DNA of 64,000 bases, taken from contig CAVQNG010000025.1 of assembly GCA_963713825.1 (NCBI GenBank), positions 160,001 to 224,000 on the forward strand. Direction: 5' to 3'. Origin of the DNA: an uncultured Acidobacteriota bacterium. Lineage in GTDB: Bacteria; Acidobacteriota; Thermoanaerobaculia; Multivoradales; JAHEKO01. Both the position numbers and the translations under genes were made by a program. Positions 1 to 64,000 of the stretch are shown one piece after another. The notes beneath the pieces are model-generated. The model did not search any database and was not told the origin of the DNA. It saw only the letters and a program-made list of their open reading frames with translations. Position 1 is the first letter of the stretch; each line of letters starts with the position of its first letter.

Positions 1-73
1 CTTGGGCCTGCACGGCGAATCCGAGGATCAGCGCGAAGCCGACGACCAGCATCAAAATGTTCCTAGCTCTCAT
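1..73 (-). CDS. 5' end of an exported protein (signal peptide), truncated by the window edge; candidate sortase substrate
   Basis: Minus strand AAGGAG RBS then ATG at 73: MRARNILMLVVGFALILGFAVQAQ, a typical Sec signal with AxA site; lies directly downstream of the sortase. Not in the ORF track. Confidence 0.7.
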   Translation of the reverse strand, partial: MRARNILMLVVGFALILGFAVQAQ

Positions 74-156
74 CCTTTGTCTCCTTTCGTTCGATTTGCG
101 ACGACGTGTCCCGCGACGCCTGAGGGCGCACGATCCCACTATCAAATTCCGCCTCT

Positions 157-909
157 TTACGGCGAGGCAGTATCCGTGGCTGAAGCTCGTACGCTATCAG
201 ACTCGACCAACGTGGCACTCACGATGTAGCGTTTCGGCGCTTTGCCTACAAAATAGAACGGATAGCAGGTCACCAGCGTCAGGGTTGGCACGGACTGGTG
301 TTCCAGAACATGAACATCCTGCGGGGTCACGATCGTGATTCCGTCGATGCGATAGATGTCGGTGGCGGTGAGGGTTTCGAGCTCGATCGTGTCGCCTTCG
401 CCAATGTCCTTCAGACCCCGAAAGAAGCCGTCGCGATGACCGGCGATGCCGATGTTCCCCAGCTCACCGGGACGAGCCGTGCCGACGATTCTGCCCACCC
501 CTCGGTTGAGTACCAGATCATCGGTGCCCTCCAGAAGAGGCACCTGCAGGTCGAGCGCAGGAATCCGGACGATGGCCAGCGGCGGGCCGAAGTCGTGCGA
601 GAGACTCTCCTCGTATTCTTCGATTCGACCCTCGTCCCAGAGGCTGTAGTCCACCGGCAGGTCGGTCGGCAGGTCGCGGGTCTCAGCGCGGTGGTCAACC
701 TGCGATTCGGCGAATGGAGGCTGGGATCCAGTTTCCGAAGCCTGGAGGTCGGGGCCGCGACCTTCCGAGAGGGCGACCTTGGCAGCCTCGAATTCCTCGA
801 TACTTGAACGGGCGCCGACCTTGCCGTGAATCCAATAACCAGTCCAGATTAAGAGAAGAACGAGGCCGATCGTCCAGGCAGCGCGTTCGGCTAGGGTCTT
901 GCGGCTCAT
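157..909 (-). CDS. Class D sortase
   Basis: N-terminal TM helix; NIGIAGHRD (His), LTLVTCYPF (Cys), PKRYIV (Arg); start taken at ATG 909 (MSRKTL). Confidence 0.93.
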   Translation of the reverse strand: MSRKTLAERAAWTIGLVLLLIWTGYWIHGKVGARSSIEEFEAAKVALSEGRGPDLQASETGSQPPFAESQVDHRAETRDLPTDLPVDYSLWDEGRIEEYEESLSHDFGPPLAIVRIPALDLQVPLLEGTDDLVLNRGVGRIVGTARPGELGNIGIAGHRDGFFRGLKDIGEGDTIELETLTATDIYRIDGITIVTPQDVHVLEHQSVPTLTLVTCYPFYFVGKAPKRYIVSATLVESDSVRASATDTASP

Positions 910-1025
910 GAATCCGATCCGTAGCAATGGTGACTGGTTGGCGAGAGTGTATCCAAAGCTGGGGTCGAGCCGTCAAGCTGAACAGCAGCCGGCATCAACG
1001 CGGAGGAATGATGGATAATCCATGC

Positions 1026-1832
1026 ATGCTCCTATCAGCGGTTGTCCAACTCAATAGCACCTCTGACCCCGAGGCAAACTGGAGTCAGGCCGAAGCGTTG
1101 ATTCGCCGCGCGGCCAGCTACAGGTCGCGGCTCGTGGCGACGCCGGAGAACACCAACTTTCTCGGACCGCACCAAGCAAAGGTGGAGCGGGCCGAGAGCT
1201 TGGATGGGCCGACCTGCACTCGATTCTCGACCCTGGCCAGGGAGCTCGAGATCTTCTTGCTGCTGGGATCGTTCAATGAGAAAGCGGACAACCCTGATCG
1301 CTGTTTCAATACCTCGGTGCTGTTCTCGCCTGCGGGCGAGCGCCTGGCGGTGTACCGCAAGATCCATCTCTTCGACGTCGATGTCTCGCCCGAGGTCCGA
1401 TTTCAGGAGTCTGCAACCGTCGAGGCAGGGGAGAGCACCGTTGTCGTCCCGACCGAGCTCGGCAGGCTTGGACTGAGTATCTGCTACGACCTCCGATTCC
1501 CGGGCCTCTACCAACAGTTGAGGGACGAGGGTGCCGAGATCGTCACCGTTCCCTCGGCGTTTACCCTCACCACCGGAAAGGACCACTGGCAGCCGCTCCT
1601 CCGGGCCCGAGCTATCGAGACTCAATGCTGGGTGCTGGCTCCGGCGCAATTCGGCAAGCATGACGACGCTGGCCTGCGCGAGAGCTATGGACACGCCATG
1701 ATCCTCGATCCCTGGGGCCATGTCGTAGCGATGGCGGCCGACGGTCCCGGGCTGGCGTTGGCGGAGATCGACCTGCGTCGGGTCGAGCGTGCCCGCCAGG
1801 CCATGCCGGTTGCCGATCACCGTCGACTCTGA
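1026..1832 (+). CDS. Carbon-nitrogen hydrolase (Nit1/deaminated glutathione amidase-like)
   Basis: TPEN (Glu), YRKIHLFD (Lys), ICYDLRFP (Cys), ARAIETQC, YGHAMILDPWG; start uncertain (1008/1011/1026). Confidence 0.92.
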   Translation: MLLSAVVQLNSTSDPEANWSQAEALIRRAASYRSRLVATPENTNFLGPHQAKVERAESLDGPTCTRFSTLARELEIFLLLGSFNEKADNPDRCFNTSVLFSPAGERLAVYRKIHLFDVDVSPEVRFQESATVEAGESTVVVPTELGRLGLSICYDLRFPGLYQQLRDEGAEIVTVPSAFTLTTGKDHWQPLLRARAIETQCWVLAPAQFGKHDDAGLRESYGHAMILDPWGHVVAMAADGPGLALAEIDLRRVERARQAMPVADHRRL

Positions 1833-1846
1833 CCCCGGATCCGCCA

Positions 1847-2037
1847 CAAGACCTCAAGACCTCAGGACCTGACTGCGATCTCCTGCTTCGGGCCGACCCC
1901 ACGAGATCGTAGTCATCTGCGCAGGTCCCGAGTCCTCAAAGACCGGTCGGCGAAATCGCCGAGCGCCCAAACCCCAAGCCTTCGAGGATCGGTTGGAAGG
2001 TACGCTCGACCGCCTCAACCCGCAGGGTGGCTTGGGG
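1847..2037. other. Structured intergenic element between convergent genes (8-bp tandem repeat plus three hairpins)
   Basis: CAAGACCT-CAAGACCT-CAGGACCT 1847-1870; GACTGCGATCTC 1871-1882 / GAGATCGTAGTC 1903-1914; TCGGCG/CGCCGA 1947-1962; CCCCAAGCC 1972-1980 / GGCTTGGGG 2029-2037. Confidence 0.5.
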
Positions 2038-2039
2038 GG

Positions 2040-4067
2040 CTACAGACGCTTGATGATCACCAGGGTTTGATCGTCGTCCTGCGGGGCACCCGCAGTGAAG
2101 AGATCTGTTGCCAAGCGAATCTGCCGCAGGAGCTCCCCTGCCGACTCGTCTCGGTAGCGGCGGATGATCTCGATCACCCTGTCCGTCTCGAACTCCTCGC
2201 CCGATGGGTTCTTGGCTTCGAAGAATCCGTCCGACAAGATTGCGTAGAGATCTCCAGGTTCCAGCAGGATGGGCGGCGGTACTGCGGTCTTCATGATGGG
2301 CAGGAGGCCGAGAGGGATGGCGTTCGAGCTCAGCACGTGGCAGGTGTCCTCGGCCGCCACATAGTGCAGCAGAGGGGCCTGACCTGCGCTGAACGAAGTC
2401 AGGGTGTTGTTCTGACCATCGAGAATTCCGACCCAGGCAGTGATGAAGCGTTCCTGCGGCAGGTCGGCGTGCAATTGTTGGTTGATCTTCTCGGCGATGC
2501 CCGACAGATCGGCGCCGACGCGCACAGCCATACGGACCATGGCGCGTAACTGCACTACAGAGAGCGCCGGGCCGATACCGTGGCCGGTGGCGTCGGCGAG
2601 GAGAAGGACGGCCCGATCGGCTTTTCCCTCGGTGAGAGCAGAGGAACCATCGGATTGGTCTTGTAGGCCGATGACGTCATAGCTGTCGCCACCGGTCTCG
2701 TCGGCCGGGCGATTCCAGGCACTCAAATCGAAACCCTCGATCGCGGGCAGTTGCTTCGGTAATGCGTTCTCCTGAATCTGGCGGGCCAGCTGAAGATCAT
2801 GTTCGAGTTTGAGAAGGGTCTTGAGACCGGTTCTCATCTGCTCGTGAGCCGTCGCCAGCTGTCGCACTTCTGTGATCCTGGAGGCAATGGTTGGACCAGG
2901 TTCGAGATCTCCGGTACTGATGCGCTCACTTTCGTCGACCAGTGCCTCGATGGGACGGCTGTAGCGCTTGGCCATGTAGGCAGCTCGCCAGGTGGCGATG
3001 CCGAGCACACCCAGGGTGATCGCGATCACCCAGTAACCCTGTGCTTTGATGTTGCCCAAGATGTCGTCTTCGGGTACGGCGACACCGATGAGGAGCCGCT
3101 GATCCGGTGTCAGTTGGTAGGGATGAACCTGGCCCCACCAGGCTTCGCCTTCGCTGACCAAGCGAATCGGTTTCTCCCACTGCTCCGAGCTGCTCAAGAG
3201 TTGTTCGGAGGCGTCTCGGGCTGCTTTGGTGCCGAGCTCTTCCGGGTGCTGTAGCAGCAATTCTTGGAGGTCTGAGATCTCGTTCCCACGCCGTGGGTCT
3301 CGTGGTACTCCGATCAGCCGATTGTCTTCTGTGAGCACGAACACCGACCCCTCATCCAGCAGGCGGATCGAGCTGGTGAAGAGGGAGATCTCGGTCAGAT
3401 CGATGTCCATGCCGACGACGGTGATGCCGCCAGTGAGATCTCTCAAAGCACCGGATGCAGTGATTCCTGGCTGACCGGTACTGAAGAAGAGATACGGATC
3501 GGTCCACTGGACCCCGGGCTCGGAACCCTTCGTGTCGGCCGCATCCAGCGCCTGGACGGAGCTCAGGTACCAGGGACGCGTTCGCGGGTCGTACTCGACA
3601 GTCTCTTCCCGACTCGTCGGTTCACCACCGTCCCGGCTCCAATCCTCAATGAGGGCCCGATCCGCCCACTCGGCGCGGCGGATTTCTCGAGTCGACCATC
3701 CATCCTCGGTAGCTCGAAGGAGGAACTCGTTGCCGCGGTCGTCCGCGATGAACACCGCCGAGGCCCATGGAATCTCCTCCAGCAGAGGAGTCAGGAGACG
3801 ACGCATCTGGTTCGGATCGTCGAGCTGGACAAGGCCGGCTCGGGCCCAGGTCCTGAGCCCCGACACCTGTCTGGTGACTGGCTCGAAGAAGCTGCGCAGT
3901 TTGACATCGGTGCGCCGACTGGCCTGTTGAATCAGCGCGCCTGAGAGGTCGGTAACAGCCCGATTCGCACCAAGAGCCATCATGGTGAAGATCCCCGCGC
4001 CCAACAGCAGGACGATGGCTACCAGGTTGGTCAGAAGGCTGCGGCGGATCGAGATGCTATTGGGCAC
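2040..4067 (-). CDS. Membrane sensor PP2C (SpoIIE/RsbU-type) phosphatase with Cache-like and HAMP domains
   Basis: Two TMs flanking a Cache-like region (YDPRTRPWY, WTDPY), HAMP, then GGDSYD, LADATGHG, LSDGFFEA, DDDQT. Confidence 0.92.
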   Translation of the reverse strand: MPNSISIRRSLLTNLVAIVLLLGAGIFTMMALGANRAVTDLSGALIQQASRRTDVKLRSFFEPVTRQVSGLRTWARAGLVQLDDPNQMRRLLTPLLEEIPWASAVFIADDRGNEFLLRATEDGWSTREIRRAEWADRALIEDWSRDGGEPTSREETVEYDPRTRPWYLSSVQALDAADTKGSEPGVQWTDPYLFFSTGQPGITASGALRDLTGGITVVGMDIDLTEISLFTSSIRLLDEGSVFVLTEDNRLIGVPRDPRRGNEISDLQELLLQHPEELGTKAARDASEQLLSSSEQWEKPIRLVSEGEAWWGQVHPYQLTPDQRLLIGVAVPEDDILGNIKAQGYWVIAITLGVLGIATWRAAYMAKRYSRPIEALVDESERISTGDLEPGPTIASRITEVRQLATAHEQMRTGLKTLLKLEHDLQLARQIQENALPKQLPAIEGFDLSAWNRPADETGGDSYDVIGLQDQSDGSSALTEGKADRAVLLLADATGHGIGPALSVVQLRAMVRMAVRVGADLSGIAEKINQQLHADLPQERFITAWVGILDGQNNTLTSFSAGQAPLLHYVAAEDTCHVLSSNAIPLGLLPIMKTAVPPPILLEPGDLYAILSDGFFEAKNPSGEEFETDRVIEIIRRYRDESAGELLRQIRLATDLFTAGAPQDDDQTLVIIKRL

Positions 4068-4122
4068 ACGTTGCTCCTATGAGGACACGGGTTGTCGTTT
4101 CACGACTTGGGAATCGCGTCGA

Positions 4123-5274
4123 CTATTTTCCCAGGATCTCCGCCAGGACGCCGACCCCCCGCTCGACGATCGCGGGCGGAGCCGCGGTGTAGCAGATCCG
4201 AATGTGGGTGGGATAGGGACCGAAACTGGGACCTGGCGCCACGAACAAGCCGTGATCGACGCAAGTCTCGAGGAAGCCACTCAAGCCTCGATGATCTAGT
4301 CGGTCAGCGACGTCGAGGAAGAGAAAAGTGCTGCCCTGAGGTCGTGCCACACCCAATGTGTCGGCCGTCGTGTTGCCCAGTACTCGATAGCGCTCTCGGG
4401 CGCGCTCGACCCATGGATCACCCAGGCCCTGAATCGCCTTGAGGGCGACCAGTTGGGAGGCGGTGGGCGTCGAGTAGAAAGTGTGGATACTGACTTTGCG
4501 CAACTCGGTCACTGCCGCCTCCGGGCCGACGACGTAGCCGCAACGGTTGCCGGCCATCCCGTAGGCCTTGGAGAAGGAATGGACAGAGAAGGTACGCTCT
4601 GGTGCCAAGGGCCGAGTGTAGGCATGCACGCCCTCGTAGACGTAGTCTTCGTAGACCTCGTCGGCGAGCAGCCACAAATCGTGGTCTGCGCACCACCGAG
4701 CCAGGGATTCGAGCCAGGCATTTGGGATGGTCTGACCGCTAGGATTGTTCGGGGTGCTGAGATAAAGGGCGACGCTCTTTTCGGACAAGAGGGAGGCTAC
4801 GGCTTCGACAGCCGACTCGGGCGAGTCCGCCTGGCCAATGAAAGGTACCGCTACCGGTAGGCCGTGGAACGAGCGAGCGATGCCGGCAATCAGTGGCCAA
4901 TGGGGTGCCAGGATGAGCACCTCGTCGCCGGGCTCGACCAGAGCACCGATGACGGCCCCGAGTGCCCCTGTAGCGCCGGCGGCGACCAGGACGTTGTCTC
5001 GCACTGTCGGCTCTCCCGTGCGCTCGCAAGTACGCTCGGCGATGGCATCCAGGAGCTCCGGTAGTCCCTGCGGCTTCGAGTAGCGGTGCATTCCCGGATG
5101 ATCTTGGACTCGCAGGTCTTCCATTCGCAGGCCTTCAGCTGGCTCCATCCAGGTGTCGCCGATATGGAACGGATAGATTTCGCCCTCGTAGGTGGCCAGC
5201 CTGTGTGCCAGGGCGGTGTAGACGGAGCCTTGGATGGAGGCGACCGAAGGAGATACGTGTGGGAAACGAGGCAT
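4123..5274 (-). CDS. PLP-dependent aminotransferase class I/II
   Basis: STPNNPSG, ADEVY, HSFSKAYGMAGNRCG. Confidence 0.92.
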   Translation of the reverse strand: MPRFPHVSPSVASIQGSVYTALAHRLATYEGEIYPFHIGDTWMEPAEGLRMEDLRVQDHPGMHRYSKPQGLPELLDAIAERTCERTGEPTVRDNVLVAAGATGALGAVIGALVEPGDEVLILAPHWPLIAGIARSFHGLPVAVPFIGQADSPESAVEAVASLLSEKSVALYLSTPNNPSGQTIPNAWLESLARWCADHDLWLLADEVYEDYVYEGVHAYTRPLAPERTFSVHSFSKAYGMAGNRCGYVVGPEAAVTELRKVSIHTFYSTPTASQLVALKAIQGLGDPWVERARERYRVLGNTTADTLGVARPQGSTFLFLDVADRLDHRGLSGFLETCVDHGLFVAPGPSFGPYPTHIRICYTAAPPAIVERGVGVLAEILGK

Positions 5275-5296
5275 GAGTCGGGAAAGTCGGTCGCGA

Positions 5297-5776
5297 TCAG
5301 GTCCTGGGGCCGACGACCCATCGGGCCGTGAAGCGAGCGACCCGGGAACCGGTTTCGTCTTCCAGGATGGCTTCCACCTCGTACTCCGTCTTCTCTGTAG
5401 TGTCGGGTATCGGTGCCCGGCCTTCAGCCACGATCTCGCCCCGGGCCTTCTTATCGAACTCGACAGTGAAGTGTACGGGTATGCCTCTGAGCTGCTCGGG
5501 CAGTGCTGCTGTCATCGCCAAGCCGCTAGCCAGTTCGCCCAGATTGGTCATGGCCACGGCATGGATCGAATCGAAGTGGTTTCTCAAGCGGTGTCGATCG
5601 GCCATCCGCACCTTGGCATAGCCGGCACTCAATGCCTCGACCCTGGCTTTGATGGATCCCGAGTAGGGTACCCGCCTACCCAGCTGGTAGCTGAAAAGAA
5701 CCTTACCGGCTGGCAGGTGGAGGGCCCGATGCCATGAAGCGAGAAGGCGGTTGGAAGGTTTTTCGGAGGCTGGCAT
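5297..5776 (-). CDS. Hotdog-fold thioesterase-like protein (PaaI/DUF4442-like)
   Basis: LRNHFDSIHAVAMTNLGELASG, FDKKARG. Confidence 0.8.
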   Translation of the reverse strand: MPASEKPSNRLLASWHRALHLPAGKVLFSYQLGRRVPYSGSIKARVEALSAGYAKVRMADRHRLRNHFDSIHAVAMTNLGELASGLAMTAALPEQLRGIPVHFTVEFDKKARGEIVAEGRAPIPDTTEKTEYEVEAILEDETGSRVARFTARWVVGPRT

Positions 5777-5884
5777 CTGATTCTCTCTCGTTGGTGTTTC
5801 GACGTTCCCGCAATTTACCCCTTGGACAGCGGCAGGATCAACCGCTGCTCATGAGCCGACATCCTGTGTTATAAGGCAGACGAC

Positions 5885-7516
5885 ATGAATAGCGACAGTC
5901 TTTACGAGCGGGTCTTGGAGCAAGTCGGGAAAGGAGCCCAACTGCCGCAACCCAGGCCACCGAGGGCCTCCGCCTCGGTCGTTCCATGGCGAGAATCAGA
6001 CGTCGGTCTCGAGGTCTATTGGGTCAAGCGAGCCGAGAGCCTGACTTTCATGGGAGGGTGGCACGCTTTCCCGGGAGGTGGACTGTCACAGCGAGACCAG
6101 GAGGTCGAATTCAGCGGCCAGCCTCAAGAGCTTGACGAGGCCCCTCGGGATGGAGCGGCTCCGGAAGCGGTGCTCGACGGAGTCTCCGATCTGGGCCCGA
6201 TCGACCCACCAGGGCTGCTGATCTGCACTGTGCGAGAGCTCTTCGAGGAGACGGGCTTGATGCTCGGAACCCCTGCCGGGGCGCCTATCGCCGCGGCCGC
6301 TTCGGCGACCCAGCTGCGTCGATTGCGTCGGCAGCTGCTGTCCAAGGAAATCGACTTTGCTGGCCTGCTGTCGAGCGCCAATCTAGTGCCAGAAGTCTCG
6401 GAGTTGGTCTACGCAGGTCGTTGGCTCACACCACCGCTGGGCCCGATGCGATTCGACAATCGGTTCTTTCTTCTCAACTGGCAGGAGACCATGGCCATGC
6501 AGCCCGAGATCGTCGTTGGAGAGCTCGAGTCGGGAGAGTGGGTGCAGCCGGCGATGGCTCTGCAGAGGTGGCGGGACGGTGAGGTGTTGGCCGCGCCGCC
6601 GATTCTCCATATCTTGAGGGTTCTGCAGGAGGCAGGGCCGGTCGGCGGCCTCGCGCGCCTGCAAGAACCGAGGGAGCATAATCTGGGTCCATACCGAAGG
6701 ATCGAGTTTCGGCCCGGCGTCCTCCTGCTACCTCAGCGCAGTCTGACGCTGCCCCCCGCCTTCTACACCAACGCATATCTGTTGGGGACCAGAGATTGTG
6801 TTCTCATCGATCCTGGCTCTGCCCAGAAGGAGGAGGTCGGGCGGCTGAGAAGGGGGCTCGAGGCAATCGAGCTAAGACTCGATCGCCGAGTCACCGCCAT
6901 CTGGTTGACCCATCATCACCCTGACCATGTGGGAGGAGTGGAGCCTCTGCGGGAGGACCTGGGGGTTCCGGTTCTGGCCCATCCAGCAACCGCAGAACGC
7001 CTGCAGGAGCGCGGCTTGAAGGTCGACGGTGAGTTGCAGGATGATGAACGGGTGACTCTGCCTGGCGAGCCACCGATGGAGATTCGTGTCCTCCATACTC
7101 CTGGGCATGCACGTGGTCATCTCTGCTTTCTGGTAGAGGACGACGGCTCCTTGTTGGCGGGTGACATGGTCGCCGGTCTGGGCACGATCGTCATCGATCC
7201 GCCCGAGGGCGACATGAGCGCTTATCTGAAGTCGCTCGCGCGACTGCGAGATCTGAAGCCGAAGACGATTTTCCCGGCCCATGGACCTGCGATCAAGAAC
7301 GCAGTTGCCAAGTTGGTCGAGATGCTTGACCATCGGCTGGTGAGGGAGCAGAGAATCCTGGAAGCCTGGCGCACGGGTCGTCGAAAACCCGCCGAGATCC
7401 TGGAAGTGGCCTATGATGAGATTCCCGAGATCGTGCGACCTCTGGCCGAACGCCAGGTCTTGGCGCATCTCGAGCGATTGAGGTCGGCTGGGTCTCTCGA
7501 CGACGGCCAAGCCTGA
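5885..7516 (+). CDS. NUDIX (NUDT19-like) + metallo-beta-lactamase (LACTB2-like) fusion protein
   Basis: AFPGG...VRELFEETG and WLTP..RFDNRFF at the N-terminus; THHHPDH, HTPGHARGH, AGD, PAHG at the C-terminus. Confidence 0.88.
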   Translation: MNSDSLYERVLEQVGKGAQLPQPRPPRASASVVPWRESDVGLEVYWVKRAESLTFMGGWHAFPGGGLSQRDQEVEFSGQPQELDEAPRDGAAPEAVLDGVSDLGPIDPPGLLICTVRELFEETGLMLGTPAGAPIAAAASATQLRRLRRQLLSKEIDFAGLLSSANLVPEVSELVYAGRWLTPPLGPMRFDNRFFLLNWQETMAMQPEIVVGELESGEWVQPAMALQRWRDGEVLAAPPILHILRVLQEAGPVGGLARLQEPREHNLGPYRRIEFRPGVLLLPQRSLTLPPAFYTNAYLLGTRDCVLIDPGSAQKEEVGRLRRGLEAIELRLDRRVTAIWLTHHHPDHVGGVEPLREDLGVPVLAHPATAERLQERGLKVDGELQDDERVTLPGEPPMEIRVLHTPGHARGHLCFLVEDDGSLLAGDMVAGLGTIVIDPPEGDMSAYLKSLARLRDLKPKTIFPAHGPAIKNAVAKLVEMLDHRLVREQRILEAWRTGRRKPAEILEVAYDEIPEIVRPLAERQVLAHLERLRSAGSLDDGQA

Positions 7517-7536
7517 AGCGCCCAGGGGAACCAATC

Positions 7537-8022
7537 ATGTCAGGTGAAGAGTTCGATTATCCCGCGCTGATTCATGAGGCCCTCATTGGTGTCGTGCGTG
7601 AGGTCTTGACCCGCGTGGCGGAAGACGGCCTGCCTGGTGATCACCATTTCTACTTGACCTTCAAGACGGACCACCCGGAAGTCATGATGCCCGCCGGGCT
7701 GAGACTGCGTCACCCAGATACGATGACGATCGTCTTGCAGCACCAGTTCTGGAACCTGTCGGTCGAGGAGGAGGTCTTCGGAGTGACACTGCGATTCGGA
7801 GGCGCGAAGCAGGCACTCACGATCCCCTTCGAGGCGCTCACCAGCTTCATCGATCCGGATGCGGAGTTTGGTCTGCAGCTTGGAGCGGCGAGCGACGACG
7901 ATGAAGAGGTTGCCAGGGGCGGCGAAGCCGACCAGGAGCCGGCACGAGACGAATCCAAGTCGGCGCCGAACAAGCCAGGCGAAGTGATCTCCATCGACGA
8001 GTTTCGCAAGAAGACAGACTAG
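7537..8022 (+). CDS. sspB: ClpXP adaptor SspB (alphaproteobacterial type)
   Basis: GLPGDHHFYLTF, MTIVLQHQFWNL, C-terminal VISIDEFRKK ClpX-binding tail. Confidence 0.9.
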   Translation: MSGEEFDYPALIHEALIGVVREVLTRVAEDGLPGDHHFYLTFKTDHPEVMMPAGLRLRHPDTMTIVLQHQFWNLSVEEEVFGVTLRFGGAKQALTIPFEALTSFIDPDAEFGLQLGAASDDDEEVARGGEADQEPARDESKSAPNKPGEVISIDEFRKKTD

Positions 8023-8031
8023 GGCGCCCGG

Positions 8032-8718
8032 ATGGAGCAGATTGATTGGTCCCCTATTCGCCTGGTGGTCTTCGATCTGGATGGGACTCTCTACGACCAG
8101 AATTGCCTGCGGCGACGGATGCTCCGGGAATTGGGACTGTATTGTCTGCGCCATCCGCCGGCGGTGGGTTTGTTCAGGGTCATCGGCGTGTTCCGCCGGG
8201 CGAGAGAGCGCCTGGCGGAGGAGCAGGCCAGCAACATCGCAAAGCTGCAGTACGAGCGGCCGGCCGCCAAATTGGCGATGAGGCCCGAGGCGGTAGCCGA
8301 GGTGATCAGGGAGTGGTTCGAGGAGCGGCCCCTGAGACACCTGGAGTGCTGCCGATATGCCTCCATCGATCAGGTGTTCGAGAGCTTGCGCGGCTCCGGT
8401 CGGCAGGTTGGAGTGTTCTCGGACTACCCTGTTCGAGACAAGCTTCGAGCCTTGAACCTGGAAGCGGATCTGGTCGCCGCCGCGGCTGAAGCGGAGATCG
8501 ATCGATTGAAGCCTCATCCTGCCGGGCTCGAGAGGTTGATGAGACGAGCCGGTGTGACGCCCGAGCAAAGTCTGATGATCGGCGACCGGGAAGATAGGGA
8601 CGGCGCCTGTGCTCGCAATGCCGGAGTTCAGTACCTCATCAAGACAGCTTCGCCCCAGGCGCCGCATCACTTTCGAGATTTTCGAGAATTGCTACCCGGG
8701 CCAGTTGGAGTAAAGTAG
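8032..8718 (+). CDS. HAD-superfamily hydrolase
   Basis: VFDLDGTLYD, KPHP, MIGDREDRD. Confidence 0.88.
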   Translation: MEQIDWSPIRLVVFDLDGTLYDQNCLRRRMLRELGLYCLRHPPAVGLFRVIGVFRRARERLAEEQASNIAKLQYERPAAKLAMRPEAVAEVIREWFEERPLRHLECCRYASIDQVFESLRGSGRQVGVFSDYPVRDKLRALNLEADLVAAAAEAEIDRLKPHPAGLERLMRRAGVTPEQSLMIGDREDRDGACARNAGVQYLIKTASPQAPHHFRDFRELLPGPVGVK

Positions 8719-8835
8719 GGGTCTGTGTCGACGGGGTAGCGCTGGGAAGCGGCCCCGTTGTAACGTCGAGCCCACCGAATCGCCGGGGTCGGCTGTTCCC
8801 GGCCCGAGACAGGCGATATTGAGGAGAGTAGGACA

Positions 8836-9390
8836 ATGACAAGAATGACAGGTATGAAGGTTCTAGGTGCGTTGATGGTTGTTTTGTTGCTGGCCGTGGG
8901 CAGCGCTCCACTGCTGGCTCAGGAAGCGCCAATCAAGATAGCGATCGTCGATCTGGAGGCGGTTGTCGCCCAATCGAAACAGGGCCAGGATCTCCAGGCT
9001 CGTATGGAGGGCTTCCAGCAGCAGGTACAGCAGGAGATGACAACCTTGAACCAGCAGGCCAACGAGTTGCGGCAGCGGCTTGCCGACGGTGCCAACTCTC
9101 TGTCCGAGTCGCGGTTGGCCGAGCTCAACAAAGAGTACGAGGATGCCACCATCGCCTTGCGCCGGTTCAGGGACGACAAACAGCGCGAAGGCCAGAAGAT
9201 GCAAGAGGAGAGTCTGCGGGAAATCGAGGGTCTGCTCGAGCCTGTCTTCGAGCAAGTCAGGGCCGAGATGGGGTTCGATCTCATCCTCAACAACGTACCG
9301 GGGGTGGTTCTCATGGCTGGTGAGCGAGTCGACATCACTGGCATGATGGTCGAGCGCTTCAACGCCGCTGCCAACTCTGGCGGAGAGTAG
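8836..9390 (+). CDS. skp: OmpH/Skp periplasmic chaperone
   Basis: Signal peptide, KIAIVD, long coiled coil, GFDLILN...VDIT. Confidence 0.88.
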   Translation: MTRMTGMKVLGALMVVLLLAVGSAPLLAQEAPIKIAIVDLEAVVAQSKQGQDLQARMEGFQQQVQQEMTTLNQQANELRQRLADGANSLSESRLAELNKEYEDATIALRRFRDDKQREGQKMQEESLREIEGLLEPVFEQVRAEMGFDLILNNVPGVVLMAGERVDITGMMVERFNAAANSGGE

Positions 9391-9498
9391 GGCAGACAAC
9401 CGACGGCCAGGACTCTAGATTGGGGCTTGGCCCGCCCCCGCATCCCTGAATCGTAGCTCCGAGCCTCGCCTGCCGGTCTACCCTTGAGAGGCCTCGAG

Positions 9499-10830
9499 GT
9501 GAAAGACCGCAATCCAGCTGACAGTGTTGGTTACCGCGAGCTTCTCGCCGGCAACACGAACTACCGCCGCATCTGGCTCGGTGAGGTGGCGTCGTGGTTT
9601 GGCGACTGGTTCAACGCCATAGCCTTGTACACGCTGGTTCGCGAGTTGACCGGTTCGCCCCTGGCTCTGGGACTGGTGTTCCTCACGAAGATGGTCCCGT
9701 TCGCGGTCGCCTCGCCGCTGGCGGGTCTACTGGTCGATCGTTTCAACCGACGTCGGCTGATGATCGCCGCCGATCTGCTGCGCGCTGTCGTGGTTCTGGG
9801 CTTCCTGCTGGTCCATGAGGCCGGCGATCTCTATCTAATCTACGGCCTGACAGGCGCGCAGGTGATCCTGACGGCGGTCTTCATTCCTGCCCGCAGTGCC
9901 TCGATTCCCAACGTCACGACCGACGGTGAGCTGCTCACCGCCAACGCCCTGTCAGCGGCCACCTGGTCGACCTTGCTGGCGGTGGGGGCAGCTCTGGGTG
10001 GCGTCGCCACGGACTGGTTCGGAGTCCGGGTTGTCTTCGTGCTGGACTCTTTGAGCTACTTGGTTTCGGCAGCCTTCCTGTGGCGTGCGACGATTCCACA
10101 AGAGACAGAGCCGGGAAGCTCCGCAGGGTCGGTCAAGACGGCTCTCGGAGATATCGCGAAGGGATGGCGGTATCTCTGGGAGCACGGACCCGTCGGACGC
10201 ATGGCGTTGGCCAAATCGAGCTGGTCCCTCGGCGGCGGGGCGCTGGTCTACATGCTGGCTCTGTTGGGCGAGGTCGTGATGCCGGGCTCGCCCGCACTGG
10301 GTATCGGACTGCTCTACGGCCTGCGGGGACTCGGTACGGGGATCGGACCAGTGGCAGTCCGTTCCTGGCTACCTGATGAGAAGCGCTGGCCGCTCATGAT
10401 GGGCATCGGAATCGTGATCTCCGGTCTCTGCTATTTCGCGGTCGGTGCCGTTCCATGGCTGCTGGCCATCGCAGTCCTGGTGGTATTGGCACACGCTCCG
10501 AGCGGTGCCAATTGGGTAGCCTCGACGGTGCTGCTACAGAAGCGGACCGTAGACAGCTATCGGGGTCGGGTCTTCTCCGCAGAGTGGTTGGCAGTGACCG
10601 TCGCGGATAGCGTCTCGATCCTCACGGCCAGTCTGCTGCTCGAATCAGGATTGATCTCCTTGCGCACGGGGATTCTGATCTTTGCGGTGGTGCAGATTCT
10701 CTGCGGCGCGCTGTGGATCGGTCTGGTGGTTCCGGCCGAGCGCCGAGAGGACCTCACTCAGGCTCGTGCAGGGACAGGGCCTGGTCGAGGAAAGCCAGCT
10801 GCAGTCGCATCTGATCGCGAATCGGCATAG
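9499..10830 (+). CDS. MFS transporter
   Basis: About 12 TMs; AGLLVDRFNRRRLMIAADLLR motif A; YRGRVFS. Confidence 0.92.
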   Translation: MKDRNPADSVGYRELLAGNTNYRRIWLGEVASWFGDWFNAIALYTLVRELTGSPLALGLVFLTKMVPFAVASPLAGLLVDRFNRRRLMIAADLLRAVVVLGFLLVHEAGDLYLIYGLTGAQVILTAVFIPARSASIPNVTTDGELLTANALSAATWSTLLAVGAALGGVATDWFGVRVVFVLDSLSYLVSAAFLWRATIPQETEPGSSAGSVKTALGDIAKGWRYLWEHGPVGRMALAKSSWSLGGGALVYMLALLGEVVMPGSPALGIGLLYGLRGLGTGIGPVAVRSWLPDEKRWPLMMGIGIVISGLCYFAVGAVPWLLAIAVLVVLAHAPSGANWVASTVLLQKRTVDSYRGRVFSAEWLAVTVADSVSILTASLLLESGLISLRTGILIFAVVQILCGALWIGLVVPAERREDLTQARAGTGPGRGKPAAVASDRESA

Positions 10831-11824
10831 CGTGGACTCCGGCCTCGAAGAGCGCCTGCCTGGCGATATCGGTCGGCTTGTCGGACACGAGCTCCAGGAG
10901 CCAGGCCAGAAGGCGCTTTCGACCCTCGGTGCCCTTCTCGAATCGAGGCGTGTCAGGAGATTCGGCGACGTCATCCACCAGGAATAGGGGCATCTCCGAT
11001 ACCAGAGTGAGGGGATCTCCCCCCAGGCTGCGCACGTACTCCATGGAGCTCGGTCGAAAGAGGGCAGCGGTCTCGAGGTCTCCAAGTGCTTCGAAGTGGG
11101 CGGCCATGGCCCGCGAGTCGGGACGAGTCGAGAATCCTTCGTCGATACGGTAGAAGCCCTTCTCACCCTTGCGATCCAGGTCCATCGGGCGATAGCCCAT
11201 CGATCGAACCAGGTCCCGTAGTGTCTCTCGCATCGCTACCGTGCGATCAGCCCAGGATGCCTCGAGGAGAAACCAGGGTCCGGGCGCCAGGCCCATGCCA
11301 TGAAAGCTGGCGTGCAGCTGGAAGGGACCTTCGGCACTGAGGAAACCAGCAACGGCGAGATTCTCAGGTCTCGCAGCCCTATCCAAAGGGTCTCGTGGGA
11401 AGCCGAACTCGATGTCGTCGCCGGGTAGCTCGCGGACGACCTCTTGGACATAGGCCACCAGGTCGTAGGCCTCATCGGGCTCGTTCAGATGGTCTGTGGT
11501 CGGGACGGTCGAATCACTCCAGGCAGCGTTGATGGCGGCCCCGTCCGGATTGACATGCGGAACGATCGACCAGCGCCAATCGCGGATCAAGGGATGAGTC
11601 TCGGGCAGCCTGCCTAGATAGGTCACCAGTCTGGCCAGCATGGCAGGGCCGACTGGCTCGTCGGCGTGGCAGCCGCCGATCAAGCTGATACGGAGCGGAC
11701 CGTCTCCCAGGACGTAGGCCTCGATCGAGGCCCCCTGCCGCGACTGTCCGATGGTTCGCCCCCGCGTCGTGGCGGCAATCGGGTCCGCGACCAGAATGGC
11801 TTCGATATCCAAGAGCTGCTGCAT
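10754..11824 (-). CDS. M14 family zinc carboxypeptidase-like protein
   Basis: IGQSRQG, GGCHADEPVG, VPHVNPDG, HASFHG; start MQQLLD with GAGG RBS. Confidence 0.85.
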   Translation of the reverse strand: MQQLLDIEAILVADPIAATTRGRTIGQSRQGASIEAYVLGDGPLRISLIGGCHADEPVGPAMLARLVTYLGRLPETHPLIRDWRWSIVPHVNPDGAAINAAWSDSTVPTTDHLNEPDEAYDLVAYVQEVVRELPGDDIEFGFPRDPLDRAARPENLAVAGFLSAEGPFQLHASFHGMGLAPGPWFLLEASWADRTVAMRETLRDLVRSMGYRPMDLDRKGEKGFYRIDEGFSTRPDSRAMAAHFEALGDLETAALFRPSSMEYVRSLGGDPLTLVSEMPLFLVDDVAESPDTPRFEKGTEGRKRLLAWLLELVSDKPTDIARQALFEAGVHAMPIRDQMRLQLAFLDQALSLHEPE

Positions 11825-11942
11825 CGTGTCCTCGTGGTCTGGAATTGAGCTCCGCAAGTCTACCTCGGAAGGTTCGAGGCCCTTGATAGACTTCCCCTGT
11901 TTCAACGCATGTTCTGCAGGACTCCTGAGGAGAGGAGGGATC

Positions 11943-12551
11943 ATGTCGGAAGACCCTTACAGTCAGCTCGTCTCCCTCGATGTCGATCGTCCATTCTGGC
12001 AGCGAGTCTTCTCGGTGGCACCGCTGGTGGTAGTCGGCTCGACAGAACAAGATGGCTCTGTCGACTTGGCGCCGAAACACATGGTGACGCCCTTGGGCTG
12101 GGAAAACTACTTTGGATTCGTCTGTGCGCCGACCCACTCGACCTATCGGAACATCAAGCGAGAAGAGTGCTTCACAGTGAGCTACGTGAATCCAGATCAG
12201 GTTGTGCTTACCAGCCTTGCAGCGGCCCCGCGCTGCGAAGATGGCACCAAGTCCACATTGCGGGCCGTACCCACCATTCCCTCGCGCTACACGGACGGAG
12301 CCTTCATGCAGGACTCGTATCTGCTTCTCGAGTGCGAACTCGAGCGGATCGTCGATGGTTTCGGCCCCAATAGCTTGATCGCCGGCAAGGTCATGGCTGC
12401 GTACGCCCACCGAGACGCCTTGCGGGGCGACGATCGGGACGATCAGGATGTGTTGAAGGCGCGTCCCCTCCTGGCCTACCTCCACCCGAATCGGTTCACG
12501 AAGATCGAGATGAGCCAATCATTTCCACTGCCCGCCGGTTTTCGGCGCTGA
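11943..12551 (+). CDS. Flavin reductase-like (FMN-binding split barrel) protein
   Basis: APLVVVGS, DLAPKH, HSTYRNIKRE, LECELERI; AGGAGG RBS. Confidence 0.82.
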   Translation: MSEDPYSQLVSLDVDRPFWQRVFSVAPLVVVGSTEQDGSVDLAPKHMVTPLGWENYFGFVCAPTHSTYRNIKREECFTVSYVNPDQVVLTSLAAAPRCEDGTKSTLRAVPTIPSRYTDGAFMQDSYLLLECELERIVDGFGPNSLIAGKVMAAYAHRDALRGDDRDDQDVLKARPLLAYLHPNRFTKIEMSQSFPLPAGFRR

Positions 12552-12560
12552 AGCCTATCG

Positions 12561-13757
12561 ATGCCATCGGCTCGGGCTCGAGGAATCCTGGACGATCTGC
12601 GCTCTTGTCGGGCCGAGATGTACGAGTCTCTGGAGCAACTCGTCATGGCAGAGTCTCCATCGGTGGATCCGGCCTCGCAAGCTGACGTTCAGGCGGCTTT
12701 GACACAAGAGCTGGAAGCGAACGGGTTTCGGGTTCGACGACTTCCGGGACGCAAGACCGGCGGCCACTTGCTGGCTGTGCCCAAAGTGCGGCACCGAAAC
12801 CAACCTATTCAGGCCCTGATTGGCCACTGCGACACTGTCTGGCCCCGAGGAACGCTCAGCAGTATGCCGATCACGATTCGAGCCGGTCATATGACAGGCC
12901 CTGGAATCTACGACATGAAGGGTGGCTTGGTGCTGATGATGTTCGCGCTGCGAGCCCTCGCCAACCAGGGTCTCGAACCCGAAGTTCTGCCGGTCGTTCT
13001 TATCAATTCGGACGAGGAGATCGGTAGTGGCGAGTCGCGCCGCAGTGTCGAACGCCTGGCGAAGATCGCTGATCGGGTGTTCGTATTGGAGCCGGCGATG
13101 GGACAGACCGGAGCCCTGAAGACGGCTCGCAAGGGTGTCGGTCAGTTCAGGGTCAGGGTGAGTGGTAAGGCCGCTCATGCAGGCCTCGAGCCGAGCCAAG
13201 GGGTGAGTGCCATTCTCGAGCTTTCTCACGTGGTCCAGAAGCTCTTCGCGCTCAATGATCCGGAGGTTGGGATCACGGTGAACGTCGGCACGATCGACGG
13301 GGGAATGCGCCCCAACGTGGTCGCACCCGAAAGTACAGCGGAAGTCGATGTGCGCGTTCTGACCACCCAACAGGCACGCCAGGTGGAGGAGGCGATTCGA
13401 CGCCTCGAGCCCGAGACACCTGGAGCCGTCCTGCAGGTGGAAGGCGATCTGGACATTCCACCTCTGGAGCGCACGCCTCGCAATCGGCTGCTGTGGCATC
13501 GCGCTCAGAAGGTGGCGAGTGAGTTGGACATGGAGCTCGAAGAGTGTCTGGCAGGGGGTGGCTCCGACGGCAACGTGGCCAGCCTCCATGCACCGACACT
13601 GGATGGGCTGGGTCCAGTCGGCGCGGGCGCCCATGCAGCACACGAGTACATCGAGTTGGACAGCATGGTGGAGCGCGGAGCGCTTCTGGCACTGTTGCTG
13701 CTGGAACCGCCCCTGAATTGGCAAGCCGAGCTCGAGAGCCGGGCCGAAGGGGAATGA
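12561..13757 (+). CDS. M20 family metallopeptidase (glutamate carboxypeptidase-like)
   Basis: GHCDTVW, GPGIYDMKGG, SDEEIGS, GKAAHAG, GGGSDGN, GAHAAHE. Confidence 0.92.
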   Translation: MPSARARGILDDLRSCRAEMYESLEQLVMAESPSVDPASQADVQAALTQELEANGFRVRRLPGRKTGGHLLAVPKVRHRNQPIQALIGHCDTVWPRGTLSSMPITIRAGHMTGPGIYDMKGGLVLMMFALRALANQGLEPEVLPVVLINSDEEIGSGESRRSVERLAKIADRVFVLEPAMGQTGALKTARKGVGQFRVRVSGKAAHAGLEPSQGVSAILELSHVVQKLFALNDPEVGITVNVGTIDGGMRPNVVAPESTAEVDVRVLTTQQARQVEEAIRRLEPETPGAVLQVEGDLDIPPLERTPRNRLLWHRAQKVASELDMELEECLAGGGSDGNVASLHAPTLDGLGPVGAGAHAAHEYIELDSMVERGALLALLLLEPPLNWQAELESRAEGE

Positions 13758-13880
13758 CGTACTATTGCTGCGGCGTACTGGCAATGGCTCGCGGCCGAGA
13801 GCCCGGTCGGGCTTGGGCCGATTGCTCGTGAAGGTTCGGAAAATCGTGCGACTCGGAAACCAACTTTGGGAGCTTCGACA

Positions 13881-15503
13881 GTGAATTGGGTGAGCATTCT
13901 GGGACTCGTGGCATTGCTCGGAATCGCTTGGGGCATGTCCTACTACAGACGGGATGTGAAGCTACGCCCCATTCTCTGGGGCCTGGGACTGCAATTCGTT
14001 CTGGCGCTCATCATTCTTCGCGAGGACGTCTGGAGTTTTGTCGGCATGGGCTTGCTCGGCCTTCTCGTCATCTTCTACCTGATGGATGACAAGGGAGAAG
14101 GGGGAGGACTCGGATTAGGCAGGTCTGTGGTTGTGTTGGCCGCCAGTCTCATTGTCGGTGCGCTGGTCGCGCAGCTACCCGCGCAGCTTCTTCTGATGGG
14201 TCTCGGAGCATTGCTGGTTGCCTTGTTTTTCAACAGGCGCTTCGGGCTGGCCCCCGGGGCTCAGAAGTTCATGAGTGCTCTGCTCGTCATCGTGCTCGTT
14301 GGATGGATGGTCGCCACCAACCTGCACGGTCAGAAGGCCTTTCAGTACTTCAGCACGGGAGCCGCGAATTTTTTGAACCTGTCAGACTACGGCGCCAGGT
14401 TCTTGTTCGGAAACCTGGCCGATTCCCAGTACTTCTTCCCTGGTCCAGAAGGCGGGTGGCCTGGCTTCGGTATGCAGTTCGCTTTCAAGGTCCTGCCGAC
14501 CATCATCTTCTTCGGCGGCTTCATGGGGGTTCTCTACTACCTCGGAATCATGCAGAAGGTCATCGAAGCGCTGAGTCGCTTCATGCGATGGACTATCGGT
14601 ACCAGTGGTGCGGAGACCCTCTCTTGCACCGCCAACATTTTCGTCGGTCAGACGGAGGCTCCGCTGCTGATCAAGCCCTTTCTGGCGGGCATGACGCAAT
14701 CCGAGCTCCTGACGATCATGGTTGGGGGCTTCGCCACCATCGCGGGTGGGGTGTTGGCTGGCTATATCGCCATGGGAGTGCCGGCAGGCCATCTGGTCGC
14801 GGCCAGCGTCATGTCGGCACCTGCGGCGTTGGTCATCGGCAAGATCATCTTTCCGGAGAAGGAGCATTCGCAGACCGCTGGAGACGCCAAGCTGCCGGAG
14901 ATCGAGAGCGGCGGCAATGTCATCGAAGCGGCTTCCAACGGTATCGTCGACGGCCTCAAGCTGGCGGTCAACGTCGGCGCCATGCTGATCGGGTTCATCG
15001 CCCTGATTGCCGTCGTCGACGTGATCATGGGTCTCGTCGATCGATTGATCGACGGCCGCATCCTGGGTGGGACCTACGTCGCCTATGCCGCGAGTGGAAT
15101 GTCTCCAGCAGTCGGTGAGTTCCAGGGGATCTTCCCGGGCTCGCTGCAGACCCTGTTCGGTACGCTCTTGAAGCCGCTGGCATGGCTGATGGGTGTGCCC
15201 TGGGCCGATGCCTCGAGAGTGGGGAATCTTCTCGGCGTCAAGCTGTCGCTCAATGAGTTCGTGGCTTTTGGCACACTCGGTAGCTACATTCAGGAAGGTC
15301 TTCTGAGCGAAAGAGCCATTGTCATTTCGACCTACGCTCTGTGCGGCTTCGCCAACTTCTCGTCCATCGGAATCCAAATCGGCGGCATCAGTGCCCTGGC
15401 CCCTGAAAGAAAGGGAGATCTAGCCAGGGTCGGCCTGAAAGCCATGTTCGGTGGAGCGCTGGCTTCCTGGCTCACCGCGACGATTGTCGGCATTTTGCAT
15501 TGA
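13881..15503 (+). CDS. nupC: CNT/NupC-family nucleoside:cation symporter with a hydrophobic insertion
   Basis: FAFKVLPTIIFF, ANIFVGQTEAPL, GFATIAGGV, KLSLNEFVA, ALCGFANFSSIGIQIGG. Confidence 0.93.
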   Translation: MNWVSILGLVALLGIAWGMSYYRRDVKLRPILWGLGLQFVLALIILREDVWSFVGMGLLGLLVIFYLMDDKGEGGGLGLGRSVVVLAASLIVGALVAQLPAQLLLMGLGALLVALFFNRRFGLAPGAQKFMSALLVIVLVGWMVATNLHGQKAFQYFSTGAANFLNLSDYGARFLFGNLADSQYFFPGPEGGWPGFGMQFAFKVLPTIIFFGGFMGVLYYLGIMQKVIEALSRFMRWTIGTSGAETLSCTANIFVGQTEAPLLIKPFLAGMTQSELLTIMVGGFATIAGGVLAGYIAMGVPAGHLVAASVMSAPAALVIGKIIFPEKEHSQTAGDAKLPEIESGGNVIEAASNGIVDGLKLAVNVGAMLIGFIALIAVVDVIMGLVDRLIDGRILGGTYVAYAASGMSPAVGEFQGIFPGSLQTLFGTLLKPLAWLMGVPWADASRVGNLLGVKLSLNEFVAFGTLGSYIQEGLLSERAIVISTYALCGFANFSSIGIQIGGISALAPERKGDLARVGLKAMFGGALASWLTATIVGILH

Positions 15504-15583
15504 AGGATCGTGGGATCGGAGGGGTACCCATTGCAGCCCAGTCGAGTGGAGCGGGTCTGATCGGGAGCGACGAGCGAGCGACC

Positions 15584-15928
15584 ATGGCTGCTCCTTCATC
15601 CTACGAAAGGATTTACGCGCAAGTGGCACGCGTCCCAATGGGAAGAGTCGCCACCTATGGTCAAATCGCCGACTTGGCTGATCTGCCAGGGCAGGCGCGA
15701 CAGGTCGGCTACGCTCTGCATGCTTTGCCGCCTGGATCCGACCTGCCCTGGCACCGGGTGATCAACGCCAAGGGTGAGGTCAGTCCGCGAGCCGAGCTCG
15801 GTTGGGAGGGATTCCAACGACAGCTACTGGAAGAAGAGGGCGTGGTCTTCGACTCCGGTGGCCGGGTCGATTTGAAGCGCTACCGATGGGAACCACCGCT
15901 GACCGCGGAGTTGCGGCGACAGAGATGA
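15584..15928 (+). CDS. Alkyltransferase-like protein (ATL/YbaZ, MGMT family)
   Basis: VPMGRVATYGQIA, ARQVGYAL, PWHRV (Trp replaces the catalytic Cys). Confidence 0.9.
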   Translation: MAAPSSYERIYAQVARVPMGRVATYGQIADLADLPGQARQVGYALHALPPGSDLPWHRVINAKGEVSPRAELGWEGFQRQLLEEEGVVFDSGGRVDLKRYRWEPPLTAELRRQR

Positions 15929-16677
15929 CAGGCTACCTACTGCTCTTCGGATCGGGGCTGATTGCCGGCGTGATCAACGTTATTGCTGGTGGAGGCTCTT
16001 TTCTGACCCTGCCGATTCTCATGTTTCTCGGCTTGCCGGCCGGCATGGCCAACGGCACGAATCGAGTCGGAATCCTCCTGCAGAACGTAGCGGCCGTGTG
16101 GAGTTTCGAGCGTCACCGGGTGCTGGATTGGAGCTCCCTGTGGTGGGCGGCTGCTCCGGCGACCCTTGGTGCGGTCCTGGGGACCTGGGGTGCTCTGGTC
16201 ATCAGCGACCAGGCTTTCAGGCGGGTGCTGGCGCTATTGATGCTGACGATCTCGGTGTGGACCCTGTGGTCGCCTCATAACAGAAAGAACCAAGGCGATG
16301 AAGAGAGAGCCGAACGCTCTCGGCGGCACTACCTCTTGACTGGCTTGGCCTTCTTCGCGGTGGGAATCTACGGCGGATTCGTGCAAGCCGGAGTCGGGTT
16401 CTTCATCCTCGCTGTGACCTCGGCCGTGGGCCTGAACCTGGTGCGGGGAAACGCCGTCAAGGTACTCACGGTACTGTGCTTCACCGCACTGTCACTAGCT
16501 TTGTTCGCCTGGCAAGGCAAAGTCGATTGGCTCATGGGCCTGACCCTGGCGGCCGGAACGATCATCGGTGGGCTGGTCGGAGCACGGCTCACCGTCCTCA
16601 AGGGACACCGATGGGTGAGAGGGGTCGTCACGGTGACGATCATCCTCTTCGCACTGAAGCTGTGGTTCGGGGGCTAG
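15925..16677 (+). CDS. TauE/SafE family membrane transporter
   Basis: AGVINVIAGGGSFLTLP, ANGTNR, GIYGGFVQAGVG; ATGA overlap with upstream gene. Confidence 0.9.
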   Translation: MTGYLLLFGSGLIAGVINVIAGGGSFLTLPILMFLGLPAGMANGTNRVGILLQNVAAVWSFERHRVLDWSSLWWAAAPATLGAVLGTWGALVISDQAFRRVLALLMLTISVWTLWSPHNRKNQGDEERAERSRRHYLLTGLAFFAVGIYGGFVQAGVGFFILAVTSAVGLNLVRGNAVKVLTVLCFTALSLALFAWQGKVDWLMGLTLAAGTIIGGLVGARLTVLKGHRWVRGVVTVTIILFALKLWFGG

Positions 16678-18305
16678 GGCTTGAACTCGATGCGAAGATC
16701 GACCCACATTCTGACCGGGACATCGCCCACCATAGCGGGCTGCCAGGTGGTTTTCTCCGCCGCCTCGAAGGCCGCCCTGTCGAAGCCCATGCCTGCTTTG
16801 GCTCCGGATTGCTCGATCTCTGCTACGTTCCCTTGATCGTCGATCAGCAGGCGCAAGACCACAACGGCTGTGCGACCAAGGCGTCGCGCGGTCTCGGGGT
16901 AGCGCGGCTGGGGTCGCTTGATGACCGTCGGCGCTTGGACTCCCGGCCCCGGCTGAACGAGGTCGCCCCTCGCCACCTGGGGTGGCTCGAGTTGGATGTC
17001 AGCGGCCGAAGCCACGGGATTGGAGGCGAGCCGGTCGGGTTCCGAAGTGGGTTCTGGATCGGCCACTTCGAGGGCCCCGTCGAGGAGCTCCGAGCCGGCC
17101 GCACCATTGGCTGGGGCGACATCTTGCGTGTCGAGCTCGGGCTCTGCCTGGGGCGCCACTACCGTTGTGCGACCGATACTCTCGGGCAGGCTGCTGGAGC
17201 TGGTCTCAATCGAATTGCTGGCAAGCAGTGTTGTGGGTGGAGTCTTGCTCGCTTCGGCCTCACGCTGCGCGTCACGAAGCTGATTGCGAAGAGTCGCCAG
17301 CTCTCGTTCGTACTCCGCTTTGAGCTTTGCGTCTTGCTTCGGTTCGGCGGCAGCAGCGGGAGGCGGCTCGATGTCGGCCGTCGCCAGCGAGTCGGCTTCT
17401 GTCTCGTCCGTCGGCAAGAGACCGACATCCTCGAGGGTTGGCGCAGGTTCGAACTTGGTGAAGCGCACGGCGCTGTCAGGCGTCACCTGGGTCCGCGCCT
17501 CGCTCGGCTCCGCCGGCCAGAAGAAGTAGGCCATCACTCCGATCAAGATCACCACAACTCCGGCAGCGATGGCGGCAAGTAGCTTGATCCGATTGTCCTT
17601 CTTGGCTGCCGTGGTCTCGTAGAAACCTCTTACACTCGGAGCGATGGTGCCCTCGAGGTCCTCCTCGATGATGCTGGAGCGTTCTCGGGAGGCACTCAGA
17701 TCATCGACTACCTTGGGGATCTCGACAGAGGAGATGCTCAAGGGATCCAGAATGTCCGACGCCAGGGTCTCTTCGATCTCCCGTGCATCCTCGGAGGCCC
17801 GATCCTCCATCCTGCCGGCCGCTGAGTGGTTCTCTTCGTCGATACGCCGCATGCCCTCGAGGACCAGGTTCGTAACGTCGAGCGACATGGGTACCATGGG
17901 GAACTCGGGCAGGTCGTCCGGCACGAACCGAAACTCGCCTTCGGGCCAGTTGAAGAGCTCGTAGATCGTCTCTTGAGTCTTCTGCTGAAGAACCTGGCTG
18001 AGCTCCTTCTCCGTGATGGCGCCCAGGGTCACCAGCACCTTGCCGAGGAGTATCTGCGTCGCCTGCTGGAGTTTGAGAGCGCGGGCCAGCGTCGCCTCGT
18101 CGATCAGGCCTTCCTCGATCAGGAAGTGTCCCAGATGTTCCTGCGAGTCACTTGACTCGGAGGAGACGATGGTGCCGGTGTCGAAGTAGATGCGCTTTTC
18201 GATGTCTGCGTTGTCGACGATCAAGACGCCGGTCTTCGTGCCTTGGGCCAGCCACTGCAGAAGTTCCGATAGCTCGAGAGTACGGAGATTACCGGTGATA
18301 CTCAT
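16674..18305 (-). CDS. DUF4388 (with MshEN-like repeats) - TM - TonB C-terminal domain fusion
   Basis: ITGNLRTLELSELLQWL..KTGVL, IYF..G, LFNWPEGEFRF; single TM; Pro/Ala/Glu-rich linker; PRYPETARRLG, LIDDQGNV, GFDRAAFEAA, WQPA..GDVPV. Confidence 0.85.
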   Translation of the reverse strand: MSITGNLRTLELSELLQWLAQGTKTGVLIVDNADIEKRIYFDTGTIVSSESSDSQEHLGHFLIEEGLIDEATLARALKLQQATQILLGKVLVTLGAITEKELSQVLQQKTQETIYELFNWPEGEFRFVPDDLPEFPMVPMSLDVTNLVLEGMRRIDEENHSAAGRMEDRASEDAREIEETLASDILDPLSISSVEIPKVVDDLSASRERSSIIEEDLEGTIAPSVRGFYETTAAKKDNRIKLLAAIAAGVVVILIGVMAYFFWPAEPSEARTQVTPDSAVRFTKFEPAPTLEDVGLLPTDETEADSLATADIEPPPAAAAEPKQDAKLKAEYERELATLRNQLRDAQREAEASKTPPTTLLASNSIETSSSSLPESIGRTTVVAPQAEPELDTQDVAPANGAAGSELLDGALEVADPEPTSEPDRLASNPVASAADIQLEPPQVARGDLVQPGPGVQAPTVIKRPQPRYPETARRLGRTAVVVLRLLIDDQGNVAEIEQSGAKAGMGFDRAAFEAAEKTTWQPAMVGDVPVRMWVDLRIEFKP

Positions 18306-18510
18306 GTCTTGTCTCGCTGGCTGCCGAAGTCGGTGGCCCTGACGACCGACCCTTCTGCCTCCATCTTTGTACCTGCAGCTATTGTAAGTCCAATGGGGGG
18401 GTGTTGCGATGTGGCGTGTCTCACACAGCGGGCCGGCCATTGCCGCTCGAGCCGAACGGTCTTGCCGTCTCACCAGCCTTCAGAGAGTATAGAATCAGGA
18501 GCCCACTGCA

Positions 18511-19194
18511 ATGAGCGATCAAGACGACAGAAGGCGTTACCCACGCTTCCCGACCGATGAGGTGGAAGGTAGCTTCTCCTATGCGGTCAAGGCGACCGTC
18601 GACAATCTGAGCCTGGGCGGGTTTGCCGTCCGCACCAGCGCTCAGCTCCAAGTCGGAAGGAAATACAACTTCCGCCTCGGTGAAGGGACTGACTCGGTCC
18701 AGCTGGAGGGAGAGGTGAAGTGGTGCCGGCTGGCTGGGACGGAGAAGCTGGAATCTGGTGATGTGGTCCCCGTCTACTCCGCCGGGATCGCTTTCGATGA
18801 CATTCTGACGACGACGGCGGAAGAGCTCCATCTGTTCATGGAGAAGAATGTCATCCTCGATCTCAAGCAGAGGATATTCGGCCGACTCAAGGTCGAGAGC
18901 GCGAGCGAGATCGCCCTCGAAACCGAGTCCAAGTTTCTGGTCAAACAGCTCAGCGCCTCGGGCATGCTGATCATCACCGAGCTGCCTCCGAAGCCGGAGT
19001 CCATTGTCGAACTGGAATTACAGCTCAATGATCATTCCTTCGAATGCGCGGGAAGGGTCGTCTACGCGGCGGAAGTGGATCTGGTGGAAGAAGAGCTGCG
19101 CTACCGGGTAGGCGTCGAGTTTCTGCGGCCAAGAAAAGAGCAGCTCCAGATTCTGGAGAACTTCATACGTAACGAGCTCGAGCGGGAGGAGTGA
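18511..19194 (+). CDS. Tandem PilZ-domain protein
   Basis: RRRYPRF (RxxxR), NLSLGG (NxSxxG), GEVKW, AGIAF; second degenerate domain QLSASGM, GRVVY, VGVEF. Confidence 0.85.
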   Translation: MSDQDDRRRYPRFPTDEVEGSFSYAVKATVDNLSLGGFAVRTSAQLQVGRKYNFRLGEGTDSVQLEGEVKWCRLAGTEKLESGDVVPVYSAGIAFDDILTTTAEELHLFMEKNVILDLKQRIFGRLKVESASEIALETESKFLVKQLSASGMLIITELPPKPESIVELELQLNDHSFECAGRVVYAAEVDLVEEELRYRVGVEFLRPRKEQLQILENFIRNELEREE

Positions 19195-19266
19195 CAGCCT
19201 CCCTGGCCGGTGTTGCCCGGAGCCCGAGCGACGCGGGCCCAGTGCCCGCGGTGCAAGGAGACGACC

Positions 19267-20838
19267 ATGAAAATCCTCAAGAGTTTCGTAGCCGGTCGAT
19301 GGCATGAGGCAACGGCCGACCTTGTACCTCTGATCAATCCTTCGACGGAAGAGACCATCGCGCAGGCCTCTAGCACCGGGGTCGATTTTGCGGCGGTCCT
19401 ACTGCATGCCAGGCAGCAAGGCGCCCCCGCGCTCAGGGAATTGAGCTTCGTGCAACGAGGTGCTCTGCTGAAAGCCATGTCGAAGGTTCTGCGGCAGAAC
19501 AGGGACGAGCTGCTGGATCTGTCGAGGTTGAACAACGGCACTACGCCGAGCGATGGCTCCTTCGACATCGACGGCGGTGGGGCCACCCTGGCCTACTACG
19601 CTGGCCTGGCCCGAGGGTTCGAGGACGGGGGACTGATGACCGATGGGGGCGATGTGCCACTGAATCGAAGTGGCGGCTTCTGGGGTCGTCATGTCTGGGT
19701 CCCGAGGCGTGGCGTCGCCGTTCATATCAACGCCTTCAATTTCCCCGTCTGGGGCTTCGCGGAGAAGGCGGCCGCGGCCCTTCTGGCAGGGGTGCCGGTC
19801 ATCACCAAGCCTGCGACTTCGACGGCCCTCGTGGCTCAGAGGTGTGTCGAGATCATCATCGATGCCGGCGTCCTGCCCGATGGCGCTCTGCAGCTCATCT
19901 GTGGTTCGACGGGAGATCTCCTGGAGCAATTGGAACCCCAGGATGTGGTCGCCTTCACGGGCTCGGCGGCGACGGCCATCAAACTGCGGCAGGGTGAGCG
20001 GCTACTAGCCGCGAATTGTCGTTTCAATGTCGAGGCGGACAGCCTCAACGCCGCAGTTCTGGGGCCAGACATCGAACCGAACAGTCGGGTCTTCGAGATG
20101 TTTCTCGAGGATGTCACGCGTGAGGTGACCCAGAAGGCGGGGCAGAAGTGTACCGCCGTGCGTCGAATACTAGTTCCCCAGCGAAACCTCGAGGAGGTCC
20201 GGGAAGCTCTAGCCGACAGACTTTCATCAGTGGTGACCGGGAACCCTTCTGAGGAGGCCGTTCGCATGGGACCGCTGGCTTCGGCGCAGCAACTGGAGGA
20301 CGCCCTGGAAGGCGTCGTCGAACTCCATCGCGATGCTCGGATGGTCGTCGGCAACGGTCAGCGAGTCGATGGCGTTGGGAGTCCTGCCGGCAAGGGCTTT
20401 TTTCTGCAGCCGACACTGTTCGAAGCCTCCGATCCCGGTGGGGAAGGGGCGTTTCACCACCGAGAGGTCTTTGCACCCGTCGCCACTCTCCTGACCTATG
20501 ACGGGAGCGCTACTGTGGCTGCGAATCTCATGTCCCTGGCGGGGGGCACTCTCGTAACCTCCCTCTACAGCGATGACCAAGAATGGCTGGCTGAGTTTCT
20601 CGAAGCTGGAGCCAGCGATACGGGGCGCATCTACATCGGGTCCGAGTCGACGGTCGGCGAAGGCCCTGGGTCGGGTGCCGCCATGCCCCAGACCTTGCAT
20701 GGCGGGCCGGGTCGGGCTGGTGGCGGTGAGGAGTTGGGCAGCCTGATTGGAGCTCAGCTCTACATGCAGCGCGTGGCGCTTCAGGGTGATCAGGCTCTGC
20801 TCGGTCGCTTGACAGAAGGGCGGCAGCTGGAAAAGTAG
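19267..20838 (+). CDS. Aldehyde dehydrogenase, PaaZ-N/BoxD (3,4-dehydroadipyl-CoA semialdehyde dehydrogenase)-like
   Basis: FDIDGG, VHINAFNFPVWG..EK, EADSLN, KAGQKCTAVRR, HGGPGRAGGGEELG; no MaoC domain. Confidence 0.88.
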   Translation: MKILKSFVAGRWHEATADLVPLINPSTEETIAQASSTGVDFAAVLLHARQQGAPALRELSFVQRGALLKAMSKVLRQNRDELLDLSRLNNGTTPSDGSFDIDGGGATLAYYAGLARGFEDGGLMTDGGDVPLNRSGGFWGRHVWVPRRGVAVHINAFNFPVWGFAEKAAAALLAGVPVITKPATSTALVAQRCVEIIIDAGVLPDGALQLICGSTGDLLEQLEPQDVVAFTGSAATAIKLRQGERLLAANCRFNVEADSLNAAVLGPDIEPNSRVFEMFLEDVTREVTQKAGQKCTAVRRILVPQRNLEEVREALADRLSSVVTGNPSEEAVRMGPLASAQQLEDALEGVVELHRDARMVVGNGQRVDGVGSPAGKGFFLQPTLFEASDPGGEGAFHHREVFAPVATLLTYDGSATVAANLMSLAGGTLVTSLYSDDQEWLAEFLEAGASDTGRIYIGSESTVGEGPGSGAAMPQTLHGGPGRAGGGEELGSLIGAQLYMQRVALQGDQALLGRLTEGRQLEK

Positions 20839-20874
20839 CCGGCAGCCCATGTCGGGGCTTAGGTGCTTAGGGGC

Positions 20875-21771
20875 TCAAGAGGGTTTCGGTGCGCTCTGCG
20901 GTTCATTCCTCAACTCACTCAATCGTCGAGAAAAGGCGCGAAACGACTCGTCCGGGTCGTAGAACTTCTGGAAGGCTTCGACTTCCGACACCAGGGGCAT
21001 GATTCCCTTGGCCCTTGTCCACTCGATAAACGGCACCAGAAAGGGGGCGGCCCGCTCCAGCTCGAGCAAGAGGAGGCGGGCCGTAGCTCCTCCATGGTGC
21101 AAGAAGCCTGAAGTCTCATAGTCACGGACAGTCAGTTCCAGGTCGTAGTCGACCCGGCGGAACTCGACCGCCACCTCGTCATGGCTGAGCTGGAACACTG
21201 CGTATTGGGCTCTGCGATCTCTGTTGAAGGGCAGTCCGACTGCGCCGACGTTGACCACCAGGCCGGTCGGCAAGCGACACTCGAGCGGTCGATGGGTATG
21301 GCCGCAGACCAGGACGGGTTCGGTAACCTCGGAAAAGTGGGCCTCCACCTGCTGCTGGGAGGTCCATGGGCCGATTCCCTCACCATTGGATCGGGGAGTT
21401 CCGTGAACCACCCGAAGCTCGGGTGCTAGATTGCTCCGCAGGGTCAGTGGTAAGCCGGCGATGAAGGTGGCTGCCGCTTCGTCGAGCTCGGCGGCCATCC
21501 AGCGGGCGGCCGACCATTCGGGGGCGGCCAGCCAGCGGCTCTTGACCTTTCTGTGTCGGAAGGCGAGCAGGTAGTCCTCGTGATTGCCTCGCACGCTGCG
21601 CCAACGCTGTTCGGCAATTCTCCTCACGACTTCCTTGCCGCAGGGTCCACGCCCAACCAGGTCGCCGGCGACCAGGACCTCGTCGGGCCGCTGGTGAGCG
21701 ACATCCTCGATTACGGCCTCGAGAGCCGGAACATTGCCGTGAACGTCGGCGAGTACAGCGATGCGCTTCAT
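20875..21771 (-). CDS. Calcineurin-like metallophosphoesterase
   Basis: ADVHGN, GDLVGRG, RGNHE, VHG, CGHTH, NVGAVG. Confidence 0.92.
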   Translation of the reverse strand: MKRIAVLADVHGNVPALEAVIEDVAHQRPDEVLVAGDLVGRGPCGKEVVRRIAEQRWRSVRGNHEDYLLAFRHRKVKSRWLAAPEWSAARWMAAELDEAAATFIAGLPLTLRSNLAPELRVVHGTPRSNGEGIGPWTSQQQVEAHFSEVTEPVLVCGHTHRPLECRLPTGLVVNVGAVGLPFNRDRRAQYAVFQLSHDEVAVEFRRVDYDLELTVRDYETSGFLHHGGATARLLLLELERAAPFLVPFIEWTRAKGIMPLVSEVEAFQKFYDPDESFRAFSRRLSELRNEPQSAPKPS

Positions 21772-22283
21772 TCTTCCCTGGGCTTGGTCAGTTCGGCCTT
21801 CAAGAGCTGACGATCCACGATGGCCAGGACCAACTCGGCTCGGCAGACCCGGCGCTCGCCGACAAAGGCTTCGCCCTCCAATCGAGCGGCGCTTTGGCGT
21901 AGCTTTGTGAGCTTGACGCGGTATTCGAGCTGGTCGCCGGGCACGACGGGAGCCACGAATCGTGCGCTCTCGATCTGGAATGCCAACAGGTCCTTGTCGG
22001 CATGCCCCTCGAGGTTGTAGCGCACCATGACCGTGCCGGCTTGTGCCAGCCCCTCGCCGACAAGAACGCCGGGCATCAGGGGAAGACCGACAAAATGGGC
22101 CTCGAGAAACGGCGTCGAGTCTGGGATCTGATAGACCGCTCCGACCTCTGTGGTCTCGAGCCGATTCACCCGGTCGACAAAGAGGAAAGCCTCTCCATAG
22201 GGCAGGATCTGGAGGAGGGCCTGACGGTCGAGGTGGCCATCGGGATGGCGCAGGCGGTCGATGGCGACAGATGACTCAACCAT
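21768..22283 (-). CDS. 3-hydroxyacyl-ACP dehydratase (FabZ-like)
   Basis: LPYGEAFLFVDRV, AHFVGLPLMPGVLVGEGLAQ, FVAPVVPGD. Confidence 0.88.
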   Translation of the reverse strand: MVESSVAIDRLRHPDGHLDRQALLQILPYGEAFLFVDRVNRLETTEVGAVYQIPDSTPFLEAHFVGLPLMPGVLVGEGLAQAGTVMVRYNLEGHADKDLLAFQIESARFVAPVVPGDQLEYRVKLTKLRQSAARLEGEAFVGERRVCRAELVLAIVDRQLLKAELTKPREE

Positions 22284-23523
22284 CGAAGCGGCGGATTACC
22301 ATCGAGGCATTGGTTCCACCAAAGCCGAAGTTGTTCGACAGAACCGTGGTGAGGGCCTGATGACGAGTCTCTGTCACAACAGGCAGCCCCTCGACGGCAG
22401 GGTCGGGGGTTTCGATATTGACGGATGGAGCGATGAAGCCCTTCTCCATCATGCCTATGCAGAAGATCAATTCGAGGGCGCCAGCCGCTCCGATCCCATG
22501 TCCTGTCATGGACTTGGTGGAGGAGAACGGCGGTACACGGTCACCGAAGGTCGCCTGGATCGCCTTGACCTCGGCTATGTCGCCTTGGATGGTAGAAGTG
22601 CCGTGGGTGTTCACATAGTCGATCACATCGGGCTCGATCCCGGCATCGCTCATCGCCGCTCGCATACAGGCTCCGGCCTGAGCGCCCTCAGGCTCCGGCA
22701 GCACGAGATCGAAGCCATCAGAATTGGCGGCGTAGCCGATGACCTCGGCGCGAACTCGAGCGCCTCGCGCCAACGCCTGCTCCAGATCCTCGAGGACCAC
22801 GATGCCTCCACCGCCGCTGATGACGAAGCCGTCTCGTTTGGCGTCGAAGGGCCGCGAGGCCTTGGTTGGCGTGTCGTTGTAGTGCGTCGACAGTGCCAGG
22901 CGCAGTCCTTGAAATGCGGCCGCTACCAGCTCGGCGGTGTCCTCGCCGCCGCCAGTGATAGCGCGGTCCAGTACGCCGGCGCGGATCAATTCGTAGGCGT
23001 GACCTATGTTGTGGGCGCTCGTGGCGCAAGCGGAGCTCAGAGAGTAGCTCCTGCCCTTGATCTTGAACAGGTTGGCCACCGTCGCGCTCGAGGAGCTGGC
23101 CATGCAGCGCAGGACCGTGTAGGGATCGGCGCGCCGGATGCGCCCGGCATAGTACAAGTCGGCCGCCCTCTTCACGGAGTCGACGCTGCCCACTCCGGAG
23201 CCGACGATGCATCCAGTCTTGTCGCTGTTGAGCTCAGTCTGCTCCAAACCCGCATCGTCGACCGCGTCCCGAGCCGCCAGAGAGCAGTAAAGGGCGGCGT
23301 CGGACATGGCAGGTGTGAGCTTCTTCGACAGCTTCGCCGCCTCTTTCTTTTCGGCGATATTGTCGATCATTCCCGCCACCAGGCTTTTGAGACCCTTGCC
23401 CTCCCATTCCGGCACGGCCCGAATCCCGCTTCTGCCTTCGCGCAGAGATTCCAGCACGGGCTCGTAGTCGTGCCCCAGACAGGACACCAGTCCTACTCCG
23501 GTGATGGCAACTCGACGCGGCAT
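22276..23523 (-). CDS. fabB: Beta-ketoacyl-ACP synthase (FabB-like)
   Basis: SSACATSAH, ALSTHYNDTPTKASRPFD, NTHGTST, KSMTGH, NNFGFGGTN. Confidence 0.85.
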   Translation of the reverse strand: MPRRVAITGVGLVSCLGHDYEPVLESLREGRSGIRAVPEWEGKGLKSLVAGMIDNIAEKKEAAKLSKKLTPAMSDAALYCSLAARDAVDDAGLEQTELNSDKTGCIVGSGVGSVDSVKRAADLYYAGRIRRADPYTVLRCMASSSSATVANLFKIKGRSYSLSSACATSAHNIGHAYELIRAGVLDRAITGGGEDTAELVAAAFQGLRLALSTHYNDTPTKASRPFDAKRDGFVISGGGGIVVLEDLEQALARGARVRAEVIGYAANSDGFDLVLPEPEGAQAGACMRAAMSDAGIEPDVIDYVNTHGTSTIQGDIAEVKAIQATFGDRVPPFSSTKSMTGHGIGAAGALELIFCIGMMEKGFIAPSVNIETPDPAVEGLPVVTETRHQALTTVLSNNFGFGGTNASMVIRRFDG

Positions 23524-23526
23524 GGG

Positions 23527-23787
23527 TCAGGCGAGCTGCTCTAGCTTCTGGGTCACCATGGCCAAGACGTCGCCCACGGTGTCGAGGGATTCGATCTCTT
23601 CGTCTTCGATCGTGACGCCGAACTCATCCTCGAGATCCATGACCAGGGTGACGGCCTGGAGGGAGCTCAGGTCCAGGTCCTTTCGAAGAGTGGTCTGATC
23701 CGTCACCTTGGCAGCGTCGATCTCTTCGTCGGAAGCCGCGATCAGGTGTTGGATTATCCTGTCTCTGGTCGAGTCGGTAGCGCTCAT
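23527..23787 (-). CDS. Acyl carrier protein
   Basis: 86 aa, acidic; DLDLSSLQAVTLVMDLEDEFGVTI...TVGDV. Confidence 0.88.
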   Translation of the reverse strand: MSATDSTRDRIIQHLIAASDEEIDAAKVTDQTTLRKDLDLSSLQAVTLVMDLEDEFGVTIEDEEIESLDTVGDVLAMVTQKLEQLA

Positions 23788-23969
23788 CCTTGCTCTCCTG
23801 TGGTTCTTCTTCGCTCGGAATCATAGCTCATCGGAATGGATCTGCCGCGCTGTCGGAGTCTGGGCTGATCGTCGAGATTCAGCAGCGGCAGACGCGTCCA
23901 GGTGCAATAATGGGAAGTTGCTGTCATCCCGGTGCCAAAGGGAGCACCGGATGGATGAGGAGAGCGCCC

Positions 23970-25595
23970 ATGGTGACCTTGACCGAAAGCCCTTCAACTG
24001 CAGTCATCGACACGGAGCCAGCCCAGTTGCCCGAGGAAGAGATGGGCTCCATCAGCAGGGACATGCTCCGTCAGTTGGCGGCACTCGTGCCACTCGCTGG
24101 CGATGAGGGACCTCCGCTGCAGGTCCTCGCGCCCGGCACCGGGACCCGGCTGGCCAGCTATCCTCGCGGCACGCCGGCCGCTGTCAGGAAGGCGGTTCGA
24201 AGGGCCCGTCGTGCTCAGGCGGAATGGGTCGAGACCGACCTGGCCGAGCGTGGATCCATCTTGATGCGCTATCACGATCTGATCCTGACCCACCGGGAGG
24301 AGATCCTGGATCTGATCCAGCTGGAAACCGGCAAAGCTCGTATGAGTGCTTTCGAGGAAGTGGCCGACGTCGCCATGGTGTCCCGGTACTACGCTCTGAA
24401 TGCGCAGCGACACCTTGGCCCTCACCAGCGGAAGGGCGCTCTGCCGGGCCTGACCTCCACGTGGGAGCACCATCGCCCCAAGGGTGTCGTGGGGTTCATC
24501 TCTCCCTGGAACTACCCTCTGAGCATGGCGATCACGGACGCACTGCCGGCCCTCATGGCGGGCAATGGTGCGGTCTTGAAACCCGATCAGCAAACTCCTT
24601 TCACGGCGCTGTGGGCCTTGCAGCTCCTCCAGAAAGCGGGATTGCCCTACGACCTTTTTCAGATCGTCACAGGAAAGGGCTCGGAACTGGGCAGTCCTTT
24701 GATCGAGCAGGTCGACTACGTCGCTTTCACGGGGAGCACGAAGACGGGTCGCATCGTGGCCCGACAGGCCGCCGAGCGGCTCATCGGCTGTTGCCTCGAG
24801 TTGGGTGGCAAGAATCCGATGATCGTGCTGGCCGATGCCAACCTGGAGAGCGCGGTAGAGGGTGCCATCCGCGGTTGCTTCACAAACGCCGGTCAGCTCT
24901 GTATCTCGATCGAGCGTCTCTACGTCGATGAGTCCTTGTACGAGCGATTCACTCAACGCCTGGCAGCCAGGGTCTCTCGGTTGACCCTCGGTTCGCAGCT
25001 CGATTTCGAGGCCGACATGGGCTCACTGGTGTCGCAAGCCCAGCTGGAGAAGGTGGAGAGCCATGTGTTGGATGCGGTCTCCAAGGGCGCCAAGATCCTC
25101 GCTGGCGGTCGCCCCCGACCCGACATCGGTCCCTATTACTTCGAGCCAACAGTGCTCTGCGGTGTTACCGACGAAATGGAGATTTTTGGCGAGGAGACTT
25201 TTGGTCCAGTGGTTTCGGTCAGCTCCTTTGAAGCTGTCGAAGAGGCGATTCGGCGTGCCAACGAAAGTCGGTACGGGCTCAACGCTTCGATCTGGACGAG
25301 AAACTCCGAGTTGGGGCGGCAGGTAGCAGACCGCATCGAGGTAGGCACGGTGAACGTCAACGAGGCCTATGCCGCGACCTGGGGTTCGATCGATGCCCCA
25401 ATGGGAGGGTTCAAGGAGTCGGGATTGGGTCGACGGCATGGTGCCGACGGGATTCTCAAGTACACGGAAGCCCAGACCATCTCGGTGCAAAGAGGCATGC
25501 CCATCGCGCCGCCGTCCGGGGTCGGCGAAAAGGACTACAGCGAGCTGATGAGTGGCGCCTTGCGATTGCTGCGGTGGATTCCGGGCCTGCGCTGA
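23970..25595 (+). CDS. NAD(P)-dependent aldehyde dehydrogenase (succinic-semialdehyde dehydrogenase-like)
   Basis: ISPWNYP, FTGST, LELGGKNP, NAGQLCISIER, EETFGP. Confidence 0.9.
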   Translation: MVTLTESPSTAVIDTEPAQLPEEEMGSISRDMLRQLAALVPLAGDEGPPLQVLAPGTGTRLASYPRGTPAAVRKAVRRARRAQAEWVETDLAERGSILMRYHDLILTHREEILDLIQLETGKARMSAFEEVADVAMVSRYYALNAQRHLGPHQRKGALPGLTSTWEHHRPKGVVGFISPWNYPLSMAITDALPALMAGNGAVLKPDQQTPFTALWALQLLQKAGLPYDLFQIVTGKGSELGSPLIEQVDYVAFTGSTKTGRIVARQAAERLIGCCLELGGKNPMIVLADANLESAVEGAIRGCFTNAGQLCISIERLYVDESLYERFTQRLAARVSRLTLGSQLDFEADMGSLVSQAQLEKVESHVLDAVSKGAKILAGGRPRPDIGPYYFEPTVLCGVTDEMEIFGEETFGPVVSVSSFEAVEEAIRRANESRYGLNASIWTRNSELGRQVADRIEVGTVNVNEAYAATWGSIDAPMGGFKESGLGRRHGADGILKYTEAQTISVQRGMPIAPPSGVGEKDYSELMSGALRLLRWIPGLR

Positions 25596-25614
25596 GGACT
25601 GCCGGGAGGGTGCA

Positions 25615-26703
25615 ATGGCGAAGATCTTCTTGACGGGCTTTCCGGGGTTCCTCGGATCTGAGCTGCTGCCCAGAATTCTCTCCGCGGCCACGGATGAAAC
25701 TGCCATCTGCCTGGTGCAGGAGAAGTTCTCAGGTGACGCCGAGCGGAAGGTTGCAGCCCTGGTGTCGGAGTACCCTCACCTCGAGAACCGAATTGAGCTG
25801 CTGATCGGTGACATCACGAAGCCGAATCTGGGGCTCGCCAAGGCGAAGAAGCTCCATAAGTCCGTCACCGAGATCTTCCACCTGGCGGCCGTCTACGATC
25901 TGAGCGTGGACCGCAGCGTCGGGATGATGGTCAACGTGGACGGCACTCGTCACATGTTGGATTTCGCCACGGATTGCGTTGGCCTCGAGAGGTTCCAGTA
26001 CGTCAGCACCTGCTACGTCAGCGGTCGGTACGCCGGCATCTTTCGAGAGCGCGACCTGGTCAAGGGGCAGAAGTTCAACAACTACTACGAAGAAACCAAG
26101 TATCTGGCGGAAGTCGAGGTTCAGAAGCGGATGTTGGCAGGGCTGCCAGCAACGATCTATCGGCCGGCGATCGTGGTCGGGGATAGCCGGACCGGAGCCA
26201 CTCAGAAGTACGACGGTCCCTACTACGTCATGCGCTGGCTTCTCCGCCAGCCTTGGGTCGCTGTGCTGCCTGTGGTGGGTGATCCGACAACCGTGCGGGT
26301 CAACCTGGTGCCGAGTAATTTCGTTGTGGATGCCATCGCAGAGCTGAGCGGCCAGAAGAATTCACTGGGTAAGGTCTATCAGCTCGCTGACCCGAATCCG
26401 CTGACCGTGGACGAGCTGATCCGTGAGCTGGGTCGCGCCACGGGCCGAATGGTGATCCGCGTGCCGGCCCTGTGGGAAGCATCGAAGATGGCTATCGACC
26501 ATCTGCCTGGGGTCTATCGAATAATGCAGATCCCGTCATCTGCCATCGACTACTTCGTGCATCCCACTCACTACACCTGTGACAATACTGTCGAGGATCT
26601 GGCCGGAACCGGCATCGAGCTGCCCAGCTTTTTGGGGTACCTCGATCGCCTGGTCCAGTTCGTCAAGGAGCATCCGGAGATCGGCTCCGCAGCGATGGTT
26701 TAG
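25615..26703 (+). CDS. Extended SDR, thioester/fatty acyl reductase-like
   Basis: LTGFPGFLG, FHLAAVYD, NVDGT, YVST, YEETK, YRPAIVVGDSRTG. Confidence 0.85.
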   Translation: MAKIFLTGFPGFLGSELLPRILSAATDETAICLVQEKFSGDAERKVAALVSEYPHLENRIELLIGDITKPNLGLAKAKKLHKSVTEIFHLAAVYDLSVDRSVGMMVNVDGTRHMLDFATDCVGLERFQYVSTCYVSGRYAGIFRERDLVKGQKFNNYYEETKYLAEVEVQKRMLAGLPATIYRPAIVVGDSRTGATQKYDGPYYVMRWLLRQPWVAVLPVVGDPTTVRVNLVPSNFVVDAIAELSGQKNSLGKVYQLADPNPLTVDELIRELGRATGRMVIRVPALWEASKMAIDHLPGVYRIMQIPSSAIDYFVHPTHYTCDNTVEDLAGTGIELPSFLGYLDRLVQFVKEHPEIGSAAMV

Positions 26704-26806
26704 GCCGAGAGGCTTGGCACTCCGCCCCGGGATTGTGGATCGCGAAACTGCTCAGAGGCGAGGCAGGCGTCGTGGCAGGACCCCAATCGGCGTGGAAGGA
26801 CATCGA

Positions 26807-27562
26807 ATGAACGAAGAAGCAACGCTCATCGAAGTGCGGGACATCTGGTTCGGCTATGAGCGCAAGCCGGTTCTCGAGGCTGTCTCTCTAGAGATTTTGG
26901 CCGGCGATTTTCTGGCCATCATCGGACCCAATGGTGGGGGCAAGACAACCCTGGTCAAGGTCATCCTCGGGCTCTTGCGCCCCTGGTCAGGCTCGGTGAA
27001 GTTGAATCTGTCGGGCCGCCGTGGGGCCATCGGTTATGTGCCTCAGTTCACCGATTTCGATGACAGTTTCCCTCTCAAGGTCTTCGATGTCGTGCGAATG
27101 GGCCGACTCGGGGCGCGAGGTCCGCGGCGCTTCTACTCGAAGGACGACGACGAACAGGTCGAGCGTGGATTGGAGCGCCTGGGTCTCGGCGCCGTTGCTG
27201 GTGCCTACATAGGGGACCTCTCGGGAGGCCAGTTGCAGCGTACCCTGATCGCGCGGGCACTTGTCGGGCAACCCGAGATCCTCTTCTTGGACGAACCGCT
27301 GGGTTCCATCGATCCGGAATCCCGCATCGCCGTGATCGACGCCTTGCGAGAGATGCATGGACGGATCCCGGTCGTCGTGATCACGCATGACATCACGCCC
27401 TACGCTGGAATGGTGGAGCAGATTGCCTGCGTGAATCGAGAGCTCTTCTACCATCCCGGCTCCGAGCTCACCGAGGAGATGTTGGAGCAGGTGTACGGGT
27501 GCCCGGTCGAGTTGGTGGCCCACGGCGTGCCACACAGGGTGCTGGGTGAGCACCATCACTAG
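26807..27562 (+). CDS. znuC: Zn/Mn ABC transporter ATP-binding subunit (ZnuC-like)
   Basis: GPNGGGKT, IGYVPQ, LSGGQLQR, LDEP; C-terminal HGVPHRVLGEHHH. Confidence 0.88.
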   Translation: MNEEATLIEVRDIWFGYERKPVLEAVSLEILAGDFLAIIGPNGGGKTTLVKVILGLLRPWSGSVKLNLSGRRGAIGYVPQFTDFDDSFPLKVFDVVRMGRLGARGPRRFYSKDDDEQVERGLERLGLGAVAGAYIGDLSGGQLQRTLIARALVGQPEILFLDEPLGSIDPESRIAVIDALREMHGRIPVVVITHDITPYAGMVEQIACVNRELFYHPGSELTEEMLEQVYGCPVELVAHGVPHRVLGEHHH

Positions 27563-27566
27563 CGTC

Positions 27567-28451
27567 ATGTCGACCCTGATCGAGCTCTGGTCCTACGACT
27601 TCATACGCCAGGCCGTCTATGCGGCCCTGCTGGCCAGTGTCCTTTGTGGAGTCATCGGCACCTTCGTCGTCGTCAAGCGTCTGGTCTTCATCAGCGGCGG
27701 AGTCAGTCACGCCGCGTTTGGAGGCCTGGGTGTCTGTTACTACCTCGGGGTCGAACCCCTGATCGGAGCCGCAGTCGTGGCCATCGTGTCGGCATTGCTG
27801 GTGGCAGTCGGCGGTCGCCGGTGGATTCGATCTCAGGATGCCGTCATCGGGATCCTCTGGAGCGTCGGGATGGCGATCGGCGTCGTCTTCGTCGCCCTGA
27901 GTCCCGGCTACGCTCCCAATCTCATGACTTATCTGTTTGGCAACATCCTGACCGTCGGGCAAGAGGAAGTGTTGGTCACGCTGTTCTTCACCATCCTGGT
28001 ACTCGGCTTCGTGCTGCTGTTCTTCAAGGAGTTCGTGGCGGTCTCTTTCGATGAGGAGTTTGCAAGAGTGCAGGGGGTACCGGTGGGGATCTTCATGGCC
28101 GTCCTCATGGTGATGGTGGCGTTGGCCGTCGTCCTGCTGATTCAATTGGTCGGAATCATCCTGGTCATCGCTCTGCTGACGATTCCGCCGGTCATCAGCC
28201 TCAAGTTGACGCGCAGCTTCCTTTTCGTGATCCTTTTGTCGACGCTCATCGGCGCTGTCATGACGTTGGGTGGCCTGGCCCTGTCTTACGTCTTCGACCT
28301 GCCTTCCGGACCGACCATGGTCATCCTCGGGGCACTTCTGATGCTCCCGGCCTATCTCTGGCAACGCCTGATCAGCGGCGACTCTGCCAAGCTGCGCGGC
28401 GTCGGCCCGACCAAGGATCGAAGCCCTGCACAGACGGAATCCCGAGGCTGA
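27567..28451 (+). CDS. znuB: Zn/Mn ABC transporter permease (ZnuB-like)
   Basis: GVIGTFVVVKR, SHAAFGG, YLFGNIL, SFDEEFA, DLPSGPT. Confidence 0.9.
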   Translation: MSTLIELWSYDFIRQAVYAALLASVLCGVIGTFVVVKRLVFISGGVSHAAFGGLGVCYYLGVEPLIGAAVVAIVSALLVAVGGRRWIRSQDAVIGILWSVGMAIGVVFVALSPGYAPNLMTYLFGNILTVGQEEVLVTLFFTILVLGFVLLFFKEFVAVSFDEEFARVQGVPVGIFMAVLMVMVALAVVLLIQLVGIILVIALLTIPPVISLKLTRSFLFVILLSTLIGAVMTLGGLALSYVFDLPSGPTMVILGALLMLPAYLWQRLISGDSAKLRGVGPTKDRSPAQTESRG

Positions 28452-28455
28452 ACCG

Positions 28456-29703
28456 ATGCACCTCAAGACGTTTCTAACAATCGGTTTCCTGATTCTCTCG
28501 ACCGTCGGTTGTGGGGGCACACTTTCCTCAGAGGATGGAGAGGCTCGGATGGCAGAAGAGGAATTGGTGTTGCGAGTCACCACTTTCAACATCGAGGACC
28601 TGAGGACATCGGAGCTGCTGGACCGGGAATCGCCGCGACCTGCCAGTGCGGCTGCCATCCTCCAGCAGATTCGGCCGGACATTGTGCTGATCAACGAGAT
28701 CGCCTATGACCAGCCTGGGGCACCGGATTGGGTCGAGGGGCAGGAGCCCGGTCAGAATGGCCAGCGATTCGCAGACCTGTTCCTGGCCGAATCGCAGGGC
28801 GATGGACTCGAGCCGCTCCAATACCGAGCCTTCATGAGACCGGTAAACACGGGTGTAGCCAGTGGTTTGGATCTGGACAACGACGGTCGGGTATCCCTGG
28901 AGTCACCGCGTCGGAATGGCGGCGACAGACGGGATGAGCAGACTTCAGACGACCGCGCCTACGGGCAGGACGCTTGGGGCTTTGGGACCTTTCCGGGGCA
29001 GTATGGGATGGCCCTGCTGGTCCGCGAAGGGATGGAGATTCTGGAAGAAGATGTCCGTACCTTCCAGCAACTGGCGTGGAGTCGGATGCCAGGTGCACTG
29101 CAACCCGAGGATCCTTCTACAGGAGAAGGCTGGTATTCCCCCGCCGAATGGGAAGTCTTCCGGTTGAGCTCGAAGAGTCATTGGGATGTTCCGATTCGGC
29201 TGACGAGCGGCTTGGTCCTCCACGTGCTGGCGAGCCACCCGACTCCGCCAGCCTTCGATGGCCCGGAAATGCGCAACCGGAAACGGAATCACGACGAGAT
29301 TCGGCTCTGGGCTGACTATCTCGATGGTGCCGACTACATTCAGGATGACGCCGGGGGCCCGGGTGGGCTGCCGGAGGATCGGCTTTTCGTCTTGCTGGGT
29401 GACCTCAACGCCGACCCCAATGAAGGGTACTCTTTGGAGTCGGCCATCGGCAGACTCCTCGATCATGGTCGCGTCAATGGAGACTTCATTCCCAGGGCGG
29501 GCTCTGCTGCTGCCGAGCTGCCTCATCTGGATCCGACGGACACGGCTGGGTGGGGCCTGCGCGTCGACTACGTGCTGCCGGCGAAGGGTCTTGAAATCCT
29601 GGATGGAGGAGTGTGGCGGCACCCTGGTGAGGCCGGAGTCGATGTCAGCGACCACTTTCCGGTCTGGATGGATATCGCGGTACCGATTGCCGGTGGGTCC
29701 TAG
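28456..29703 (+). CDS. Endonuclease/exonuclease/phosphatase-family lipoprotein
   Basis: Lipobox LSTVGC; VTTFNI, LINE, SHPTPP, RNHDE, GDLNAD, RVDYVLP, SDHFPV. Confidence 0.88.
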   Translation: MHLKTFLTIGFLILSTVGCGGTLSSEDGEARMAEEELVLRVTTFNIEDLRTSELLDRESPRPASAAAILQQIRPDIVLINEIAYDQPGAPDWVEGQEPGQNGQRFADLFLAESQGDGLEPLQYRAFMRPVNTGVASGLDLDNDGRVSLESPRRNGGDRRDEQTSDDRAYGQDAWGFGTFPGQYGMALLVREGMEILEEDVRTFQQLAWSRMPGALQPEDPSTGEGWYSPAEWEVFRLSSKSHWDVPIRLTSGLVLHVLASHPTPPAFDGPEMRNRKRNHDEIRLWADYLDGADYIQDDAGGPGGLPEDRLFVLLGDLNADPNEGYSLESAIGRLLDHGRVNGDFIPRAGSAAAELPHLDPTDTAGWGLRVDYVLPAKGLEILDGGVWRHPGEAGVDVSDHFPVWMDIAVPIAGGS

Positions 29704-29715
29704 GCGGGCTCCAGA

Positions 29716-30297
29716 TCAGCTGTGGAAGTAGTCGGGCGCGTTGCCTGGCTTCCACTTGATGTTGCAGCCAATGCTGGGTTTCTGTTCCGGAGAGACCCGA
29801 TGGCCCCCGAGCACGGCCTCGACAGCGGCCGCCAGGTCGCTGCCGGTGACGGGCACCTGATTGCCAGGTCGACTGTTGTCGAATTGCCCACGGTAGGTCA
29901 GTCGGCTGTCGCCATCGAATAGAAAGAAATCCGGGGTGCAGGCAGCGCGGTAGGCTTTGGCGACGTCCTGGGTCTCGTCGTAGAGATAGGGGAAGGTGTA
30001 GCCCGCCTCTTGGGCTTCCTGCCGCATCATGGCGAGGCTGTCCTCGGGGAAGGCGGCAACGTCATTGGAGCTGATGGCGACAATGGCCAGGCCCTTTTCC
30101 TGAACTGCGGCACCAAAGCTCGCCAGGGCTTCCCGGATATGTTTCACGAAGGGGCAGTGATTGCAGAGGAACATGACCAGCAGGCCTGGGGCTTGGCTGA
30201 AATCGCTCAGAGAAACGAGGCGATCTTCGGTGCCGGGTAGGCTGAATTCCGGAGCGGCCGTGCCCAGGGGCAACATCGTCGAAGGTGTCATGACCAT
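29716..30297 (-). CDS. Thioredoxin-like AhpC/TSA family protein
   Basis: APEFSL, LCNHCPFV, YPYLYD-like FPYLYDETQ, AACTPDFF, SIGCNIKW. Confidence 0.93.
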   Translation of the reverse strand: MVMTPSTMLPLGTAAPEFSLPGTEDRLVSLSDFSQAPGLLVMFLCNHCPFVKHIREALASFGAAVQEKGLAIVAISSNDVAAFPEDSLAMMRQEAQEAGYTFPYLYDETQDVAKAYRAACTPDFFLFDGDSRLTYRGQFDNSRPGNQVPVTGSDLAAAVEAVLGGHRVSPEQKPSIGCNIKWKPGNAPDYFHS

Positions 30298-30445
30298 GCA
30301 GGCTAGGCTAGCATGGCTGATTCAGTCATCAAGTCCTCTTGATCCTTCGAAAGTCCTCGATGACAATGCCCATCATGATTGCCTTCGCGGTAGCGCACCA
30401 CGGCCGTCGATCCTGCGGCGGAGTGCAGGGCGCATGATAGATCGA

Positions 30446-31321
30446 ATGCCGAAGGGGATTCTGTGCCTGGGGGTGACTCTGGCTGTGGCCTTGGCACCCG
30501 TAGTGACGGCGAATCGAGCTCTGGTGGAAGAATTACCCATCGTTGTTAGCGTCAGCGTGCCGCCGCAGGCGTACCTCGTGGAGCGCATCGGCGGAGAGCG
30601 GGTCGAAGTCAATGTCATGGTGCCGCCAGGCGCTTCTCCAGCTACCTACGAGCCATCGCCACAACAGACGGTGGCTTTGGGCAGGTCGAGGCTCTATGTC
30701 GAGGTGGGGCACCCGGATTTTCTCTTCGAGCAGCGCCACTTGGAGAGCCTGCGCAAAGCGAACTCAGGAATCTCGATCGTGAATATGGCGGCGGGGACGG
30801 AGTCCTCCTGCCAGGCTCGACAGATTGGTCAGCTAGGCCAGGATCCCCATCTGTGGCTCTCTCCGCGGCGAATGCGCTCTGCGGCTTCAGGCATCGAGGC
30901 CGCACTGGTGCGACTGGATCCTGCGGGTGCAACAGAATACCGGCGGAACCTCGACGAGCTGCTGGCGGACATCGACCGGCTGGATCTCGAGATCGGCGAG
31001 CTGCTTGCAGGACTTCAGGGAAGGCGTTTCATGGTCTTTCATCCGGCTTGGAGCCATCTCGCCTGTGAGTACGGTCTGCTCCAGATGGCGATCGAAGCCG
31101 GTGGAAAGGAGCCCGGCCCAGCGCAGCTCGTGGCCACCATCGAAGAGGCTCGCCGCGAGGGAATCCGGGTCATCTTCGTTCAAAAGGGATTCTCCGATCG
31201 GAGTGCAAGAGTGATCGCCGCAGAGCTTGGAGCTCAGGTCGAACCATTGGATCCTCTGGCTCGCGATTGGCTGGAGAACCTGCGGTATTCCGCCGCCAGA
31301 ATCGAGGCTGCGATCCGCTGA
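30446..31321 (+). CDS. znuA: Zn/Mn ABC transporter substrate-binding protein (ZnuA-like)
   Basis: Signal peptide; VSVPPQAY, PGASPATYEP, DPHLWLSP, FHPAW, EPGP; start 30434 or 30446. Confidence 0.88.
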   Translation: MPKGILCLGVTLAVALAPVVTANRALVEELPIVVSVSVPPQAYLVERIGGERVEVNVMVPPGASPATYEPSPQQTVALGRSRLYVEVGHPDFLFEQRHLESLRKANSGISIVNMAAGTESSCQARQIGQLGQDPHLWLSPRRMRSAASGIEAALVRLDPAGATEYRRNLDELLADIDRLDLEIGELLAGLQGRRFMVFHPAWSHLACEYGLLQMAIEAGGKEPGPAQLVATIEEARREGIRVIFVQKGFSDRSARVIAAELGAQVEPLDPLARDWLENLRYSAARIEAAIR

Positions 31322-31495
31322 TCGAGACGCTACGGGCCATGCTACGATGGCTCGGGACAGGGCATCACGGTGGGTCGGTCCCAGGGGGCGCCGCTGATGC
31401 GATCGCCACACATACACTCCGAGCTCCGGACCGGCCATGGCTGGCCAGGTCCAACTATTCAGTCCAATTCACAGGCAGTCTGACGGGAGGTCGCC

Positions 31496-33505
31496 ATGCC
31501 TGGCACCCATCACATTCCGCTGCTCTTCTACGTATTGGCGCTGTTGGCGCTGATCTACTTCGGCTACAACCTGCGCCTGTTGTTTACGGTTCGGGTGGGC
31601 AAGGAGGAGAAGTACCGACACCCGAGACCTGTCTCGAGTCTGGCCAACGCGCTCACCTTTGGAGTGGGTCAACGGAAAGTCCTCAACCGCAGGTTCACCT
31701 ACGCGTCGGTCATGCATTTTGGCCTCGGTTGGGGATTCATCGAGCTCTTCTTCGCCACCACGGTGGACTTTTTCGTGACGCGAGGCTGGTTCGTGGCCTA
31801 CCTGCCAGCCAAGGACACACCCTGGTTCGCGGCGCTCAACGATCTGGGTGGCTTGCTACTTCTCGTCGGTCTCCTGATGGCGCTCGCCCGGCGCAGCTTC
31901 TCGAAGCCCGAGCCGCTGCCACAGGACTCCTTCCGGGGGAGAGGCAACCTCTTTGGCGACACCGGAATTCTCCTGTTCCTGCTGGTGCTGGTGCTGGGAG
32001 GGTTTCTCTCCGAGGCGGCCCGGCTGGCAGTCGAGCAGCCGAGCACAGCTGCCTATTCGTTCATCGGCTGGCCTCTTTCTGGATTGATGTCGTACTCGGC
32101 CTGGGCGGGAATCGAGCGCGGTCTTTGGTGGGGTCATGCCATCACCTCGCTCTTGTTCATTGCCATTCTGCCTCTGACGAAGATGTTCCATTCGGTGGCG
32201 GTGATCGTCAATGTGGCTCTGACCGACGTCAAAAGCCTCCGATTGGTCAGACCCATGTACGTCAGCGAGCTGATGGAGGATCCCGAGGCCGACTTCGACG
32301 ACATCTCCCTCGGCTCCCACCAGGCGAGCGAGTTCACGTGGAAGCAATTACTGGACTCGGTCTCTTGTACCGAGTGTGCTCGATGCACCACGGTTTGTCC
32401 GGCGCACGCGACTGGGCGACCGCTGTCGCCCATGAAGCTGATCACCGACATCCGGCAGGATCTCTACGCGAGAACGATCCGCAAGGAAACGGAGCCGGAA
32501 GAGCTCGTTGGCGGGCGAATCAAGAATGCGGAACTGTGGTCGTGTACCAGCTGCGGAGCCTGCACGGGGGCGTGCCCTGTTCTCATCGACCATGTACCCA
32601 CCTTCACCGACATGCGTCGCTATCTGGTGCTCTCCGAAGGCGAGCCTCCCGAGCAGGCGATGGAGGCTCTCGAAGGCATGACGAACCGGGGCAATCCATG
32701 GGCCCTGCCGGCTTCCGATCGTCTGAAATGGGCCTCCGAAGCCGCCTTGGACATCCCCCTCATGGCCGAGAAGAAGAAGGCCGACGTCCTCTACTGGGTG
32801 GGTTGCGCAGGCGCCTACGATCCCCGCAATCAGGAAGTGGCCAGAGCCTTTGTGAAGATCCTCCAGCAGGCCGGGGTGGATTTCGCGGTGCTGGGGGAGG
32901 AGGAGACCTGCACGGGTGACTCGGCGCGCCGCCTCGGCGAGGAATATCTCTTCGAGACTCTCGCCCTCCAGAACATCGAGACCCTGAAGCAGTACGACTT
33001 CAAGACCATCGTCACCCCCTGTCCCCACTGCATGCACTCTCTGGGAACCGAGTACAAGGACTTCGATGGCGACTTCGAAGTCCAGCACCACTCTCAGCTC
33101 ATCTCTCAGCTGATGCAGTCGGGGAAGTTGAAGGTCGATGGTTCTACGAACGGCAAGGTGACGTTTCACGATCCCTGCTATTTGGGCCGCTACCAGGGAG
33201 AGTACGATGCACCTCGCGATCTCATCCAGGGCGCAGTGGGCAAATCGTCCATGGTGGAGATGGACTTCAGCCGTCAGGCGAGTTTCTGTTGTGGTGCTGG
33301 CGGTGGCAACATGTGGTACGAGATGGAGGAAGAGGACCGCATGAATCTGGCTCGAGTGCGACAGGCGGCGGCAACCGGAGCCGGTACTGTTGCCACGGCC
33401 TGCTCCTACTGCATGATCATGATGGACGATGCAGTCAAGGTCGAAGGTAGGGAAGACTCGCTGCAGGTCAAAGACGTAGCCGAGTTGGTCGCCGACAGGC
33501 TGTGA
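31496..33505 (+). CDS. Membrane Fe-S oxidoreductase (FadF/HdrD-like: NarI-type anchor + 2x[4Fe-4S] + CCG domains)
   Basis: Multiple N-terminal TMs; CTECARCTTVCP, CTSCGACTGACP, WVGC, TPCPHC, HDPCYLGR, CCGAGGG. Confidence 0.9.
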   Translation: MPGTHHIPLLFYVLALLALIYFGYNLRLLFTVRVGKEEKYRHPRPVSSLANALTFGVGQRKVLNRRFTYASVMHFGLGWGFIELFFATTVDFFVTRGWFVAYLPAKDTPWFAALNDLGGLLLLVGLLMALARRSFSKPEPLPQDSFRGRGNLFGDTGILLFLLVLVLGGFLSEAARLAVEQPSTAAYSFIGWPLSGLMSYSAWAGIERGLWWGHAITSLLFIAILPLTKMFHSVAVIVNVALTDVKSLRLVRPMYVSELMEDPEADFDDISLGSHQASEFTWKQLLDSVSCTECARCTTVCPAHATGRPLSPMKLITDIRQDLYARTIRKETEPEELVGGRIKNAELWSCTSCGACTGACPVLIDHVPTFTDMRRYLVLSEGEPPEQAMEALEGMTNRGNPWALPASDRLKWASEAALDIPLMAEKKKADVLYWVGCAGAYDPRNQEVARAFVKILQQAGVDFAVLGEEETCTGDSARRLGEEYLFETLALQNIETLKQYDFKTIVTPCPHCMHSLGTEYKDFDGDFEVQHHSQLISQLMQSGKLKVDGSTNGKVTFHDPCYLGRYQGEYDAPRDLIQGAVGKSSMVEMDFSRQASFCCGAGGGNMWYEMEEEDRMNLARVRQAAATGAGTVATACSYCMIMMDDAVKVEGREDSLQVKDVAELVADRL

Positions 33506-33584
33506 TCGGGTCGACAGCGTTGTAACAAGACGCTCCTTCACGAGACCGAATAGGCAGGACGGTCTCTCGAAAGGAGTGTCAACC

Positions 33585-34040
33585 ATGCACAAACGTGAAG
33601 TCGTCGAAGTCCTGTCTTCTCTGGCCAGCGGAGCCCACCCGATTACAGGCGAGAGCTTCGAAGAGGACAGTCCCTACAACCATCCGACCGTAATTCGGGC
33701 CCTTTTCGGGTCCATCGATCTGATCGAGTCTCGGTCGGGCCGGGTGAAGATGACCCTGGAGGAGATCAACCGCCAGGAGGGGAAACCTCTACGCAGCAAC
33801 ATGCGCTGGTCCGAGGAGGAGGAGCGGCGCTTGATCGAGTTGCTCGAAGAGGGGGTTTCGACGGGTGAAATTGCCTCCCAGTTCGACCGTACGAGAGGGG
33901 CGATTCACAGTCGATTGCAGGGCCGAGGACTCCTCGAGAGAGAGGAGATGCTCAACCTCTCTGAAGAGGAGTTGCTTGGTGTACTACGTTCGAGGCTCGC
34001 GGCTCGATCGGATGACTCGAACGAGGCCGAAAGGCCCTAG
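33585..34040 (+). CDS. Hypothetical protein with Myb-like/HTH segment
   Basis: AAGGAG RBS; LASGAHPITGE; RWSEEEERRL..IASQFDRTRGAIHSRL. Confidence 0.7.
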   Translation: MHKREVVEVLSSLASGAHPITGESFEEDSPYNHPTVIRALFGSIDLIESRSGRVKMTLEEINRQEGKPLRSNMRWSEEEERRLIELLEEGVSTGEIASQFDRTRGAIHSRLQGRGLLEREEMLNLSEEELLGVLRSRLAARSDDSNEAERP

Positions 34041-34217
34041 GAGTTGGTTGCCGCAAAGCGCTCGCCAGCCCAGCCCATCGCGGCACCACCCAAGGTAAAC
34101 AGGATCAGGGCATCGATTCTCCACCAGATCCACATCTGCAACGGTAGGTCGAAGACCCCGGACATGGCGAAATAGCTCATGGCGCTGAAGAGTCCGAGGC
34201 AAAGCCCCCATTTTCAT
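34037..34217 (-). pseudogene. Small hydrophobic membrane ORF with an apparent +1 frameshift immediately after the start codon
   Basis: AAGGAGG RBS, ATG 34217, then AAAA-TGG; the shifted frame reads WGLCLGLFSAMSYFAMSGVFDLPLQMWIWWRIDALILFTLGGAAMGWAGERFAATNS-stop (34037). Confidence 0.5.
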
Positions 34218-34438
34218 GGCCTGCCTCCTTGCCTCGAAAGGGGTGCTGCGGGAAATGGTGAGGTGATTCGCTCATACCCACCCTGACAGAGCGGAGGCAG
34301 GGGCATGCGCCAGGTGCCGCAATCTCCCACTCCGTCGGCGTCATGCAACCTTTGGGCTGATAATCTCGTTACTCCTGGTGGTTGGCGCGGTTCGCGCCGC
34401 AGGATCGATTCATTCAATTTCCTCGAGAGGGATTCACG

Positions 34439-37400
34439 ATGCAAGCGAAACGCTTCCGCGTGCTCATGGTCGCAATGGTGTTGCTGCTGGTCGGTGCCGT
34501 TGCCGCTTTCGCCCAGACCAAGCTGTTGCGCTACCCCGACATCAGTGGCGACCAGGTCGTCTTCACCTATGCCGGTGATCTATGGCTCGCCTCAGAATCG
34601 GGGGGTACTGCCCGGCGCTTGACCGCCCATCCGGGCCTCGAGGTGTTCGCCAAGTTCTCTCCAGACGGTCAGTGGATTGCCTTTACTGGCCAGTACGACG
34701 GGGACGAGCAGGTCTACGTCGTGCCGGTCACGGGTGGTGCGCCGAGGCAGCTCACCTTCTATCCAGCCAAGGGACCCTTCGCTCCCAGATGGGGCTTCGA
34801 CAATCAGGTCTATGACTGGACACACGATGGCAGCGGGATTCTCTTTCGGTCGATGAGATATGGCTACGACCTCTCGGACACGCGCCTGTTCAAGGTGTCG
34901 GTCGAAGGGGGACTGCCGGAGCCCCTGGCGATGCCTATTTCCGGGGCGGGCGATCTGTCACCGGACGGTACGCAGGTCGTCTACTCGCCGCTGGTGCGCG
35001 ACTTCCGAACCTGGAAGCGCTACGAGGGGGGTTGGGCTCAAGAGCTCTACATCTTCGATCTCGATTCCTACGATTTCGAGCAGATCACCGACCACCCTCG
35101 CGCCGACAGGGACCCGATGTGGATTGGTGGGAAGATCTACTTCACCTCGGATCGTGACGGCAAGAACAACCTGTTTTCCTACGATACCCTCAGCAAGGTC
35201 ACCGAACAGTTGACCCAGGAGGATGTCTGGGACATCCGGTGGCCGGGCGACGACGGGGAGAGCCGTATCGTTTACGAGCTGGATGGCGAGCTCCAGGTCT
35301 TCGACGTCGCCGCGGGTGGCTCTCGCCCGCTATCGATCTTCGTGCCGGACGACGGTCTCTACAAGCGGCCGACACTCAAGGCCGTCGGCGACCGGATCGA
35401 GGGATTTGCACTCAGCCCGAAGGGTGAGAGAGCCCTGTTTGTGGCGCGAGGCGATGTGTTCACAGCACCCGTCGAGAAGGGCCCGACCCGCAACCTGACC
35501 GCGAGCTCCCGAGCCCACGACAAATGGGCAAGCTGGTCGCCCGACGGTCGCAAAATCGCCTACATTTCCGATGGAACCGGTGAAGAAGAGCTCTACATCA
35601 TCGATCAGGACGGCTCGGGAGAGCCCGAACAGTTGACAGTCAATGGGGATGCCATGCGGTATGCCCCGATCTGGGCGCCCGACGGCGAGCGCATTGCCTT
35701 CACCGACAAGAACGGCAAGCTCTGGGTTGTCAACGTCGATACGAAGGCGGTGACGCTGGTGGCGGATGACCAGCAGGGTGCAATCGACTCCTATGTCTGG
35801 TCGCCCAACGGCGGGCATCTCGCGTTCATTCTCAGCGAAGTGACTGGTTTCGGCTCCATTCATATTTGGAGCGTCGGCGGTGAGACGACCCAACAGATCA
35901 CGAGCGAGCTCTTCAACGAGTTCGATCTGGCCTGGGATCCCGAAGGCAAATACCTCTACTATCTGTCGGATCGTGAGTACACACCCCAGATCTCGTCGCT
36001 CGAGTGGAACTTCGCCACGGATCGCGAGACTTTCCTCTACGCCCTGGCCCTGCGAGCAGACGTGGAGCATCCTTTGCCCCCGGAGAGCGACGAGGTAACG
36101 CTCGATGCGGACGAGGAGAAGGATGAAGCGGAGGAGGAAGAGGGCGACGTCGAAAAGGCTTATATCGGGATCGACATCGAGGGGCTCGGCGAACGAGTTG
36201 CCCGAATTCCGGTGGAGTCGGACAACTACGGAGGTCTGGCCGCCGCCAAGGGTTTTATTCTCTTCTCCCGAGGAGGGCCGTTCTACTACGGCAGGGGCTC
36301 GGACATCAAAACCGAGCTCAAGATCTTCTCCTTCGAGGATCGAGAAGCCAAGACGCTGGCCGAAGACATCCAGGGCTACGCTCTGTCGTCGGATGGCTCG
36401 AAGGTGCTGGCACGGCATTCGTCCGGCTTCAAGCTCTACGAGGTGACGGCGAATGGAAAGGAGTCGGCCAAGGAGGTCTCGACCGCCAACCTGAAGAGCC
36501 GGGTCGTGCCGCAGGAGGAGTGGGCGGAGATCTTCGACGAAGTGTGGCGCCGGTATCGCGATTTCTTCTATGTCGAGAACATGCACGGCTACGATTGGGC
36601 AGGGCTGCGTGAGCAGTATCGGCCCTGGTTGGAGCACGTCGGACACCGCTCCGATCTCAACTATCTACTCGGCGAAATGATCGCCGAGCTGAGCGTCGGT
36701 CATGCCTATGTCTCTGGCGGCGACTTCGACCTTCCCAAGAGGCACGCGGTCGCCCTTCCCGGCGCCGAGTTCGAGCTCGACGCCACTGCCGATCGGTACA
36801 GAATCGCCAGGATCCTGCCGGGTCACAACGAGGAGGATGAGTACCGCTCACCGCTCACCGAGATCGGCATCAAGATTCAGGCGGGCGACTACGTGCTAGC
36901 CATCGACGGCGAGGAGCTCACCGGCAGCACGAATCCCTACCAGCTACTGAGAGACAAAGCCGACCGCCCAGTGGAGCTCACGGTGAATGCCGCGCCGACC
37001 ATGGCTGGAGCGCGAAAGGTCACCTTCAACCCGATCCGTGCGGAGACCAGTCTCCGTTATCTGGCCTGGGTCGAGGGCAATTACGAGCGGGTCTCGGAGA
37101 TGACCGACGGCCGGGTGGGCTACATGCACATTCCGGACATGGGGGACACCGGGCTGAGCGAATTCGTCAAGTGGTATTACCCGCAGATCCGCAAAGAGGG
37201 GCTGATCGTGGATGTACGGGGCAATGGTGGAGGCAACGTGTCTCAGATGGTGATCGAGCGGCTCGCTCGCAAGCCTCTGGGCACTGGATTTGGTCGCAAC
37301 AGCGCTGTCCCCGACACCTATCCGGGGACGTCCTTCTACGGTCACATGGCTTGTCTGCTGGACGAGGACTCGGCCTCGGATGGTGACATCTTCCCCTACT

Positions 37401-37717
37401 ATTTCCGCGAGGCAGGTCTCGGGCCCCTGATTGGAAAACGGACTTGGGGCGGTGTCGTCGGCATCGCTGGGAGAGGTCCGCTGATCGACGGAGGAACGAT
37501 CTACGTGCCTGAGTTCAGCACCAACGACCTGGACGGCAATTGGATCATCGAGGGCATCGGGGTGGAGCCCGACATCGAGGTCGAGAACGATCCGAAGTCG
37601 ATTCTCGAGGGCCGCGATCCACAGCTCGAGCGGGCTGTCGAAGAGGTGCTGAAGGCAATGCAGGCAGATCCGAGAGTGCTGCCTGCGCGACCGGAGCCTC
37701 CGATCAAGACCCAGTAG
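34439..37717 (+). CDS. Tricorn protease (S41 family, beta-propellers + PDZ)
   Basis: Signal peptide; LLRYPDI, WKRYEGG, propeller repeats, RVGYMHIPDM, DVRGNGGG, SASDGD, GKRTWGG. Confidence 0.95.
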   Translation: MQAKRFRVLMVAMVLLLVGAVAAFAQTKLLRYPDISGDQVVFTYAGDLWLASESGGTARRLTAHPGLEVFAKFSPDGQWIAFTGQYDGDEQVYVVPVTGGAPRQLTFYPAKGPFAPRWGFDNQVYDWTHDGSGILFRSMRYGYDLSDTRLFKVSVEGGLPEPLAMPISGAGDLSPDGTQVVYSPLVRDFRTWKRYEGGWAQELYIFDLDSYDFEQITDHPRADRDPMWIGGKIYFTSDRDGKNNLFSYDTLSKVTEQLTQEDVWDIRWPGDDGESRIVYELDGELQVFDVAAGGSRPLSIFVPDDGLYKRPTLKAVGDRIEGFALSPKGERALFVARGDVFTAPVEKGPTRNLTASSRAHDKWASWSPDGRKIAYISDGTGEEELYIIDQDGSGEPEQLTVNGDAMRYAPIWAPDGERIAFTDKNGKLWVVNVDTKAVTLVADDQQGAIDSYVWSPNGGHLAFILSEVTGFGSIHIWSVGGETTQQITSELFNEFDLAWDPEGKYLYYLSDREYTPQISSLEWNFATDRETFLYALALRADVEHPLPPESDEVTLDADEEKDEAEEEEGDVEKAYIGIDIEGLGERVARIPVESDNYGGLAAAKGFILFSRGGPFYYGRGSDIKTELKIFSFEDREAKTLAEDIQGYALSSDGSKVLARHSSGFKLYEVTANGKESAKEVSTANLKSRVVPQEEWAEIFDEVWRRYRDFFYVENMHGYDWAGLREQYRPWLEHVGHRSDLNYLLGEMIAELSVGHAYVSGGDFDLPKRHAVALPGAEFELDATADRYRIARILPGHNEEDEYRSPLTEIGIKIQAGDYVLAIDGEELTGSTNPYQLLRDKADRPVELTVNAAPTMAGARKVTFNPIRAETSLRYLAWVEGNYERVSEMTDGRVGYMHIPDMGDTGLSEFVKWYYPQIRKEGLIVDVRGNGGGNVSQMVIERLARKPLGTGFGRNSAVPDTYPGTSFYGHMACLLDEDSASDGDIFPYYFREAGLGPLIGKRTWGGVVGIAGRGPLIDGGTIYVPEFSTNDLDGNWIIEGIGVEPDIEVENDPKSILEGRDPQLERAVEEVLKAMQADPRVLPARPEPPIKTQ

Positions 37718-37738
37718 ACAGGAGCACCGCAGGGCATC

Positions 37739-37768
37739 GAAGGGGGCCGAACTTCGGCCCCCTTTCTT
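37739..37768 (+). terminator. Probable intrinsic terminator after the tricorn gene
   Basis: GAAGGGGGCCGA-ACT-TCGGCCCCTTTC hairpin about 20 nt after the stop; short T-rich tail. Confidence 0.65.
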
Positions 37769-37887
37769 CGTGCCACCGTGATGGGTGGACGAGGAGAGGA
37801 AGCTGGCCAGGGCCTTGACGCTGCAGCGGTTCTGCTTAAGTCTTAAATCCGACGTCGAAGCGACCATCTCGGGCTAGAATGCTCAGG

Positions 37888-38994
37888 ATGCTCGCCGTCG
37901 GGATCGTCGGTCTGCCCAACGTCGGAAAGTCCAGCCTCTTCAATGCTCTCTCGGCCGGGCAGGCTGAGGTCTCCAACTATCCGTTCACCACCATCGACAG
38001 CAACCTGGGTGTTGTATCGGTCCCGGATCCACGGCTCGAAGAGCTCGAGAGAGTCATCGAGCCCAAGCAGTGTCATCCAGCCCATTTCGAGTTCATCGAC
38101 ATCGCCGGCCTGGTTGAAGGGGCCAGTCGAGGCGAAGGCCTTGGCAACCAGTTCCTGGGTGCCATCCGTCAGGTCGATGCCATCGCTCATGTGGTGCGCT
38201 GCTTCGGCGGCACCGAGGTGGCGCACGTCTTTACCGACATCGATGCAGTCCGCGACGCCGAGATCGTCGAGACGGAACTGCTGCTGGCCGACCTCGAGAT
38301 TCTGCGCAAGAACCTCGAGAAGCGGCGCAAGGAGTGGCAGACGAACGCCAAGGCCGACAAAGGCGACAAGGAGCGCCTCGAGCACTACCTCGAGCTGCTG
38401 GAGGAGGGAGTTCCCCTGCGGAGCGCGCGACCCGACCGCGACGCGCTGCAGGAGATGAAGGCCCTCGGCCTGCTGACGGGCAAGCCCATCTTGTATGTGG
38501 CCAATGTGGGAGAACAGGAGCTGGGCGGCGAGGGATTGCCCGGCGTGGAGGCCCTGGAGCAACTGGGCCCCTGGCCTGGCGCCACCGAGAAGGCCATCGT
38601 GGTGCCGGTCTCGGCGAAGATCGAATGGGAGCTCATGCAGCTCGAGCCCGATGAGCGCCTCCTGTTCATGGCGGAGCTCGGTCTCGAGGCTACCGGTCTC
38701 GACCGGGTCATCGAGGCCTCGTTTCAACTCCTGGGCCTGATCCGCTTCTACACTCTGGCGAATCAAAAGCTACAGGCCTGGGAGATTCCCTCAGGGACTC
38801 ATGCACCGCAAGCGGCGGGGCAGATTCACACCGATATGGAGCGTGGGTTCATTCGAGCCCATGTAGCCTCGTTCGAGCAGGTGCGGGAGCACGGCAGCTT
38901 TCAGCAGCTCCTTCACCTGGGACTGTTGCGGAGGGAAGGTAAGGATTACGCCATCCAGGACGGCGATGTCGTGGAGTTCTTCTTCAGCGGCTGA
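37888..38994 (+). CDS. ychF: Redox-regulated ATPase YchF
   Basis: GIVGLPNVGKS, NYPFTT, DIAGLV.GASRGEGLGNQFL, APQAAGQIHTD, EGKDY..QDGD; start 37879 or 37888. Confidence 0.95.
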   Translation: MLAVGIVGLPNVGKSSLFNALSAGQAEVSNYPFTTIDSNLGVVSVPDPRLEELERVIEPKQCHPAHFEFIDIAGLVEGASRGEGLGNQFLGAIRQVDAIAHVVRCFGGTEVAHVFTDIDAVRDAEIVETELLLADLEILRKNLEKRRKEWQTNAKADKGDKERLEHYLELLEEGVPLRSARPDRDALQEMKALGLLTGKPILYVANVGEQELGGEGLPGVEALEQLGPWPGATEKAIVVPVSAKIEWELMQLEPDERLLFMAELGLEATGLDRVIEASFQLLGLIRFYTLANQKLQAWEIPSGTHAPQAAGQIHTDMERGFIRAHVASFEQVREHGSFQQLLHLGLLRREGKDYAIQDGDVVEFFFSG

Positions 38995-39043
38995 GTGCCG
39001 CTCGATTCGTAGTTCTACCGTCAGATTCAGGAGGGGGAGAGCG

Positions 39044-41710
39044 ATGAGACGCACTTGTATTTCGATGGGGTTGTGTGCGGCATTCGTGTTGGCGGCGGTT
39101 GTGGGTTCCCCAGCAGTCGCGCTGGGGCAGGTGTCGTCGTTCGCTGGGATCACGGGCCACGACTTCGGGGAACGGATCACCGTGCATCACGAGATGGTGA
39201 GCTATCTGGAGTACCTGGCCGAAGCCTCGCCCCGAGTGACGGTCGTTGAGCAGGGGAGATCATGGGAGGGTCGCCGACTCCTTCTGGCGATCGTAACGTC
39301 GCCAGGCAATCACGCCCGTCTGGAGTCGATTCGAGACACGGCGCAGCGACTTGCCGATCCGCGCCAGACCAGTGCCGATGAGGCTGCCTCCCTGGCCGCC
39401 GATCAGCCGGCCATTGTCTTCATGGGAGGCTCTATTCATGGCTTCGAGCTTTCCGGCGCGGAGGCGGTCCTCAAGCTCCTCGAGCACATGACGACCCGCG
39501 ATGACCCAGAGACGCTGGAGGTGTTGGACGGTGCCGTCCTACTGCTGGATCCCATGCTCAATCCGGATGGACGTGATGCCTTCGCCAACCGCAATCACGA
39601 GACGATCGGCAAGCAACCGACGGCCGTGAGAGACGATTGGTCCAATGACTTCTCCCGTTGGGAAGGGATCCAGTTCCGCACCGGCCACTATTTCTTCGAC
39701 AACAATCGCGACTGGTGGGCTCACACCCAAGACGTGACTCGGTACCGGGTTCCGACCCTGGTCGCTTGGCGGCCACAGGTCGTCATCGATCTGCATGAGA
39801 TGGGTCCCGATGTGGAGTTCTACTTCGACCCGCCATCGAAGCCATTCGGACCCTACTTCCCCGAGTTCTCGAAGACGTGGTTGGTCCGTTTCGGCGATGA
39901 CTACGCGCAGGCGTTTGACGCCGCAGGATTTGAGTACATGACTCGCGAGCGGTTCAACTTCTTCTACCCGGGGTACACGAGCTCCTATGGAAATTACCAG
40001 GGAGCGGTGGGCATGCTCTATGAGCAGGGCTCCACCCGGGGGCTCGCTCTCGAGCGTGCCGACGAGTCTGTCCGGCAGCTCGCCGATGCCCTGACGCAGC
40101 ACTACACCGCCGCTTGGACGGCTGCCCAAACTGCAGCGCGGAACAGGCAGGAGCTCCTGAGGGACTACCACCAGGGGCTTGGCGCAGCCGTGGAGGATGG
40201 CAAGAGCGGCATCACCCGGTACCTCCTGCCGCCGGAAGGCGATCCTCAATTGCTGAAAGAGCTCGTCTCGCTGCTGCTACGAAACGGCATCGAGGTCGGA
40301 AGGTTGAGCCAGGATGCTCAGCTGGCGAGCCTCCGGGATCGGTATGGAGATCAGGCTGGCAATCGAAGCTTCGCTGCGGGCACTTATGTTGTGGCAGCGG
40401 CCCAGCCCCTGAACCGTCTGGTTCGTGCGCTTTTGGAGCCGCAGCTCCCAATGCCCGACGAGTTCCTCGAGGAGGCGCGACAGCGGATCGATCGAGGCGA
40501 GAACCCCCGCTTCTACGACATCACGGCGTGGTCGCTGCCGTTGCTGTTCGATCAACCGGCCTTCAGCAGCTCGGGTGGCGGAGCCCTGGAAGTTGAAGCG
40601 GTCTCCAGTGTCGAGAGCGTCGGCTCGATGCCGTCTGCCGATCCGCGCTACGCCTACGTCTTCGATGGAAAGCAGGTCGCCTCGTTGGCAGCGCTGAGGG
40701 CCCTTCGAGAGAAAGGGTACCGGGCGGCAGTGACCCTGAAACCCACCCGTATCTCCGGCAGGGATCTGTCCAGTGGCTCGGTTGTCTTGCGCCTCGGACA
40801 GAACGAGGCGCAGCTTCACGCCGACGTTCGCGAGGTTGCCGAACACTTCGATCTGGCGCTTTTCGGAGTCGATACAGGTATGTCTGAGCCCGACTACCCA
40901 GCGCTGGGTTCGAGCGAGGTGATTCCATTCAAGACGCCAGAGATCGCCATTCTGGCGGGCCAACCCGTGCATGGCTATTCGTTCGGCTGGGCCTGGTACA
41001 CGCTGGATCGCCAGTATGAGATCCCCGTGACTGTGCGGCACGTGAGCAGCCTGGCCTCGACGCCGATTCATCGGTTCAATGTCATCGTGATACCGCATCT
41101 GTTCTCGGCTGAGGAGATGGCGACCCGACTGGGGGAGGACGGTGTTCGGCGACTTCAACAATGGGTCCAGGACGGCGGCAGTTTGGTCGCCATCGGATCC
41201 GCGGTCGATTTCGTTCGCGAGCATCTGGAGCTCACAGCGGTGCGCACCTGGTACGAGCCTCAGGAGCCGGGTAGAGGTGCCGAGGAGACCGAGGTCGAAG
41301 GTGAGTCGATGGAAGAGGCTCAGCCCTCGGAGCCAGAGCCTCAGCGGTTTTCCGTGCCAGGAGCGTTCCTCAGAGTCGAGCTCGACCAGGAGAGTTGGCT
41401 CAGCGCGGGAGTCGGAAACGAGCTCCCGGCCATGGTGACGTCCGATCGAATCTACCTCGAGCCGGAGGGAGCGCCCGATTCGAACCAGCGCTCAGTCGCC
41501 CGCTATTCGAGCAGAGACCCTTTGGTTCTCTCCGGGCACGTCTGGGCCGAGAGCGGCGAACGCCTACCGGGAACCCTGTTTGCTTATGAGGAAAGAGTTG
41601 GCGAGGGCAGGGTGATCCTCTTTGCAGAGGATCCCAATTTTCGGGCCTATTGGCGGGGCGCCAATCGACTGTTTCTCAATGCCGTCGTTCTGAGCCCCAG
41701 CGCCCCCTAG
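39044..41710 (+). CDS. Exported M14 zinc carboxypeptidase
   Basis: Signal peptide; GRSWEGR, SIHGFE, NPDG, NRDW, DLHEMG, YDITAWSLP, PNFRAYW. Confidence 0.9.
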   Translation: MRRTCISMGLCAAFVLAAVVGSPAVALGQVSSFAGITGHDFGERITVHHEMVSYLEYLAEASPRVTVVEQGRSWEGRRLLLAIVTSPGNHARLESIRDTAQRLADPRQTSADEAASLAADQPAIVFMGGSIHGFELSGAEAVLKLLEHMTTRDDPETLEVLDGAVLLLDPMLNPDGRDAFANRNHETIGKQPTAVRDDWSNDFSRWEGIQFRTGHYFFDNNRDWWAHTQDVTRYRVPTLVAWRPQVVIDLHEMGPDVEFYFDPPSKPFGPYFPEFSKTWLVRFGDDYAQAFDAAGFEYMTRERFNFFYPGYTSSYGNYQGAVGMLYEQGSTRGLALERADESVRQLADALTQHYTAAWTAAQTAARNRQELLRDYHQGLGAAVEDGKSGITRYLLPPEGDPQLLKELVSLLLRNGIEVGRLSQDAQLASLRDRYGDQAGNRSFAAGTYVVAAAQPLNRLVRALLEPQLPMPDEFLEEARQRIDRGENPRFYDITAWSLPLLFDQPAFSSSGGGALEVEAVSSVESVGSMPSADPRYAYVFDGKQVASLAALRALREKGYRAAVTLKPTRISGRDLSSGSVVLRLGQNEAQLHADVREVAEHFDLALFGVDTGMSEPDYPALGSSEVIPFKTPEIAILAGQPVHGYSFGWAWYTLDRQYEIPVTVRHVSSLASTPIHRFNVIVIPHLFSAEEMATRLGEDGVRRLQQWVQDGGSLVAIGSAVDFVREHLELTAVRTWYEPQEPGRGAEETEVEGESMEEAQPSEPEPQRFSVPGAFLRVELDQESWLSAGVGNELPAMVTSDRIYLEPEGAPDSNQRSVARYSSRDPLVLSGHVWAESGERLPGTLFAYEERVGEGRVILFAEDPNFRAYWRGANRLFLNAVVLSPSAP

Positions 41711-41863
41711 ACGCCGGGACCTCTGGTATTCGGGTTGTCCTTCGAACTCGCCGCTCAAGTGGCAGGGGCTTTGGAGGTCTTGTAGGATTTACTCTCCGTC
41801 GGTATCGAGAACCGTGGTTGGGGAAGGGCCAGTAGCGGAAGCAGAAAGGAGAGGTGTCCCAAC

Positions 41864-43777
41864 ATGAGGAAACTAGATGTGTTGCCAAGACTGATTCTGA
41901 TTTCACTTTTCGGCATGGTTGCCATGCCTGTGACAGGTCCGGCTCAGGAGTACACACCCAGCGAGGACGCTGTCATCGAGAACGTCAGCAGGTCGGAGTT
42001 CTCACCCTATGTCGGCCGCGAGTATCCGACCCGTGTCTTCTGGGGTGAAACTCATTTGCACACCGCCGTGTCGGTAGACGCGGGGACCATGTGCCGGGTC
42101 GGGCAAGAGGATGCTTACCGTTTCGCGCGTGGCGAGACGATCACGACGACCCACGGCTTGCGTGCCAAGCTCTCTCGGCCATTGGACTGGTTGGTCATCG
42201 CCGACCACTCGGAGATGTACGGACTCATGCCGCAGCTCCTCAAAGGGGACCCCGAGATCCTCGCGACCGAAAAGGGCAGGCGCTGGTACGACATGTTGAT
42301 GACCGATGACCGGGATCAAGTCTTTGCGGCTGCAATGGAGATTGTCGCTTCGCTGCAGCAACCCGATCCTCCGATCGCCAATGACAAGTCGGTCAAGAAT
42401 GCTTGGCGGGAGTACACGGCCTTGGCCGACAAGTACAACGAGCCCGGCCGTTTCACCGCCCTGATCGGCTGGGAGTGGACAGCACTCGGCGGTTTCAATC
42501 TGCATCGCAACGTCATTTTCCGTGGTGACTCGAGCGTTGCCAACCAGACTGTCCCTTACTCGCAGTTCGACAGCCAGAACCCCGAGGACCTGTGGCGGTA
42601 TCTGGCTAATTTCGAGGCGCACACAGGCGCCGAGGTTCTCGCCATCCCACATAACGGGAACTTGAGCAACGGCCGCATGTTCAATGTCGAAACGAACGAC
42701 GGCAAGCCGCTGACCAAGGAGATTGCCGAGCTCCGCGCCTCGATCGAGCCCCTGATCGAAGCCACCCAGATCAAGGGCGATGGTGAGGCACATCCATTTC
42801 TGTCGCCGGACGACGAGTTTGCCGACTACGAAACCTGGGACAAGGCCAACCTCGACGGCACCGAGGTCAAGACTGAGGACATGTTGCGCTGGGAGTACGC
42901 GCGAGAGGCGCTCAAGACCGGTCTGATGCTCGACAAGCAGCTCGGGGTCAACCCCTACAAGTTCGGCATGATCGGCAGCACCGACGCGCACACGGCTCTG
43001 GCAGCGGTCGAAGAGAACAATTTCTTCGGCAAGCACTCGGGCGTAGAGCCCGAGGAACATCGATGGGAGCACATCGTGATCGAGTCGCCGATGGATCCGG
43101 ACCTGACCGTTTATGGCTGGCAGCAGGCGGCTTCCGGCTATGCAGGCGTCTGGGCCAAGGAAAACACCCGCGAGGCGATCTTCGACGCCATGCAACGCAA
43201 GGAGGTCTACGCCACGACGGGCTCGCGCATTCTTGTTCGGTTCTTCGGTGGATGGGAATTCGAAGCAAGCGATGCGGAGTCTCGGATGCCTGGCGGAATC
43301 GGCTACGAAAAAGGCGTGCCGATGGGAGGGGACCTGCGCAAGGGGTCCTCAGGCAAGGCTCCGAACTTCCTCGTCGCCGCCATGAAAGATCCCCTGAGTG
43401 GCAATCTGGATCGCATCCAGATCATCAAAGGCTGGATGGACAAAAACGGTGATCTGCACGAGAAGGTCTTCGATGTCGCCTGGAGCGACGACCGGCAGCC
43501 TGGCGCCAACGGCAAGGTCCCTGCTGTTGGTAGTACGGTAGATGAAGCCAACGCGACCTGGAGCAACTCGATCGGCTCTCCCGAGCTCATTGCTGTTTGG
43601 GAGGACCCGGATTTCGACGCAGGAGAAAGCGCCTTCTACTACGCTCGTGTGATCGAGATTCCGACCCCGCGCTGGACCGCGTACGAGGCCAAGCGGTTCG
43701 GCATCGACATGCCTGACGAGGTGCCGATGACGACTCAGGAGCGGGCCTACACCTCGCCGATCTGGTACACGCCGTAG
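41864..43777 (+). CDS. DUF3604 family exported PHP-like metallohydrolase
   Basis: Signal peptide; FWGETHLHT, IADHSE, NLHRNV, AIPHNGN, GSTDAH, QERAYTSPIWYTP. Confidence 0.9.
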   Translation: MRKLDVLPRLILISLFGMVAMPVTGPAQEYTPSEDAVIENVSRSEFSPYVGREYPTRVFWGETHLHTAVSVDAGTMCRVGQEDAYRFARGETITTTHGLRAKLSRPLDWLVIADHSEMYGLMPQLLKGDPEILATEKGRRWYDMLMTDDRDQVFAAAMEIVASLQQPDPPIANDKSVKNAWREYTALADKYNEPGRFTALIGWEWTALGGFNLHRNVIFRGDSSVANQTVPYSQFDSQNPEDLWRYLANFEAHTGAEVLAIPHNGNLSNGRMFNVETNDGKPLTKEIAELRASIEPLIEATQIKGDGEAHPFLSPDDEFADYETWDKANLDGTEVKTEDMLRWEYAREALKTGLMLDKQLGVNPYKFGMIGSTDAHTALAAVEENNFFGKHSGVEPEEHRWEHIVIESPMDPDLTVYGWQQAASGYAGVWAKENTREAIFDAMQRKEVYATTGSRILVRFFGGWEFEASDAESRMPGGIGYEKGVPMGGDLRKGSSGKAPNFLVAAMKDPLSGNLDRIQIIKGWMDKNGDLHEKVFDVAWSDDRQPGANGKVPAVGSTVDEANATWSNSIGSPELIAVWEDPDFDAGESAFYYARVIEIPTPRWTAYEAKRFGIDMPDEVPMTTQERAYTSPIWYTP

Positions 43778-43800
43778 GAGCCCGATCTTGCGCGATGGTT

Positions 43801-43828
43801 GAGGGGCCGGTCGATGCGCCGGCCCTTC
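43801..43828. terminator. Hairpin between convergent genes
   Basis: GAGGGGCCGG-N8-CCGGCCCTTC. Confidence 0.5.
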
Positions 43829-43898
43829 ATCTATGTTGCGAGCCCGTCAGCCTCGTCGTATCTGGGGGGAGCTCTTGCGGACCCTTTTGGCAAGATCC

Positions 43899-44768
43899 TC
43901 AGTTGTCGAGTGAGACCAGTAGAGCCTTGGCGTCTTCGATGACCTGGGTTTGCTCCACGACATAAGCCTGATCGGGCTCGAGCTGGACAAGATCGTTCAG
44001 CAGTGCCCGGGCCTCCTGCTCCTGGTCGGGAAAGTGCTCCAGGAGGGCATCGGCGAGATAGAACCGGGTCAGCGGGGCATCGGGTGTCAGCTCGATGGCG
44101 CGCCGCAGCTCGCTGACAGCCGTCTTTCGATTTACCCAGCCGGTGAAGATCGGCAGCTTGGGTGCCTCGGAGTGAAGCCGCCCGAGGACGCGATGTCCCC
44201 CGGCCTCTTCGATCTCTTCATCGATCTCGATGACGACTTCGGAGAAGTTCCGGATCTTCTTGGCAACGCCCTCTTTGGCCGCCGCCATCTTGCCGCGATA
44301 GCGTCCCCAGAGTCCCCAGTGAACGGATGACCAGAAGTAGACTTGTGCAGACTGGGGTTGGTCGGCCAAAGCCGCGGCCAGCTTCTCGGTCTTCATGGAG
44401 TCCGGGTTGTCGCCCAGGCCGGCGGCGATCGCGAGCTGCTCTCGCCCCACATCGGCGATCTCTCTGGCCTTTTCGTAGAGGGCGAGCCTCTCATCCGGGT
44501 CCTGTAGCACGTGCTCGCCCTGATAGTAGAGGCTTCTGAGGAGTTTCCAGCGTGCTTCGAGGTTCTCCGGGTCCTGTGTCAGGAGCTCTTCAAATGCCGC
44601 AATGGACTCTCCGATCGGCTCAGGCAGGGCAACCGAACCGGAGTGGCCCTCGGCCCGCCGCAGGTAGGCAGCGTCCCCTCGGGCCATGAGATCCAGATCC
44701 TGTGCCGGTAGCGGCGATAAGGATGAAAGCAGCAGCGTCAATGCCAGCAACGGAGCCAGGGTCTTCAT
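43899..44768 (-). CDS. Exported TPR-like helical protein (TatT-like)
   Basis: AGGAGG RBS; signal peptide MKTLAPLL...PA; TPR-like helices; AGGHRVLGRLHSEAP. Confidence 0.65.
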   Translation of the reverse strand: MKTLAPLLALTLLLSSLSPLPAQDLDLMARGDAAYLRRAEGHSGSVALPEPIGESIAAFEELLTQDPENLEARWKLLRSLYYQGEHVLQDPDERLALYEKAREIADVGREQLAIAAGLGDNPDSMKTEKLAAALADQPQSAQVYFWSSVHWGLWGRYRGKMAAAKEGVAKKIRNFSEVVIEIDEEIEEAGGHRVLGRLHSEAPKLPIFTGWVNRKTAVSELRRAIELTPDAPLTRFYLADALLEHFPDQEQEARALLNDLVQLEPDQAYVVEQTQVIEDAKALLVSLDN

Positions 44769-45058
44769 GGTCTCACCTCCTGCAAGTGTGTATCCATCGG
44801 CCTGTCGACGGGGGGCCGAGGGCTGGGATGCAAACCCCTCTAAGCGCTTGATCGTATCCTCAAGTGGCATTCCAGGGTAGCGAAACGTCCTGGAGCCGTG
44901 ATAGAAACTCACAGCGCTTCGCAGGGTTGCCATGAAGCGCATCATTTTCGGAACGGCTACCTCGGACTCGCTCGAAGCAGCCCGATCAAGGGGTTGCTTC
45001 AGCTGTGTTCGAGTCAGTGGTGCACGTTGATTGGTGTGACGGGGAGTTTCGAGGAACC

Positions 45059-47077
45059 ATGGATCAAATGTCATCGCAGGGAGTACTGGAGTCGAGGAGC
45101 GTTGCGCCGCAGGCAGCGCCCGAAGCCGAGGAGTGGCAGGCTCGAATTCGCGATTCGATCCGAGGTGCCCGGCAGCAGCTCTTGAATCTGCAGGAGGCCG
45201 ACGGTCACTGGTGCGCCGAGCTCGAGGGCGACACCATTCTCGAGAGCGAGTACGTTCTTTTGTTGCACTTCCTGGGCCGGATTGGTGAGGAGAGGGTTCA
45301 GAAGGCGGCCAACTACCTGAGGACCAAGCAGCTGCCCGACGGGGGCTGGGGAGCCTATCCGGGCGGCGGCGCGGATGTGAGCACGTCGGTCAAGGCCTAC
45401 TTCGTGTTGAAGCTGGTCGGTGACGATCCCGATACGCCGCACATGGCAAGGGCGAGAGAGGTCATTCGCCGCAAGGGTGGACTGCACGCCTGCAATTCCT
45501 TCACCAAGCTCTATCTATCCATCTTCGGACAATACGAGTGGGACAAGAGCCCTGGTGTACCGCCCGAATTGGTGCTGCTGCCATTGTGGTTCCCGATCAA
45601 CATCTACGACATGTCCTCCTGGTCACGAGCCATCGTGGTGCCCTTGAGCATCATCTGGGCCTACAAGCCCAGCTGTCCGGTTCCTGAGCACGCGAGGCTG
45701 GACGAGCTGCTGGTCGAGAATACGAGACGGGCCGTACCACAATTCAGTCGCGCCTCGCTCCTGCACCATGGCTGGTCATTGTTCTTCCAAACCCTCGATC
45801 GGATTCACAAGCAGGCGGAAAGGTGGCATTTGATGCCGCTGCGACGCCGCGCCTTGCAGCGAGCCGAGGAGTGGATTCTCCCGAGGCTCGAGAAGAGCGA
45901 CGGGCTCGGAGCCATTTTTCCGCCCATCGTCAACACCATCATGGCTTTGCGTTGCCGAGGCTACTCGGTAGATCACCCGATCATCCAGGCCCAGATTCGG
46001 GAGCTCGAAAGGCTGGAGATCGAGACAGGCGACACGCTGCGATTGGAGCCCTGCAAATCACCCGTCTGGGACACGGCCTTGTCACTCAATGCGTTGGGTG
46101 AAAGCGACGACCATGAAGACAGGGCGCGGCTGGAACAGGGCGTCGAGTGGTTGCTGGGCAAGGAGGTCAAGGAGGTCGGGGACTGGAAGATCAAGAGCCC
46201 CGATGCCTGCGTGGGTGGTTGGTACTTCGAGTACGCCAATGAGTTCTACCCGGACTGTGACGACACCGCCCAGATCTTGTCGGCGGTGGCCAAGCTCCGC
46301 CCCTTGTCCGGGGACCTCGAGGAGCGCTATTCGGCGGCCTCTGGGCGCGCTATCTCGTGGCTCATCAGCATGCAGAACCGCGATGGCGGCTGGGCCTCCT
46401 TCGACAAGGACTGCAACAAGGAGTTCCTGACCTACGTGCCGTTCGCTGATCACAACGCCATGATCGACCCGAGCACGACGGACATTACCGCCCGGGCTCT
46501 CGAAGCGTTGTCCGCCAACGGTCACGATCTCTCTTCGGATGTCGTCCGGCGAGCCGTCGCTTTCATCCGCCGCCTGCAGAAGGGCGATGGAACCTGGTAC
46601 GGTCGCTGGGGCTGCAACTACATCTACGGTACCTGGTTGGCGCTGTCTGGACTCAAGGCTGCAGGAGAGGACCTGTCAGAACCGTGGGCCCAAAGCGCCG
46701 CCGAGTGGTTCAGAAGTTGTCAGAACTCCGACGGCGGGTGGGGCGAGCTGCCCGACTCCTATGCCGATTCCAGCAAGAAGGGAATCGGCCCCAGCACGGC
46801 CGCGCAGACCTCCTGGTCGCTTCTGGCCCTGATGTCGACGGGCGATCGAGACAGTGACAACCTCAAGCGGGGTATCGAGTACCTGTTGACTCAACAGCAG
46901 GCCGACGGTAGCTGGAAAGACGAGTGGTGGACTGGCACCGGGTTCCCAGAGGTCTTCTATCTGGACTATCATCTGTACGCAACCTACTTTTCATTGCTCG
47001 CCCTGGAGACCTATCGCAAGGTGGTCGCTGCCAACGGTGGCGATGACTCTGCGCAGGCAGGCCTTCGTGCCGTGTAG
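45059..47077 (+). CDS. shc: Squalene-hopene cyclase
   Basis: QEADGHWC, QW repeats (QLPDGGW, QNRDGGW, QNSDGGWGE, QQADGSW), MSSWSR, SPVWDT, YPDCDDTA (DxDD), TGTGFP. Confidence 0.97.
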   Translation: MDQMSSQGVLESRSVAPQAAPEAEEWQARIRDSIRGARQQLLNLQEADGHWCAELEGDTILESEYVLLLHFLGRIGEERVQKAANYLRTKQLPDGGWGAYPGGGADVSTSVKAYFVLKLVGDDPDTPHMARAREVIRRKGGLHACNSFTKLYLSIFGQYEWDKSPGVPPELVLLPLWFPINIYDMSSWSRAIVVPLSIIWAYKPSCPVPEHARLDELLVENTRRAVPQFSRASLLHHGWSLFFQTLDRIHKQAERWHLMPLRRRALQRAEEWILPRLEKSDGLGAIFPPIVNTIMALRCRGYSVDHPIIQAQIRELERLEIETGDTLRLEPCKSPVWDTALSLNALGESDDHEDRARLEQGVEWLLGKEVKEVGDWKIKSPDACVGGWYFEYANEFYPDCDDTAQILSAVAKLRPLSGDLEERYSAASGRAISWLISMQNRDGGWASFDKDCNKEFLTYVPFADHNAMIDPSTTDITARALEALSANGHDLSSDVVRRAVAFIRRLQKGDGTWYGRWGCNYIYGTWLALSGLKAAGEDLSEPWAQSAAEWFRSCQNSDGGWGELPDSYADSSKKGIGPSTAAQTSWSLLALMSTGDRDSDNLKRGIEYLLTQQQADGSWKDEWWTGTGFPEVFYLDYHLYATYFSLLALETYRKVVAANGGDDSAQAGLRAV

Positions 47078-47115
47078 AGTCGTGGCGAACTGATTGAATA
47101 TCGGAGTACGAAGAG

Positions 47116-48117
47116 ATGCGATTTCCACTGCACATCACGACCGACAACATCAAGCATTCGATGAAGAATGCGATGCAGGGCAACCGGCGCTACCCGTTCG
47201 TCCTAATGCTGGAGCCGCTCTACACCTGCAATCTGGCGTGCATCGGTTGCGCGGTCGAGCGGCACACCGGCAAGCTCAAGGATCGGTTGCCGGTCGAGCT
47301 GTGCCTGCAGGCTGTCGACGAGTCTGGTGCGCCGGGCGTGTCGCTGTGCGGTGGTGAGCCGACGGTCTATCCCGAGCTCAAGGAGCTCGTCGACGGCATT
47401 ATCGAGCGCAACCGCCACATCTATCTCTGCACCAACGCCTTGCTCATGGAAGAGAAGGTCTTCGGGCAAATCGATCCTCACAAGCGGTTGACCATCAACG
47501 TCCACTTGGACGGTATGCGGGAGACACACGATTACGTTTGCGCCCGCGATGGGGTGTTCGACAAGGCCGTCGAGATGATCAAGGAGTCGAAGCGCCTCGG
47601 CTATCACACCATTACCAACACGACGATCTTCAAGGAGACGAAGATCTCCGAAGTCGAAGAGCTCTGCGAATACATGGCCAGCCTCGATATCGATGGGATG
47701 TTGATCTCGCCTGGCTATCAGTACGAGTCCGTGGAAGAAGACATCTTCATGACTCGTCAGGACATCTACGACAAGTTCCAGCGCGTGCTGGAGATCTCCA
47801 AACGGTATCGGCTGACGTCGACTCCGATGTTCCTGGAGTTTGCCGCCGGGCTGCGCGACTACAAATGCTCACCATGGAGCACGGTGACCTTCACGCCCAA
47901 CGGCTGGAAGGGCCCCTGCTATCTGATCGGCAAGAAATTCACCTGGTCGTGGGAGGAGTTCTGGAATCTCACCGACTGGGAGTACTGGGAGTCGCGCGAA
48001 GATCGGTTGTGCCAGAACTGCCTGATGCACTCTGGCTTCGAGGCTTCCGTGGTCAAGGAGCTGCCGCGCAGTCCAGGTGACATGGCTCGTCTGATGGCCT
48101 GGAACTTGATGGGCTGA
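47116..48117 (+). CDS. hpnH: Adenosylhopane synthase, radical SAM
   Basis: YPFVLMLEPLYTCNLACIGC, GGEP, YLCTNA, VHLDG, CSPWS, PCYL, CQNCLMHSGFE. Confidence 0.92.
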   Translation: MRFPLHITTDNIKHSMKNAMQGNRRYPFVLMLEPLYTCNLACIGCAVERHTGKLKDRLPVELCLQAVDESGAPGVSLCGGEPTVYPELKELVDGIIERNRHIYLCTNALLMEEKVFGQIDPHKRLTINVHLDGMRETHDYVCARDGVFDKAVEMIKESKRLGYHTITNTTIFKETKISEVEELCEYMASLDIDGMLISPGYQYESVEEDIFMTRQDIYDKFQRVLEISKRYRLTSTPMFLEFAAGLRDYKCSPWSTVTFTPNGWKGPCYLIGKKFTWSWEEFWNLTDWEYWESREDRLCQNCLMHSGFEASVVKELPRSPGDMARLMAWNLMG

Positions 48118-48216
48118 CACGAGAAACCTCTGAGACGGGTCCCTTCTTTGCCGCAGCTTGGTGAGGGAGGTGTGAGAGCGCCCGCTTCGACCAGAGGGAG
48201 TCTCTAAGGGAATCCA

Positions 48217-49206
48217 ATGAAGGTCTTTCTCACCGGTGCCACTGGCTTCATCGGCGGGCATCTGCTGCGGTCTCTGCTCGAGGCTGGAGCAGAAGTGCGA
48301 TGCCTGACTCGGGCCCAGAGTCGGCGCAGGAATCTCGACGGTTTGGATGTCGAGGTCGCCGAGGGAGACTTACGGGACGCGAGTGCCCTGCGCTCGGGGG
48401 TCGAAGGCTGCGAGATGGTGTTCCATTGCGCTGCCGACTACCGGCTGTACAGCAAGAACCCCGAGGAGCTCTACGAGTCCAACGTAGAGGGGACTCGCAA
48501 CCTGATGCAGGCCGCCTCGGAGGTGGGGGCGCGGCGAGTGGTCTACACCAGCTCGGTCGGTGCTCTCGGTCTCGAGCCTGACGGATCACCGGCGGACGAG
48601 GAGACACCGGTCACTCTCGAGGCCATGGTGGGGCACTACAAGCGGAGCAAGTTCCTGGCAGAGCGAGTCGCCGATGATTGGGTTGAGAAGGGGCTTCCGA
48701 TCGTGATCGTCAACCCTTCGACTCCGATCGGGGAGGGTGACCTCAAACCCACCGCGACGGGCCAGATGATCGTCGACTTCCTCAATCGGAAGACTCCGGC
48801 CTATGTGGACACGGGGCTGAACCTGGTAGACGTGCACGATGTGGCCCTGGGCCATGTTCGGGCCGCAGAAAAGGGCAGGGTCGGTGAGAAGTACATCCTC
48901 GGCAATCGCGACCTGAGCCTGCGGGAGATCTACCAGACGCTTGGCAGCTTGACCGGGCTGCCGGCCCCGAAGATCAAGGTGCCGCATTGGCTGCCGCTCG
49001 CTTGGGCAGCTCTCGACACTGGAGTGAGTCGCCTTGTCGGGCGGACACCGGGAGTGCCGCTCGAGGCCGTTCGTCTATCGAGATACAAGATGTACTTCGA
49101 CGCCAGCAAAGCAGTGCGCGAGCTCGGCCTGCCCCAGACCCCCATCGAAGAACCCCTGCAGAGAGCCGTTGACTGGTACAAGACCAACGGCTACGTGACC
49201 CGCTAG
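48217..49206 (+). CDS. hpnA: Hopanoid-associated NAD-dependent epimerase/dehydratase
   Basis: TGATGFIG, FHCAADYRL, YTSSV, GHYKRSKFLAE, NPSTPIG..KPT.TG, PAYVDTGLN. Confidence 0.92.
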   Translation: MKVFLTGATGFIGGHLLRSLLEAGAEVRCLTRAQSRRRNLDGLDVEVAEGDLRDASALRSGVEGCEMVFHCAADYRLYSKNPEELYESNVEGTRNLMQAASEVGARRVVYTSSVGALGLEPDGSPADEETPVTLEAMVGHYKRSKFLAERVADDWVEKGLPIVIVNPSTPIGEGDLKPTATGQMIVDFLNRKTPAYVDTGLNLVDVHDVALGHVRAAEKGRVGEKYILGNRDLSLREIYQTLGSLTGLPAPKIKVPHWLPLAWAALDTGVSRLVGRTPGVPLEAVRLSRYKMYFDASKAVRELGLPQTPIEEPLQRAVDWYKTNGYVTR

Positions 49207-49222
49207 TCTGGATCTGGGGCCC

Positions 49223-49987
49223 ATGTCATCGACAGAACAGATCGATCCGCGCCGGACGGGTCCAGGAGTTGCAGTCGTCGCCGCCATGGAAGAGGAGCTC
49301 TACTCTCTGCGCCAGCGGCTCTCGGACGTCAGGAGGGTGGCTCTCCCTACGGGCTCGGCGGTCCGCGGGCGCCTCGAATCCCAGGAGGTCTTGCTGGCGG
49401 CCACCGGGGAGGGCGCGGCGGCCGCCGAAAAGAGGCTATCGGCCCTCTTGTCAGACCGCAGCATAGAGGCCCTTCTCGTTGTCGGAGTCGCCGGCGCAAT
49501 CTCCCCGGATCTGGCAGTCGGAGATCTCGTGGCCATCGACTCGGTCAGAGACGAGCACGGCGAGATTCCATCGCCCGACGCCTCGCTTCTGCAGCGAGCC
49601 CTCACTTCGAAGAACGTCGTGCAGGGAGGAGTGGTGAGTGTCGACAAGATCGTGGTTGACGCTGCTGCCAAACAAGCTCTCTGGCAGTCCGTTGGCGGGG
49701 GCCCGTTCCAAGTGGTCGACCTGGAGTCGGCGACTTACGCGCGACTGGCGACGGAAAAGGGAATCCCCTATTTCGTCCTGCGAGCAGTCAGCGACACCGC
49801 AAGTGAAAGTCTGCCGCTCGATTTCAATGCGTTTCGCAGCTCGGATGGGAGCATCAATCGAGGCAGGGTGGCGCGACATTTGATCTTCCATCCACATCTG
49901 GTTGGGCCCTTGAAGGACCTACGCACCCGTTTGAGAGAATGTGCGGTCTCGATGGCGAATGTCGTCGAAGAGATTCTGAGACCATGA
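49223..49987 (+). CDS. hpnG: Hopanoid-associated nucleoside phosphorylase/nucleosidase
   Basis: AAMEEE, GVAGAISPDLAVGDLV, VDLES, LRAVSD, LPLDF; hpn context. Confidence 0.85.
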   Translation: MSSTEQIDPRRTGPGVAVVAAMEEELYSLRQRLSDVRRVALPTGSAVRGRLESQEVLLAATGEGAAAAEKRLSALLSDRSIEALLVVGVAGAISPDLAVGDLVAIDSVRDEHGEIPSPDASLLQRALTSKNVVQGGVVSVDKIVVDAAAKQALWQSVGGGPFQVVDLESATYARLATEKGIPYFVLRAVSDTASESLPLDFNAFRSSDGSINRGRVARHLIFHPHLVGPLKDLRTRLRECAVSMANVVEEILRP

Positions 49988-51396
49988 GACGTCCAACAAC
50001 CTGGCTCGAGCCTTTAGCACTGAGGGCATTGGTCATCGGCCTGCTGTCGGTGAGCCTTCTGGCGGTGGGTGCTGCGGCAGAGGAGGAGTCGAAGCGGAGG
50101 CTCTTCATTGCCCTGGATGCTGTTCCCTACCAGATAGCGGCTGACGTCATGAATCCGGCCCTGGGCGACGAGGCGCTGTTCCAGGGTTTCGAGGGCCCGG
50201 TGCGGCTGGTCAGCACGTTCCCATCCTCGACGAGCGTGGCGCTGCCCGGGATCCTCGGGCCGATCGGGCTCAGGCGGTCTCCGGGTTACGAAGCCCGCTT
50301 CTTCGACTGGCAGGAGAGCAAGGTCAGGGGCGGTGGGGCCGTCAGCTATGGCCGCATCGAGTTTCCATGGCGGGATTTCTTCGATTGGGGGCGCAAGGGC
50401 GTAGCGGGCAGCGCGATCGAGGCCGTGAAGCCGGTCAAGTCGGGTATCAAGCGCCTCCGCAATGCCATGGAAGACTTCGTTCAATCGGACAAGGAGGAGT
50501 TCTGGATCTACTCTGCGGCGACGGATATCGCGGGTCACGTCATCAGTCCGCAGGCGCACGTCGACTTCTTCAAGGCGCTGGACGAGATGATTCTGGAAGC
50601 GCGCCAGGCGTCACCCGGTCGTCCTTTCGACGTCGTCGTCTTCTCCGATCACGGCATGGATGGTGGCGAGCCTCTGATCAATGTGTTCAGGCCGGCCAAG
50701 AAGGCTCTCAAGCAAGCCGGGTACCGCAGCAAGAAGCGACTGAAAGGCGCTGAAGACGTAGTGCTGACACCCTTCGGATTGGTCTCCAACTTCGAGGCCT
50801 ACACCGTCGACGAGAACAAGGCGCGGGTGGCCGAGATCCTGGCTGCCGTCGAAGGTGTGGACCTCTGCGCCTATGAGCTGGAGGAGGGCTGGCGGGTCGA
50901 AAGCCATCGGGGCAGCGCCACGTTCCTGCAGGATCAGCGCGAAGGAGAGCTCTGGTGGTCGTATGAGCCGCATCACGGCGACCCGCTGGAATTCCTGGAC
51001 GGGATCGAGCGGATGGAGAAGGCCGGCCTGGTGCGACAGGGTTGGTTGCCGGACAAAGCCACCTTCGAGGCCACTATCGATGCGGAGAATCCAGATCCCT
51101 TCTATCGCATTGCTCATGCCTTCGAGTTGACTACGAACCCTGCCTCGGTGATCTGCTCGGCGAGTCGGGGATACATGTATGGTGCTCCCCACACAGGGGT
51201 CCTGGCCCAGATCGGCAAGGGCCACCTGCGCTGGACCCACGGCGCCTTGAACCGCGATGCCACCCTCGGATTCCTGTTCAGCGATGTCGAGGGTTGGGAG
51301 GCGCCAGAGGCCATTCGTTTCGATCGTGCCATCCTGCCCTTTCACGACACTGTGGAGGGAGAGCCGGAGACCGACGCCCCGAAGCCATCCCAATAA
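49984..51396 (+). CDS. Exported alkaline-phosphatase/nucleotide-pyrophosphatase superfamily protein
   Basis: Signal peptide; IALDAVP, STFPSST (Thr nucleophile), TDIAGH, FSDHG, THGAL; ATGA overlap with hpnG. Confidence 0.82.
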   Translation: MRRPTTWLEPLALRALVIGLLSVSLLAVGAAAEEESKRRLFIALDAVPYQIAADVMNPALGDEALFQGFEGPVRLVSTFPSSTSVALPGILGPIGLRRSPGYEARFFDWQESKVRGGGAVSYGRIEFPWRDFFDWGRKGVAGSAIEAVKPVKSGIKRLRNAMEDFVQSDKEEFWIYSAATDIAGHVISPQAHVDFFKALDEMILEARQASPGRPFDVVVFSDHGMDGGEPLINVFRPAKKALKQAGYRSKKRLKGAEDVVLTPFGLVSNFEAYTVDENKARVAEILAAVEGVDLCAYELEEGWRVESHRGSATFLQDQREGELWWSYEPHHGDPLEFLDGIERMEKAGLVRQGWLPDKATFEATIDAENPDPFYRIAHAFELTTNPASVICSASRGYMYGAPHTGVLAQIGKGHLRWTHGALNRDATLGFLFSDVEGWEAPEAIRFDRAILPFHDTVEGEPETDAPKPSQ

Positions 51397-51451
51397 GCCA
51401 AGAAATCTACGCGGTGAGTCGACCGAGTCGCGGGCAGCCCCCTCACGGCGG

Positions 51452-51480
51452 TTTTCAGCATTGCAGGTAAGCTGTAAGAT
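51452..51480 (+). promoter_or_regulatory. Candidate sigma70 promoter for the mevalonate sub-cluster
   Basis: TTTTCA-17 nt-TAAGAT in the 124-nt gap before the prenyl synthase gene. Confidence 0.35.
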
Positions 51481-51520
51481 AACGACTCATACCAGTCCCC
51501 ATTTGATGTCGAACAGGCCG

Positions 51521-52648
51521 ATGAGTGGAACGATGAGTGTCGAAGAGGCAGGCCGCAGGCAGGCAACGCAAGAGGCCGGCACCGATTTTGATGAGCTGTT
51601 GGTCTCTTTCCGGGATCGGCTGGAGACCGACCTCATGGCCTGGGTCGAGGCCAAGCGCCTTGCGACCCGCGCCGAGCTCGGGGAGGCCGACGAGCTGACT
51701 GGAGTGCTGTCGGAGTTCCTGGCGCGCGATGGGAAGCGATTGCGCCCTGCCCTGGTCTACTACAGCTACAGAGCTTGTGGCGGCGATTCGGAGCCGGTTG
51801 TCATGCCGGTGGCCATGGCTGTCGAGCTGCTGCACACCTATCTTCTGGTGCACGATGACATCATGGATCACGCCAAGACGCGGCGTGGAGAGCCGGCCGT
51901 GCATGTGCTGTTCAGCGAGTTCCACCGCGACCGTGGATGGCACGGAGACTCCAGCCACTTCGGCACCTCTGTGGGTATCTTGCTCGGTGACCTGGCGGAG
52001 TCGTACGCCGTCGAGCTCTACTCGTCTTCCGAGATGTCGGAGGCAGTGAGAGACGGTGTGCGGCAGTGCTTTTCGACGATGTGCCAGGAGGTCATTGTTG
52101 GACAGTATTTGGAGATGACAGCCGGGTATCGAGGCAATCTGACCGAGGCAGAGCTGCTGCGGATCCTGCAAATGAAATCAGGCCGCTACAGTGTCGAGCG
52201 ACCGGTTCAGCTGGGAGCACTGCTGGCTGCAGCTTCACGGGACACCCTCGATGCTCTGACCCGATACGGGGCTCGGCTTGGTGAGGCCTTCCAACTTCAG
52301 GACGATCTCCTGGGGATGTTTGGCGATGTCGAGACGGTTGGCAAGCCGGTAGGCGAAGATCTGGCCGAGGGCAAGTACACGATCTTGATTCACAGCGCCC
52401 TCGAGAAGCTCTCGCCAGCGGATAGAAAAACCGTCGAAAGGGCGCTTGGCAACGCCGATATTCGAGAGCCGGAGGTGAGAGAGGTTCAGAAGCTCATCGA
52501 GGGTGTCGGGGCTCGCCAACAGGTCGTCGAAATGATCGAAACGCGCCTTCAGGCCGCCGACCAGGCCCTCGACCAGGCCGCAGTGACGGGCCCGGGAGCG
52601 AGTTTCCTCGAGGGGCTGATGGAGTACCTGCGTGGGCGAGAGCGCTAG
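51521..52648 (+). CDS. idsA: Short-chain trans-prenyl diphosphate synthase (archaeal/IdsA-type FPP/GGPP synthase)
   Basis: GKRLRP, ELLHTYLLVHDDIMD..TRRG, GQYLE, KSGRY, AFQLQDDLLG, GKPVGEDLAEGKYT. Confidence 0.92.
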   Translation: MSGTMSVEEAGRRQATQEAGTDFDELLVSFRDRLETDLMAWVEAKRLATRAELGEADELTGVLSEFLARDGKRLRPALVYYSYRACGGDSEPVVMPVAMAVELLHTYLLVHDDIMDHAKTRRGEPAVHVLFSEFHRDRGWHGDSSHFGTSVGILLGDLAESYAVELYSSSEMSEAVRDGVRQCFSTMCQEVIVGQYLEMTAGYRGNLTEAELLRILQMKSGRYSVERPVQLGALLAAASRDTLDALTRYGARLGEAFQLQDDLLGMFGDVETVGKPVGEDLAEGKYTILIHSALEKLSPADRKTVERALGNADIREPEVREVQKLIEGVGARQQVVEMIETRLQAADQALDQAAVTGPGASFLEGLMEYLRGRER

Positions 52649-52672
52649 GCCGCGGATCTACCGAGACAAATT

Positions 52673-53692
52673 ATGACTTCGCACGAAGACCGGGATCGCA
52701 AGGCCGAGCACATCCAGTTGTCCCTCGACGACCGGATGCAGTTGCACGGGCACTACTTCGATGCATACTCCTTCGAGCACCAGGCGCTGCCCGAGCTAGA
52801 TCTCCAGGAGGTGGAGGTCTCGACCCGATTCCTCGACAAAGCCATCGCAGCGCCTCTCCTGATTTCCTGTATGACGGGCGGCACCGGCGATGCGGTCCGC
52901 ATCAACCGGCATCTTGCAGAGGCTGCTGAGGAGGTCGGGATCGCCCTTGGGATCGGCTCACAGCGCAAGGCACTCGAAGATCCCAGCCTGGTCGAGAGCT
53001 TCAAGGTCCGGCAGTGGGCTCCGACAATTCCCCTGCTCGGCAACCTGGGTGCGGTGCAGTTGAATTATGGCTATGGCCTGGACGAGTGTCGAGCCGCCGT
53101 GGAAATGATCGAGGCCGACGCTCTGGTGCTACACCTCAATCCTCTGCAGGAAGCGATCCAGCCAGAAGGGCAGTGCGACTTCAGCGGTTTGATCTCCAAG
53201 GTCGGGCAGATCGTGGAGGGTCTGGAAGTGCCGGTCATCGTCAAGGAGGTCGGGTCGGGCATCTCCCAAGGATTGGCCACCAGGCTGTGGGATGTCGGAG
53301 TGATAATCGTCGATACGGCTGGAGTTGGTGGAACGAGCTGGGCGCGAATCGAAGGCGCACGGGCCCGGGACACAGAGATCGGAGAGCTCTTTGCTGGCTG
53401 GGGGATTCCGACACCGGCGAGCATTCGACAGCTGCGCCGAGTACCCGGTCTCCAGATCATCGGCAGCGGTGGCGTCAGCAACGGCCTCGATGTCGCCAAG
53501 GCGATCGCTCTCGGGGCGGAGATGGCGGGCATGGCGCAGCCCTTCCTGGTCGCCGCGGATGATTCGGCCGAGGCCGTCGTGAGAAAGATCAGGCGCACGA
53601 CAAGAGAGCTCGAGATCACCATGTTCTGCACCGGGGCGCGCAATCTCGAGGCCCTACAGCAAGTCGAGTTACGTCATCCTAGCGAGGATTGA
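52673..53692 (+). CDS. fni: Type 2 isopentenyl-diphosphate isomerase (FMN)
   Basis: RKAEHI, HQALPE, MTGG, GSQR, HLNPLQE, KEVGSG, GGTSW, WGIPT. Confidence 0.96.
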   Translation: MTSHEDRDRKAEHIQLSLDDRMQLHGHYFDAYSFEHQALPELDLQEVEVSTRFLDKAIAAPLLISCMTGGTGDAVRINRHLAEAAEEVGIALGIGSQRKALEDPSLVESFKVRQWAPTIPLLGNLGAVQLNYGYGLDECRAAVEMIEADALVLHLNPLQEAIQPEGQCDFSGLISKVGQIVEGLEVPVIVKEVGSGISQGLATRLWDVGVIIVDTAGVGGTSWARIEGARARDTEIGELFAGWGIPTPASIRQLRRVPGLQIIGSGGVSNGLDVAKAIALGAEMAGMAQPFLVAADDSAEAVVRKIRRTTRELEITMFCTGARNLEALQQVELRHPSED

Positions 53693-53698
53693 AGCACC

Positions 53699-54967
53699 AT
53701 GACCTCTGCACAGCAAGATTCCGTGGATCGTGAGGAACTGGTTCGACAGTTGGTCGAGGGTGAGCGGCGCTGGCACGAGTTGCCGGAAGGGATGCCGGCT
53801 CACGTTCAAGCCAAGATCCGACGTCGTGCCCTGGAGGCCATGACCGGTGTCCAGCTCGACAACATCGCCGCCTACACTCTCGATCCGGTGCGAGCTTCAA
53901 CGCGACACGCGGAGAACTTCATCGGTGCGACGCAGATTCCCGTCGGCATCTGCGGACCGCTCAAGGTCAAGGGCACTTGGGTCAGTGTCGAGGAGGATCT
54001 TCACGTACCGTTGGCGACCAGCGAAGGAGCGCTGATCGCGAGTATCAACCGGGGCTGCCGAGCCCTGCGTGAAGCGGGGGGCGCTGTCGTTCGTGTCGAA
54101 GACGTCGGAATGACCCGAGCGCCGGTTTTTCGCACACTCGGAATCGATGACACCCGGCGCTTTCTCGACTGGGTGCGCCAGAACGACTCGAAGATTCGTC
54201 AGGTGGCGGAGGCGACCAGTAACCATCTCGAGCTCCTGGATATCAAGCCGCAGACTTTTGGCAGTTCGATCTATCTCCGCTTTCGCTTCCGGACGGGGGA
54301 TGCCATGGGCATGAACATGGCAACGATCGCTTGCGATCGAGTCGTGCGGGACCTCATCGAGCCGGGCACCGGCATTCCCTGCGTAGCGCTGTCGGGCAAC
54401 TTCTGCGTCGACAAGAAACCCTCGGCGGTCAACTTCCTGGAAGGCCGGGGCAAGCGAATCTACGCCGAAGTGGTGCTCGATGGCGAGATTCTCGAGCGCT
54501 GCCTGAAGAGCACTTCTCGATCGCTGGTGGAGGTGCAGTATCGGAAGAACCTCCTGGGCTCGATCGCTGCCGGTTCGATGGGATTCAATGCCCACTATGC
54601 GAACGTTCTGGCTGCGGCCTTCATTGCCATGGGTCAGGACGTGGCACAGGTGGTCGAAGGGGCAATGGGGGTGACCTGCATCGAACCCCGGGGCGACGAT
54701 GCCGTCTTCGCCTCGGTGTATCTCCCGGACGTGCCGTTGGGTGTCGTCGGTGGTGGTACGGCACTGGGCCCGCAAAAGGAGGCCCTGGAGGTCATCGGCG
54801 CCGTTGCCGACCCCGAGAACCCCGGTGCTGGAGCGATGCGATTGGCAGAGATTCTGGGCGCGATGGTCCTGGCTGGCGAGCTTTCATTGCTGGCTGCCTT
54901 CACCTCTGGAGACCTTGCTGGGGCCCACGAGCAGCTCGGCCGCGGCGCCATTCCCGACGCAACCTAG
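53699..54967 (+). CDS. hmgA: HMG-CoA reductase, class I (NADPH, archaeal-like)
   Basis: ENFIG, PLATSEGALIASINRG, MTRAP, GDAMGMNM, SGNFCVDKKP (cis-loop), GQDVAQ, VGGGT, AHEQLGR. Confidence 0.95.
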   Translation: MTSAQQDSVDREELVRQLVEGERRWHELPEGMPAHVQAKIRRRALEAMTGVQLDNIAAYTLDPVRASTRHAENFIGATQIPVGICGPLKVKGTWVSVEEDLHVPLATSEGALIASINRGCRALREAGGAVVRVEDVGMTRAPVFRTLGIDDTRRFLDWVRQNDSKIRQVAEATSNHLELLDIKPQTFGSSIYLRFRFRTGDAMGMNMATIACDRVVRDLIEPGTGIPCVALSGNFCVDKKPSAVNFLEGRGKRIYAEVVLDGEILERCLKSTSRSLVEVQYRKNLLGSIAAGSMGFNAHYANVLAAAFIAMGQDVAQVVEGAMGVTCIEPRGDDAVFASVYLPDVPLGVVGGGTALGPQKEALEVIGAVADPENPGAGAMRLAEILGAMVLAGELSLLAAFTSGDLAGAHEQLGRGAIPDAT

Positions 54968-55040
54968 AGTTGCCCCCGAGCATGATGGAGAGTTCCCCTC
55001 TGGCGCCCGAAGCAGGCTCGACGCTGAGGGCGCGTTCCTG

Positions 55041-56120
55041 ATGCCGCGACACGTTCTGGCCACCACCCCTGGCAAGCTCATTCTGATGGGGGAGCATGCG
55101 GCGGTCTATGGACGGCCGGCCCTGGTAGCGGCTGTAGCACCTCGCACGAGGGTGGAGGTGACCGAATACACCGCAGGGGTCGTGGTGGAGCTACCCGACC
55201 TGGATCGGGAGCTGCGCAGCAACTGGTCCGAGTTGGCGGCAGCAGCGGAGGCTGCGCGGATCCAGTGGGAAGCTTTCTCCGAGAACCCGATAGCGGAGCG
55301 CTTCGAGGCCCTGCGAAGCTCCGACCCTGCCCACCTGGTCGAGCTCGCTCTCGGGGAGGTGGCGGTCGAGCTGGGAGCCGACCTGCCTCCGATGACCCTG
55401 CATGTGAAGTCGGACCTACCTGTCGGCTCGGGATTCGGCAGCTCGGCGGCCGTGGCGGTGGGGCTCGTGGGCGGGGTTCTGTGCTTCATGGAAGGCGTCG
55501 CGGCTCGGCCACTCGTCGATCGCATCGCTTTCGATGTCGAGCGTCGCCAGCACGGGATGCCTTCCGGCGTTGATCACCGAACGGTGCTGCAAGGCGGCAT
55601 TCTGTGGGCCGAGCGGAGCTCTGGGGGTGAGCTTCTCACCACGCCGGTCGAAGGCGGTCAGCTCCTTGGCTCCCGCATCCAGGTGCTGCATACAGGGCAG
55701 CCGTCGGAGACGACGGGTGACGTGGTGGCGGCGGTTCGGCAACTCGCCTACGAAGACCAGGCGGGCTTCGACAGGTTGCTGCATCGGATGGAGTCGTCCG
55801 TCGACGGTTTTCGTGACTGGCTGAGGAGTGGGGCGGGCGATCTCGATCGAGCGATCACGGCGATTCGAGACTATGAGACATGCCTGGAAGCCATAGGTGT
55901 TGTTCCTGCATCTGTGCAGCAGGCGATTCGAGAAGTGGAGGCGCTTGGTGGGGCCGCCAAGATCTCTGGCGCCGGGGCCCTTTCGGGCGAGGCCGCGGGT
56001 TGTCTTCTCGTCTGCTGGCCCGACACCTGGGATGGTCGGTCGCCGAAAGGTCTGTCGGCATACAATCTCCAGGATGTGGAGTTGGGGGTGCCAGGATTGA
56101 CTTGCGAGGTCGAGGGATGA
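55041..56120 (+). CDS. mvk: Mevalonate kinase
   Basis: PGKLILMGEHAAVYG, LPVGSGFGSSAA, HGMPSGVD, AKISGAG. Confidence 0.93.
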   Translation: MPRHVLATTPGKLILMGEHAAVYGRPALVAAVAPRTRVEVTEYTAGVVVELPDLDRELRSNWSELAAAAEAARIQWEAFSENPIAERFEALRSSDPAHLVELALGEVAVELGADLPPMTLHVKSDLPVGSGFGSSAAVAVGLVGGVLCFMEGVAARPLVDRIAFDVERRQHGMPSGVDHRTVLQGGILWAERSSGGELLTTPVEGGQLLGSRIQVLHTGQPSETTGDVVAAVRQLAYEDQAGFDRLLHRMESSVDGFRDWLRSGAGDLDRAITAIRDYETCLEAIGVVPASVQQAIREVEALGGAAKISGAGALSGEAAGCLLVCWPDTWDGRSPKGLSAYNLQDVELGVPGLTCEVEG

Positions 56121-57121
56121 CAGCAAAAGCCACAGTCGTCGCACCGGCGAATATCGCCTTCATCAAGTACTGGGGCACGCAGGACTGGGATCAGACGTTG
56201 CCCTTCAACCCCTCCATCTCTATGACTCTACGTGAGTGTGTCACCCGCACGACCGTCGAGCTCATCGAACGTTCAGAGGGCGACTCGGTCCTTCTCAGAA
56301 CGGCAGAGGGTAGCCTCGAGCCAGCCGCCGAAGCGTTCCGTCAGCGCCTCGAGCCCCACCTTGACCGGCTCCGCAGATGGGCTGGTGAAGAAGTCGCGTT
56401 TCGAGTCGCCACCGAGAATAGCTTCCCCATGGGGGCCGGCATGGCTTCGTCGGCATCGGGCTTCGCTGCCCTCACACTGGCCGTGGTGGCTGCCCTTGGC
56501 AAGCAGACCTCAGGGGAAGAGGCGTCCGTTCTGGCACGCCTCAGTGGGTCCGGATCAGCCTCTCGATCGGTCCTGGGAGGCTATGTTCGGTGGCCCGCTG
56601 GAGAGGAACCTGGAGAGGAGCATGCGGTTCAGTTGGCATCGGCGGACCACTGGGACTTGCGCGATGTCGTAGCTGTCCTCCAGGAGCAGGCCAAGGAGGT
56701 TTCCTCTCGCGAGGGGCACGAGCGGGCACCTTCGAGTCCCTACTTCGAGCCCAGGCAGAAGTTGCTTCCGGACCGCCTCGAGACCGTCACCCAAGCGATT
56801 CTGGCGCGGGACTTTTCGTCCTTGGCGCAGACTGTCGAAGAGGAGGCGATCGACCTCCACCTCATCGCCATGTCTTCCCACCCGCCAATTTTCTACTGGA
56901 GACCAGGAACCCTCGAGGTCCTGGCGGCCATTCGCCTCCTGCGGCAGGATGGGGTCGAGGTCTGTGCAACCATGGACGCTGGTGCCAACGTGCACATGAT
57001 CTGCACGCCAGACTCCGAAGCCGCGGTGGCAGAGGTGGTGGGAGCGATAACAGAAGTCGGTTATTTGATCTACGACGGTGTTGGGCAGGGTCCCAGGACG
57101 ATTGAAGAGCACCTGGTCTGA
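56117..57121 (+). CDS. mvaD: Mevalonate decarboxylase family protein; probably mevalonate-5-phosphate decarboxylase
   Basis: ANIAFIKYWG, SISMTL, GMASSASG, GSGSASRS, KEVSSREGH, TMDAGANVH; followed by IPK, and no PMK in the cluster. Confidence 0.9.
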   Translation: MTAKATVVAPANIAFIKYWGTQDWDQTLPFNPSISMTLRECVTRTTVELIERSEGDSVLLRTAEGSLEPAAEAFRQRLEPHLDRLRRWAGEEVAFRVATENSFPMGAGMASSASGFAALTLAVVAALGKQTSGEEASVLARLSGSGSASRSVLGGYVRWPAGEEPGEEHAVQLASADHWDLRDVVAVLQEQAKEVSSREGHERAPSSPYFEPRQKLLPDRLETVTQAILARDFSSLAQTVEEEAIDLHLIAMSSHPPIFYWRPGTLEVLAAIRLLRQDGVEVCATMDAGANVHMICTPDSEAAVAEVVGAITEVGYLIYDGVGQGPRTIEEHLV

Positions 57122-57125
57122 AGCG

Positions 57126-57953
57126 ATGGCATCGACGATAGAAGTCGTTCTCGTCAAGCTGGGCGGCAGCCTGATCACCGACAAACGGCGACCGGAGACG
57201 GCGCGAGAGGATGTTATCGAGCGTCTGGCCGGGGAGCTCGCGGCTCTGCGGCAGGCTGGGGTGCGCCTCGTCCTGGGTCATGGTAGCGGCTCCTTCGGTC
57301 ATGTGGCGGCTGCGAAACACGGCATCCACGAGGGGGTGGCAACGCCCGATCAGCTTCTTGGCGTGACCGAGACTCAGGATCGGGCGGCAAACCTGAACCG
57401 ACGGGTCCTCGGCGCCCTGCTAAGGAGCTCGGTTCCGGCATTCTCATTGGCGCCGTCGAGTTTCCTTGTTTCGGCGGGAGGAAGACCGGACGAGCTATGG
57501 ATCGAGTCTCTGCTGGGCGCCCTGCAGGTGGGAATGCTCCCAGTGGTCTATGGAGACGTCGTCATGGACCGCCAGCTGGGAGCCTCGATCGCGTCGACCG
57601 AAGCCGTCTTCCTGGCCCTGGCCGAGGGACTCCAGGCCCGTGGCATGGTAGTTCGGCGCAGCATCTGGCTGGGCGAGACCGACGGCATCTACGACAGTCA
57701 GGGCGTGACGATCGGGGAGCTGCGACCCGACACCGTTGGGGACCTGCTGGACCAGATCCAGGGGGCCTCAGGAACCGACGTCACGGGAGGGATGAGACTT
57801 CGTCTGGAGACAGCGACTCGTCTCGCTGGGCTCGGAGTCGAGTCCTGGATAGCGAATGGCCTTCAGCCCGGGCTGCTGGCTGAGATCATGAGCGGCCATT
57901 GCGCCAAGGGAACGAGGGTGTTGGCGGCTCCGACTTCTCAGCCCCCAAGCTGA
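57126..57953 (+). CDS. ipk: Isopentenyl phosphate kinase
   Basis: VKLGGSLITDK, HGSGSFGH (IPK signature His), PVVYGD, DVTGGM. Confidence 0.92.
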   Translation: MASTIEVVLVKLGGSLITDKRRPETAREDVIERLAGELAALRQAGVRLVLGHGSGSFGHVAAAKHGIHEGVATPDQLLGVTETQDRAANLNRRVLGALLRSSVPAFSLAPSSFLVSAGGRPDELWIESLLGALQVGMLPVVYGDVVMDRQLGASIASTEAVFLALAEGLQARGMVVRRSIWLGETDGIYDSQGVTIGELRPDTVGDLLDQIQGASGTDVTGGMRLRLETATRLAGLGVESWIANGLQPGLLAEIMSGHCAKGTRVLAAPTSQPPS

Positions 57954-58034
57954 CATGCGCTCGAGAGAAATCGACGGCGAGGCAAAGGGCGAGGGCTGTT
58001 AGGATGAGCGGCCAAAGGAACGCAGAAGGCTGAA

Positions 58035-59030
58035 ATGAGCGGTGATCGAGACGAGGCTTCAGTTGTGACCGAGCGCAATCGGGCTGGCGATCAGAGGCAG
58101 GATGAGGGCGAGTTGTTGCAGGATCTCCTGGTCAAGACAAGTCGGACGTTTGCCCTGGCCATTCCACTTCTGCCGGATCCCACGCTGCGTGAAGTCACGA
58201 TTGCCTATCTGTTGTTTCGGATTGCGGACACTTTCGAGGACGCCAGCGTGCTGTGGGACAAACCGCAGCAGATCCGGGCACTGCAGGACTTTGGCGATCT
58301 TCTGCGCCAACCTTCTGTGGAGCGGGCTCGGGAGCTGTCGCGTCAGTGGCAGTCCAAGCCCTCGTCAGAACACGCGGGCTATTTAGAGCTATTGGACAGG
58401 ACGCCGGATGTCATCGCGGCCTTTCTCGAGCTCAGCCCGGGAGCCCAGAGGGCAGTGGCCCATCACACGATTCGGACGGCCGAGGGAATGGCCTCTGTGG
58501 TGGAGCGGACCGGTGCCGACGGTGTGTTGCGGCTGGATAGCATCCCCGAGCTGCAGAGTTATTGCTACATCGTTGCGGGCATCGTAGGAGAGATGCTCAC
58601 AGACCTGTTTCTTCTGGAGCGCCCCAACCTGATCCCCATCGCCGGCTACCTGCGACAGCGGTCGGTGGCTTTCGGTGAGGGTCTGCAGCTCGTCAACATC
58701 CTCAAGGACTCGGCCGACGACAGCGTCGAAGGCCGCAACTATCTGCCCTACGACATCGAGCGACGAGAAGTCTTCGATCTGGCCCGGCAAGACCTCGAAG
58801 CGGCTACGGAGTACACCTTGGCGATTCAACAGGCTGGGGGGCCGGACGGACTCGTTCTGTTCACCGGCCTGCCCGTAGCTCTGGCCTGGGCGACTCTCGA
58901 CAAGGTGGAGAAAGACGGACCGGGCGCGAAGATCGGCCGCGTCGAGGTCTTTGCCATTAACAGTCGCTTGAAGAAGGCCGTCGCCGCCGGCCGGCCGGCA
59001 ATCCAAACCCCGAACAAGAAGCCGGCCTGA
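58035..59030 (+). CDS. sqs: Squalene synthase (single-enzyme farnesyl-diphosphate farnesyltransferase type)
   Basis: KTSRTFALAI flap, YLLFRIADTFED, YCYIVAGIVGEMLT, FGEGLQLVNILKD, GRNYLP, AKIGR. Confidence 0.88.
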   Translation: MSGDRDEASVVTERNRAGDQRQDEGELLQDLLVKTSRTFALAIPLLPDPTLREVTIAYLLFRIADTFEDASVLWDKPQQIRALQDFGDLLRQPSVERARELSRQWQSKPSSEHAGYLELLDRTPDVIAAFLELSPGAQRAVAHHTIRTAEGMASVVERTGADGVLRLDSIPELQSYCYIVAGIVGEMLTDLFLLERPNLIPIAGYLRQRSVAFGEGLQLVNILKDSADDSVEGRNYLPYDIERREVFDLARQDLEAATEYTLAIQQAGGPDGLVLFTGLPVALAWATLDKVEKDGPGAKIGRVEVFAINSRLKKAVAAGRPAIQTPNKKPA

Positions 59031-60622
59031 TGGGTCGCTACCTTCGTCGTATCCTCTTTCTCCAGACTCTCCAGGTTCTGCTCGTAGCCGTGGCAGGTGC
59101 CCAGATCTGGGCTGGCCAGGCCGAAGTCCGGGGTCTTGTCACCGACCTGGACCAGGTGCCCATAGCGGCAGCCGAAGTCACGCTGTATCTCGCGGATCAG
59201 CCTGGTGTCGGTCCGACATCTGTCGAGACAGACGTCCAGGGTCGCTGGAGGATCGGGCGCATTGCCGAAGGGCGATGGGATCTCGTCATCAAGGCTCGAG
59301 ATTTCATGACTGTCGAAGGGTGGGTACAGTCGTCGATAGGACACTCCGAAGAAGTCGAGGTCTGGATGCGCCCCCTAGCCGAGGTCACGGCCGCCTTCGC
59401 CGAGAGCTCCTCGTCGGTTCTACGGTGGCTGGAAAAGGGCGACACCTTGCTGGAGCAAGGCCGGTATCCGGCGGCCAGAGAAGAGTATGAAAAGGCCCTT
59501 GGGGCCGTTCCGAGGACGTCGTGGGCCAAGATCCTGCAGTCCATGGCCAGGACCTACTACCTCGAGGGGGACCTCGAGGTGGCGATCAGGACGCTTCAGT
59601 GGGCGCTGGTGGTCGATCCTGTGGATCTGATTTCCACACAGCTCTATTCCAACCTGCTGGAGCAGTTGGGTCGAGGCCCGGAAGCTGCGGAGTTCCTGAG
59701 GGAGCTACGGGCCAAGAGTCCGGCCGAGCTGGAAGAGCTGGCCGACGAGTACGGCTCAGTCTTGCCGAAGTCGCCAGTAGCGGACCCTCCGTCGAACGAT
59801 CGCACCAAGGTCCCCATCGATGAGCCCGAGGCGGGCAGAACCGGCTCCTATCGTGTCCGGTTCGAGGAGGCGAGCCCCCACTCGTCGTTGGAGGTGCTCC
59901 TGCAGCGCTTGGATCTCGATCTGGCTGCAGTCGAGGCTATCGATCCAGACGCCGGCCGCTACGACCTGAAAGGTGAGAGCTTCAGGGTCTTCGTGCCGCC
60001 CGCGTACTCTCCAGATGCAGATTTCGGGCTCTTCGTATGGATCAGTCCGACTCCTTTTGGTGGCTTCGCTTCGCCGGAGATGCAGAGTGCGCTCGAGGCG
60101 AGTCGACTCATCTGGGTCGGGGCCGATCGGGTCGGCAACGGCCGAGCCCGCTGGTATCGATACCTCCTCGCCCTGGATGCGGCGCACAATATGCGGCAGC
60201 TCTATCGCATCGACGAGGATCGGATCTTCGTTGGCGGCTACTCGGGGGGAGGCAGGGTTACCAGTGGATTGGCCATGCTCTACCCGGAGGTCTTTCGGGG
60301 GGGGTTCTCGCTGTCCGGGTGCGACTATCCGGAGCTCCTGCCGGTCCCCGACAAGCCGGGAGCTCACTGGCCGCCTGGGTTTCCTGCGCCCCCGAAGCGA
60401 GCGCTACGCGAGGTGAAATCGTCGAGTCGATTCGTGTTGCTGACGGGCGAGCTCGATTTTAATCGCGCCCAGACCCGCAAGACCTATCTGAAGATGCTCG
60501 ACGAGGGCTTCGAGCACGTCGTCTATTTCCAGGTTCCAAATGCCAGCCACTACGACCACCCAGACGCAGAAACCCTGACCCAGGCCTTCCGCTTCCTCAC
60601 CGCCGATTCTGCAAGCCCATAG
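59030..60622 (+). CDS. Exported multidomain protein: carboxypeptidase-regulatory-like + TPR + alpha/beta-hydrolase
   Basis: Signal peptide; GLVTD..PIAAAEV, TDVQGRW; TPR helices; IDEDRIFVGGYSGGG nucleophile elbow, TGELDFN, ASH. Confidence 0.8.
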   Translation: MGRYLRRILFLQTLQVLLVAVAGAQIWAGQAEVRGLVTDLDQVPIAAAEVTLYLADQPGVGPTSVETDVQGRWRIGRIAEGRWDLVIKARDFMTVEGWVQSSIGHSEEVEVWMRPLAEVTAAFAESSSSVLRWLEKGDTLLEQGRYPAAREEYEKALGAVPRTSWAKILQSMARTYYLEGDLEVAIRTLQWALVVDPVDLISTQLYSNLLEQLGRGPEAAEFLRELRAKSPAELEELADEYGSVLPKSPVADPPSNDRTKVPIDEPEAGRTGSYRVRFEEASPHSSLEVLLQRLDLDLAAVEAIDPDAGRYDLKGESFRVFVPPAYSPDADFGLFVWISPTPFGGFASPEMQSALEASRLIWVGADRVGNGRARWYRYLLALDAAHNMRQLYRIDEDRIFVGGYSGGGRVTSGLAMLYPEVFRGGFSLSGCDYPELLPVPDKPGAHWPPGFPAPPKRALREVKSSSRFVLLTGELDFNRAQTRKTYLKMLDEGFEHVVYFQVPNASHYDHPDAETLTQAFRFLTADSASP

Positions 60623-60674
60623 GCCATTACTCCTCTTGTCATGGGGTAGGATCGGCCCAACGAAGGAGACTGCC

Positions 60675-61520
60675 ATGAAGAGGATCGCTCACGGATCCGG
60701 CTCGAGGGCCGGTGTCGGTTTCTGGCTTCTGGTGCTGGCGCTTGTCGGCCTTTCATCGGGTCTACAGGCAGAGGTCGTCTTTCTCGATCCCGAAGGAGAA
60801 CCGCTTCCGTTCGAGTCCTTCGAAGACGTCGAGAGCTTCCTGAAGACGGCCGACATCGTTTGGAAGGAAAAGCTGGCAGAGGGAACCAACAAGAGAAAGC
60901 GCAAGATCATGCTGGAGAAGGATGGTGTGCAGGCTCATGCCATCCTGCGCACGGGATATGAAGTCAAGGACTCCCCTGGTGGTGGGTTCGTGGACTCCTG
61001 CCACTCCGAGGTAGCGGCTTATCAGCTGAGTCGTCTGCTGGGTCTCGAGAGTGTTCCGCCAGCTGTCCGACGCAAGGGAGGGTCCATTCAGATCTGGGTC
61101 GAGAATGCGACGACGGATGCCTCCCGCCGAGAGAAGGGGGCCGAGCCGGAGGACCCGGTCGCTTTCGAGCAGCAGGTACAGGTGATGGGGGTCTTCGACA
61201 ATCTGATCGCCAACACGGATCGAAATCCCGGCAACATCCTGATCGATGGAGAGGGCAAGGTGTGGTTCATCGACCATACGCGCAGTTTTGCGGGTCAGGA
61301 GGTGCTCAAGTACCCCGAAAGGATCACCGGCTGCGACCGGCAAGTATGGGACCGTCTCCGGGGCCTCTCCGACTCGCAGCTCAGAGAGGCCATGCGACCC
61401 TATCTCCGCCAGTATCAGAACGCACTGCTGGTGCGCCGCCAGCTGGTAGTTCAGGCGATCCAAGGTCTAGTCGACAGCCAGGGCGAGAACGAAGTGCTGT
61501 TTGATTCGGCTTCTCGCTAA
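60675..61520 (+). CDS. Exported PI3/PI4-kinase-like atypical kinase
   Basis: AAGGAG RBS; signal peptide; SEVAAYQLSRLLG..VPP, GSIQIWV, FDNLIANTDRNPGNIL, WFIDHTRSF. Confidence 0.78.
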   Translation: MKRIAHGSGSRAGVGFWLLVLALVGLSSGLQAEVVFLDPEGEPLPFESFEDVESFLKTADIVWKEKLAEGTNKRKRKIMLEKDGVQAHAILRTGYEVKDSPGGGFVDSCHSEVAAYQLSRLLGLESVPPAVRRKGGSIQIWVENATTDASRREKGAEPEDPVAFEQQVQVMGVFDNLIANTDRNPGNILIDGEGKVWFIDHTRSFAGQEVLKYPERITGCDRQVWDRLRGLSDSQLREAMRPYLRQYQNALLVRRQLVVQAIQGLVDSQGENEVLFDSASR

Positions 61521-61569
61521 GAGGGGTTTCTGCGCACCAGATAGTCAGGTTTCGTCGTTCGAGATTCCA

Positions 61570-62358
61570 ATGAGCCGACGATTTGTCGACTATGACCGCA
61601 TTGCTGAGACCTACGATCAGCGCTACTCGCTGAATCGACTGGATGGGGTTGCGAAGGCCCTCGAGGAGAGGCTCGGTAAAACTGAGGCCGAGACGATCCT
61701 GGATGTGGGCTGCGGCACGGGCAGATGGCTGAGCGAGTTGGCGCCGAAATCGAGTCTCGCCGTTGGGCTCGACCGCTCATTGGAAATGCTGCTCAGGGTG
61801 CCCGTGGAAGACGGTCGGGCGGCGTTGGTTTGTGGGTCGGGTGAGTCGATCCCTCTTGCTGACTCGTCGATCGACTTCGTCACCTGTGTCAATGCGATCC
61901 ACCACCTGGCGGCCCCGTCCTCGTTCGTCTTGAATGCTGAGCGATTTCTCCGCCCCCAGGGTGCACTGGCAGTCGTGGGACTGGATCCTCATCCGGGCCG
62001 GGATCGCTGGTATCTGTACGACTATTTTCCTGAAGCTCGAGAGCTCGACCTTCGACGCTATCCCTCCGCCGAACAGCTGAAGGAGTGGATGAGGGCCTCT
62101 GGCCTCGAGAACATCGAGACCGTGGCAGTCGAGCGAATCCGGAGACGATTTGTCGGTGGGGAGATCCTCGAAGACTACTTTCTGCAGCGCAAAGCGAGCT
62201 CTCAGTTGGCGATCCTGTCGGATGAGGCCTGGGCGCAGGGCCTGCAGCGGATTCGTCGCGCCATTCAGAAAGGAGCGCAGGAGGGGGCGCCCACGATCTT
62301 CGAGGTGGACCTGGCCCTCGTGCTGGTTTGCGGCAGCAAGCCTGTGGCCACGAGTTAG
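61570..62358 (+). CDS. Class I SAM-dependent methyltransferase
   Basis: YDRIAETYD, ILDVGCGTG, GLDRSLEML, IPLADSSIDFV, LRPQG. Confidence 0.9.
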   Translation: MSRRFVDYDRIAETYDQRYSLNRLDGVAKALEERLGKTEAETILDVGCGTGRWLSELAPKSSLAVGLDRSLEMLLRVPVEDGRAALVCGSGESIPLADSSIDFVTCVNAIHHLAAPSSFVLNAERFLRPQGALAVVGLDPHPGRDRWYLYDYFPEARELDLRRYPSAEQLKEWMRASGLENIETVAVERIRRRFVGGEILEDYFLQRKASSQLAILSDEAWAQGLQRIRRAIQKGAQEGAPTIFEVDLALVLVCGSKPVATS

Positions 62359-62376
62359 GATGACGGGGAGCCGCCG

Positions 62377-64000
62377 ATGATCGGAAAGACCGTCACACAC
62401 TACGAGATTCTGTCCCAGCTGGGTGCTGGCGGCATGGGAGTGGTCTACAAGGCGAAGGACCTTCGCTTGGACCGTCTGGTAGCCCTCAAGTTCCTGCCGC
62501 CACAATTCGCCTCCACCGAGGAGCTCAAACGGCGCTTCGTCAATGAGGCCCGTGCCGCCTCGGCGTTGGATCACCCCAACATCTGCACCATCCATGAGAT
62601 CGACGAGAGCGAGGATGGCCAGCTCTTCATCGTCATGGCCCTGTACCAGGGTGAGAGCCTGCAGGAGAGGATCCGTCGGGGGCCACTTTCTCCTGCCGAG
62701 ACGCTGGATATCGGCATCCAGGTGACCGAGGGCCTATCGGCCGCTCACGAGAGAGGGATTCTGCATCGGGACATCAAACCCGGGAACATCTTCATTACCG
62801 ATCGCCAAACGGTGAAGGTCCTGGACTTCGGACTGGCGAAGGTGTCGGGAGCCACCAAGATCACCCGTTCGGGAACCTCGATGGGCACCTTGAGCTATAT
62901 GCCGCCTGAGCAGCTCCGCGGCGAAGACGCAGATCAACGATCGGACCTGTTCTCCCTCGGTGCGGTCCTTTACGAAATGTTGGTTGGTGAGCCCGCTTTC
63001 GGTGGAGACAACGAAGGCGCGGTGTTGAACCGTGTGTTGAATCAGGAGCCCGCACCACCCTCGAGTCGGCGGCCGGGCATCGCACCGGGTTTCGATCGAC
63101 TCGTCGGCAGGGCTCTCGCCAAGGATCCCGACCATCGCTATCCGACGGCCGTGGACCTGAGATCAGACCTCGAGGTGCTCCGGGTCGAGGCCGCGGATGC
63201 CGATGACCAACCTACCCTGCTCGAGATTCCGGAGGAGCCGACTCTGGTTGTCACGACTGACTTGTCCCCGGGTCTCAACACCATCGCCGTGCTCGAGTTC
63301 ACCAATGTCTCTGGAGACTCGGAGGTCGAGTGGCTGAGCGGCGGTATCGCCGAGTCGGTGACCGCAGACCTCAAGAAGGTCGGCTCGCTCAGGGTGGTGG
63401 ATCGAAGAAGGGTGATGCAGACGCTCGCCTCAGTGCCGAATGGAGTGGCGGGCGACGAGGACCTGGCTAGCGCGGGTAGATCCCTTGGATCTCGATGGCT
63501 CGTCAGCGGAAGCTTCCAGAAGATGGGAGACAGGCTACGAGTGACGGCCCAATGTCTGGATGTGGCAAGCCAGGCAGTGAAAGCGTCGATCAAGCTGGAC
63601 GGAACCATGCAGGAGATCTTCAGCCTCCAGGACCAGATCATCACCGCCATGATGGAGGCTCTCGGGGTTCGAATCAGTGAGTTCGAAGCCCTGGAGATCG
63701 AGCGTCCCGAAACCTTGGACCTGGAGGCGTACGAGTACTGCGCCAAAGCGCGACAGCTCATCCACAGGATGGGCAAGGAAGATCTGGAGCTGGCTCGTCA
63801 GTTCCTGGAAAAGGCGCTGGCGTTGGATCCCGACTACGCGATGGCACACTCCTCGCTCGGTCAGCTGCACTCCATGCATTTCATTGCCGCTACCCAGCAA
63901 TCAGACCTCGAGCGCAGCATGGAGGCACTCGAGCGCGCCGTGCAGCTCGATCCAGAGCTTGGAGACCCCCATCTCTGGTTGACATACGTCTACGCCCGCG
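62377..64000 (+). CDS. Hanks-type Ser/Thr protein kinase with TolB_N-like and TPR regions (runs off the window end)
   Basis: ATG 62377: MIGKTVTHYEILSQLGAGGMGVVYKA, VALKFL, LDHPNI, LHRDIKPGNI, LDFGLA, GTLSYMPPEQ; then IAVLEFTNVSGD and ALALDPDYA repeats. No stop in the window, so absent from the ORF track. Confidence 0.95.
   Translation, partial: MIGKTVTHYEILSQLGAGGMGVVYKAKDLRLDRLVALKFLPPQFASTEELKRRFVNEARAASALDHPNICTIHEIDESEDGQLFIVMALYQGESLQERIRRGPLSPAETLDIGIQVTEGLSAAHERGILHRDIKPGNIFITDRQTVKVLDFGLAKVSGATKITRSGTSMGTLSYMPPEQLRGEDADQRSDLFSLGAVLYEMLVGEPAFGGDNEGAVLNRVLNQEPAPPSSRRPGIAPGFDRLVGRALAKDPDHRYPTAVDLRSDLEVLRVEAADADDQPTLLEIPEEPTLVVTTDLSPGLNTIAVLEFTNVSGDSEVEWLSGGIAESVTADLKKVGSLRVVDRRRVMQTLASVPNGVAGDEDLASAGRSLGSRWLVSGSFQKMGDRLRVTAQCLDVASQAVKASIKLDGTMQEIFSLQDQIITAMMEALGVRISEFEALEIERPETLDLEAYEYCAKARQLIHRMGKEDLELARQFLEKALALDPDYAMAHSSLGQLHSMHFIAATQQSDLERSMEALERAVQLDPELGDPHLWLTYVYAR

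Follow-up and report, generated by a model that had tools for sequence, protein, structure and literature searches.

A PMD/IPK-type mevalonate gene set joined to hopanoid genes in an uncultured acidobacterium

An alternative mevalonate pathway of the haloarchaea/Chloroflexi type was reportedly described by VanNice et al. in 2014. This route, from mevalonate kinase (MVK) through phosphomevalonate decarboxylase (PMD) to isopentenyl phosphate kinase (IPK), is also treated as haloarchaeal and Chloroflexi in type by Dellas et al. (2013, eLife, PMC3857490). The locus described here resembles it in pairing MVK, a PMD-like decarboxylase and IPK with a type 2 isomerase; no phosphomevalonate kinase was found, and its decarboxylase is nearest that of Anaerolinea, with the same Lys-absent, His-present signature. 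It differs in its acidobacterial host, in the packing of the genes into one tight putative operon and in the hopanoid genes joined to them. Of 62 loci at greater distance, most of them titled Chloroflexota, 61 have no mevalonate gene near fni. The reductase is of class I, whereas Chloroflexi are listed as class II by Hoshino and Gaucher (PMC6107057).

For Acidobacteria bacterium Mor1 (subdivision 22), Sinninghe Damsté et al. [quoted passage not shown] Neither isopentenyl phosphate kinase nor phosphomevalonate occurs in the main text of that paper. The same source gives no shc for T. aquaticum, which represents subdivision 23 (Thermoanaerobaculia) in culture, and leaves BHPs and hopenes unanalysed there. 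In Mor1, shc, hpnH, an hpnG-like gene, fni, hmgA, mvk, mvaD, ipk and an Sqs-type gene form one row and HpnCDE are absent, as in the genome studied here. However, the Mor1 row lacks hpnA, the NPP-like gene and idsA, its fni is only ~63% identical, and Table 3 of that paper gives all genes of the MEP pathway as absent, whereas six are kept in our genome. The original prediction held the arrangement to be undescribed. This stands for the PMD/IPK variant, which the main text on Mor1 does not recognise, but not for the company of mevalonate genes with shc, hpnH and a squalene synthase; the joining of the variant to hopanoid genes is thus only partly new.

Sister orders of the same class also place a precursor-supply gene beside shc, their hpn clusters being accompanied by MEP supply genes; in G099, G174 and G143, for example, shc has a dxs copy 5-10 kb away. 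The present locus instead has a whole mevalonate pathway in place of dxs, and Sqs in place of HpnCDE.

Gene content and layout

The window, the 64,000-nucleotide stretch of DNA that was analysed, belongs to a genome designated G000. ORF and family-profile analysis bore out the predicted content and orientation of positions 45059-59030, which hold twelve intact co-oriented genes in the order shc-hpnH-hpnA-hpnG-like-NPP-like-idsA-fni-hmgA-mvk-mvaD-ipk-sqs (Table 1). All twelve are single copy in G000. Two ATGA overlaps (hpnG-like/NPP-like and mvk/mvaD) and gaps of 38, 99, 16, 109, 24, 6, 73, 4 and 81 nt, in order, separate them. The strand carrying the genes has no terminator-like site in the gap between the hopanoid and mevalonate halves.

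Table 1. Features at and beside the locus, with the likeliest gene starts; scores in bits, with model cut-offs in parentheses
Feature	Position	Strand	Basis
shc, squalene-hopene cyclase (672 aa)	45059..47077	+	TIGR01507 691 (431)
hpnH, radical-SAM adenosyl-hopene transferase	47116..48117	+	TIGR03470 363.5 (225)
hpnA, hopanoid-associated NAD-dependent sugar epimerase/dehydratase-like	48217..49206	+	TIGR03466 471 (367.65)
hpnG-like purine nucleoside phosphorylase/nucleosidase	49223..49987	+	PF01048 94.4
NPP-type (alkaline-phosphatase superfamily) phosphodiesterase-like, 470 aa	49984..51396	+	predicted fold, invariant residues
gap between hopanoid and mevalonate halves	51397..51505	.	109 nt; junction kept in L009-L012, L014
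idsA, short-chain trans-prenyl diphosphate synthase (C15 or C20)	51506..52648	+	PF00348 201.8
fni, type 2 isopentenyl-diphosphate isomerase	52673..53692	+	TIGR02151 390.5 (281.3)
hmgA, class I (NADPH-type) HMG-CoA reductase	53699..54967	+	PF00368 376.6
mvk, mevalonate kinase	55041..56120	+	TIGR00549 137.7 (below 163)
mvaD, phosphomevalonate-decarboxylase-like GHMP enzyme	56117..57121	+	closest to PMD 6n0x
ipk, isopentenyl phosphate kinase	57126..57953	+	NF040647 158.6 (120)
sqs, single-enzyme squalene-synthase-type protein	58035..59030	+	PF00494 112
downstream gene (CarboxypepD_reg, TPR, esterase-like domain)	59030..60622	+	1-nt overlap with sqs stop

In the hopanoid half, SHC retains DCDD at residue 399 and six QW motifs, and HpnH has Radical_SAM and DUF3463 domains with a CNLACIGC motif. 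The fourth gene is assigned as hpnG-like from its gene context; its best NCBIfam match is HpnG (TIGR03468, 116 bits, below the cut-off of 187), and the MTA/SAH nucleosidase model gives 97.5.

The fifth protein begins with a hydrophobic helix and has no Pfam, NCBIfam or PDB sequence match over threshold (PF01663 gives just 17.3 bits); its 264 homologues are annotated “hypothetical”. Its AlphaFold model (pLDDT 86) has ENPP6, Xanthomonas (Xac) NPP and phosphonoacetate hydrolase as top Foldseek matches (probability 1.0, TM 0.45-0.52). It shares the fold of this NPP/ENPP branch together with the Asp/His metal ligands and, in the nucleophile position, a Thr; D45, T83, D181, H185, D222, H223 and H419 are invariant among 23 sequences. 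It differs in its 12-15% sequence identity, its N-terminal helix and its occurrence with cluster genes. Judging by this modelled structure, the protein earlier labelled “AP enzyme” looks like an NPP-type phosphodiesterase-like member of the alkaline-phosphatase superfamily. Within the class sample the gene is confined to family f1; it lies in the cluster in G000, G004, G136 and G148 and adjoins ipk in G017.

In the mevalonate half, every NCBIfam match of IdsA is below its cut-off; the protein has a Tyr five residues ahead of a DDIMD motif without insertion, and the only further member of its family in the genome is octaprenyl-synthase-like. HmgA scores 436 bits on TIGR00533, slightly below the cut-off of 441.8, has an intact DAMGMN motif, and matches PDB entry 6hr7 best (378.6 bits), ahead of class I enzymes from plants and human. 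All ten PDB sequence matches of Mvk are mevalonate kinases. Ipk carries KLGGS, GSFGH and TDVTGG motifs; the best seven of its eight PDB matches are IPK or close relatives and the eighth is FomA. Sqs has intact DTFED and DSADD motifs and eukaryotic squalene synthases as top PDB matches (47-50 bits). Its score on TIGR01559 (86.7, below the cut-off of 287) exceeds those on HpnD (41.7) and HpnC (36.7), and no HpnD-class protein over cut-off occurs in any of the 13 genomes of the family, in line with the expectation that squalene arises through one Sqs-type enzyme rather than HpnCDE. HMG-CoA synthase is absent from the locus, with a divergent copy on another contig; the genes are those predicted for a path from HMG-CoA to C35 hopanoid in one locus, with the synthase itself outside it.

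Conservation and distribution

The identical twelve-gene order occurs in loci L009, L010 and L012, and in L011 as far as the contig end, while reduced forms occur in L013 (Mor1), L014, L016, L020, L024 and L026. Hopanoid genes lie beside fni in 10 of the 18 acidobacterial-type loci (L009-L026). Because the order recurs in independent acidobacterial assemblies, the arrangement exceeds chance.

IPK is a lineage trait, present in 44 of the 48 genomes sampled from the order versus none of 152 in the remaining class. The survey for shc co-located with ipk that the prediction called for found the two genes within 10.2 kb of each other in six of the 28 order genomes having both, and in 6 of 11 such genomes, across five families, in a phylum sample of 301. 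They are at least 200 kb apart in 13 of the 28, so linkage is not obligatory.

Proposed pathway and alternative readings

We consider it likely that an uncultured sediment acidobacterium has at this locus an isoprenoid “super-cluster”, in which a sole, PMD/IPK-type mevalonate pathway feeds squalene and extended hopanoids. The genes idsA-fni-hmgA-mvk-mvaD-ipk-sqs would form the organism's only mevalonate pathway. The class I reductase would convert HMG-CoA to mevalonate, mevalonate kinase would yield mevalonate 5-phosphate, the PMD-like decarboxylase isopentenyl phosphate, and IPK would produce IPP. The next steps would fall to the type 2 isomerase, to the one short-chain prenyl synthase in the genome and to its sole credible squalene synthase, and shc-hpnH-hpnA-hpnG-NPP-like would carry squalene through hopene/diploptene to C35 adenosyl- and ribosyl-hopane derivatives. 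Since relatives also carry the mevalonate half on its own, it is probably the housekeeping core, with the hopanoid half a variable module docked upstream. One gene row from HMG-CoA to extended hopanoids would bear on the interpretation of hopanoid biomarkers.

That assembly or binning fused clusters of different organisms has next to no probability and is refuted by the conserved synteny. The 109-nt gap between the halves and the 38 contigs of the genome, as in a metagenome-assembled genome, might suggest it. However, the 51400-51520 junction, where a chimera had been named as a possible flaw, recurs in separate assemblies (L009, L010, L011, L012 and L014) and is chimera-free; shc and ipk lie 6-10 kb apart on one contig in eight genomes (G004, G062, G116, G136, G148, G337, G402 and G510); 16 DNA runs from 12 studies carry 71-79% of sampled words from 47000-56999 of the window; and GC content is flat (0.60-0.65) over the locus. 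A classical pathway is very unlikely as well. There, MvaD would be a diphosphomevalonate decarboxylase, another kinase would act on mevalonate 5-phosphate, and IPK would salvage isopentenyl phosphate. MvaD does exceed the curated cut-off of TIGR01240, the model for diphosphomevalonate decarboxylase (223.5 versus 171), scores 153 on the haloarchaeal MvaD model, far below its cut-off of 475, and retains, as the decarboxylases do, a Ser-Ser-Arg stretch in place of the Gly-Ser-Thr of the Anaerolinea enzyme. IPK homologues also occur in classical-route organisms, according to a passage of PMC3857490, and the negative for the animal-type kinase family PF04275 is uninformative, its control being matchless in every genome. 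Nevertheless, the best PDB match of MvaD is 6n0x, the PMD of Anaerolinea thermophila (PMC9254496), at 244 bits versus at most 149 for 15 diphosphomevalonate decarboxylase sequences, a difference of ~95 bits. Thr21 occupies the decarboxylase Lys column and His201 stands where decarboxylases carry Met, a pattern found in all 12 acidobacterial-type homologues; a passage of PMC11052028 names both columns as discriminating, and Table 4 of Dellas et al. (PMC3857490) lists the Lys column. Searches for a GHMP-type phosphomevalonate kinase gave no match to TIGR01220, nor to NF040957 in G000, and the sole other MVK-like paralogue recovered by phmmer with window proteins is sugar-kinase-like. Moreover, mvaD and ipk, 4 nt apart here, are neighbours in 13 related loci. 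By its sequence MvaD looks like a phosphomevalonate decarboxylase, and the predicted order of MVK, PMD-like decarboxylase and IPK is borne out at this level.

The PMD/IPK pathway need not be the only source of IPP. Some actinomycetes have mevalonate clusters that serve secondary metabolites, and a less probable but more serious alternative is that a functional dxs-less MEP pathway, supplied with DXP by another enzyme, is housekeeping here while the mevalonate module is dedicated to squalene and hopanoids. The search proposed for dxs, dxr and ispD-H found intact dxr, ispD, ispE, ispF, ispG and ispH in G000, each scoring above its cut-off, leaving the MEP set incomplete by dxs alone. IspH is retained alongside IPK in f8 (6/6), f10 (5/5) and two of six sampled f1 relatives as well as G000, so its retention looks selected. 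Other acidobacterial families, f17 among them (0/28 each), lack both dxs and IPK, which hints at an alternative DXP-making enzyme in the class, and Sinninghe Damsté et al. (PMC5462960) propose that aceE stands in for dxs in acidobacteria lacking it. A second IPP source in G000 is therefore possible if such an enzyme exists. Against this, dxs exceeds its cut-off in just 2 of 31 relatives and 6 of 48 order genomes, and the best dxs-like match in G000 is a fused E1 alpha-beta 2-oxoacid dehydrogenase. The mevalonate module occurs without hopanoid genes in L015, L017, L018, L022, L023 and L025, and it holds the genome's only short-chain prenyl synthase; both fit a housekeeping role. The route genes of the predicted archaeal-like supply are in place, but as G000 also keeps dxr and ispD-H, an exclusive mevalonate origin of its hopanoids is an inference only. 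Supply by mevalonate is forced only in the sister genus g13, because its genomes (G017, 99% complete; G136, 98%) lack dxs, dxr, ispG and ispH; shc, ipk and the NPP-like gene are present in both, and G136 has them in one row.

RNA-library matches and the flanking gene

Pieces of every gene but ipk, 11 of the 12, are matched at 93-100% by RNA-library contigs from four runs in three studies. One contig bridges the mvk/mvaD overlap and another the hpnA/hpnG junction, a weak indication of transcription, with DNA carry-over possible; co-transcription of the whole row may be supposed. The gene overlapping the sqs stop is kept at 70% in L009 and L010, is absent 3′ of sqs in L012, and is probably a passenger.

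A conserved hopanoid and mevalonate gene cluster

Twelve complete, co-oriented open reading frames occupy the + strand between 45059 and 59030, and Pfam and NCBIfam matches and motifs agree with the gene content and coordinates of the original prediction. Their catalytic motifs are intact, and each gene has one copy in the genome (G000; 5.4 Mb, 38 contigs, 96% complete), of which the window is C25:160001-224000. The tight spacing described earlier is likewise real: taking the likeliest starts, ATGA overlaps join hpnG to the NPP-like gene and mvk to mvaD, and the gaps measure 4, 6, 16, 24, 38, 73, 81, 99 and 109 nt. A promoter and terminator scan of 44500-60800 gave nothing useful: 2 promoter-like sites (chance expectation 2.3) and 2 terminator-like sites (expectation 8.8). 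The cluster is real, conserved and operon-like, and its compactness would suit heterologous expression.

Features of the cluster and of the remaining MEP pathway; C-numbers are contigs of G000
Feature	Position	Strand	Evidence or remark
shc, squalene-hopene cyclase		+	TIGR01507 691 bits (cut-off 431); DCDD and six QW motifs
hpnH, radical-SAM		+	363.5 bits (cut-off 225)
hpnA		+	471 bits (cut-off 368)
hpnG-like nucleoside phosphorylase		+	116 bits, under cut-off 187; place after hpnA supports assignment
NPP-like protein, 470 residues	49984-51396	+	Pfam and NCBIfam assign no family
idsA, short-chain prenyl diphosphate synthase		+	Pfam/NCBIfam
fni, type 2 IPP isomerase		+	390.5 bits (cut-off 281)
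hmgA, class I HMG-CoA reductase		+	436 bits (cut-off 441.8)
mvk, mevalonate-kinase-like GHMP kinase		+	137.7 bits, under cut-off 163
mvaD, mevalonate-(di)phosphate decarboxylase homologue		+	TIGR01240 223.5 bits (cut-off 171)
ipk, isopentenyl phosphate kinase		+	NF040647 158.6 bits (cut-off 120)
sqs, SQS_PSY protein		+	best model squalene synthase, 86.7 bits, under cut-off 287
dxr	C3:1466872-1468005
ispD/ispF	C25:564090-565272
ispE	C1:254708-255487
ispG	C25:248719-249858		about 25 kb past the window end
ispH	C3:514271-515104

The nearest public loci are titled as Thermoanaerobaculia or Acidobacteriota MAGs. Hopanoid genes lie beside fni in 10 of the 18 loci (L009-L026) with fni identity of at least 59%: the 12-gene order is identical in L009, L010 and L012 and the same in L011 as far as the contig end, and reduced versions occur in L013 (Acidobacteria bacterium Mor1), L014, L016, L020, L024 and L026. 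Eight loci lack hopanoid genes in the covered stretch; six of them show mevalonate genes alone, and two of the eight, L019 and L021, are on contigs of at most 6.2 kb. Because the mevalonate half (idsA to sqs) is also found alone in related loci, it is the conserved core. The 62 more distant loci, whose titles mostly name Chloroflexota, have neither mevalonate kinases nor hpn genes beside fni, except for a weak 24% shc-like match in L081. The synteny that recurs across related loci rules out an assembly chimera at 51400-51520, which the original prediction had named as a danger; the junction is real.

Within a 201-genome sample of the class, 44 of the 48 genomes from the window's order encode isopentenyl phosphate kinase (IPK) and 0 of the 152 others do; for shc the counts are 27 of 48 and 35 of 152. 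Co-location of shc with ipk, for which a survey had been proposed, recurs. The two genes are at most 10.2 kb apart in 6 of the 28 order genomes that have both (G000 included, with G004, G062, G116, G136 and G148). In 13 they share a contig at a distance of at least 200 kb, and in 9 each is on a contig of its own. A 301-genome sample of the phylum contains IPK in 26 genomes, shc in 56 and both in 11, and in 6 of these 11, from five families, the pair is 6-10 kb apart. Genomes flagged as unpublished (G006, G034, G127, G157, G196, G200) are included in the tallies, and no conclusion depends on them.

Several variants were seen in passing. A row noted for L020 (contig CAYXXN010000115.1, 6-8100) and L026 is shc-hpnH-hpnA-hpnG-NPP-like-fni-sqs; here sqs directly follows fni, and hmgA, mvk, mvaD and ipk are absent from the 9.3-kb contig. 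One in-frame stop interrupts each of two shc matches, G402 C5:887671-889551 (TAG), 8.4 kb from ipk, and G054 C1:889110-891053 (TGA), which may be pseudogenes or sequencing errors. Downstream of the window's cluster, a gene at 59030-60622 (+) shares 1 nt with the sqs stop codon, and its product combines CarboxypepD_reg, TPR repeats and a segment resembling esterases or PHB depolymerases; the gene is kept 3′ of sqs in L009 and L010 (70%), not in L012. Upstream, beyond a divergent TPR gene, lies a gene for a DUF3604 protein (41864-43777, +; 799.6 bits), also found upstream in L011.

The predicted route from mevalonate to squalene

The best solved relative of the window's MvaD is the phosphomevalonate decarboxylase (PMD) of Anaerolinea thermophila, 6n0x (PMC9254496), at 244 bits; 15 diphosphomevalonate decarboxylase (DMD) sequences reach at most 149. 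In two alignment columns where the DMDs carry Lys (YWGK motif) and Met (later G-M motif), the window enzyme has Thr21 and His201; these positions are Asn and His in the Anaerolinea PMD, and Lys and Met in 6n0z, an entry for a mutant of that PMD. All 12 acidobacterial-type MvaD homologues from related loci retain the PMD histidine and place Thr, Ala or Ile in the lysine column. That column is listed among the residues separating the two activities in the available text of Dellas et al. 2013 (PMC3857490, Table 4), and a missing DMD lysine together with a PMD histidine, the signature of the window's MvaD, is also the criterion in the accessible part of PMC11052028. Against a PMD assignment, the Ser-Ser-Arg stretch of MvaD is DMD-like, and the protein exceeds the curated TIGR01240 cut-off, yet it falls far under the haloarchaeal MvaD model.

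The PDB matches of the ipk product are IPKs, and its KLGGS, GSFGH and TDVTGG motifs supply the conserved Lys-x-Gly-Gly, Gly-His and Asp-x-Thr-Gly elements taken from the available text of PMC3857490. All ten solved relatives of the mvk product are mevalonate kinases (MVKs), and the sole other MVK-like (GHMP) paralogue found in G000 is sugar-kinase-like. The phosphomevalonate kinase models TIGR01220 and NF040957 have no match in this 96% complete genome; a search with PF04275 (animal-type kinase) is uninformative, since no control genome matches either. Judged from sequence, the route likely runs as originally predicted, from MVK to PMD to IPK, with MvaD predicted to act on mevalonate 5-phosphate and IPK on isopentenyl phosphate. 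HMG-CoA synthase is encoded outside the locus by a divergent copy on contig C3 (TIGR01835 182 bits, under 360; both Pfam halves over threshold), whose neighbours are unrelated and include no thiolase and no other mevalonate gene.

Two further rows come from MAGs with other titles. In L027 (titled Nevskiaceae MAG), mvaD, ipk and fni are adjacent at 8221-11000, and MvaD has both the DMD lysine and the PMD histidine. L025 (titled Rhodothermales MAG) holds fni-hmgA-mvk-mvaD-ipk in a row that is acidobacterial-like, with identities of 44-63%, which could reflect gene transfer or mis-binning.

Further along the pathway, idsA must supply farnesyl diphosphate (FPP) for everything, because the only further prenyl synthase in G000 is octaprenyl-synthase-like. 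Its product has a Tyr five residues before a DDIMD motif without insertion, a pattern that resembles that of archaeal bifunctional C15/C20 enzymes. An Sqs-type enzyme stands in place of the HpnC/HpnD/HpnE squalene route, and a search for HpnD-class proteins returned none over the cut-off in G000 and 12 genomes of its family. A second SQS_PSY protein, G000:C25:401902-402894 (-), equivalent to L099:5902-6894, is very divergent and no credible HpnD (40.6 bits to the HpnD model); its gene has unrelated efflux and amidase neighbours. The same locus encodes a MamK-family actin-like protein (L099:8162-9208, +; G000:C25:404161-405207) at 375 bits, cut-off 400.

MEP genes and the source of C5 units

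The mevalonate route is accompanied in G000 by an incomplete MEP pathway. Of its seven enzymes, dxs to ispH, the genome search suggested in the original prediction recovered six, intact and over their cut-offs (dxr and ispD to ispH), and did not find dxs; the best dxs match (73 bits; cut-off 466) is a fused E1 alpha-beta dehydrogenase. The proposal of an archaeal-like precursor route to hopanoids was thus supported for the cluster and the route, but not for exclusive supply by mevalonate, since dxr and ispD-H remain. Relatives are similarly poor in dxs, which is over the cut-off in 2 of 31 relatives and in 6 of 48 order genomes versus 109 of 152 in the rest of the class. Of 61 genomes sampled from the order, 22 retain ispH: every genome of families f8, f9 and f10, one each of f5 and f12, G000 itself, and two of the six f1 relatives in the sample. 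The remaining 39 gave no ispH match.

The sister genus g13 bears on which pathway feeds hopanoids. Neither of its genomes (G017, G136) yielded dxs, dxr, ispG or ispH, and therefore mevalonate must feed any hopanoid made there. Both genomes carry shc, ipk and the NPP-like gene; the three lie in a single row in G136, and in G017 shc is on a separate contig. For G000 itself, with its six MEP genes, we infer that mevalonate feeding the hopanoids is the more likely reading. Alternatively, DXP may arise without a recognized dxs: whole families in the class sample have neither dxs nor IPK (0 of 28 for each in f17, 0 of 4 in f15), suggesting a DXP source not yet recognized in the class, or another IPP pathway. 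The available text of Sinninghe Damsté et al. 2017 (PMC5462960) reports six cultured acidobacteria without dxs and puts forward aceE as a substitute.

Sister orders carry a dxs copy 5-10 kb from shc, as in G099 (C191:103954-115951), G174 (C23:40429-50174) and G143 (C2:30462-42615). These copies score about 690-715 bits, G036 and G056 having also a second dxs elsewhere at about 835 bits, and look like a hopanoid-cluster-associated dxs. Their position makes a precursor-supply gene beside shc a general pattern; compared with the hpn clusters containing dxs, the window's cluster has this supply module swapped for a mevalonate module.

The NPP-like protein, novelty and occurrence

The fifth gene, which overlaps hpnG by 4 nt, encodes a protein with an N-terminal hydrophobic helix and 264 homologues, all named 'hypothetical'. 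Residues D45, T83, D181, H185, D222, H223 and H419 are invariant, and the best Foldseek matches of its model (pLDDT 86) are ENPP6, a Xanthomonas NPP and phosphonoacetate hydrolase. Its two-metal ligands, Thr/Ser nucleophile and fold place it among NPP/alkaline-phosphatase proteins, with a Pfam score under threshold. Among 201 class genomes, an alignment profile (E 1e-20 or better) finds the gene in 5, each a member of f1: four times within the cluster and in G017 beside ipk. Across loci it is present wherever hpnA is seen, and both are missing in L013; in L026 its contig is too short to show hpnA. Equating it with 'ug1', which follows hpnA-hpnG in subdivision 1 acidobacteria in the available text of PMC5462960, is unsupported, the gene being confined to f1 in the profile search at E 1e-20.

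One might speculate that the NPP-like protein tailors the ribosyl side chain, for example on a phosphorylated intermediate. A phosphoribosyl-hopane intermediate has been proposed, and a membrane-anchored enzyme that co-occurs with HpnA and is encoded overlapping hpnG could possibly take the phosphate off it.

How much of this is new depends on the variant considered. [quoted passage not shown] The original view that the arrangement was undescribed consequently holds for the PMD/IPK variant and fails for mevalonate genes accompanying shc, hpnH and the sqs homologue. Full-text literature, subscription papers and supplements aside, contained no paper on the arrangement beyond that study. Hoshino and Gaucher 2018 (PMC6107057) credit the MPD/IPK route to no bacterial phylum but Chloroflexi, without mentioning Acidobacteria in the main text, and the accessible part of a 2024 survey (PMC11052028) gives the same distribution. 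An IPK and a PMD-like decarboxylase as a trait of an acidobacterial order bear on both statements. Relative to the searchable literature, the new elements are the recognition of the acidobacterial mevalonate genes as PMD/IPK type, the lineage-wide extent of that type, the repeated docking of a hopanoid module on mevalonate genes, and a family-specific NPP-like gene within the cluster.

Taken jointly, these observations permit a tentative reading, which we consider possible but rather doubtful as a whole: that these lineages make their hopanoid C5 units wholly or mainly by the PMD/IPK mevalonate route and that the NPP-like protein is a new hopanoid side-chain tailoring enzyme. The producers would be uncultured sediment Acidobacteriota, among them the greater part of one order in the window's class, and families elsewhere in the phylum. 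If true, this would be the first such hopanoid case, and the first bacterial example of the route outside Chloroflexi, within the searchable literature. Hopanoids and fossil hopanes are read as bacterial biomarkers, and hopanoid carbon and hydrogen isotope values depend on the C5 pathway. Should these acidobacteria build bacteriohopanepolyols from mevalonate, hopanoids from this source would have another isotopic baseline.

Four RNA-library runs, from three studies, supplied contigs that match, at 93-100%, parts of shc, hpnH, hpnA/hpnG, the NPP-like gene, idsA, fni, hmgA, mvk/mvaD, mvaD and sqs; stretches without such cover, such as most of hpnA and ipk, are uninformative either way. These contigs hint at transcription of the cluster, with DNA carry-over possible, and they cannot show a single transcript. 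The window's sequence occurs commonly in sediments: 71-79% of the sampled words of window positions 47000-56999 are present, in nearly identical form, in 16 DNA runs spanning 12 studies. Two of the runs are unlabelled, and the labels of the others read sediment, marine sediment, salt marsh or freshwater sediment.

Follow-up and report, generated by a model that had tools for sequence, protein, structure and literature searches.

The gene at positions 49984–51396 of the window (the whole 64,000-nucleotide stretch of acidobacterial DNA analysed here), referred to below as X, encodes a protein of the NPP branch of the alkaline-phosphatase superfamily with an apparently intact two-metal active site of the zinc type, its activity being predicted from the sequence and the structure model. 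X is dispensable for hopanoid synthesis and ranks as an accessory rather than a core step. In our assessment it probably belongs to hopanoid biology, although most likely at another step than was suggested at first.

Locus and reading frame

The gene lies in a row of hopanoid and isoprenoid genes, arranged as follows:

43899–44768, minus strand: secreted TatT/BstC-like TPR protein (translation, BstC match, structure model, Foldseek)
45005–47077, plus strand: shc, squalene-hopene cyclase (TIGR01507, 691 bits)
47116–48117, plus strand: hpnH, adenosylhopane synthase (TIGR03470, 363.5 bits, above cut-off)
48217–49206, plus strand: hpnA, SDR (TIGR03466, 471 bits, above cut-off)
49223–49987, plus strand: HpnG-like nucleosidase gene, its stop overlapping the X start (TIGR03468, 116 bits, below the cut-off of 187)
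49984–51396, plus strand: X, predicted exported NPP-like alkaline-phosphatase-superfamily protein of 470 aa (open frame, structure model, Foldseek, homologues)
51257–52648, plus strand: polyprenyl (farnesyl-type) diphosphate synthase, FPPS (PF00348, 201.8 bits)
52673–59030, plus strand: isopentenyl-diphosphate isomerase type 2 (IDI2), HMG-CoA reductase (HMGR), mevalonate kinase, (phospho)mevalonate decarboxylase, isopentenyl-phosphate kinase and a squalene-synthase-like gene (NCBIfam, Pfam)

The translation of X is free of stop codons. The ATGA at 49984–49987, in which the stop codon of hpnG and the start codon of X overlap, is as given in the preliminary description, and so are the hopanoid neighbours (shc, hpnH, hpnA and the HpnG-like gene), which all lie upstream. 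A longer reading of X could begin with the ATG at 49939; the starts of the homologues match 49984 instead. The listed FPPS frame overlaps X, so the true FPPS start probably lies after 51396, and the family alignments begin at residues 123–146 of that frame. The TatT/BstC-like gene is divergent from shc, its start being the Met that precedes its signal peptide. No above-cut-off match to HpnI, HpnJ, HpnK or HpnN was found in the whole genome, which widens the earlier remark that hpnI/J/K are missing from the window.

The scans for promoters, terminators and RNA folds between hpnG, X and FPPS gave nothing above the shuffled controls. Fragments of X with 0–1 mismatches occur in the RNA libraries of two studies, a weak sign with possible DNA carry-over; the RNA-library contigs leave parts of the stretch uncovered and are uninformative on absence of expression. 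At a word share of at least 0.70, the stretch is present in 14 DNA runs from 11 studies, covering marine, estuarine, salt-marsh, and freshwater sediments.

The TIGR03468 cut-off is reached in none of 401 Acidobacteriota genomes, and the HpnG of the window ranks with the better-scoring ones. On this ground the idea that X is there because its HpnG is divergent was discarded.

Fold, active site, and export

The structure model of X (pLDDT 89.9, pTM 0.87) gave 201 Foldseek matches in the PDB at E ≤ 0.001, and those listed are nearly all NPP-family proteins and phosphonoacetate hydrolase. The best match is ENPP6 (5EGE, E 2.5e-12), followed by PhnA, the Xac NPP, ENPP5, and ENPP7. With the NPPs (ENPP6, ENPP7, ENPP5, and the Xanthomonas NPP; PF01663) X shares the core fold (TM 0.44–0.56), the aligned DxxxH and SDHG motifs, a Thr nucleophile with six metal ligands, and a predicted extracytoplasmic location. 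It differs from them in the low identity (10–14%), the Pfam score below cut-off, a beta-rich insert (~240–370, with ~195 residues between SDHG and the last His), its own invariant residues, and its genomic setting of hopanoid/isoprenoid operons. ENPP6 and ENPP7 cleave phospho-headgroups off lipids, according to their PDB titles. The X family profile finds ENPP6 at 4.7e-5 and ENPP7 at 7.2e-5 across the DxxxH...SDHG region, and X itself scores 17.4 bits against PF01663 (Pfam cut-off 23), with the match limited to residues 174–239; a precomputed PF01663 match is present in some of the homologues. In the case of PhnA (1EI6, 3SZY), the third-best structural match (E 3.2e-11, TM 0.47/0.54), the sequence profile reaches an E of only 0.22 and phosphonate genes are not nearby. 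PhnA is a cytoplasmic C-P hydrolase.

Homologues number 264 at E ≤ 1e-3, and wherever a source gives one of them a name, that name is "hypothetical protein". No NCBIfam family matches X at E ≤ 0.01, including the HpnA–HpnN set, in agreement with its earlier placement outside the named hpn genes. PF01676 (phosphopentomutase / cofactor-independent phosphoglycerate mutase) does not match X either; one homologue, P0039, carries a precomputed match, and iPGM chains reach the X family profile at E 0.038–0.37. EptA/MCR-type phosphoethanolamine transferases resemble X in having an alkaline-phosphatase-superfamily domain and, as is generally held, a Thr nucleophile and periplasmic envelope-lipid phosphates as targets. 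They combine a sulfatase-type domain (PF00884) with a multi-helix membrane domain, whereas X has no PF00884 match and a single N-terminal hydrophobic segment, and thus no multi-span anchor as in the EptA/LtaS-type enzymes. In the ESM Atlas the whole protein retrieves PF01663-type clusters only, mostly from Acidobacteriota, and the insert (236–372) gives scores under 0.9, to be taken as a lead only. Longer fused forms (824–2350 aa) are absent at E ≤ 1e-20, a result that is weak evidence.

The residues of interest, with their conservation in 139 orthologue-range (close) and 104 distant sequences (243 in all), are:

49984–50079, plus strand: signal peptide, residues 1–32, ...VGAAA/EEE (from sequence, cleavage site predicted)
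50116–50118, plus strand: D45, metal ligand in L44-D45-A46; D in 136/139 close and 100/104 distant
50215–50217, plus strand: T78 ('TFP'), alternative nucleophile; T/S in 135/139 close
50230–50232, plus strand: T83, likeliest nucleophile, in F79-P80-S81-S82-T83; T/S in 242/243
50524–50538, plus strand: D181-I-A-G-H185, metal ligands; D in 138/139 and H in 139/139 close; aligns to the D-x-x-x-H of ENPP6/ENPP7
50644–50655, plus strand: S221-D222-H223-G224, metal ligands; invariant in 139/139 close; aligns to the SDHG of ENPP6/ENPP7
51235–51243, plus strand: T418-H419-G420, C-terminal metal-ligand His; H in 139/139 close and 101/104 distant

The six ligands, kept in 136–139 of the 139 orthologues, bear out the intact metal site described earlier; D45, D222, and H223 make up one site, and D181, H185, and H419 the other. 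The roles of D45 and H419 follow from their motif position, and those of the other four from the alignment to ENPP6/ENPP7. The D, H, and G of SDHG are also invariant in all 104 distant homologues. A Thr nucleophile had likewise been proposed, and the catalytic residue is most likely T83 and not T78, because T83 is T/S in all but one row (a gap) and is the first residue of the model helix 83–94, while T78 is replaced by P, V, or A in 40 of the 104 distant sequences. Residues W129, R130, G227, N233, C295, C391, M398, and W417 are invariant specifically among the orthologues.

At the N-terminus, an AxA-like site comes after a hydrophobic segment. Of the 129 orthologues with a complete N-terminus, 100 have 12 or more hydrophobic/small residues in a row, which upholds the signal/anchor noted before, and 2 have a lipobox. 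X is thus predicted to be Sec-exported, and a lipoprotein in a few relatives. Both C295 and C391 are present in 148 sequences, neither in 88, and a single one in 7; in 84 of 139 orthologues the mature part contains no other Cys. Covariation and sole-Cys status fit a putative disulfide between them.

Linkage to hopanoid genes and lineages without X

A hopanoid or isoprenoid gene is present in 40 of the 68 metagenome loci whose flank measures 900 nt or more (47 when the TatT-like gene is counted). Immediately upstream of X stands hpnG in 30 of 54 loci, and FPPS, IDI2, or squalene synthase (SQS) stands immediately downstream in 23 of 42. The orthologues form a clade of 50 rows (SH-aLRT 99, 35–99% identity), within which all convincingly linked rows fall. 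The preliminary description had looked to the neighbourhoods of X homologues for hpn genes, and 39 rows of this clade are indeed linked (hopanoid, isoprenoid, or BstC/TatT-like neighbour), in several gene orders. The orders number at least six, one of them an MEP-pathway cluster: hpnG-X-FPPS-IDI2..., hpnG-X-IDI2-HMGR, hpnG-X-IDI2-SQS, TatT-like(-)/X-FPPS..., MVK-MVD-IPK-SQS-X (G372), and dxs(-)/ispH-hpnH-GT2-orf-X-SQS-shc-hpnG-hpnA. In two independent rearrangements X adjoins a squalene-synthase-like gene (SQS-X in G372, X-SQS in L082 and L091), and in G372, L074, and L077 it lies beside isoprenoid genes with no hpnG adjacent.

No linked gene is seen for the remaining 11 rows of the clade, 6 of which have at least 3 kb of flank. 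The subclade of L057, L061, and L062 (52% identity) has unrelated neighbours, with a sulfatase and a GGDEF regulator beside the orthologue in L062, its only annotated member. The neighbours of L083, L101, L068, and L030 (downstream side) are uninformative. The distant homologues (26–34% identity) are unlinked, HpnH is present in 2 of 16 of their genomes, and their neighbours show nothing conserved apart from two genes of family f40, which encode a TPR protein and a PLP enzyme. A single predicted HpnG-X fusion (712 aa, with a hydrophobic segment between the domains) comes from a contig of 6.1 kb, and an error in assembly or gene calling may have produced it.

The shc-hpnH-hpnA-hpnG / mevalonate / squalene-synthase super-operon is widespread among Acidobacteriota. 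In the sample of 401 genomes, 71 of the 77 with HpnH have no X homologue at E ≤ 1e-10. Five sister clusters contain this hopanoid core and no X; hpnG is followed directly by IDI2 in three of them (G236, G093, G164) and by SQS in two (G286, G305). HpnH is present in 4 of 4 genomes with an X orthologue of at least 42% identity, and G314 (98% complete), the one genome of the same family that has no X, is also devoid of HpnH. The earlier view of X as a hopanoid tailoring step therefore stands in its linkage to hpn genes and fails as a general step, because sister lineages have the same operon without it. The sister clusters and the 71 genomes also mean that passive retention after a single insertion could explain part of the synteny.

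The TatT/BstC-like neighbour has BstC (7T1S, E 1.4e-5) as its best solved sequence match, and its model (pLDDT 93.1) retrieves 8G52 TPAT (TM 0.71/0.73), 7T1S, and 3U64 TatT in Foldseek. The complex prediction for X (33–456) with this protein (23–289) scored 0.00 in both runs, which is no evidence either way. Where X is present, this gene adjoins the hopanoid cluster; in the 5 X-less clusters whose flank covers the ~6 kb ahead of shc, it was looked for there and not found. Its family occurs in 88 of the 401 genomes, in 26 at E ≤ 1e-41, and an X orthologue is present in 3 of these 26, while G372 has X and no TatT-like match; a strict two-gene module of the two was thus rejected at the genome level.

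Among known systems, the named hopanoid cluster genes (hpnA–hpnP, hpnL/M/S/T) likewise have a fixed place inside hopanoid clusters, and X differs in matching no NCBIfam hopanoid model; hpnL/M/S/T encode lipid-transport-like proteins. The accessible portions of two microsynteny papers do not mention X. Sinninghe Damste et al. 2017 describe the order hpnA-hpnG-next for subdivision 1, with ug1 as the gene following hpnG. X shares this place with ug1, but the post-hpnG frame, assigned as ug1 by position alone, is not of the alkaline-phosphatase superfamily: in 4 of 4 loci of another acidobacterial family (f38), the gene after hpnA-hpnG is a Zn-dependent alcohol dehydrogenase (PF08240 + PF00107).

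Possible functions of X

The reading we tentatively prefer, at somewhat less than even odds, is that X is an exported two-metal phosphoesterase, an optional accessory of the operon, that acts in the periplasm on a hopanoid-linked phosphorylated lipid headgroup. T83 would attack a phosphate ester or diester, and the resulting covalent phospho-enzyme would be released by water, as in NPPs. The gene is an optional insertion after hpnG that has kept company with the genes of the super-operon through several rearrangements, and it is presumably co-expressed with them. The headgroup would be tied to hopanoid deployment in the envelope, the candidate substrates being a phospho-derivative of an extended hopanoid, a (lyso)phospholipid, or a lipid-A phosphate in hopanoid-containing membranes, and X would not be the cytoplasmic step that leads on from HpnG to bacteriohopanetetrol.

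One part of the first suggestion had been that X could dephosphorylate a phosphoribosyl-hopane. On this reading HpnG would be a phosphorylase, and X would take off the 1-phosphate to give ribosylhopane. In nucleoside catabolism, phosphopentomutase, also of the alkaline-phosphatase superfamily, acts after purine nucleoside phosphorylase. The frequent place of X directly after hpnG, the ATGA coupling in the window, the one predicted fusion, and the PF01676 match of a single homologue all speak for such a role. According to a 2026 review, the theoretical HpnG product is phosphoribohopane, which has never been observed. Set against this, X is predicted to be exported and the HpnG sequence has no signal peptide. 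Furthermore, the HpnG of the window has 37 solved relatives at E ≤ 1e-5, every one a hydrolytic nucleosidase and the best being MTA/SAH nucleosidases, and its AMEEE, DLES (E-x-E/S), and AVSD (SD) stretches can be aligned with the corresponding parts of the E. coli MTA/SAH nucleosidase, where the aligned residues presumably have catalytic roles. In view of these relatives and motifs, a phosphorylated intermediate from HpnG is not expected. X also accompanies isoprenoid genes at loci with no hpnG next to it, and hopanoid clusters with a similar HpnG have no X. Altogether, we consider this step distinctly improbable, and this part of the first suggestion is not supported. Even harder to credit is an action on the diphosphates or pyrophosphate of squalene synthesis (farnesyl diphosphate, presqualene diphosphate, released pyrophosphate esters), which is suggested by the two SQS-adjoining rearrangements, by FPPS or IDI2 being usually next after X, and by the established cleavage of pyrophosphate bonds by NPPs; these substrates are cytoplasmic and X is predicted to be exported, and clusters with the same SQS have no X.

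It is somewhat unlikely, and still to be weighed seriously, that X is a general periplasmic phosphoesterase, used for instance to scavenge phosphate from nucleotides or organic esters, which entered a very stable operon by one insertion and has no specific tie to hopanoids. The super-operon is unchanged without X, the wider family is unlinked, a sulfatase lies beside X in one orthologue subclade, and broad-specificity NPPs are among the nearest solved relatives. On the other hand, X is kept among hopanoid and isoprenoid genes in all those orders, including the MEP-type cluster and the position after SQS, it is translationally coupled to hpnG in the window, and G314, of the same family, has neither X nor HpnH; the orthologue-specific invariant residues suggest a defined specificity.

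Within the preferred reading of a periplasmic headgroup enzyme, the data would also fit the second part of the first suggestion, in which X would add or remove a phospho-headgroup on a bacteriohopanepolyol on the outer side of the cytoplasmic membrane. A bolder form, which we regard as unlikely, would make X the first enzyme to tailor hopanoids in the periplasm, where it would make or remove a phosphate-containing headgroup on an extended hopanoid that has already been exported. If true, it would imply that sediment Acidobacteria contain phosphorylated bacteriohopanepolyols, as intermediates or products, of a class so far unseen, perhaps passed on by the BstC/TatT-like lipid-binding neighbour.

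Hopanoids rank among the main membrane lipids of bacteria, and the hopane biomarkers of the geological record derive from them. To our knowledge, parts of their side-chain formation, and all of their extracytoplasmic handling outside the proteobacteria, await resolution. X is a conserved, predicted exported and, by sequence, catalytically intact enzyme in the super-operon of a sediment acidobacterial clade. It narrows the search for the missing post-HpnG step, which X is unlikely to be and for which the Zn-dependent alcohol dehydrogenase that follows hpnG elsewhere in the Acidobacteria is a separate candidate, and it offers a cloneable candidate for a new envelope-side step, either in headgroup chemistry or in hopanoid-tied membrane remodelling.

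Gene order around the hpnG-coupled ORF

The window (G000:C25:160001-224000, from a source genome that is 96% complete) carries a run of plus-strand genes that begins with shc and is preceded by one divergent gene:

43899-44768, minus strand, gene for a TatT/BstC-like protein, divergent and upstream of shc, read from the Met preceding the signal peptide
45005-47077, plus strand, shc, first gene of the run
47116-48117, plus strand, hpnH
48217-49206, plus strand, hpnA
49223-49987, plus strand, HpnG-like gene
49984-51396, plus strand, P0001, the gene under study
then, plus strand, in order: polyprenyl diphosphate synthase (FPPS), type-2 IDI (IDI2), HMG-CoA reductase (HMGR) and mevalonate kinase (MVK)
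then, plus strand: (phospho)mevalonate decarboxylase (MVD), isopentenyl-phosphate kinase (IPK) and a squalene-synthase-like gene (SQS), the end of the run

Every gene of this run except P0001 has an assigned role. Its start at 49984 is consistent with the homologues, and the ATGA overlap with hpnG noted in the preliminary description is read in the sequence. In the stretch 52673-59030 (plus strand) the mevalonate route contains IPK and lacks phosphomevalonate kinase, an arrangement known as an alternative route of archaeal or Chloroflexi type. A eukaryote-like one-gene squalene synthase replaces hpnC, hpnD and hpnE in the operon. Mevalonate, squalene synthase and hopanoid genes are joined in a single super-operon that is found again in several families of Acidobacteriota (loci L127, L131 and L132).

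The listed ORF of the TatT-like gene (to 45074) has a 102-residue upstream extension, which is probably not translated. The product is secreted and all-helical. Its best match among solved sequences is BstC (7T1S, E 1.4e-5). Structurally, the model (pLDDT 93.1) resembles 8G52, a protein of the TPAT family (TM 0.71/0.73), as well as BstC and TatT. Since BstC binds sterols, with a proposed function in their trafficking to the outer membrane (PMC10942540), the protein is a candidate for a periplasmic carrier of hopanoids in Acidobacteriota. The gene adjoins a DUF3604 protein gene (41864-43777, plus strand; PF12228, 800 bits), which is retained in loci L004 and L048 and absent from more distant clusters.

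Fold, active site and predicted location of P0001

The sole Pfam match of P0001, PF01663, is below threshold (17.4 bits, cut-off 23), and no NCBIfam model matches. The AlphaFold model, built with 40 homologues, is confident (pLDDT 89.9, pTM 0.87). In the PDB, Foldseek matches it to NPP-type enzymes of the alkaline phosphatase superfamily at 10-14% identity, among them ENPP6 (E 2.5e-12, TM 0.48/0.56), phosphonoacetate hydrolase, Xanthomonas NPP, ENPP5, ENPP7, ENPP1 and autotaxin. The family profile finds ENPP6 (4.7e-5) and ENPP7 (7.2e-5) among solved sequences, over the DxxxH...SDHG region. The assignment is sound at the level of the superfamily and the NPP branch. The family is small: of 1.84 billion representatives, 471 match at E≤1e-3 and 96 at E≤1e-30.

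The metal ligands described earlier as intact (D45, D181, H185, D222, H223 and H419) are near-invariant in an alignment of 243 members. The position of the threonine nucleophile needs correcting. T78, within the look-alike 'TFP', gives way to P, V or A in 40/104 distant members, where the metal site is still present. T83, the first residue of helix 83-94 in the model, is T or S in 242 of the 243 sequences and is the likely nucleophile. In the model a beta-rich insert of ~130 residues sits between SDHG and the final His. Many residues (W129, R130, G227, N233, C295, C391, M398 and W417) are invariant among the orthologues only.

The N-terminus (MRRPTTW, a hydrophobic stretch, then VGAAA|EEE) resembles a Sec signal peptide. 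Comparable segments are present in 100 of the 129 orthologues with complete N-termini, and 2 of the 129 have a lipobox; the HpnG sequence has no such segment. Positions 295 and 391 covary, with Cys at both in 148 sequences, at neither in 88 and at just one in 7; C295 and C391 are the only cysteines of the mature part in 84/139 orthologues. We read this covariation as a predicted disulfide, and P0001 is therefore inferred to be extracytoplasmic. The original observation of an exported-looking ORF of this superfamily coupled to hpnG is confirmed. In the 834-aa fusion protein P0194 a membrane acyltransferase-3 domain precedes a distant homologue of P0001 (28% identity), a further hint of envelope substrates for the wider family.

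Linkage to hopanoid and isoprenoid genes

Close relatives in GTDB-derived loci keep the entire gene order, and a genome of another genus (G131, 48% identity) keeps hpnA-hpnG-P0001-FPPS-IDI2-HMGR. Scanning metagenomes with the family alignment yielded 79 loci, of which 68 have a flank of 900 nt or more on one side. Among the loci counted here are four duplicate pairs with identical proteins, all in the unlinked class, and five distant-homologue loci (27-31% identity). A hopanoid or isoprenoid gene is found in 40 of the 68 (47 when the TatT-like gene is counted, leaving 21 with none). hpnG lies immediately upstream in 30/54 loci, and FPPS, IDI2 or SQS immediately downstream in 23/42. The arrangements include:

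hpnG-P0001-FPPS-IDI2...
hpnG-P0001-IDI2-HMGR
hpnG-P0001-IDI2-SQS
TatT-like (minus strand)|P0001-FPPS-IDI2-HMGR...
MVK-MVD-IPK-SQS-P0001, with shc-hpnH-hpnA-hpnG on another contig (genome G372)
dxs (minus strand), ispH-hpnH-glycosyltransferase-orf-P0001-SQS-shc-hpnG-hpnA (an MEP-pathway organism)

The linkage persists through rearrangement. The occurrence in an MEP-type cluster shows that the gene is tied to squalene and hopanoid genes rather than to the mevalonate pathway itself. Between hpnH and P0001 of this cluster (L082:5520-7729, plus strand) lie a glycosyltransferase of family 2 and an ORF of 347 aa that faintly matches dienelactone hydrolase.

In a maximum-likelihood tree of 70 rows every convincingly linked row falls in one clade of 50 (SH-aLRT 99), with 26 rows linked to both hopanoid and isoprenoid genes, 6 to isoprenoid only, 3 to hopanoid only, 4 to the TatT-like gene only, and 11 to none. 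Outside the clade 19 of 20 rows are unlinked, and the remaining one has just an hpnA-like SDR ~8 kb off. Linkage to hpn genes, set beforehand as the check, holds for the orthologue clade, with 39/50 rows beside hopanoid/isoprenoid or TatT-like genes.

Of 401 Acidobacteriota genomes, 20 contain a homologue (E≤1e-10) and 77 contain HpnH. HpnH is present in 4/4 genomes with an orthologue of at least 42% identity, which are non-independent relatives from two lineages, and in 2/16 with distant homologues. The sole genome of the same family without P0001 (G314, 98% complete) is also without HpnH.

Loci with P0001 carry the TatT-like gene next to the hopanoid cluster. In several loci without hpnG it adjoins P0001 itself, as in the deep-branching pair L097/L100 (P0001 plus strand, TatT-like minus strand); L097 has no isoprenoid gene within its flanks of 6.7-8 kb. 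The TatT-like family is far more widespread than P0001, and G372 has P0001 without it. As context the TatT-like gene is suggestive, but it is no strict partner of P0001.

Probable accessory role and possible substrates

P0001 is dispensable for hopanoid production, being absent from 71/77 genomes with HpnH. In sister clusters without it (G236, of the same order, G093 and G164) hpnG runs directly into IDI2-HMGR-MVK-MVD-IPK, with no hpnA match in G093 and G164; G286 and G305, also without it, have shc-hpnH-hpnA-hpnG-SQS. Because sister lineages carry the super-operon without the gene, P0001, often with FPPS, was inserted between hpnG and IDI2 into an operon that is older. The conserved synteny may partly be simple inheritance. 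Six unlinked rows inside the orthologue clade have at least 3 kb of flank, and one subclade (52% identity) sits among unrelated genes, its annotated member L062 being next to a sulfatase, DUF3786, a GGDEF regulator and a tyrosine-phosphatase-like gene.

This genomic context is absent from the full-text literature searched, in which no description of such an alkaline-phosphatase-superfamily gene with hopanoid genes was found. A survey of shc neighbourhoods (Lawrence et al., bioRxiv 10.1101/2025.07.29.667474) named hpnL, hpnM, hpnS and hpnT; neither 'phosphatase' nor 'phosphodiesterase' is used in its main text, and its supplementary tables could list P0001 as an unnamed neighbour. In subdivision-1 Acidobacteria an unknown gene, 'ug1', follows hpnA-hpnG (Sinninghe Damste et al. 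2017, PMC5462960, whose supplementary table could also list P0001). The corresponding clusters of another acidobacterial family (f38) read shc-hpnH-small orf-hpnA-hpnG, and in 4/4 loci the next gene encodes a Zn-dependent medium-chain alcohol dehydrogenase:

L133:5164-6255, minus strand
L134:4430-5557, plus strand
L135:4159-5295, plus strand
L136:4306-5460, plus strand

By position this dehydrogenase is 'ug1'. It is unrelated to P0001, whose identification with 'ug1' is not supported, and is a plausible candidate for the reductase converting ribosylhopane to bacteriohopanetetrol.

The preliminary description proposed dephosphorylation of a phosphoribosyl-hopane. According to a 2026 review (PMC13459092), PNP-type cleavage by HpnG would yield phosphoribohopane, a compound never yet observed, and the idea of a missing phosphatase is therefore reasonable. 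It is unlikely that P0001 performs this step, as the protein appears exported whereas the chemistry of HpnH and HpnG is cytoplasmic, and the kin of HpnG are hydrolases. All 37 solved relatives of the window HpnG at E≤1e-5 are hydrolytic nucleosidases, and its "VAAMEEEL", "VDLESAT" and "RAVSDTA" align with their counterparts in E. coli MTA/SAH nucleosidase; we take these segments to hold the catalytic Glu, Glu and Asp. The low TIGR03468 score is not a peculiarity of this HpnG, the cut-off being reached by 0/401 Acidobacteriota genomes. A predicted HpnG-P0001 fusion (P0134, 712 aa; nucleosidase domain 4-188, P0001 orthologue 283-705, hydrophobic segment between) would suit a layout in which a membrane helix separates HpnG on the inside from the P0001 domain on the outside. 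It is a single sequence from one 6.1-kb metagenome contig, and is a genuine fusion or else the result of a mistake in frame or assembly.

P0001 is most likely a periplasmic two-metal phosphoesterase, an accessory recruited to the hopanoid/isoprenoid super-operon in a clade of sediment Acidobacteriota, and our best guess for its substrate is a phosphorylated headgroup of an envelope lipid.
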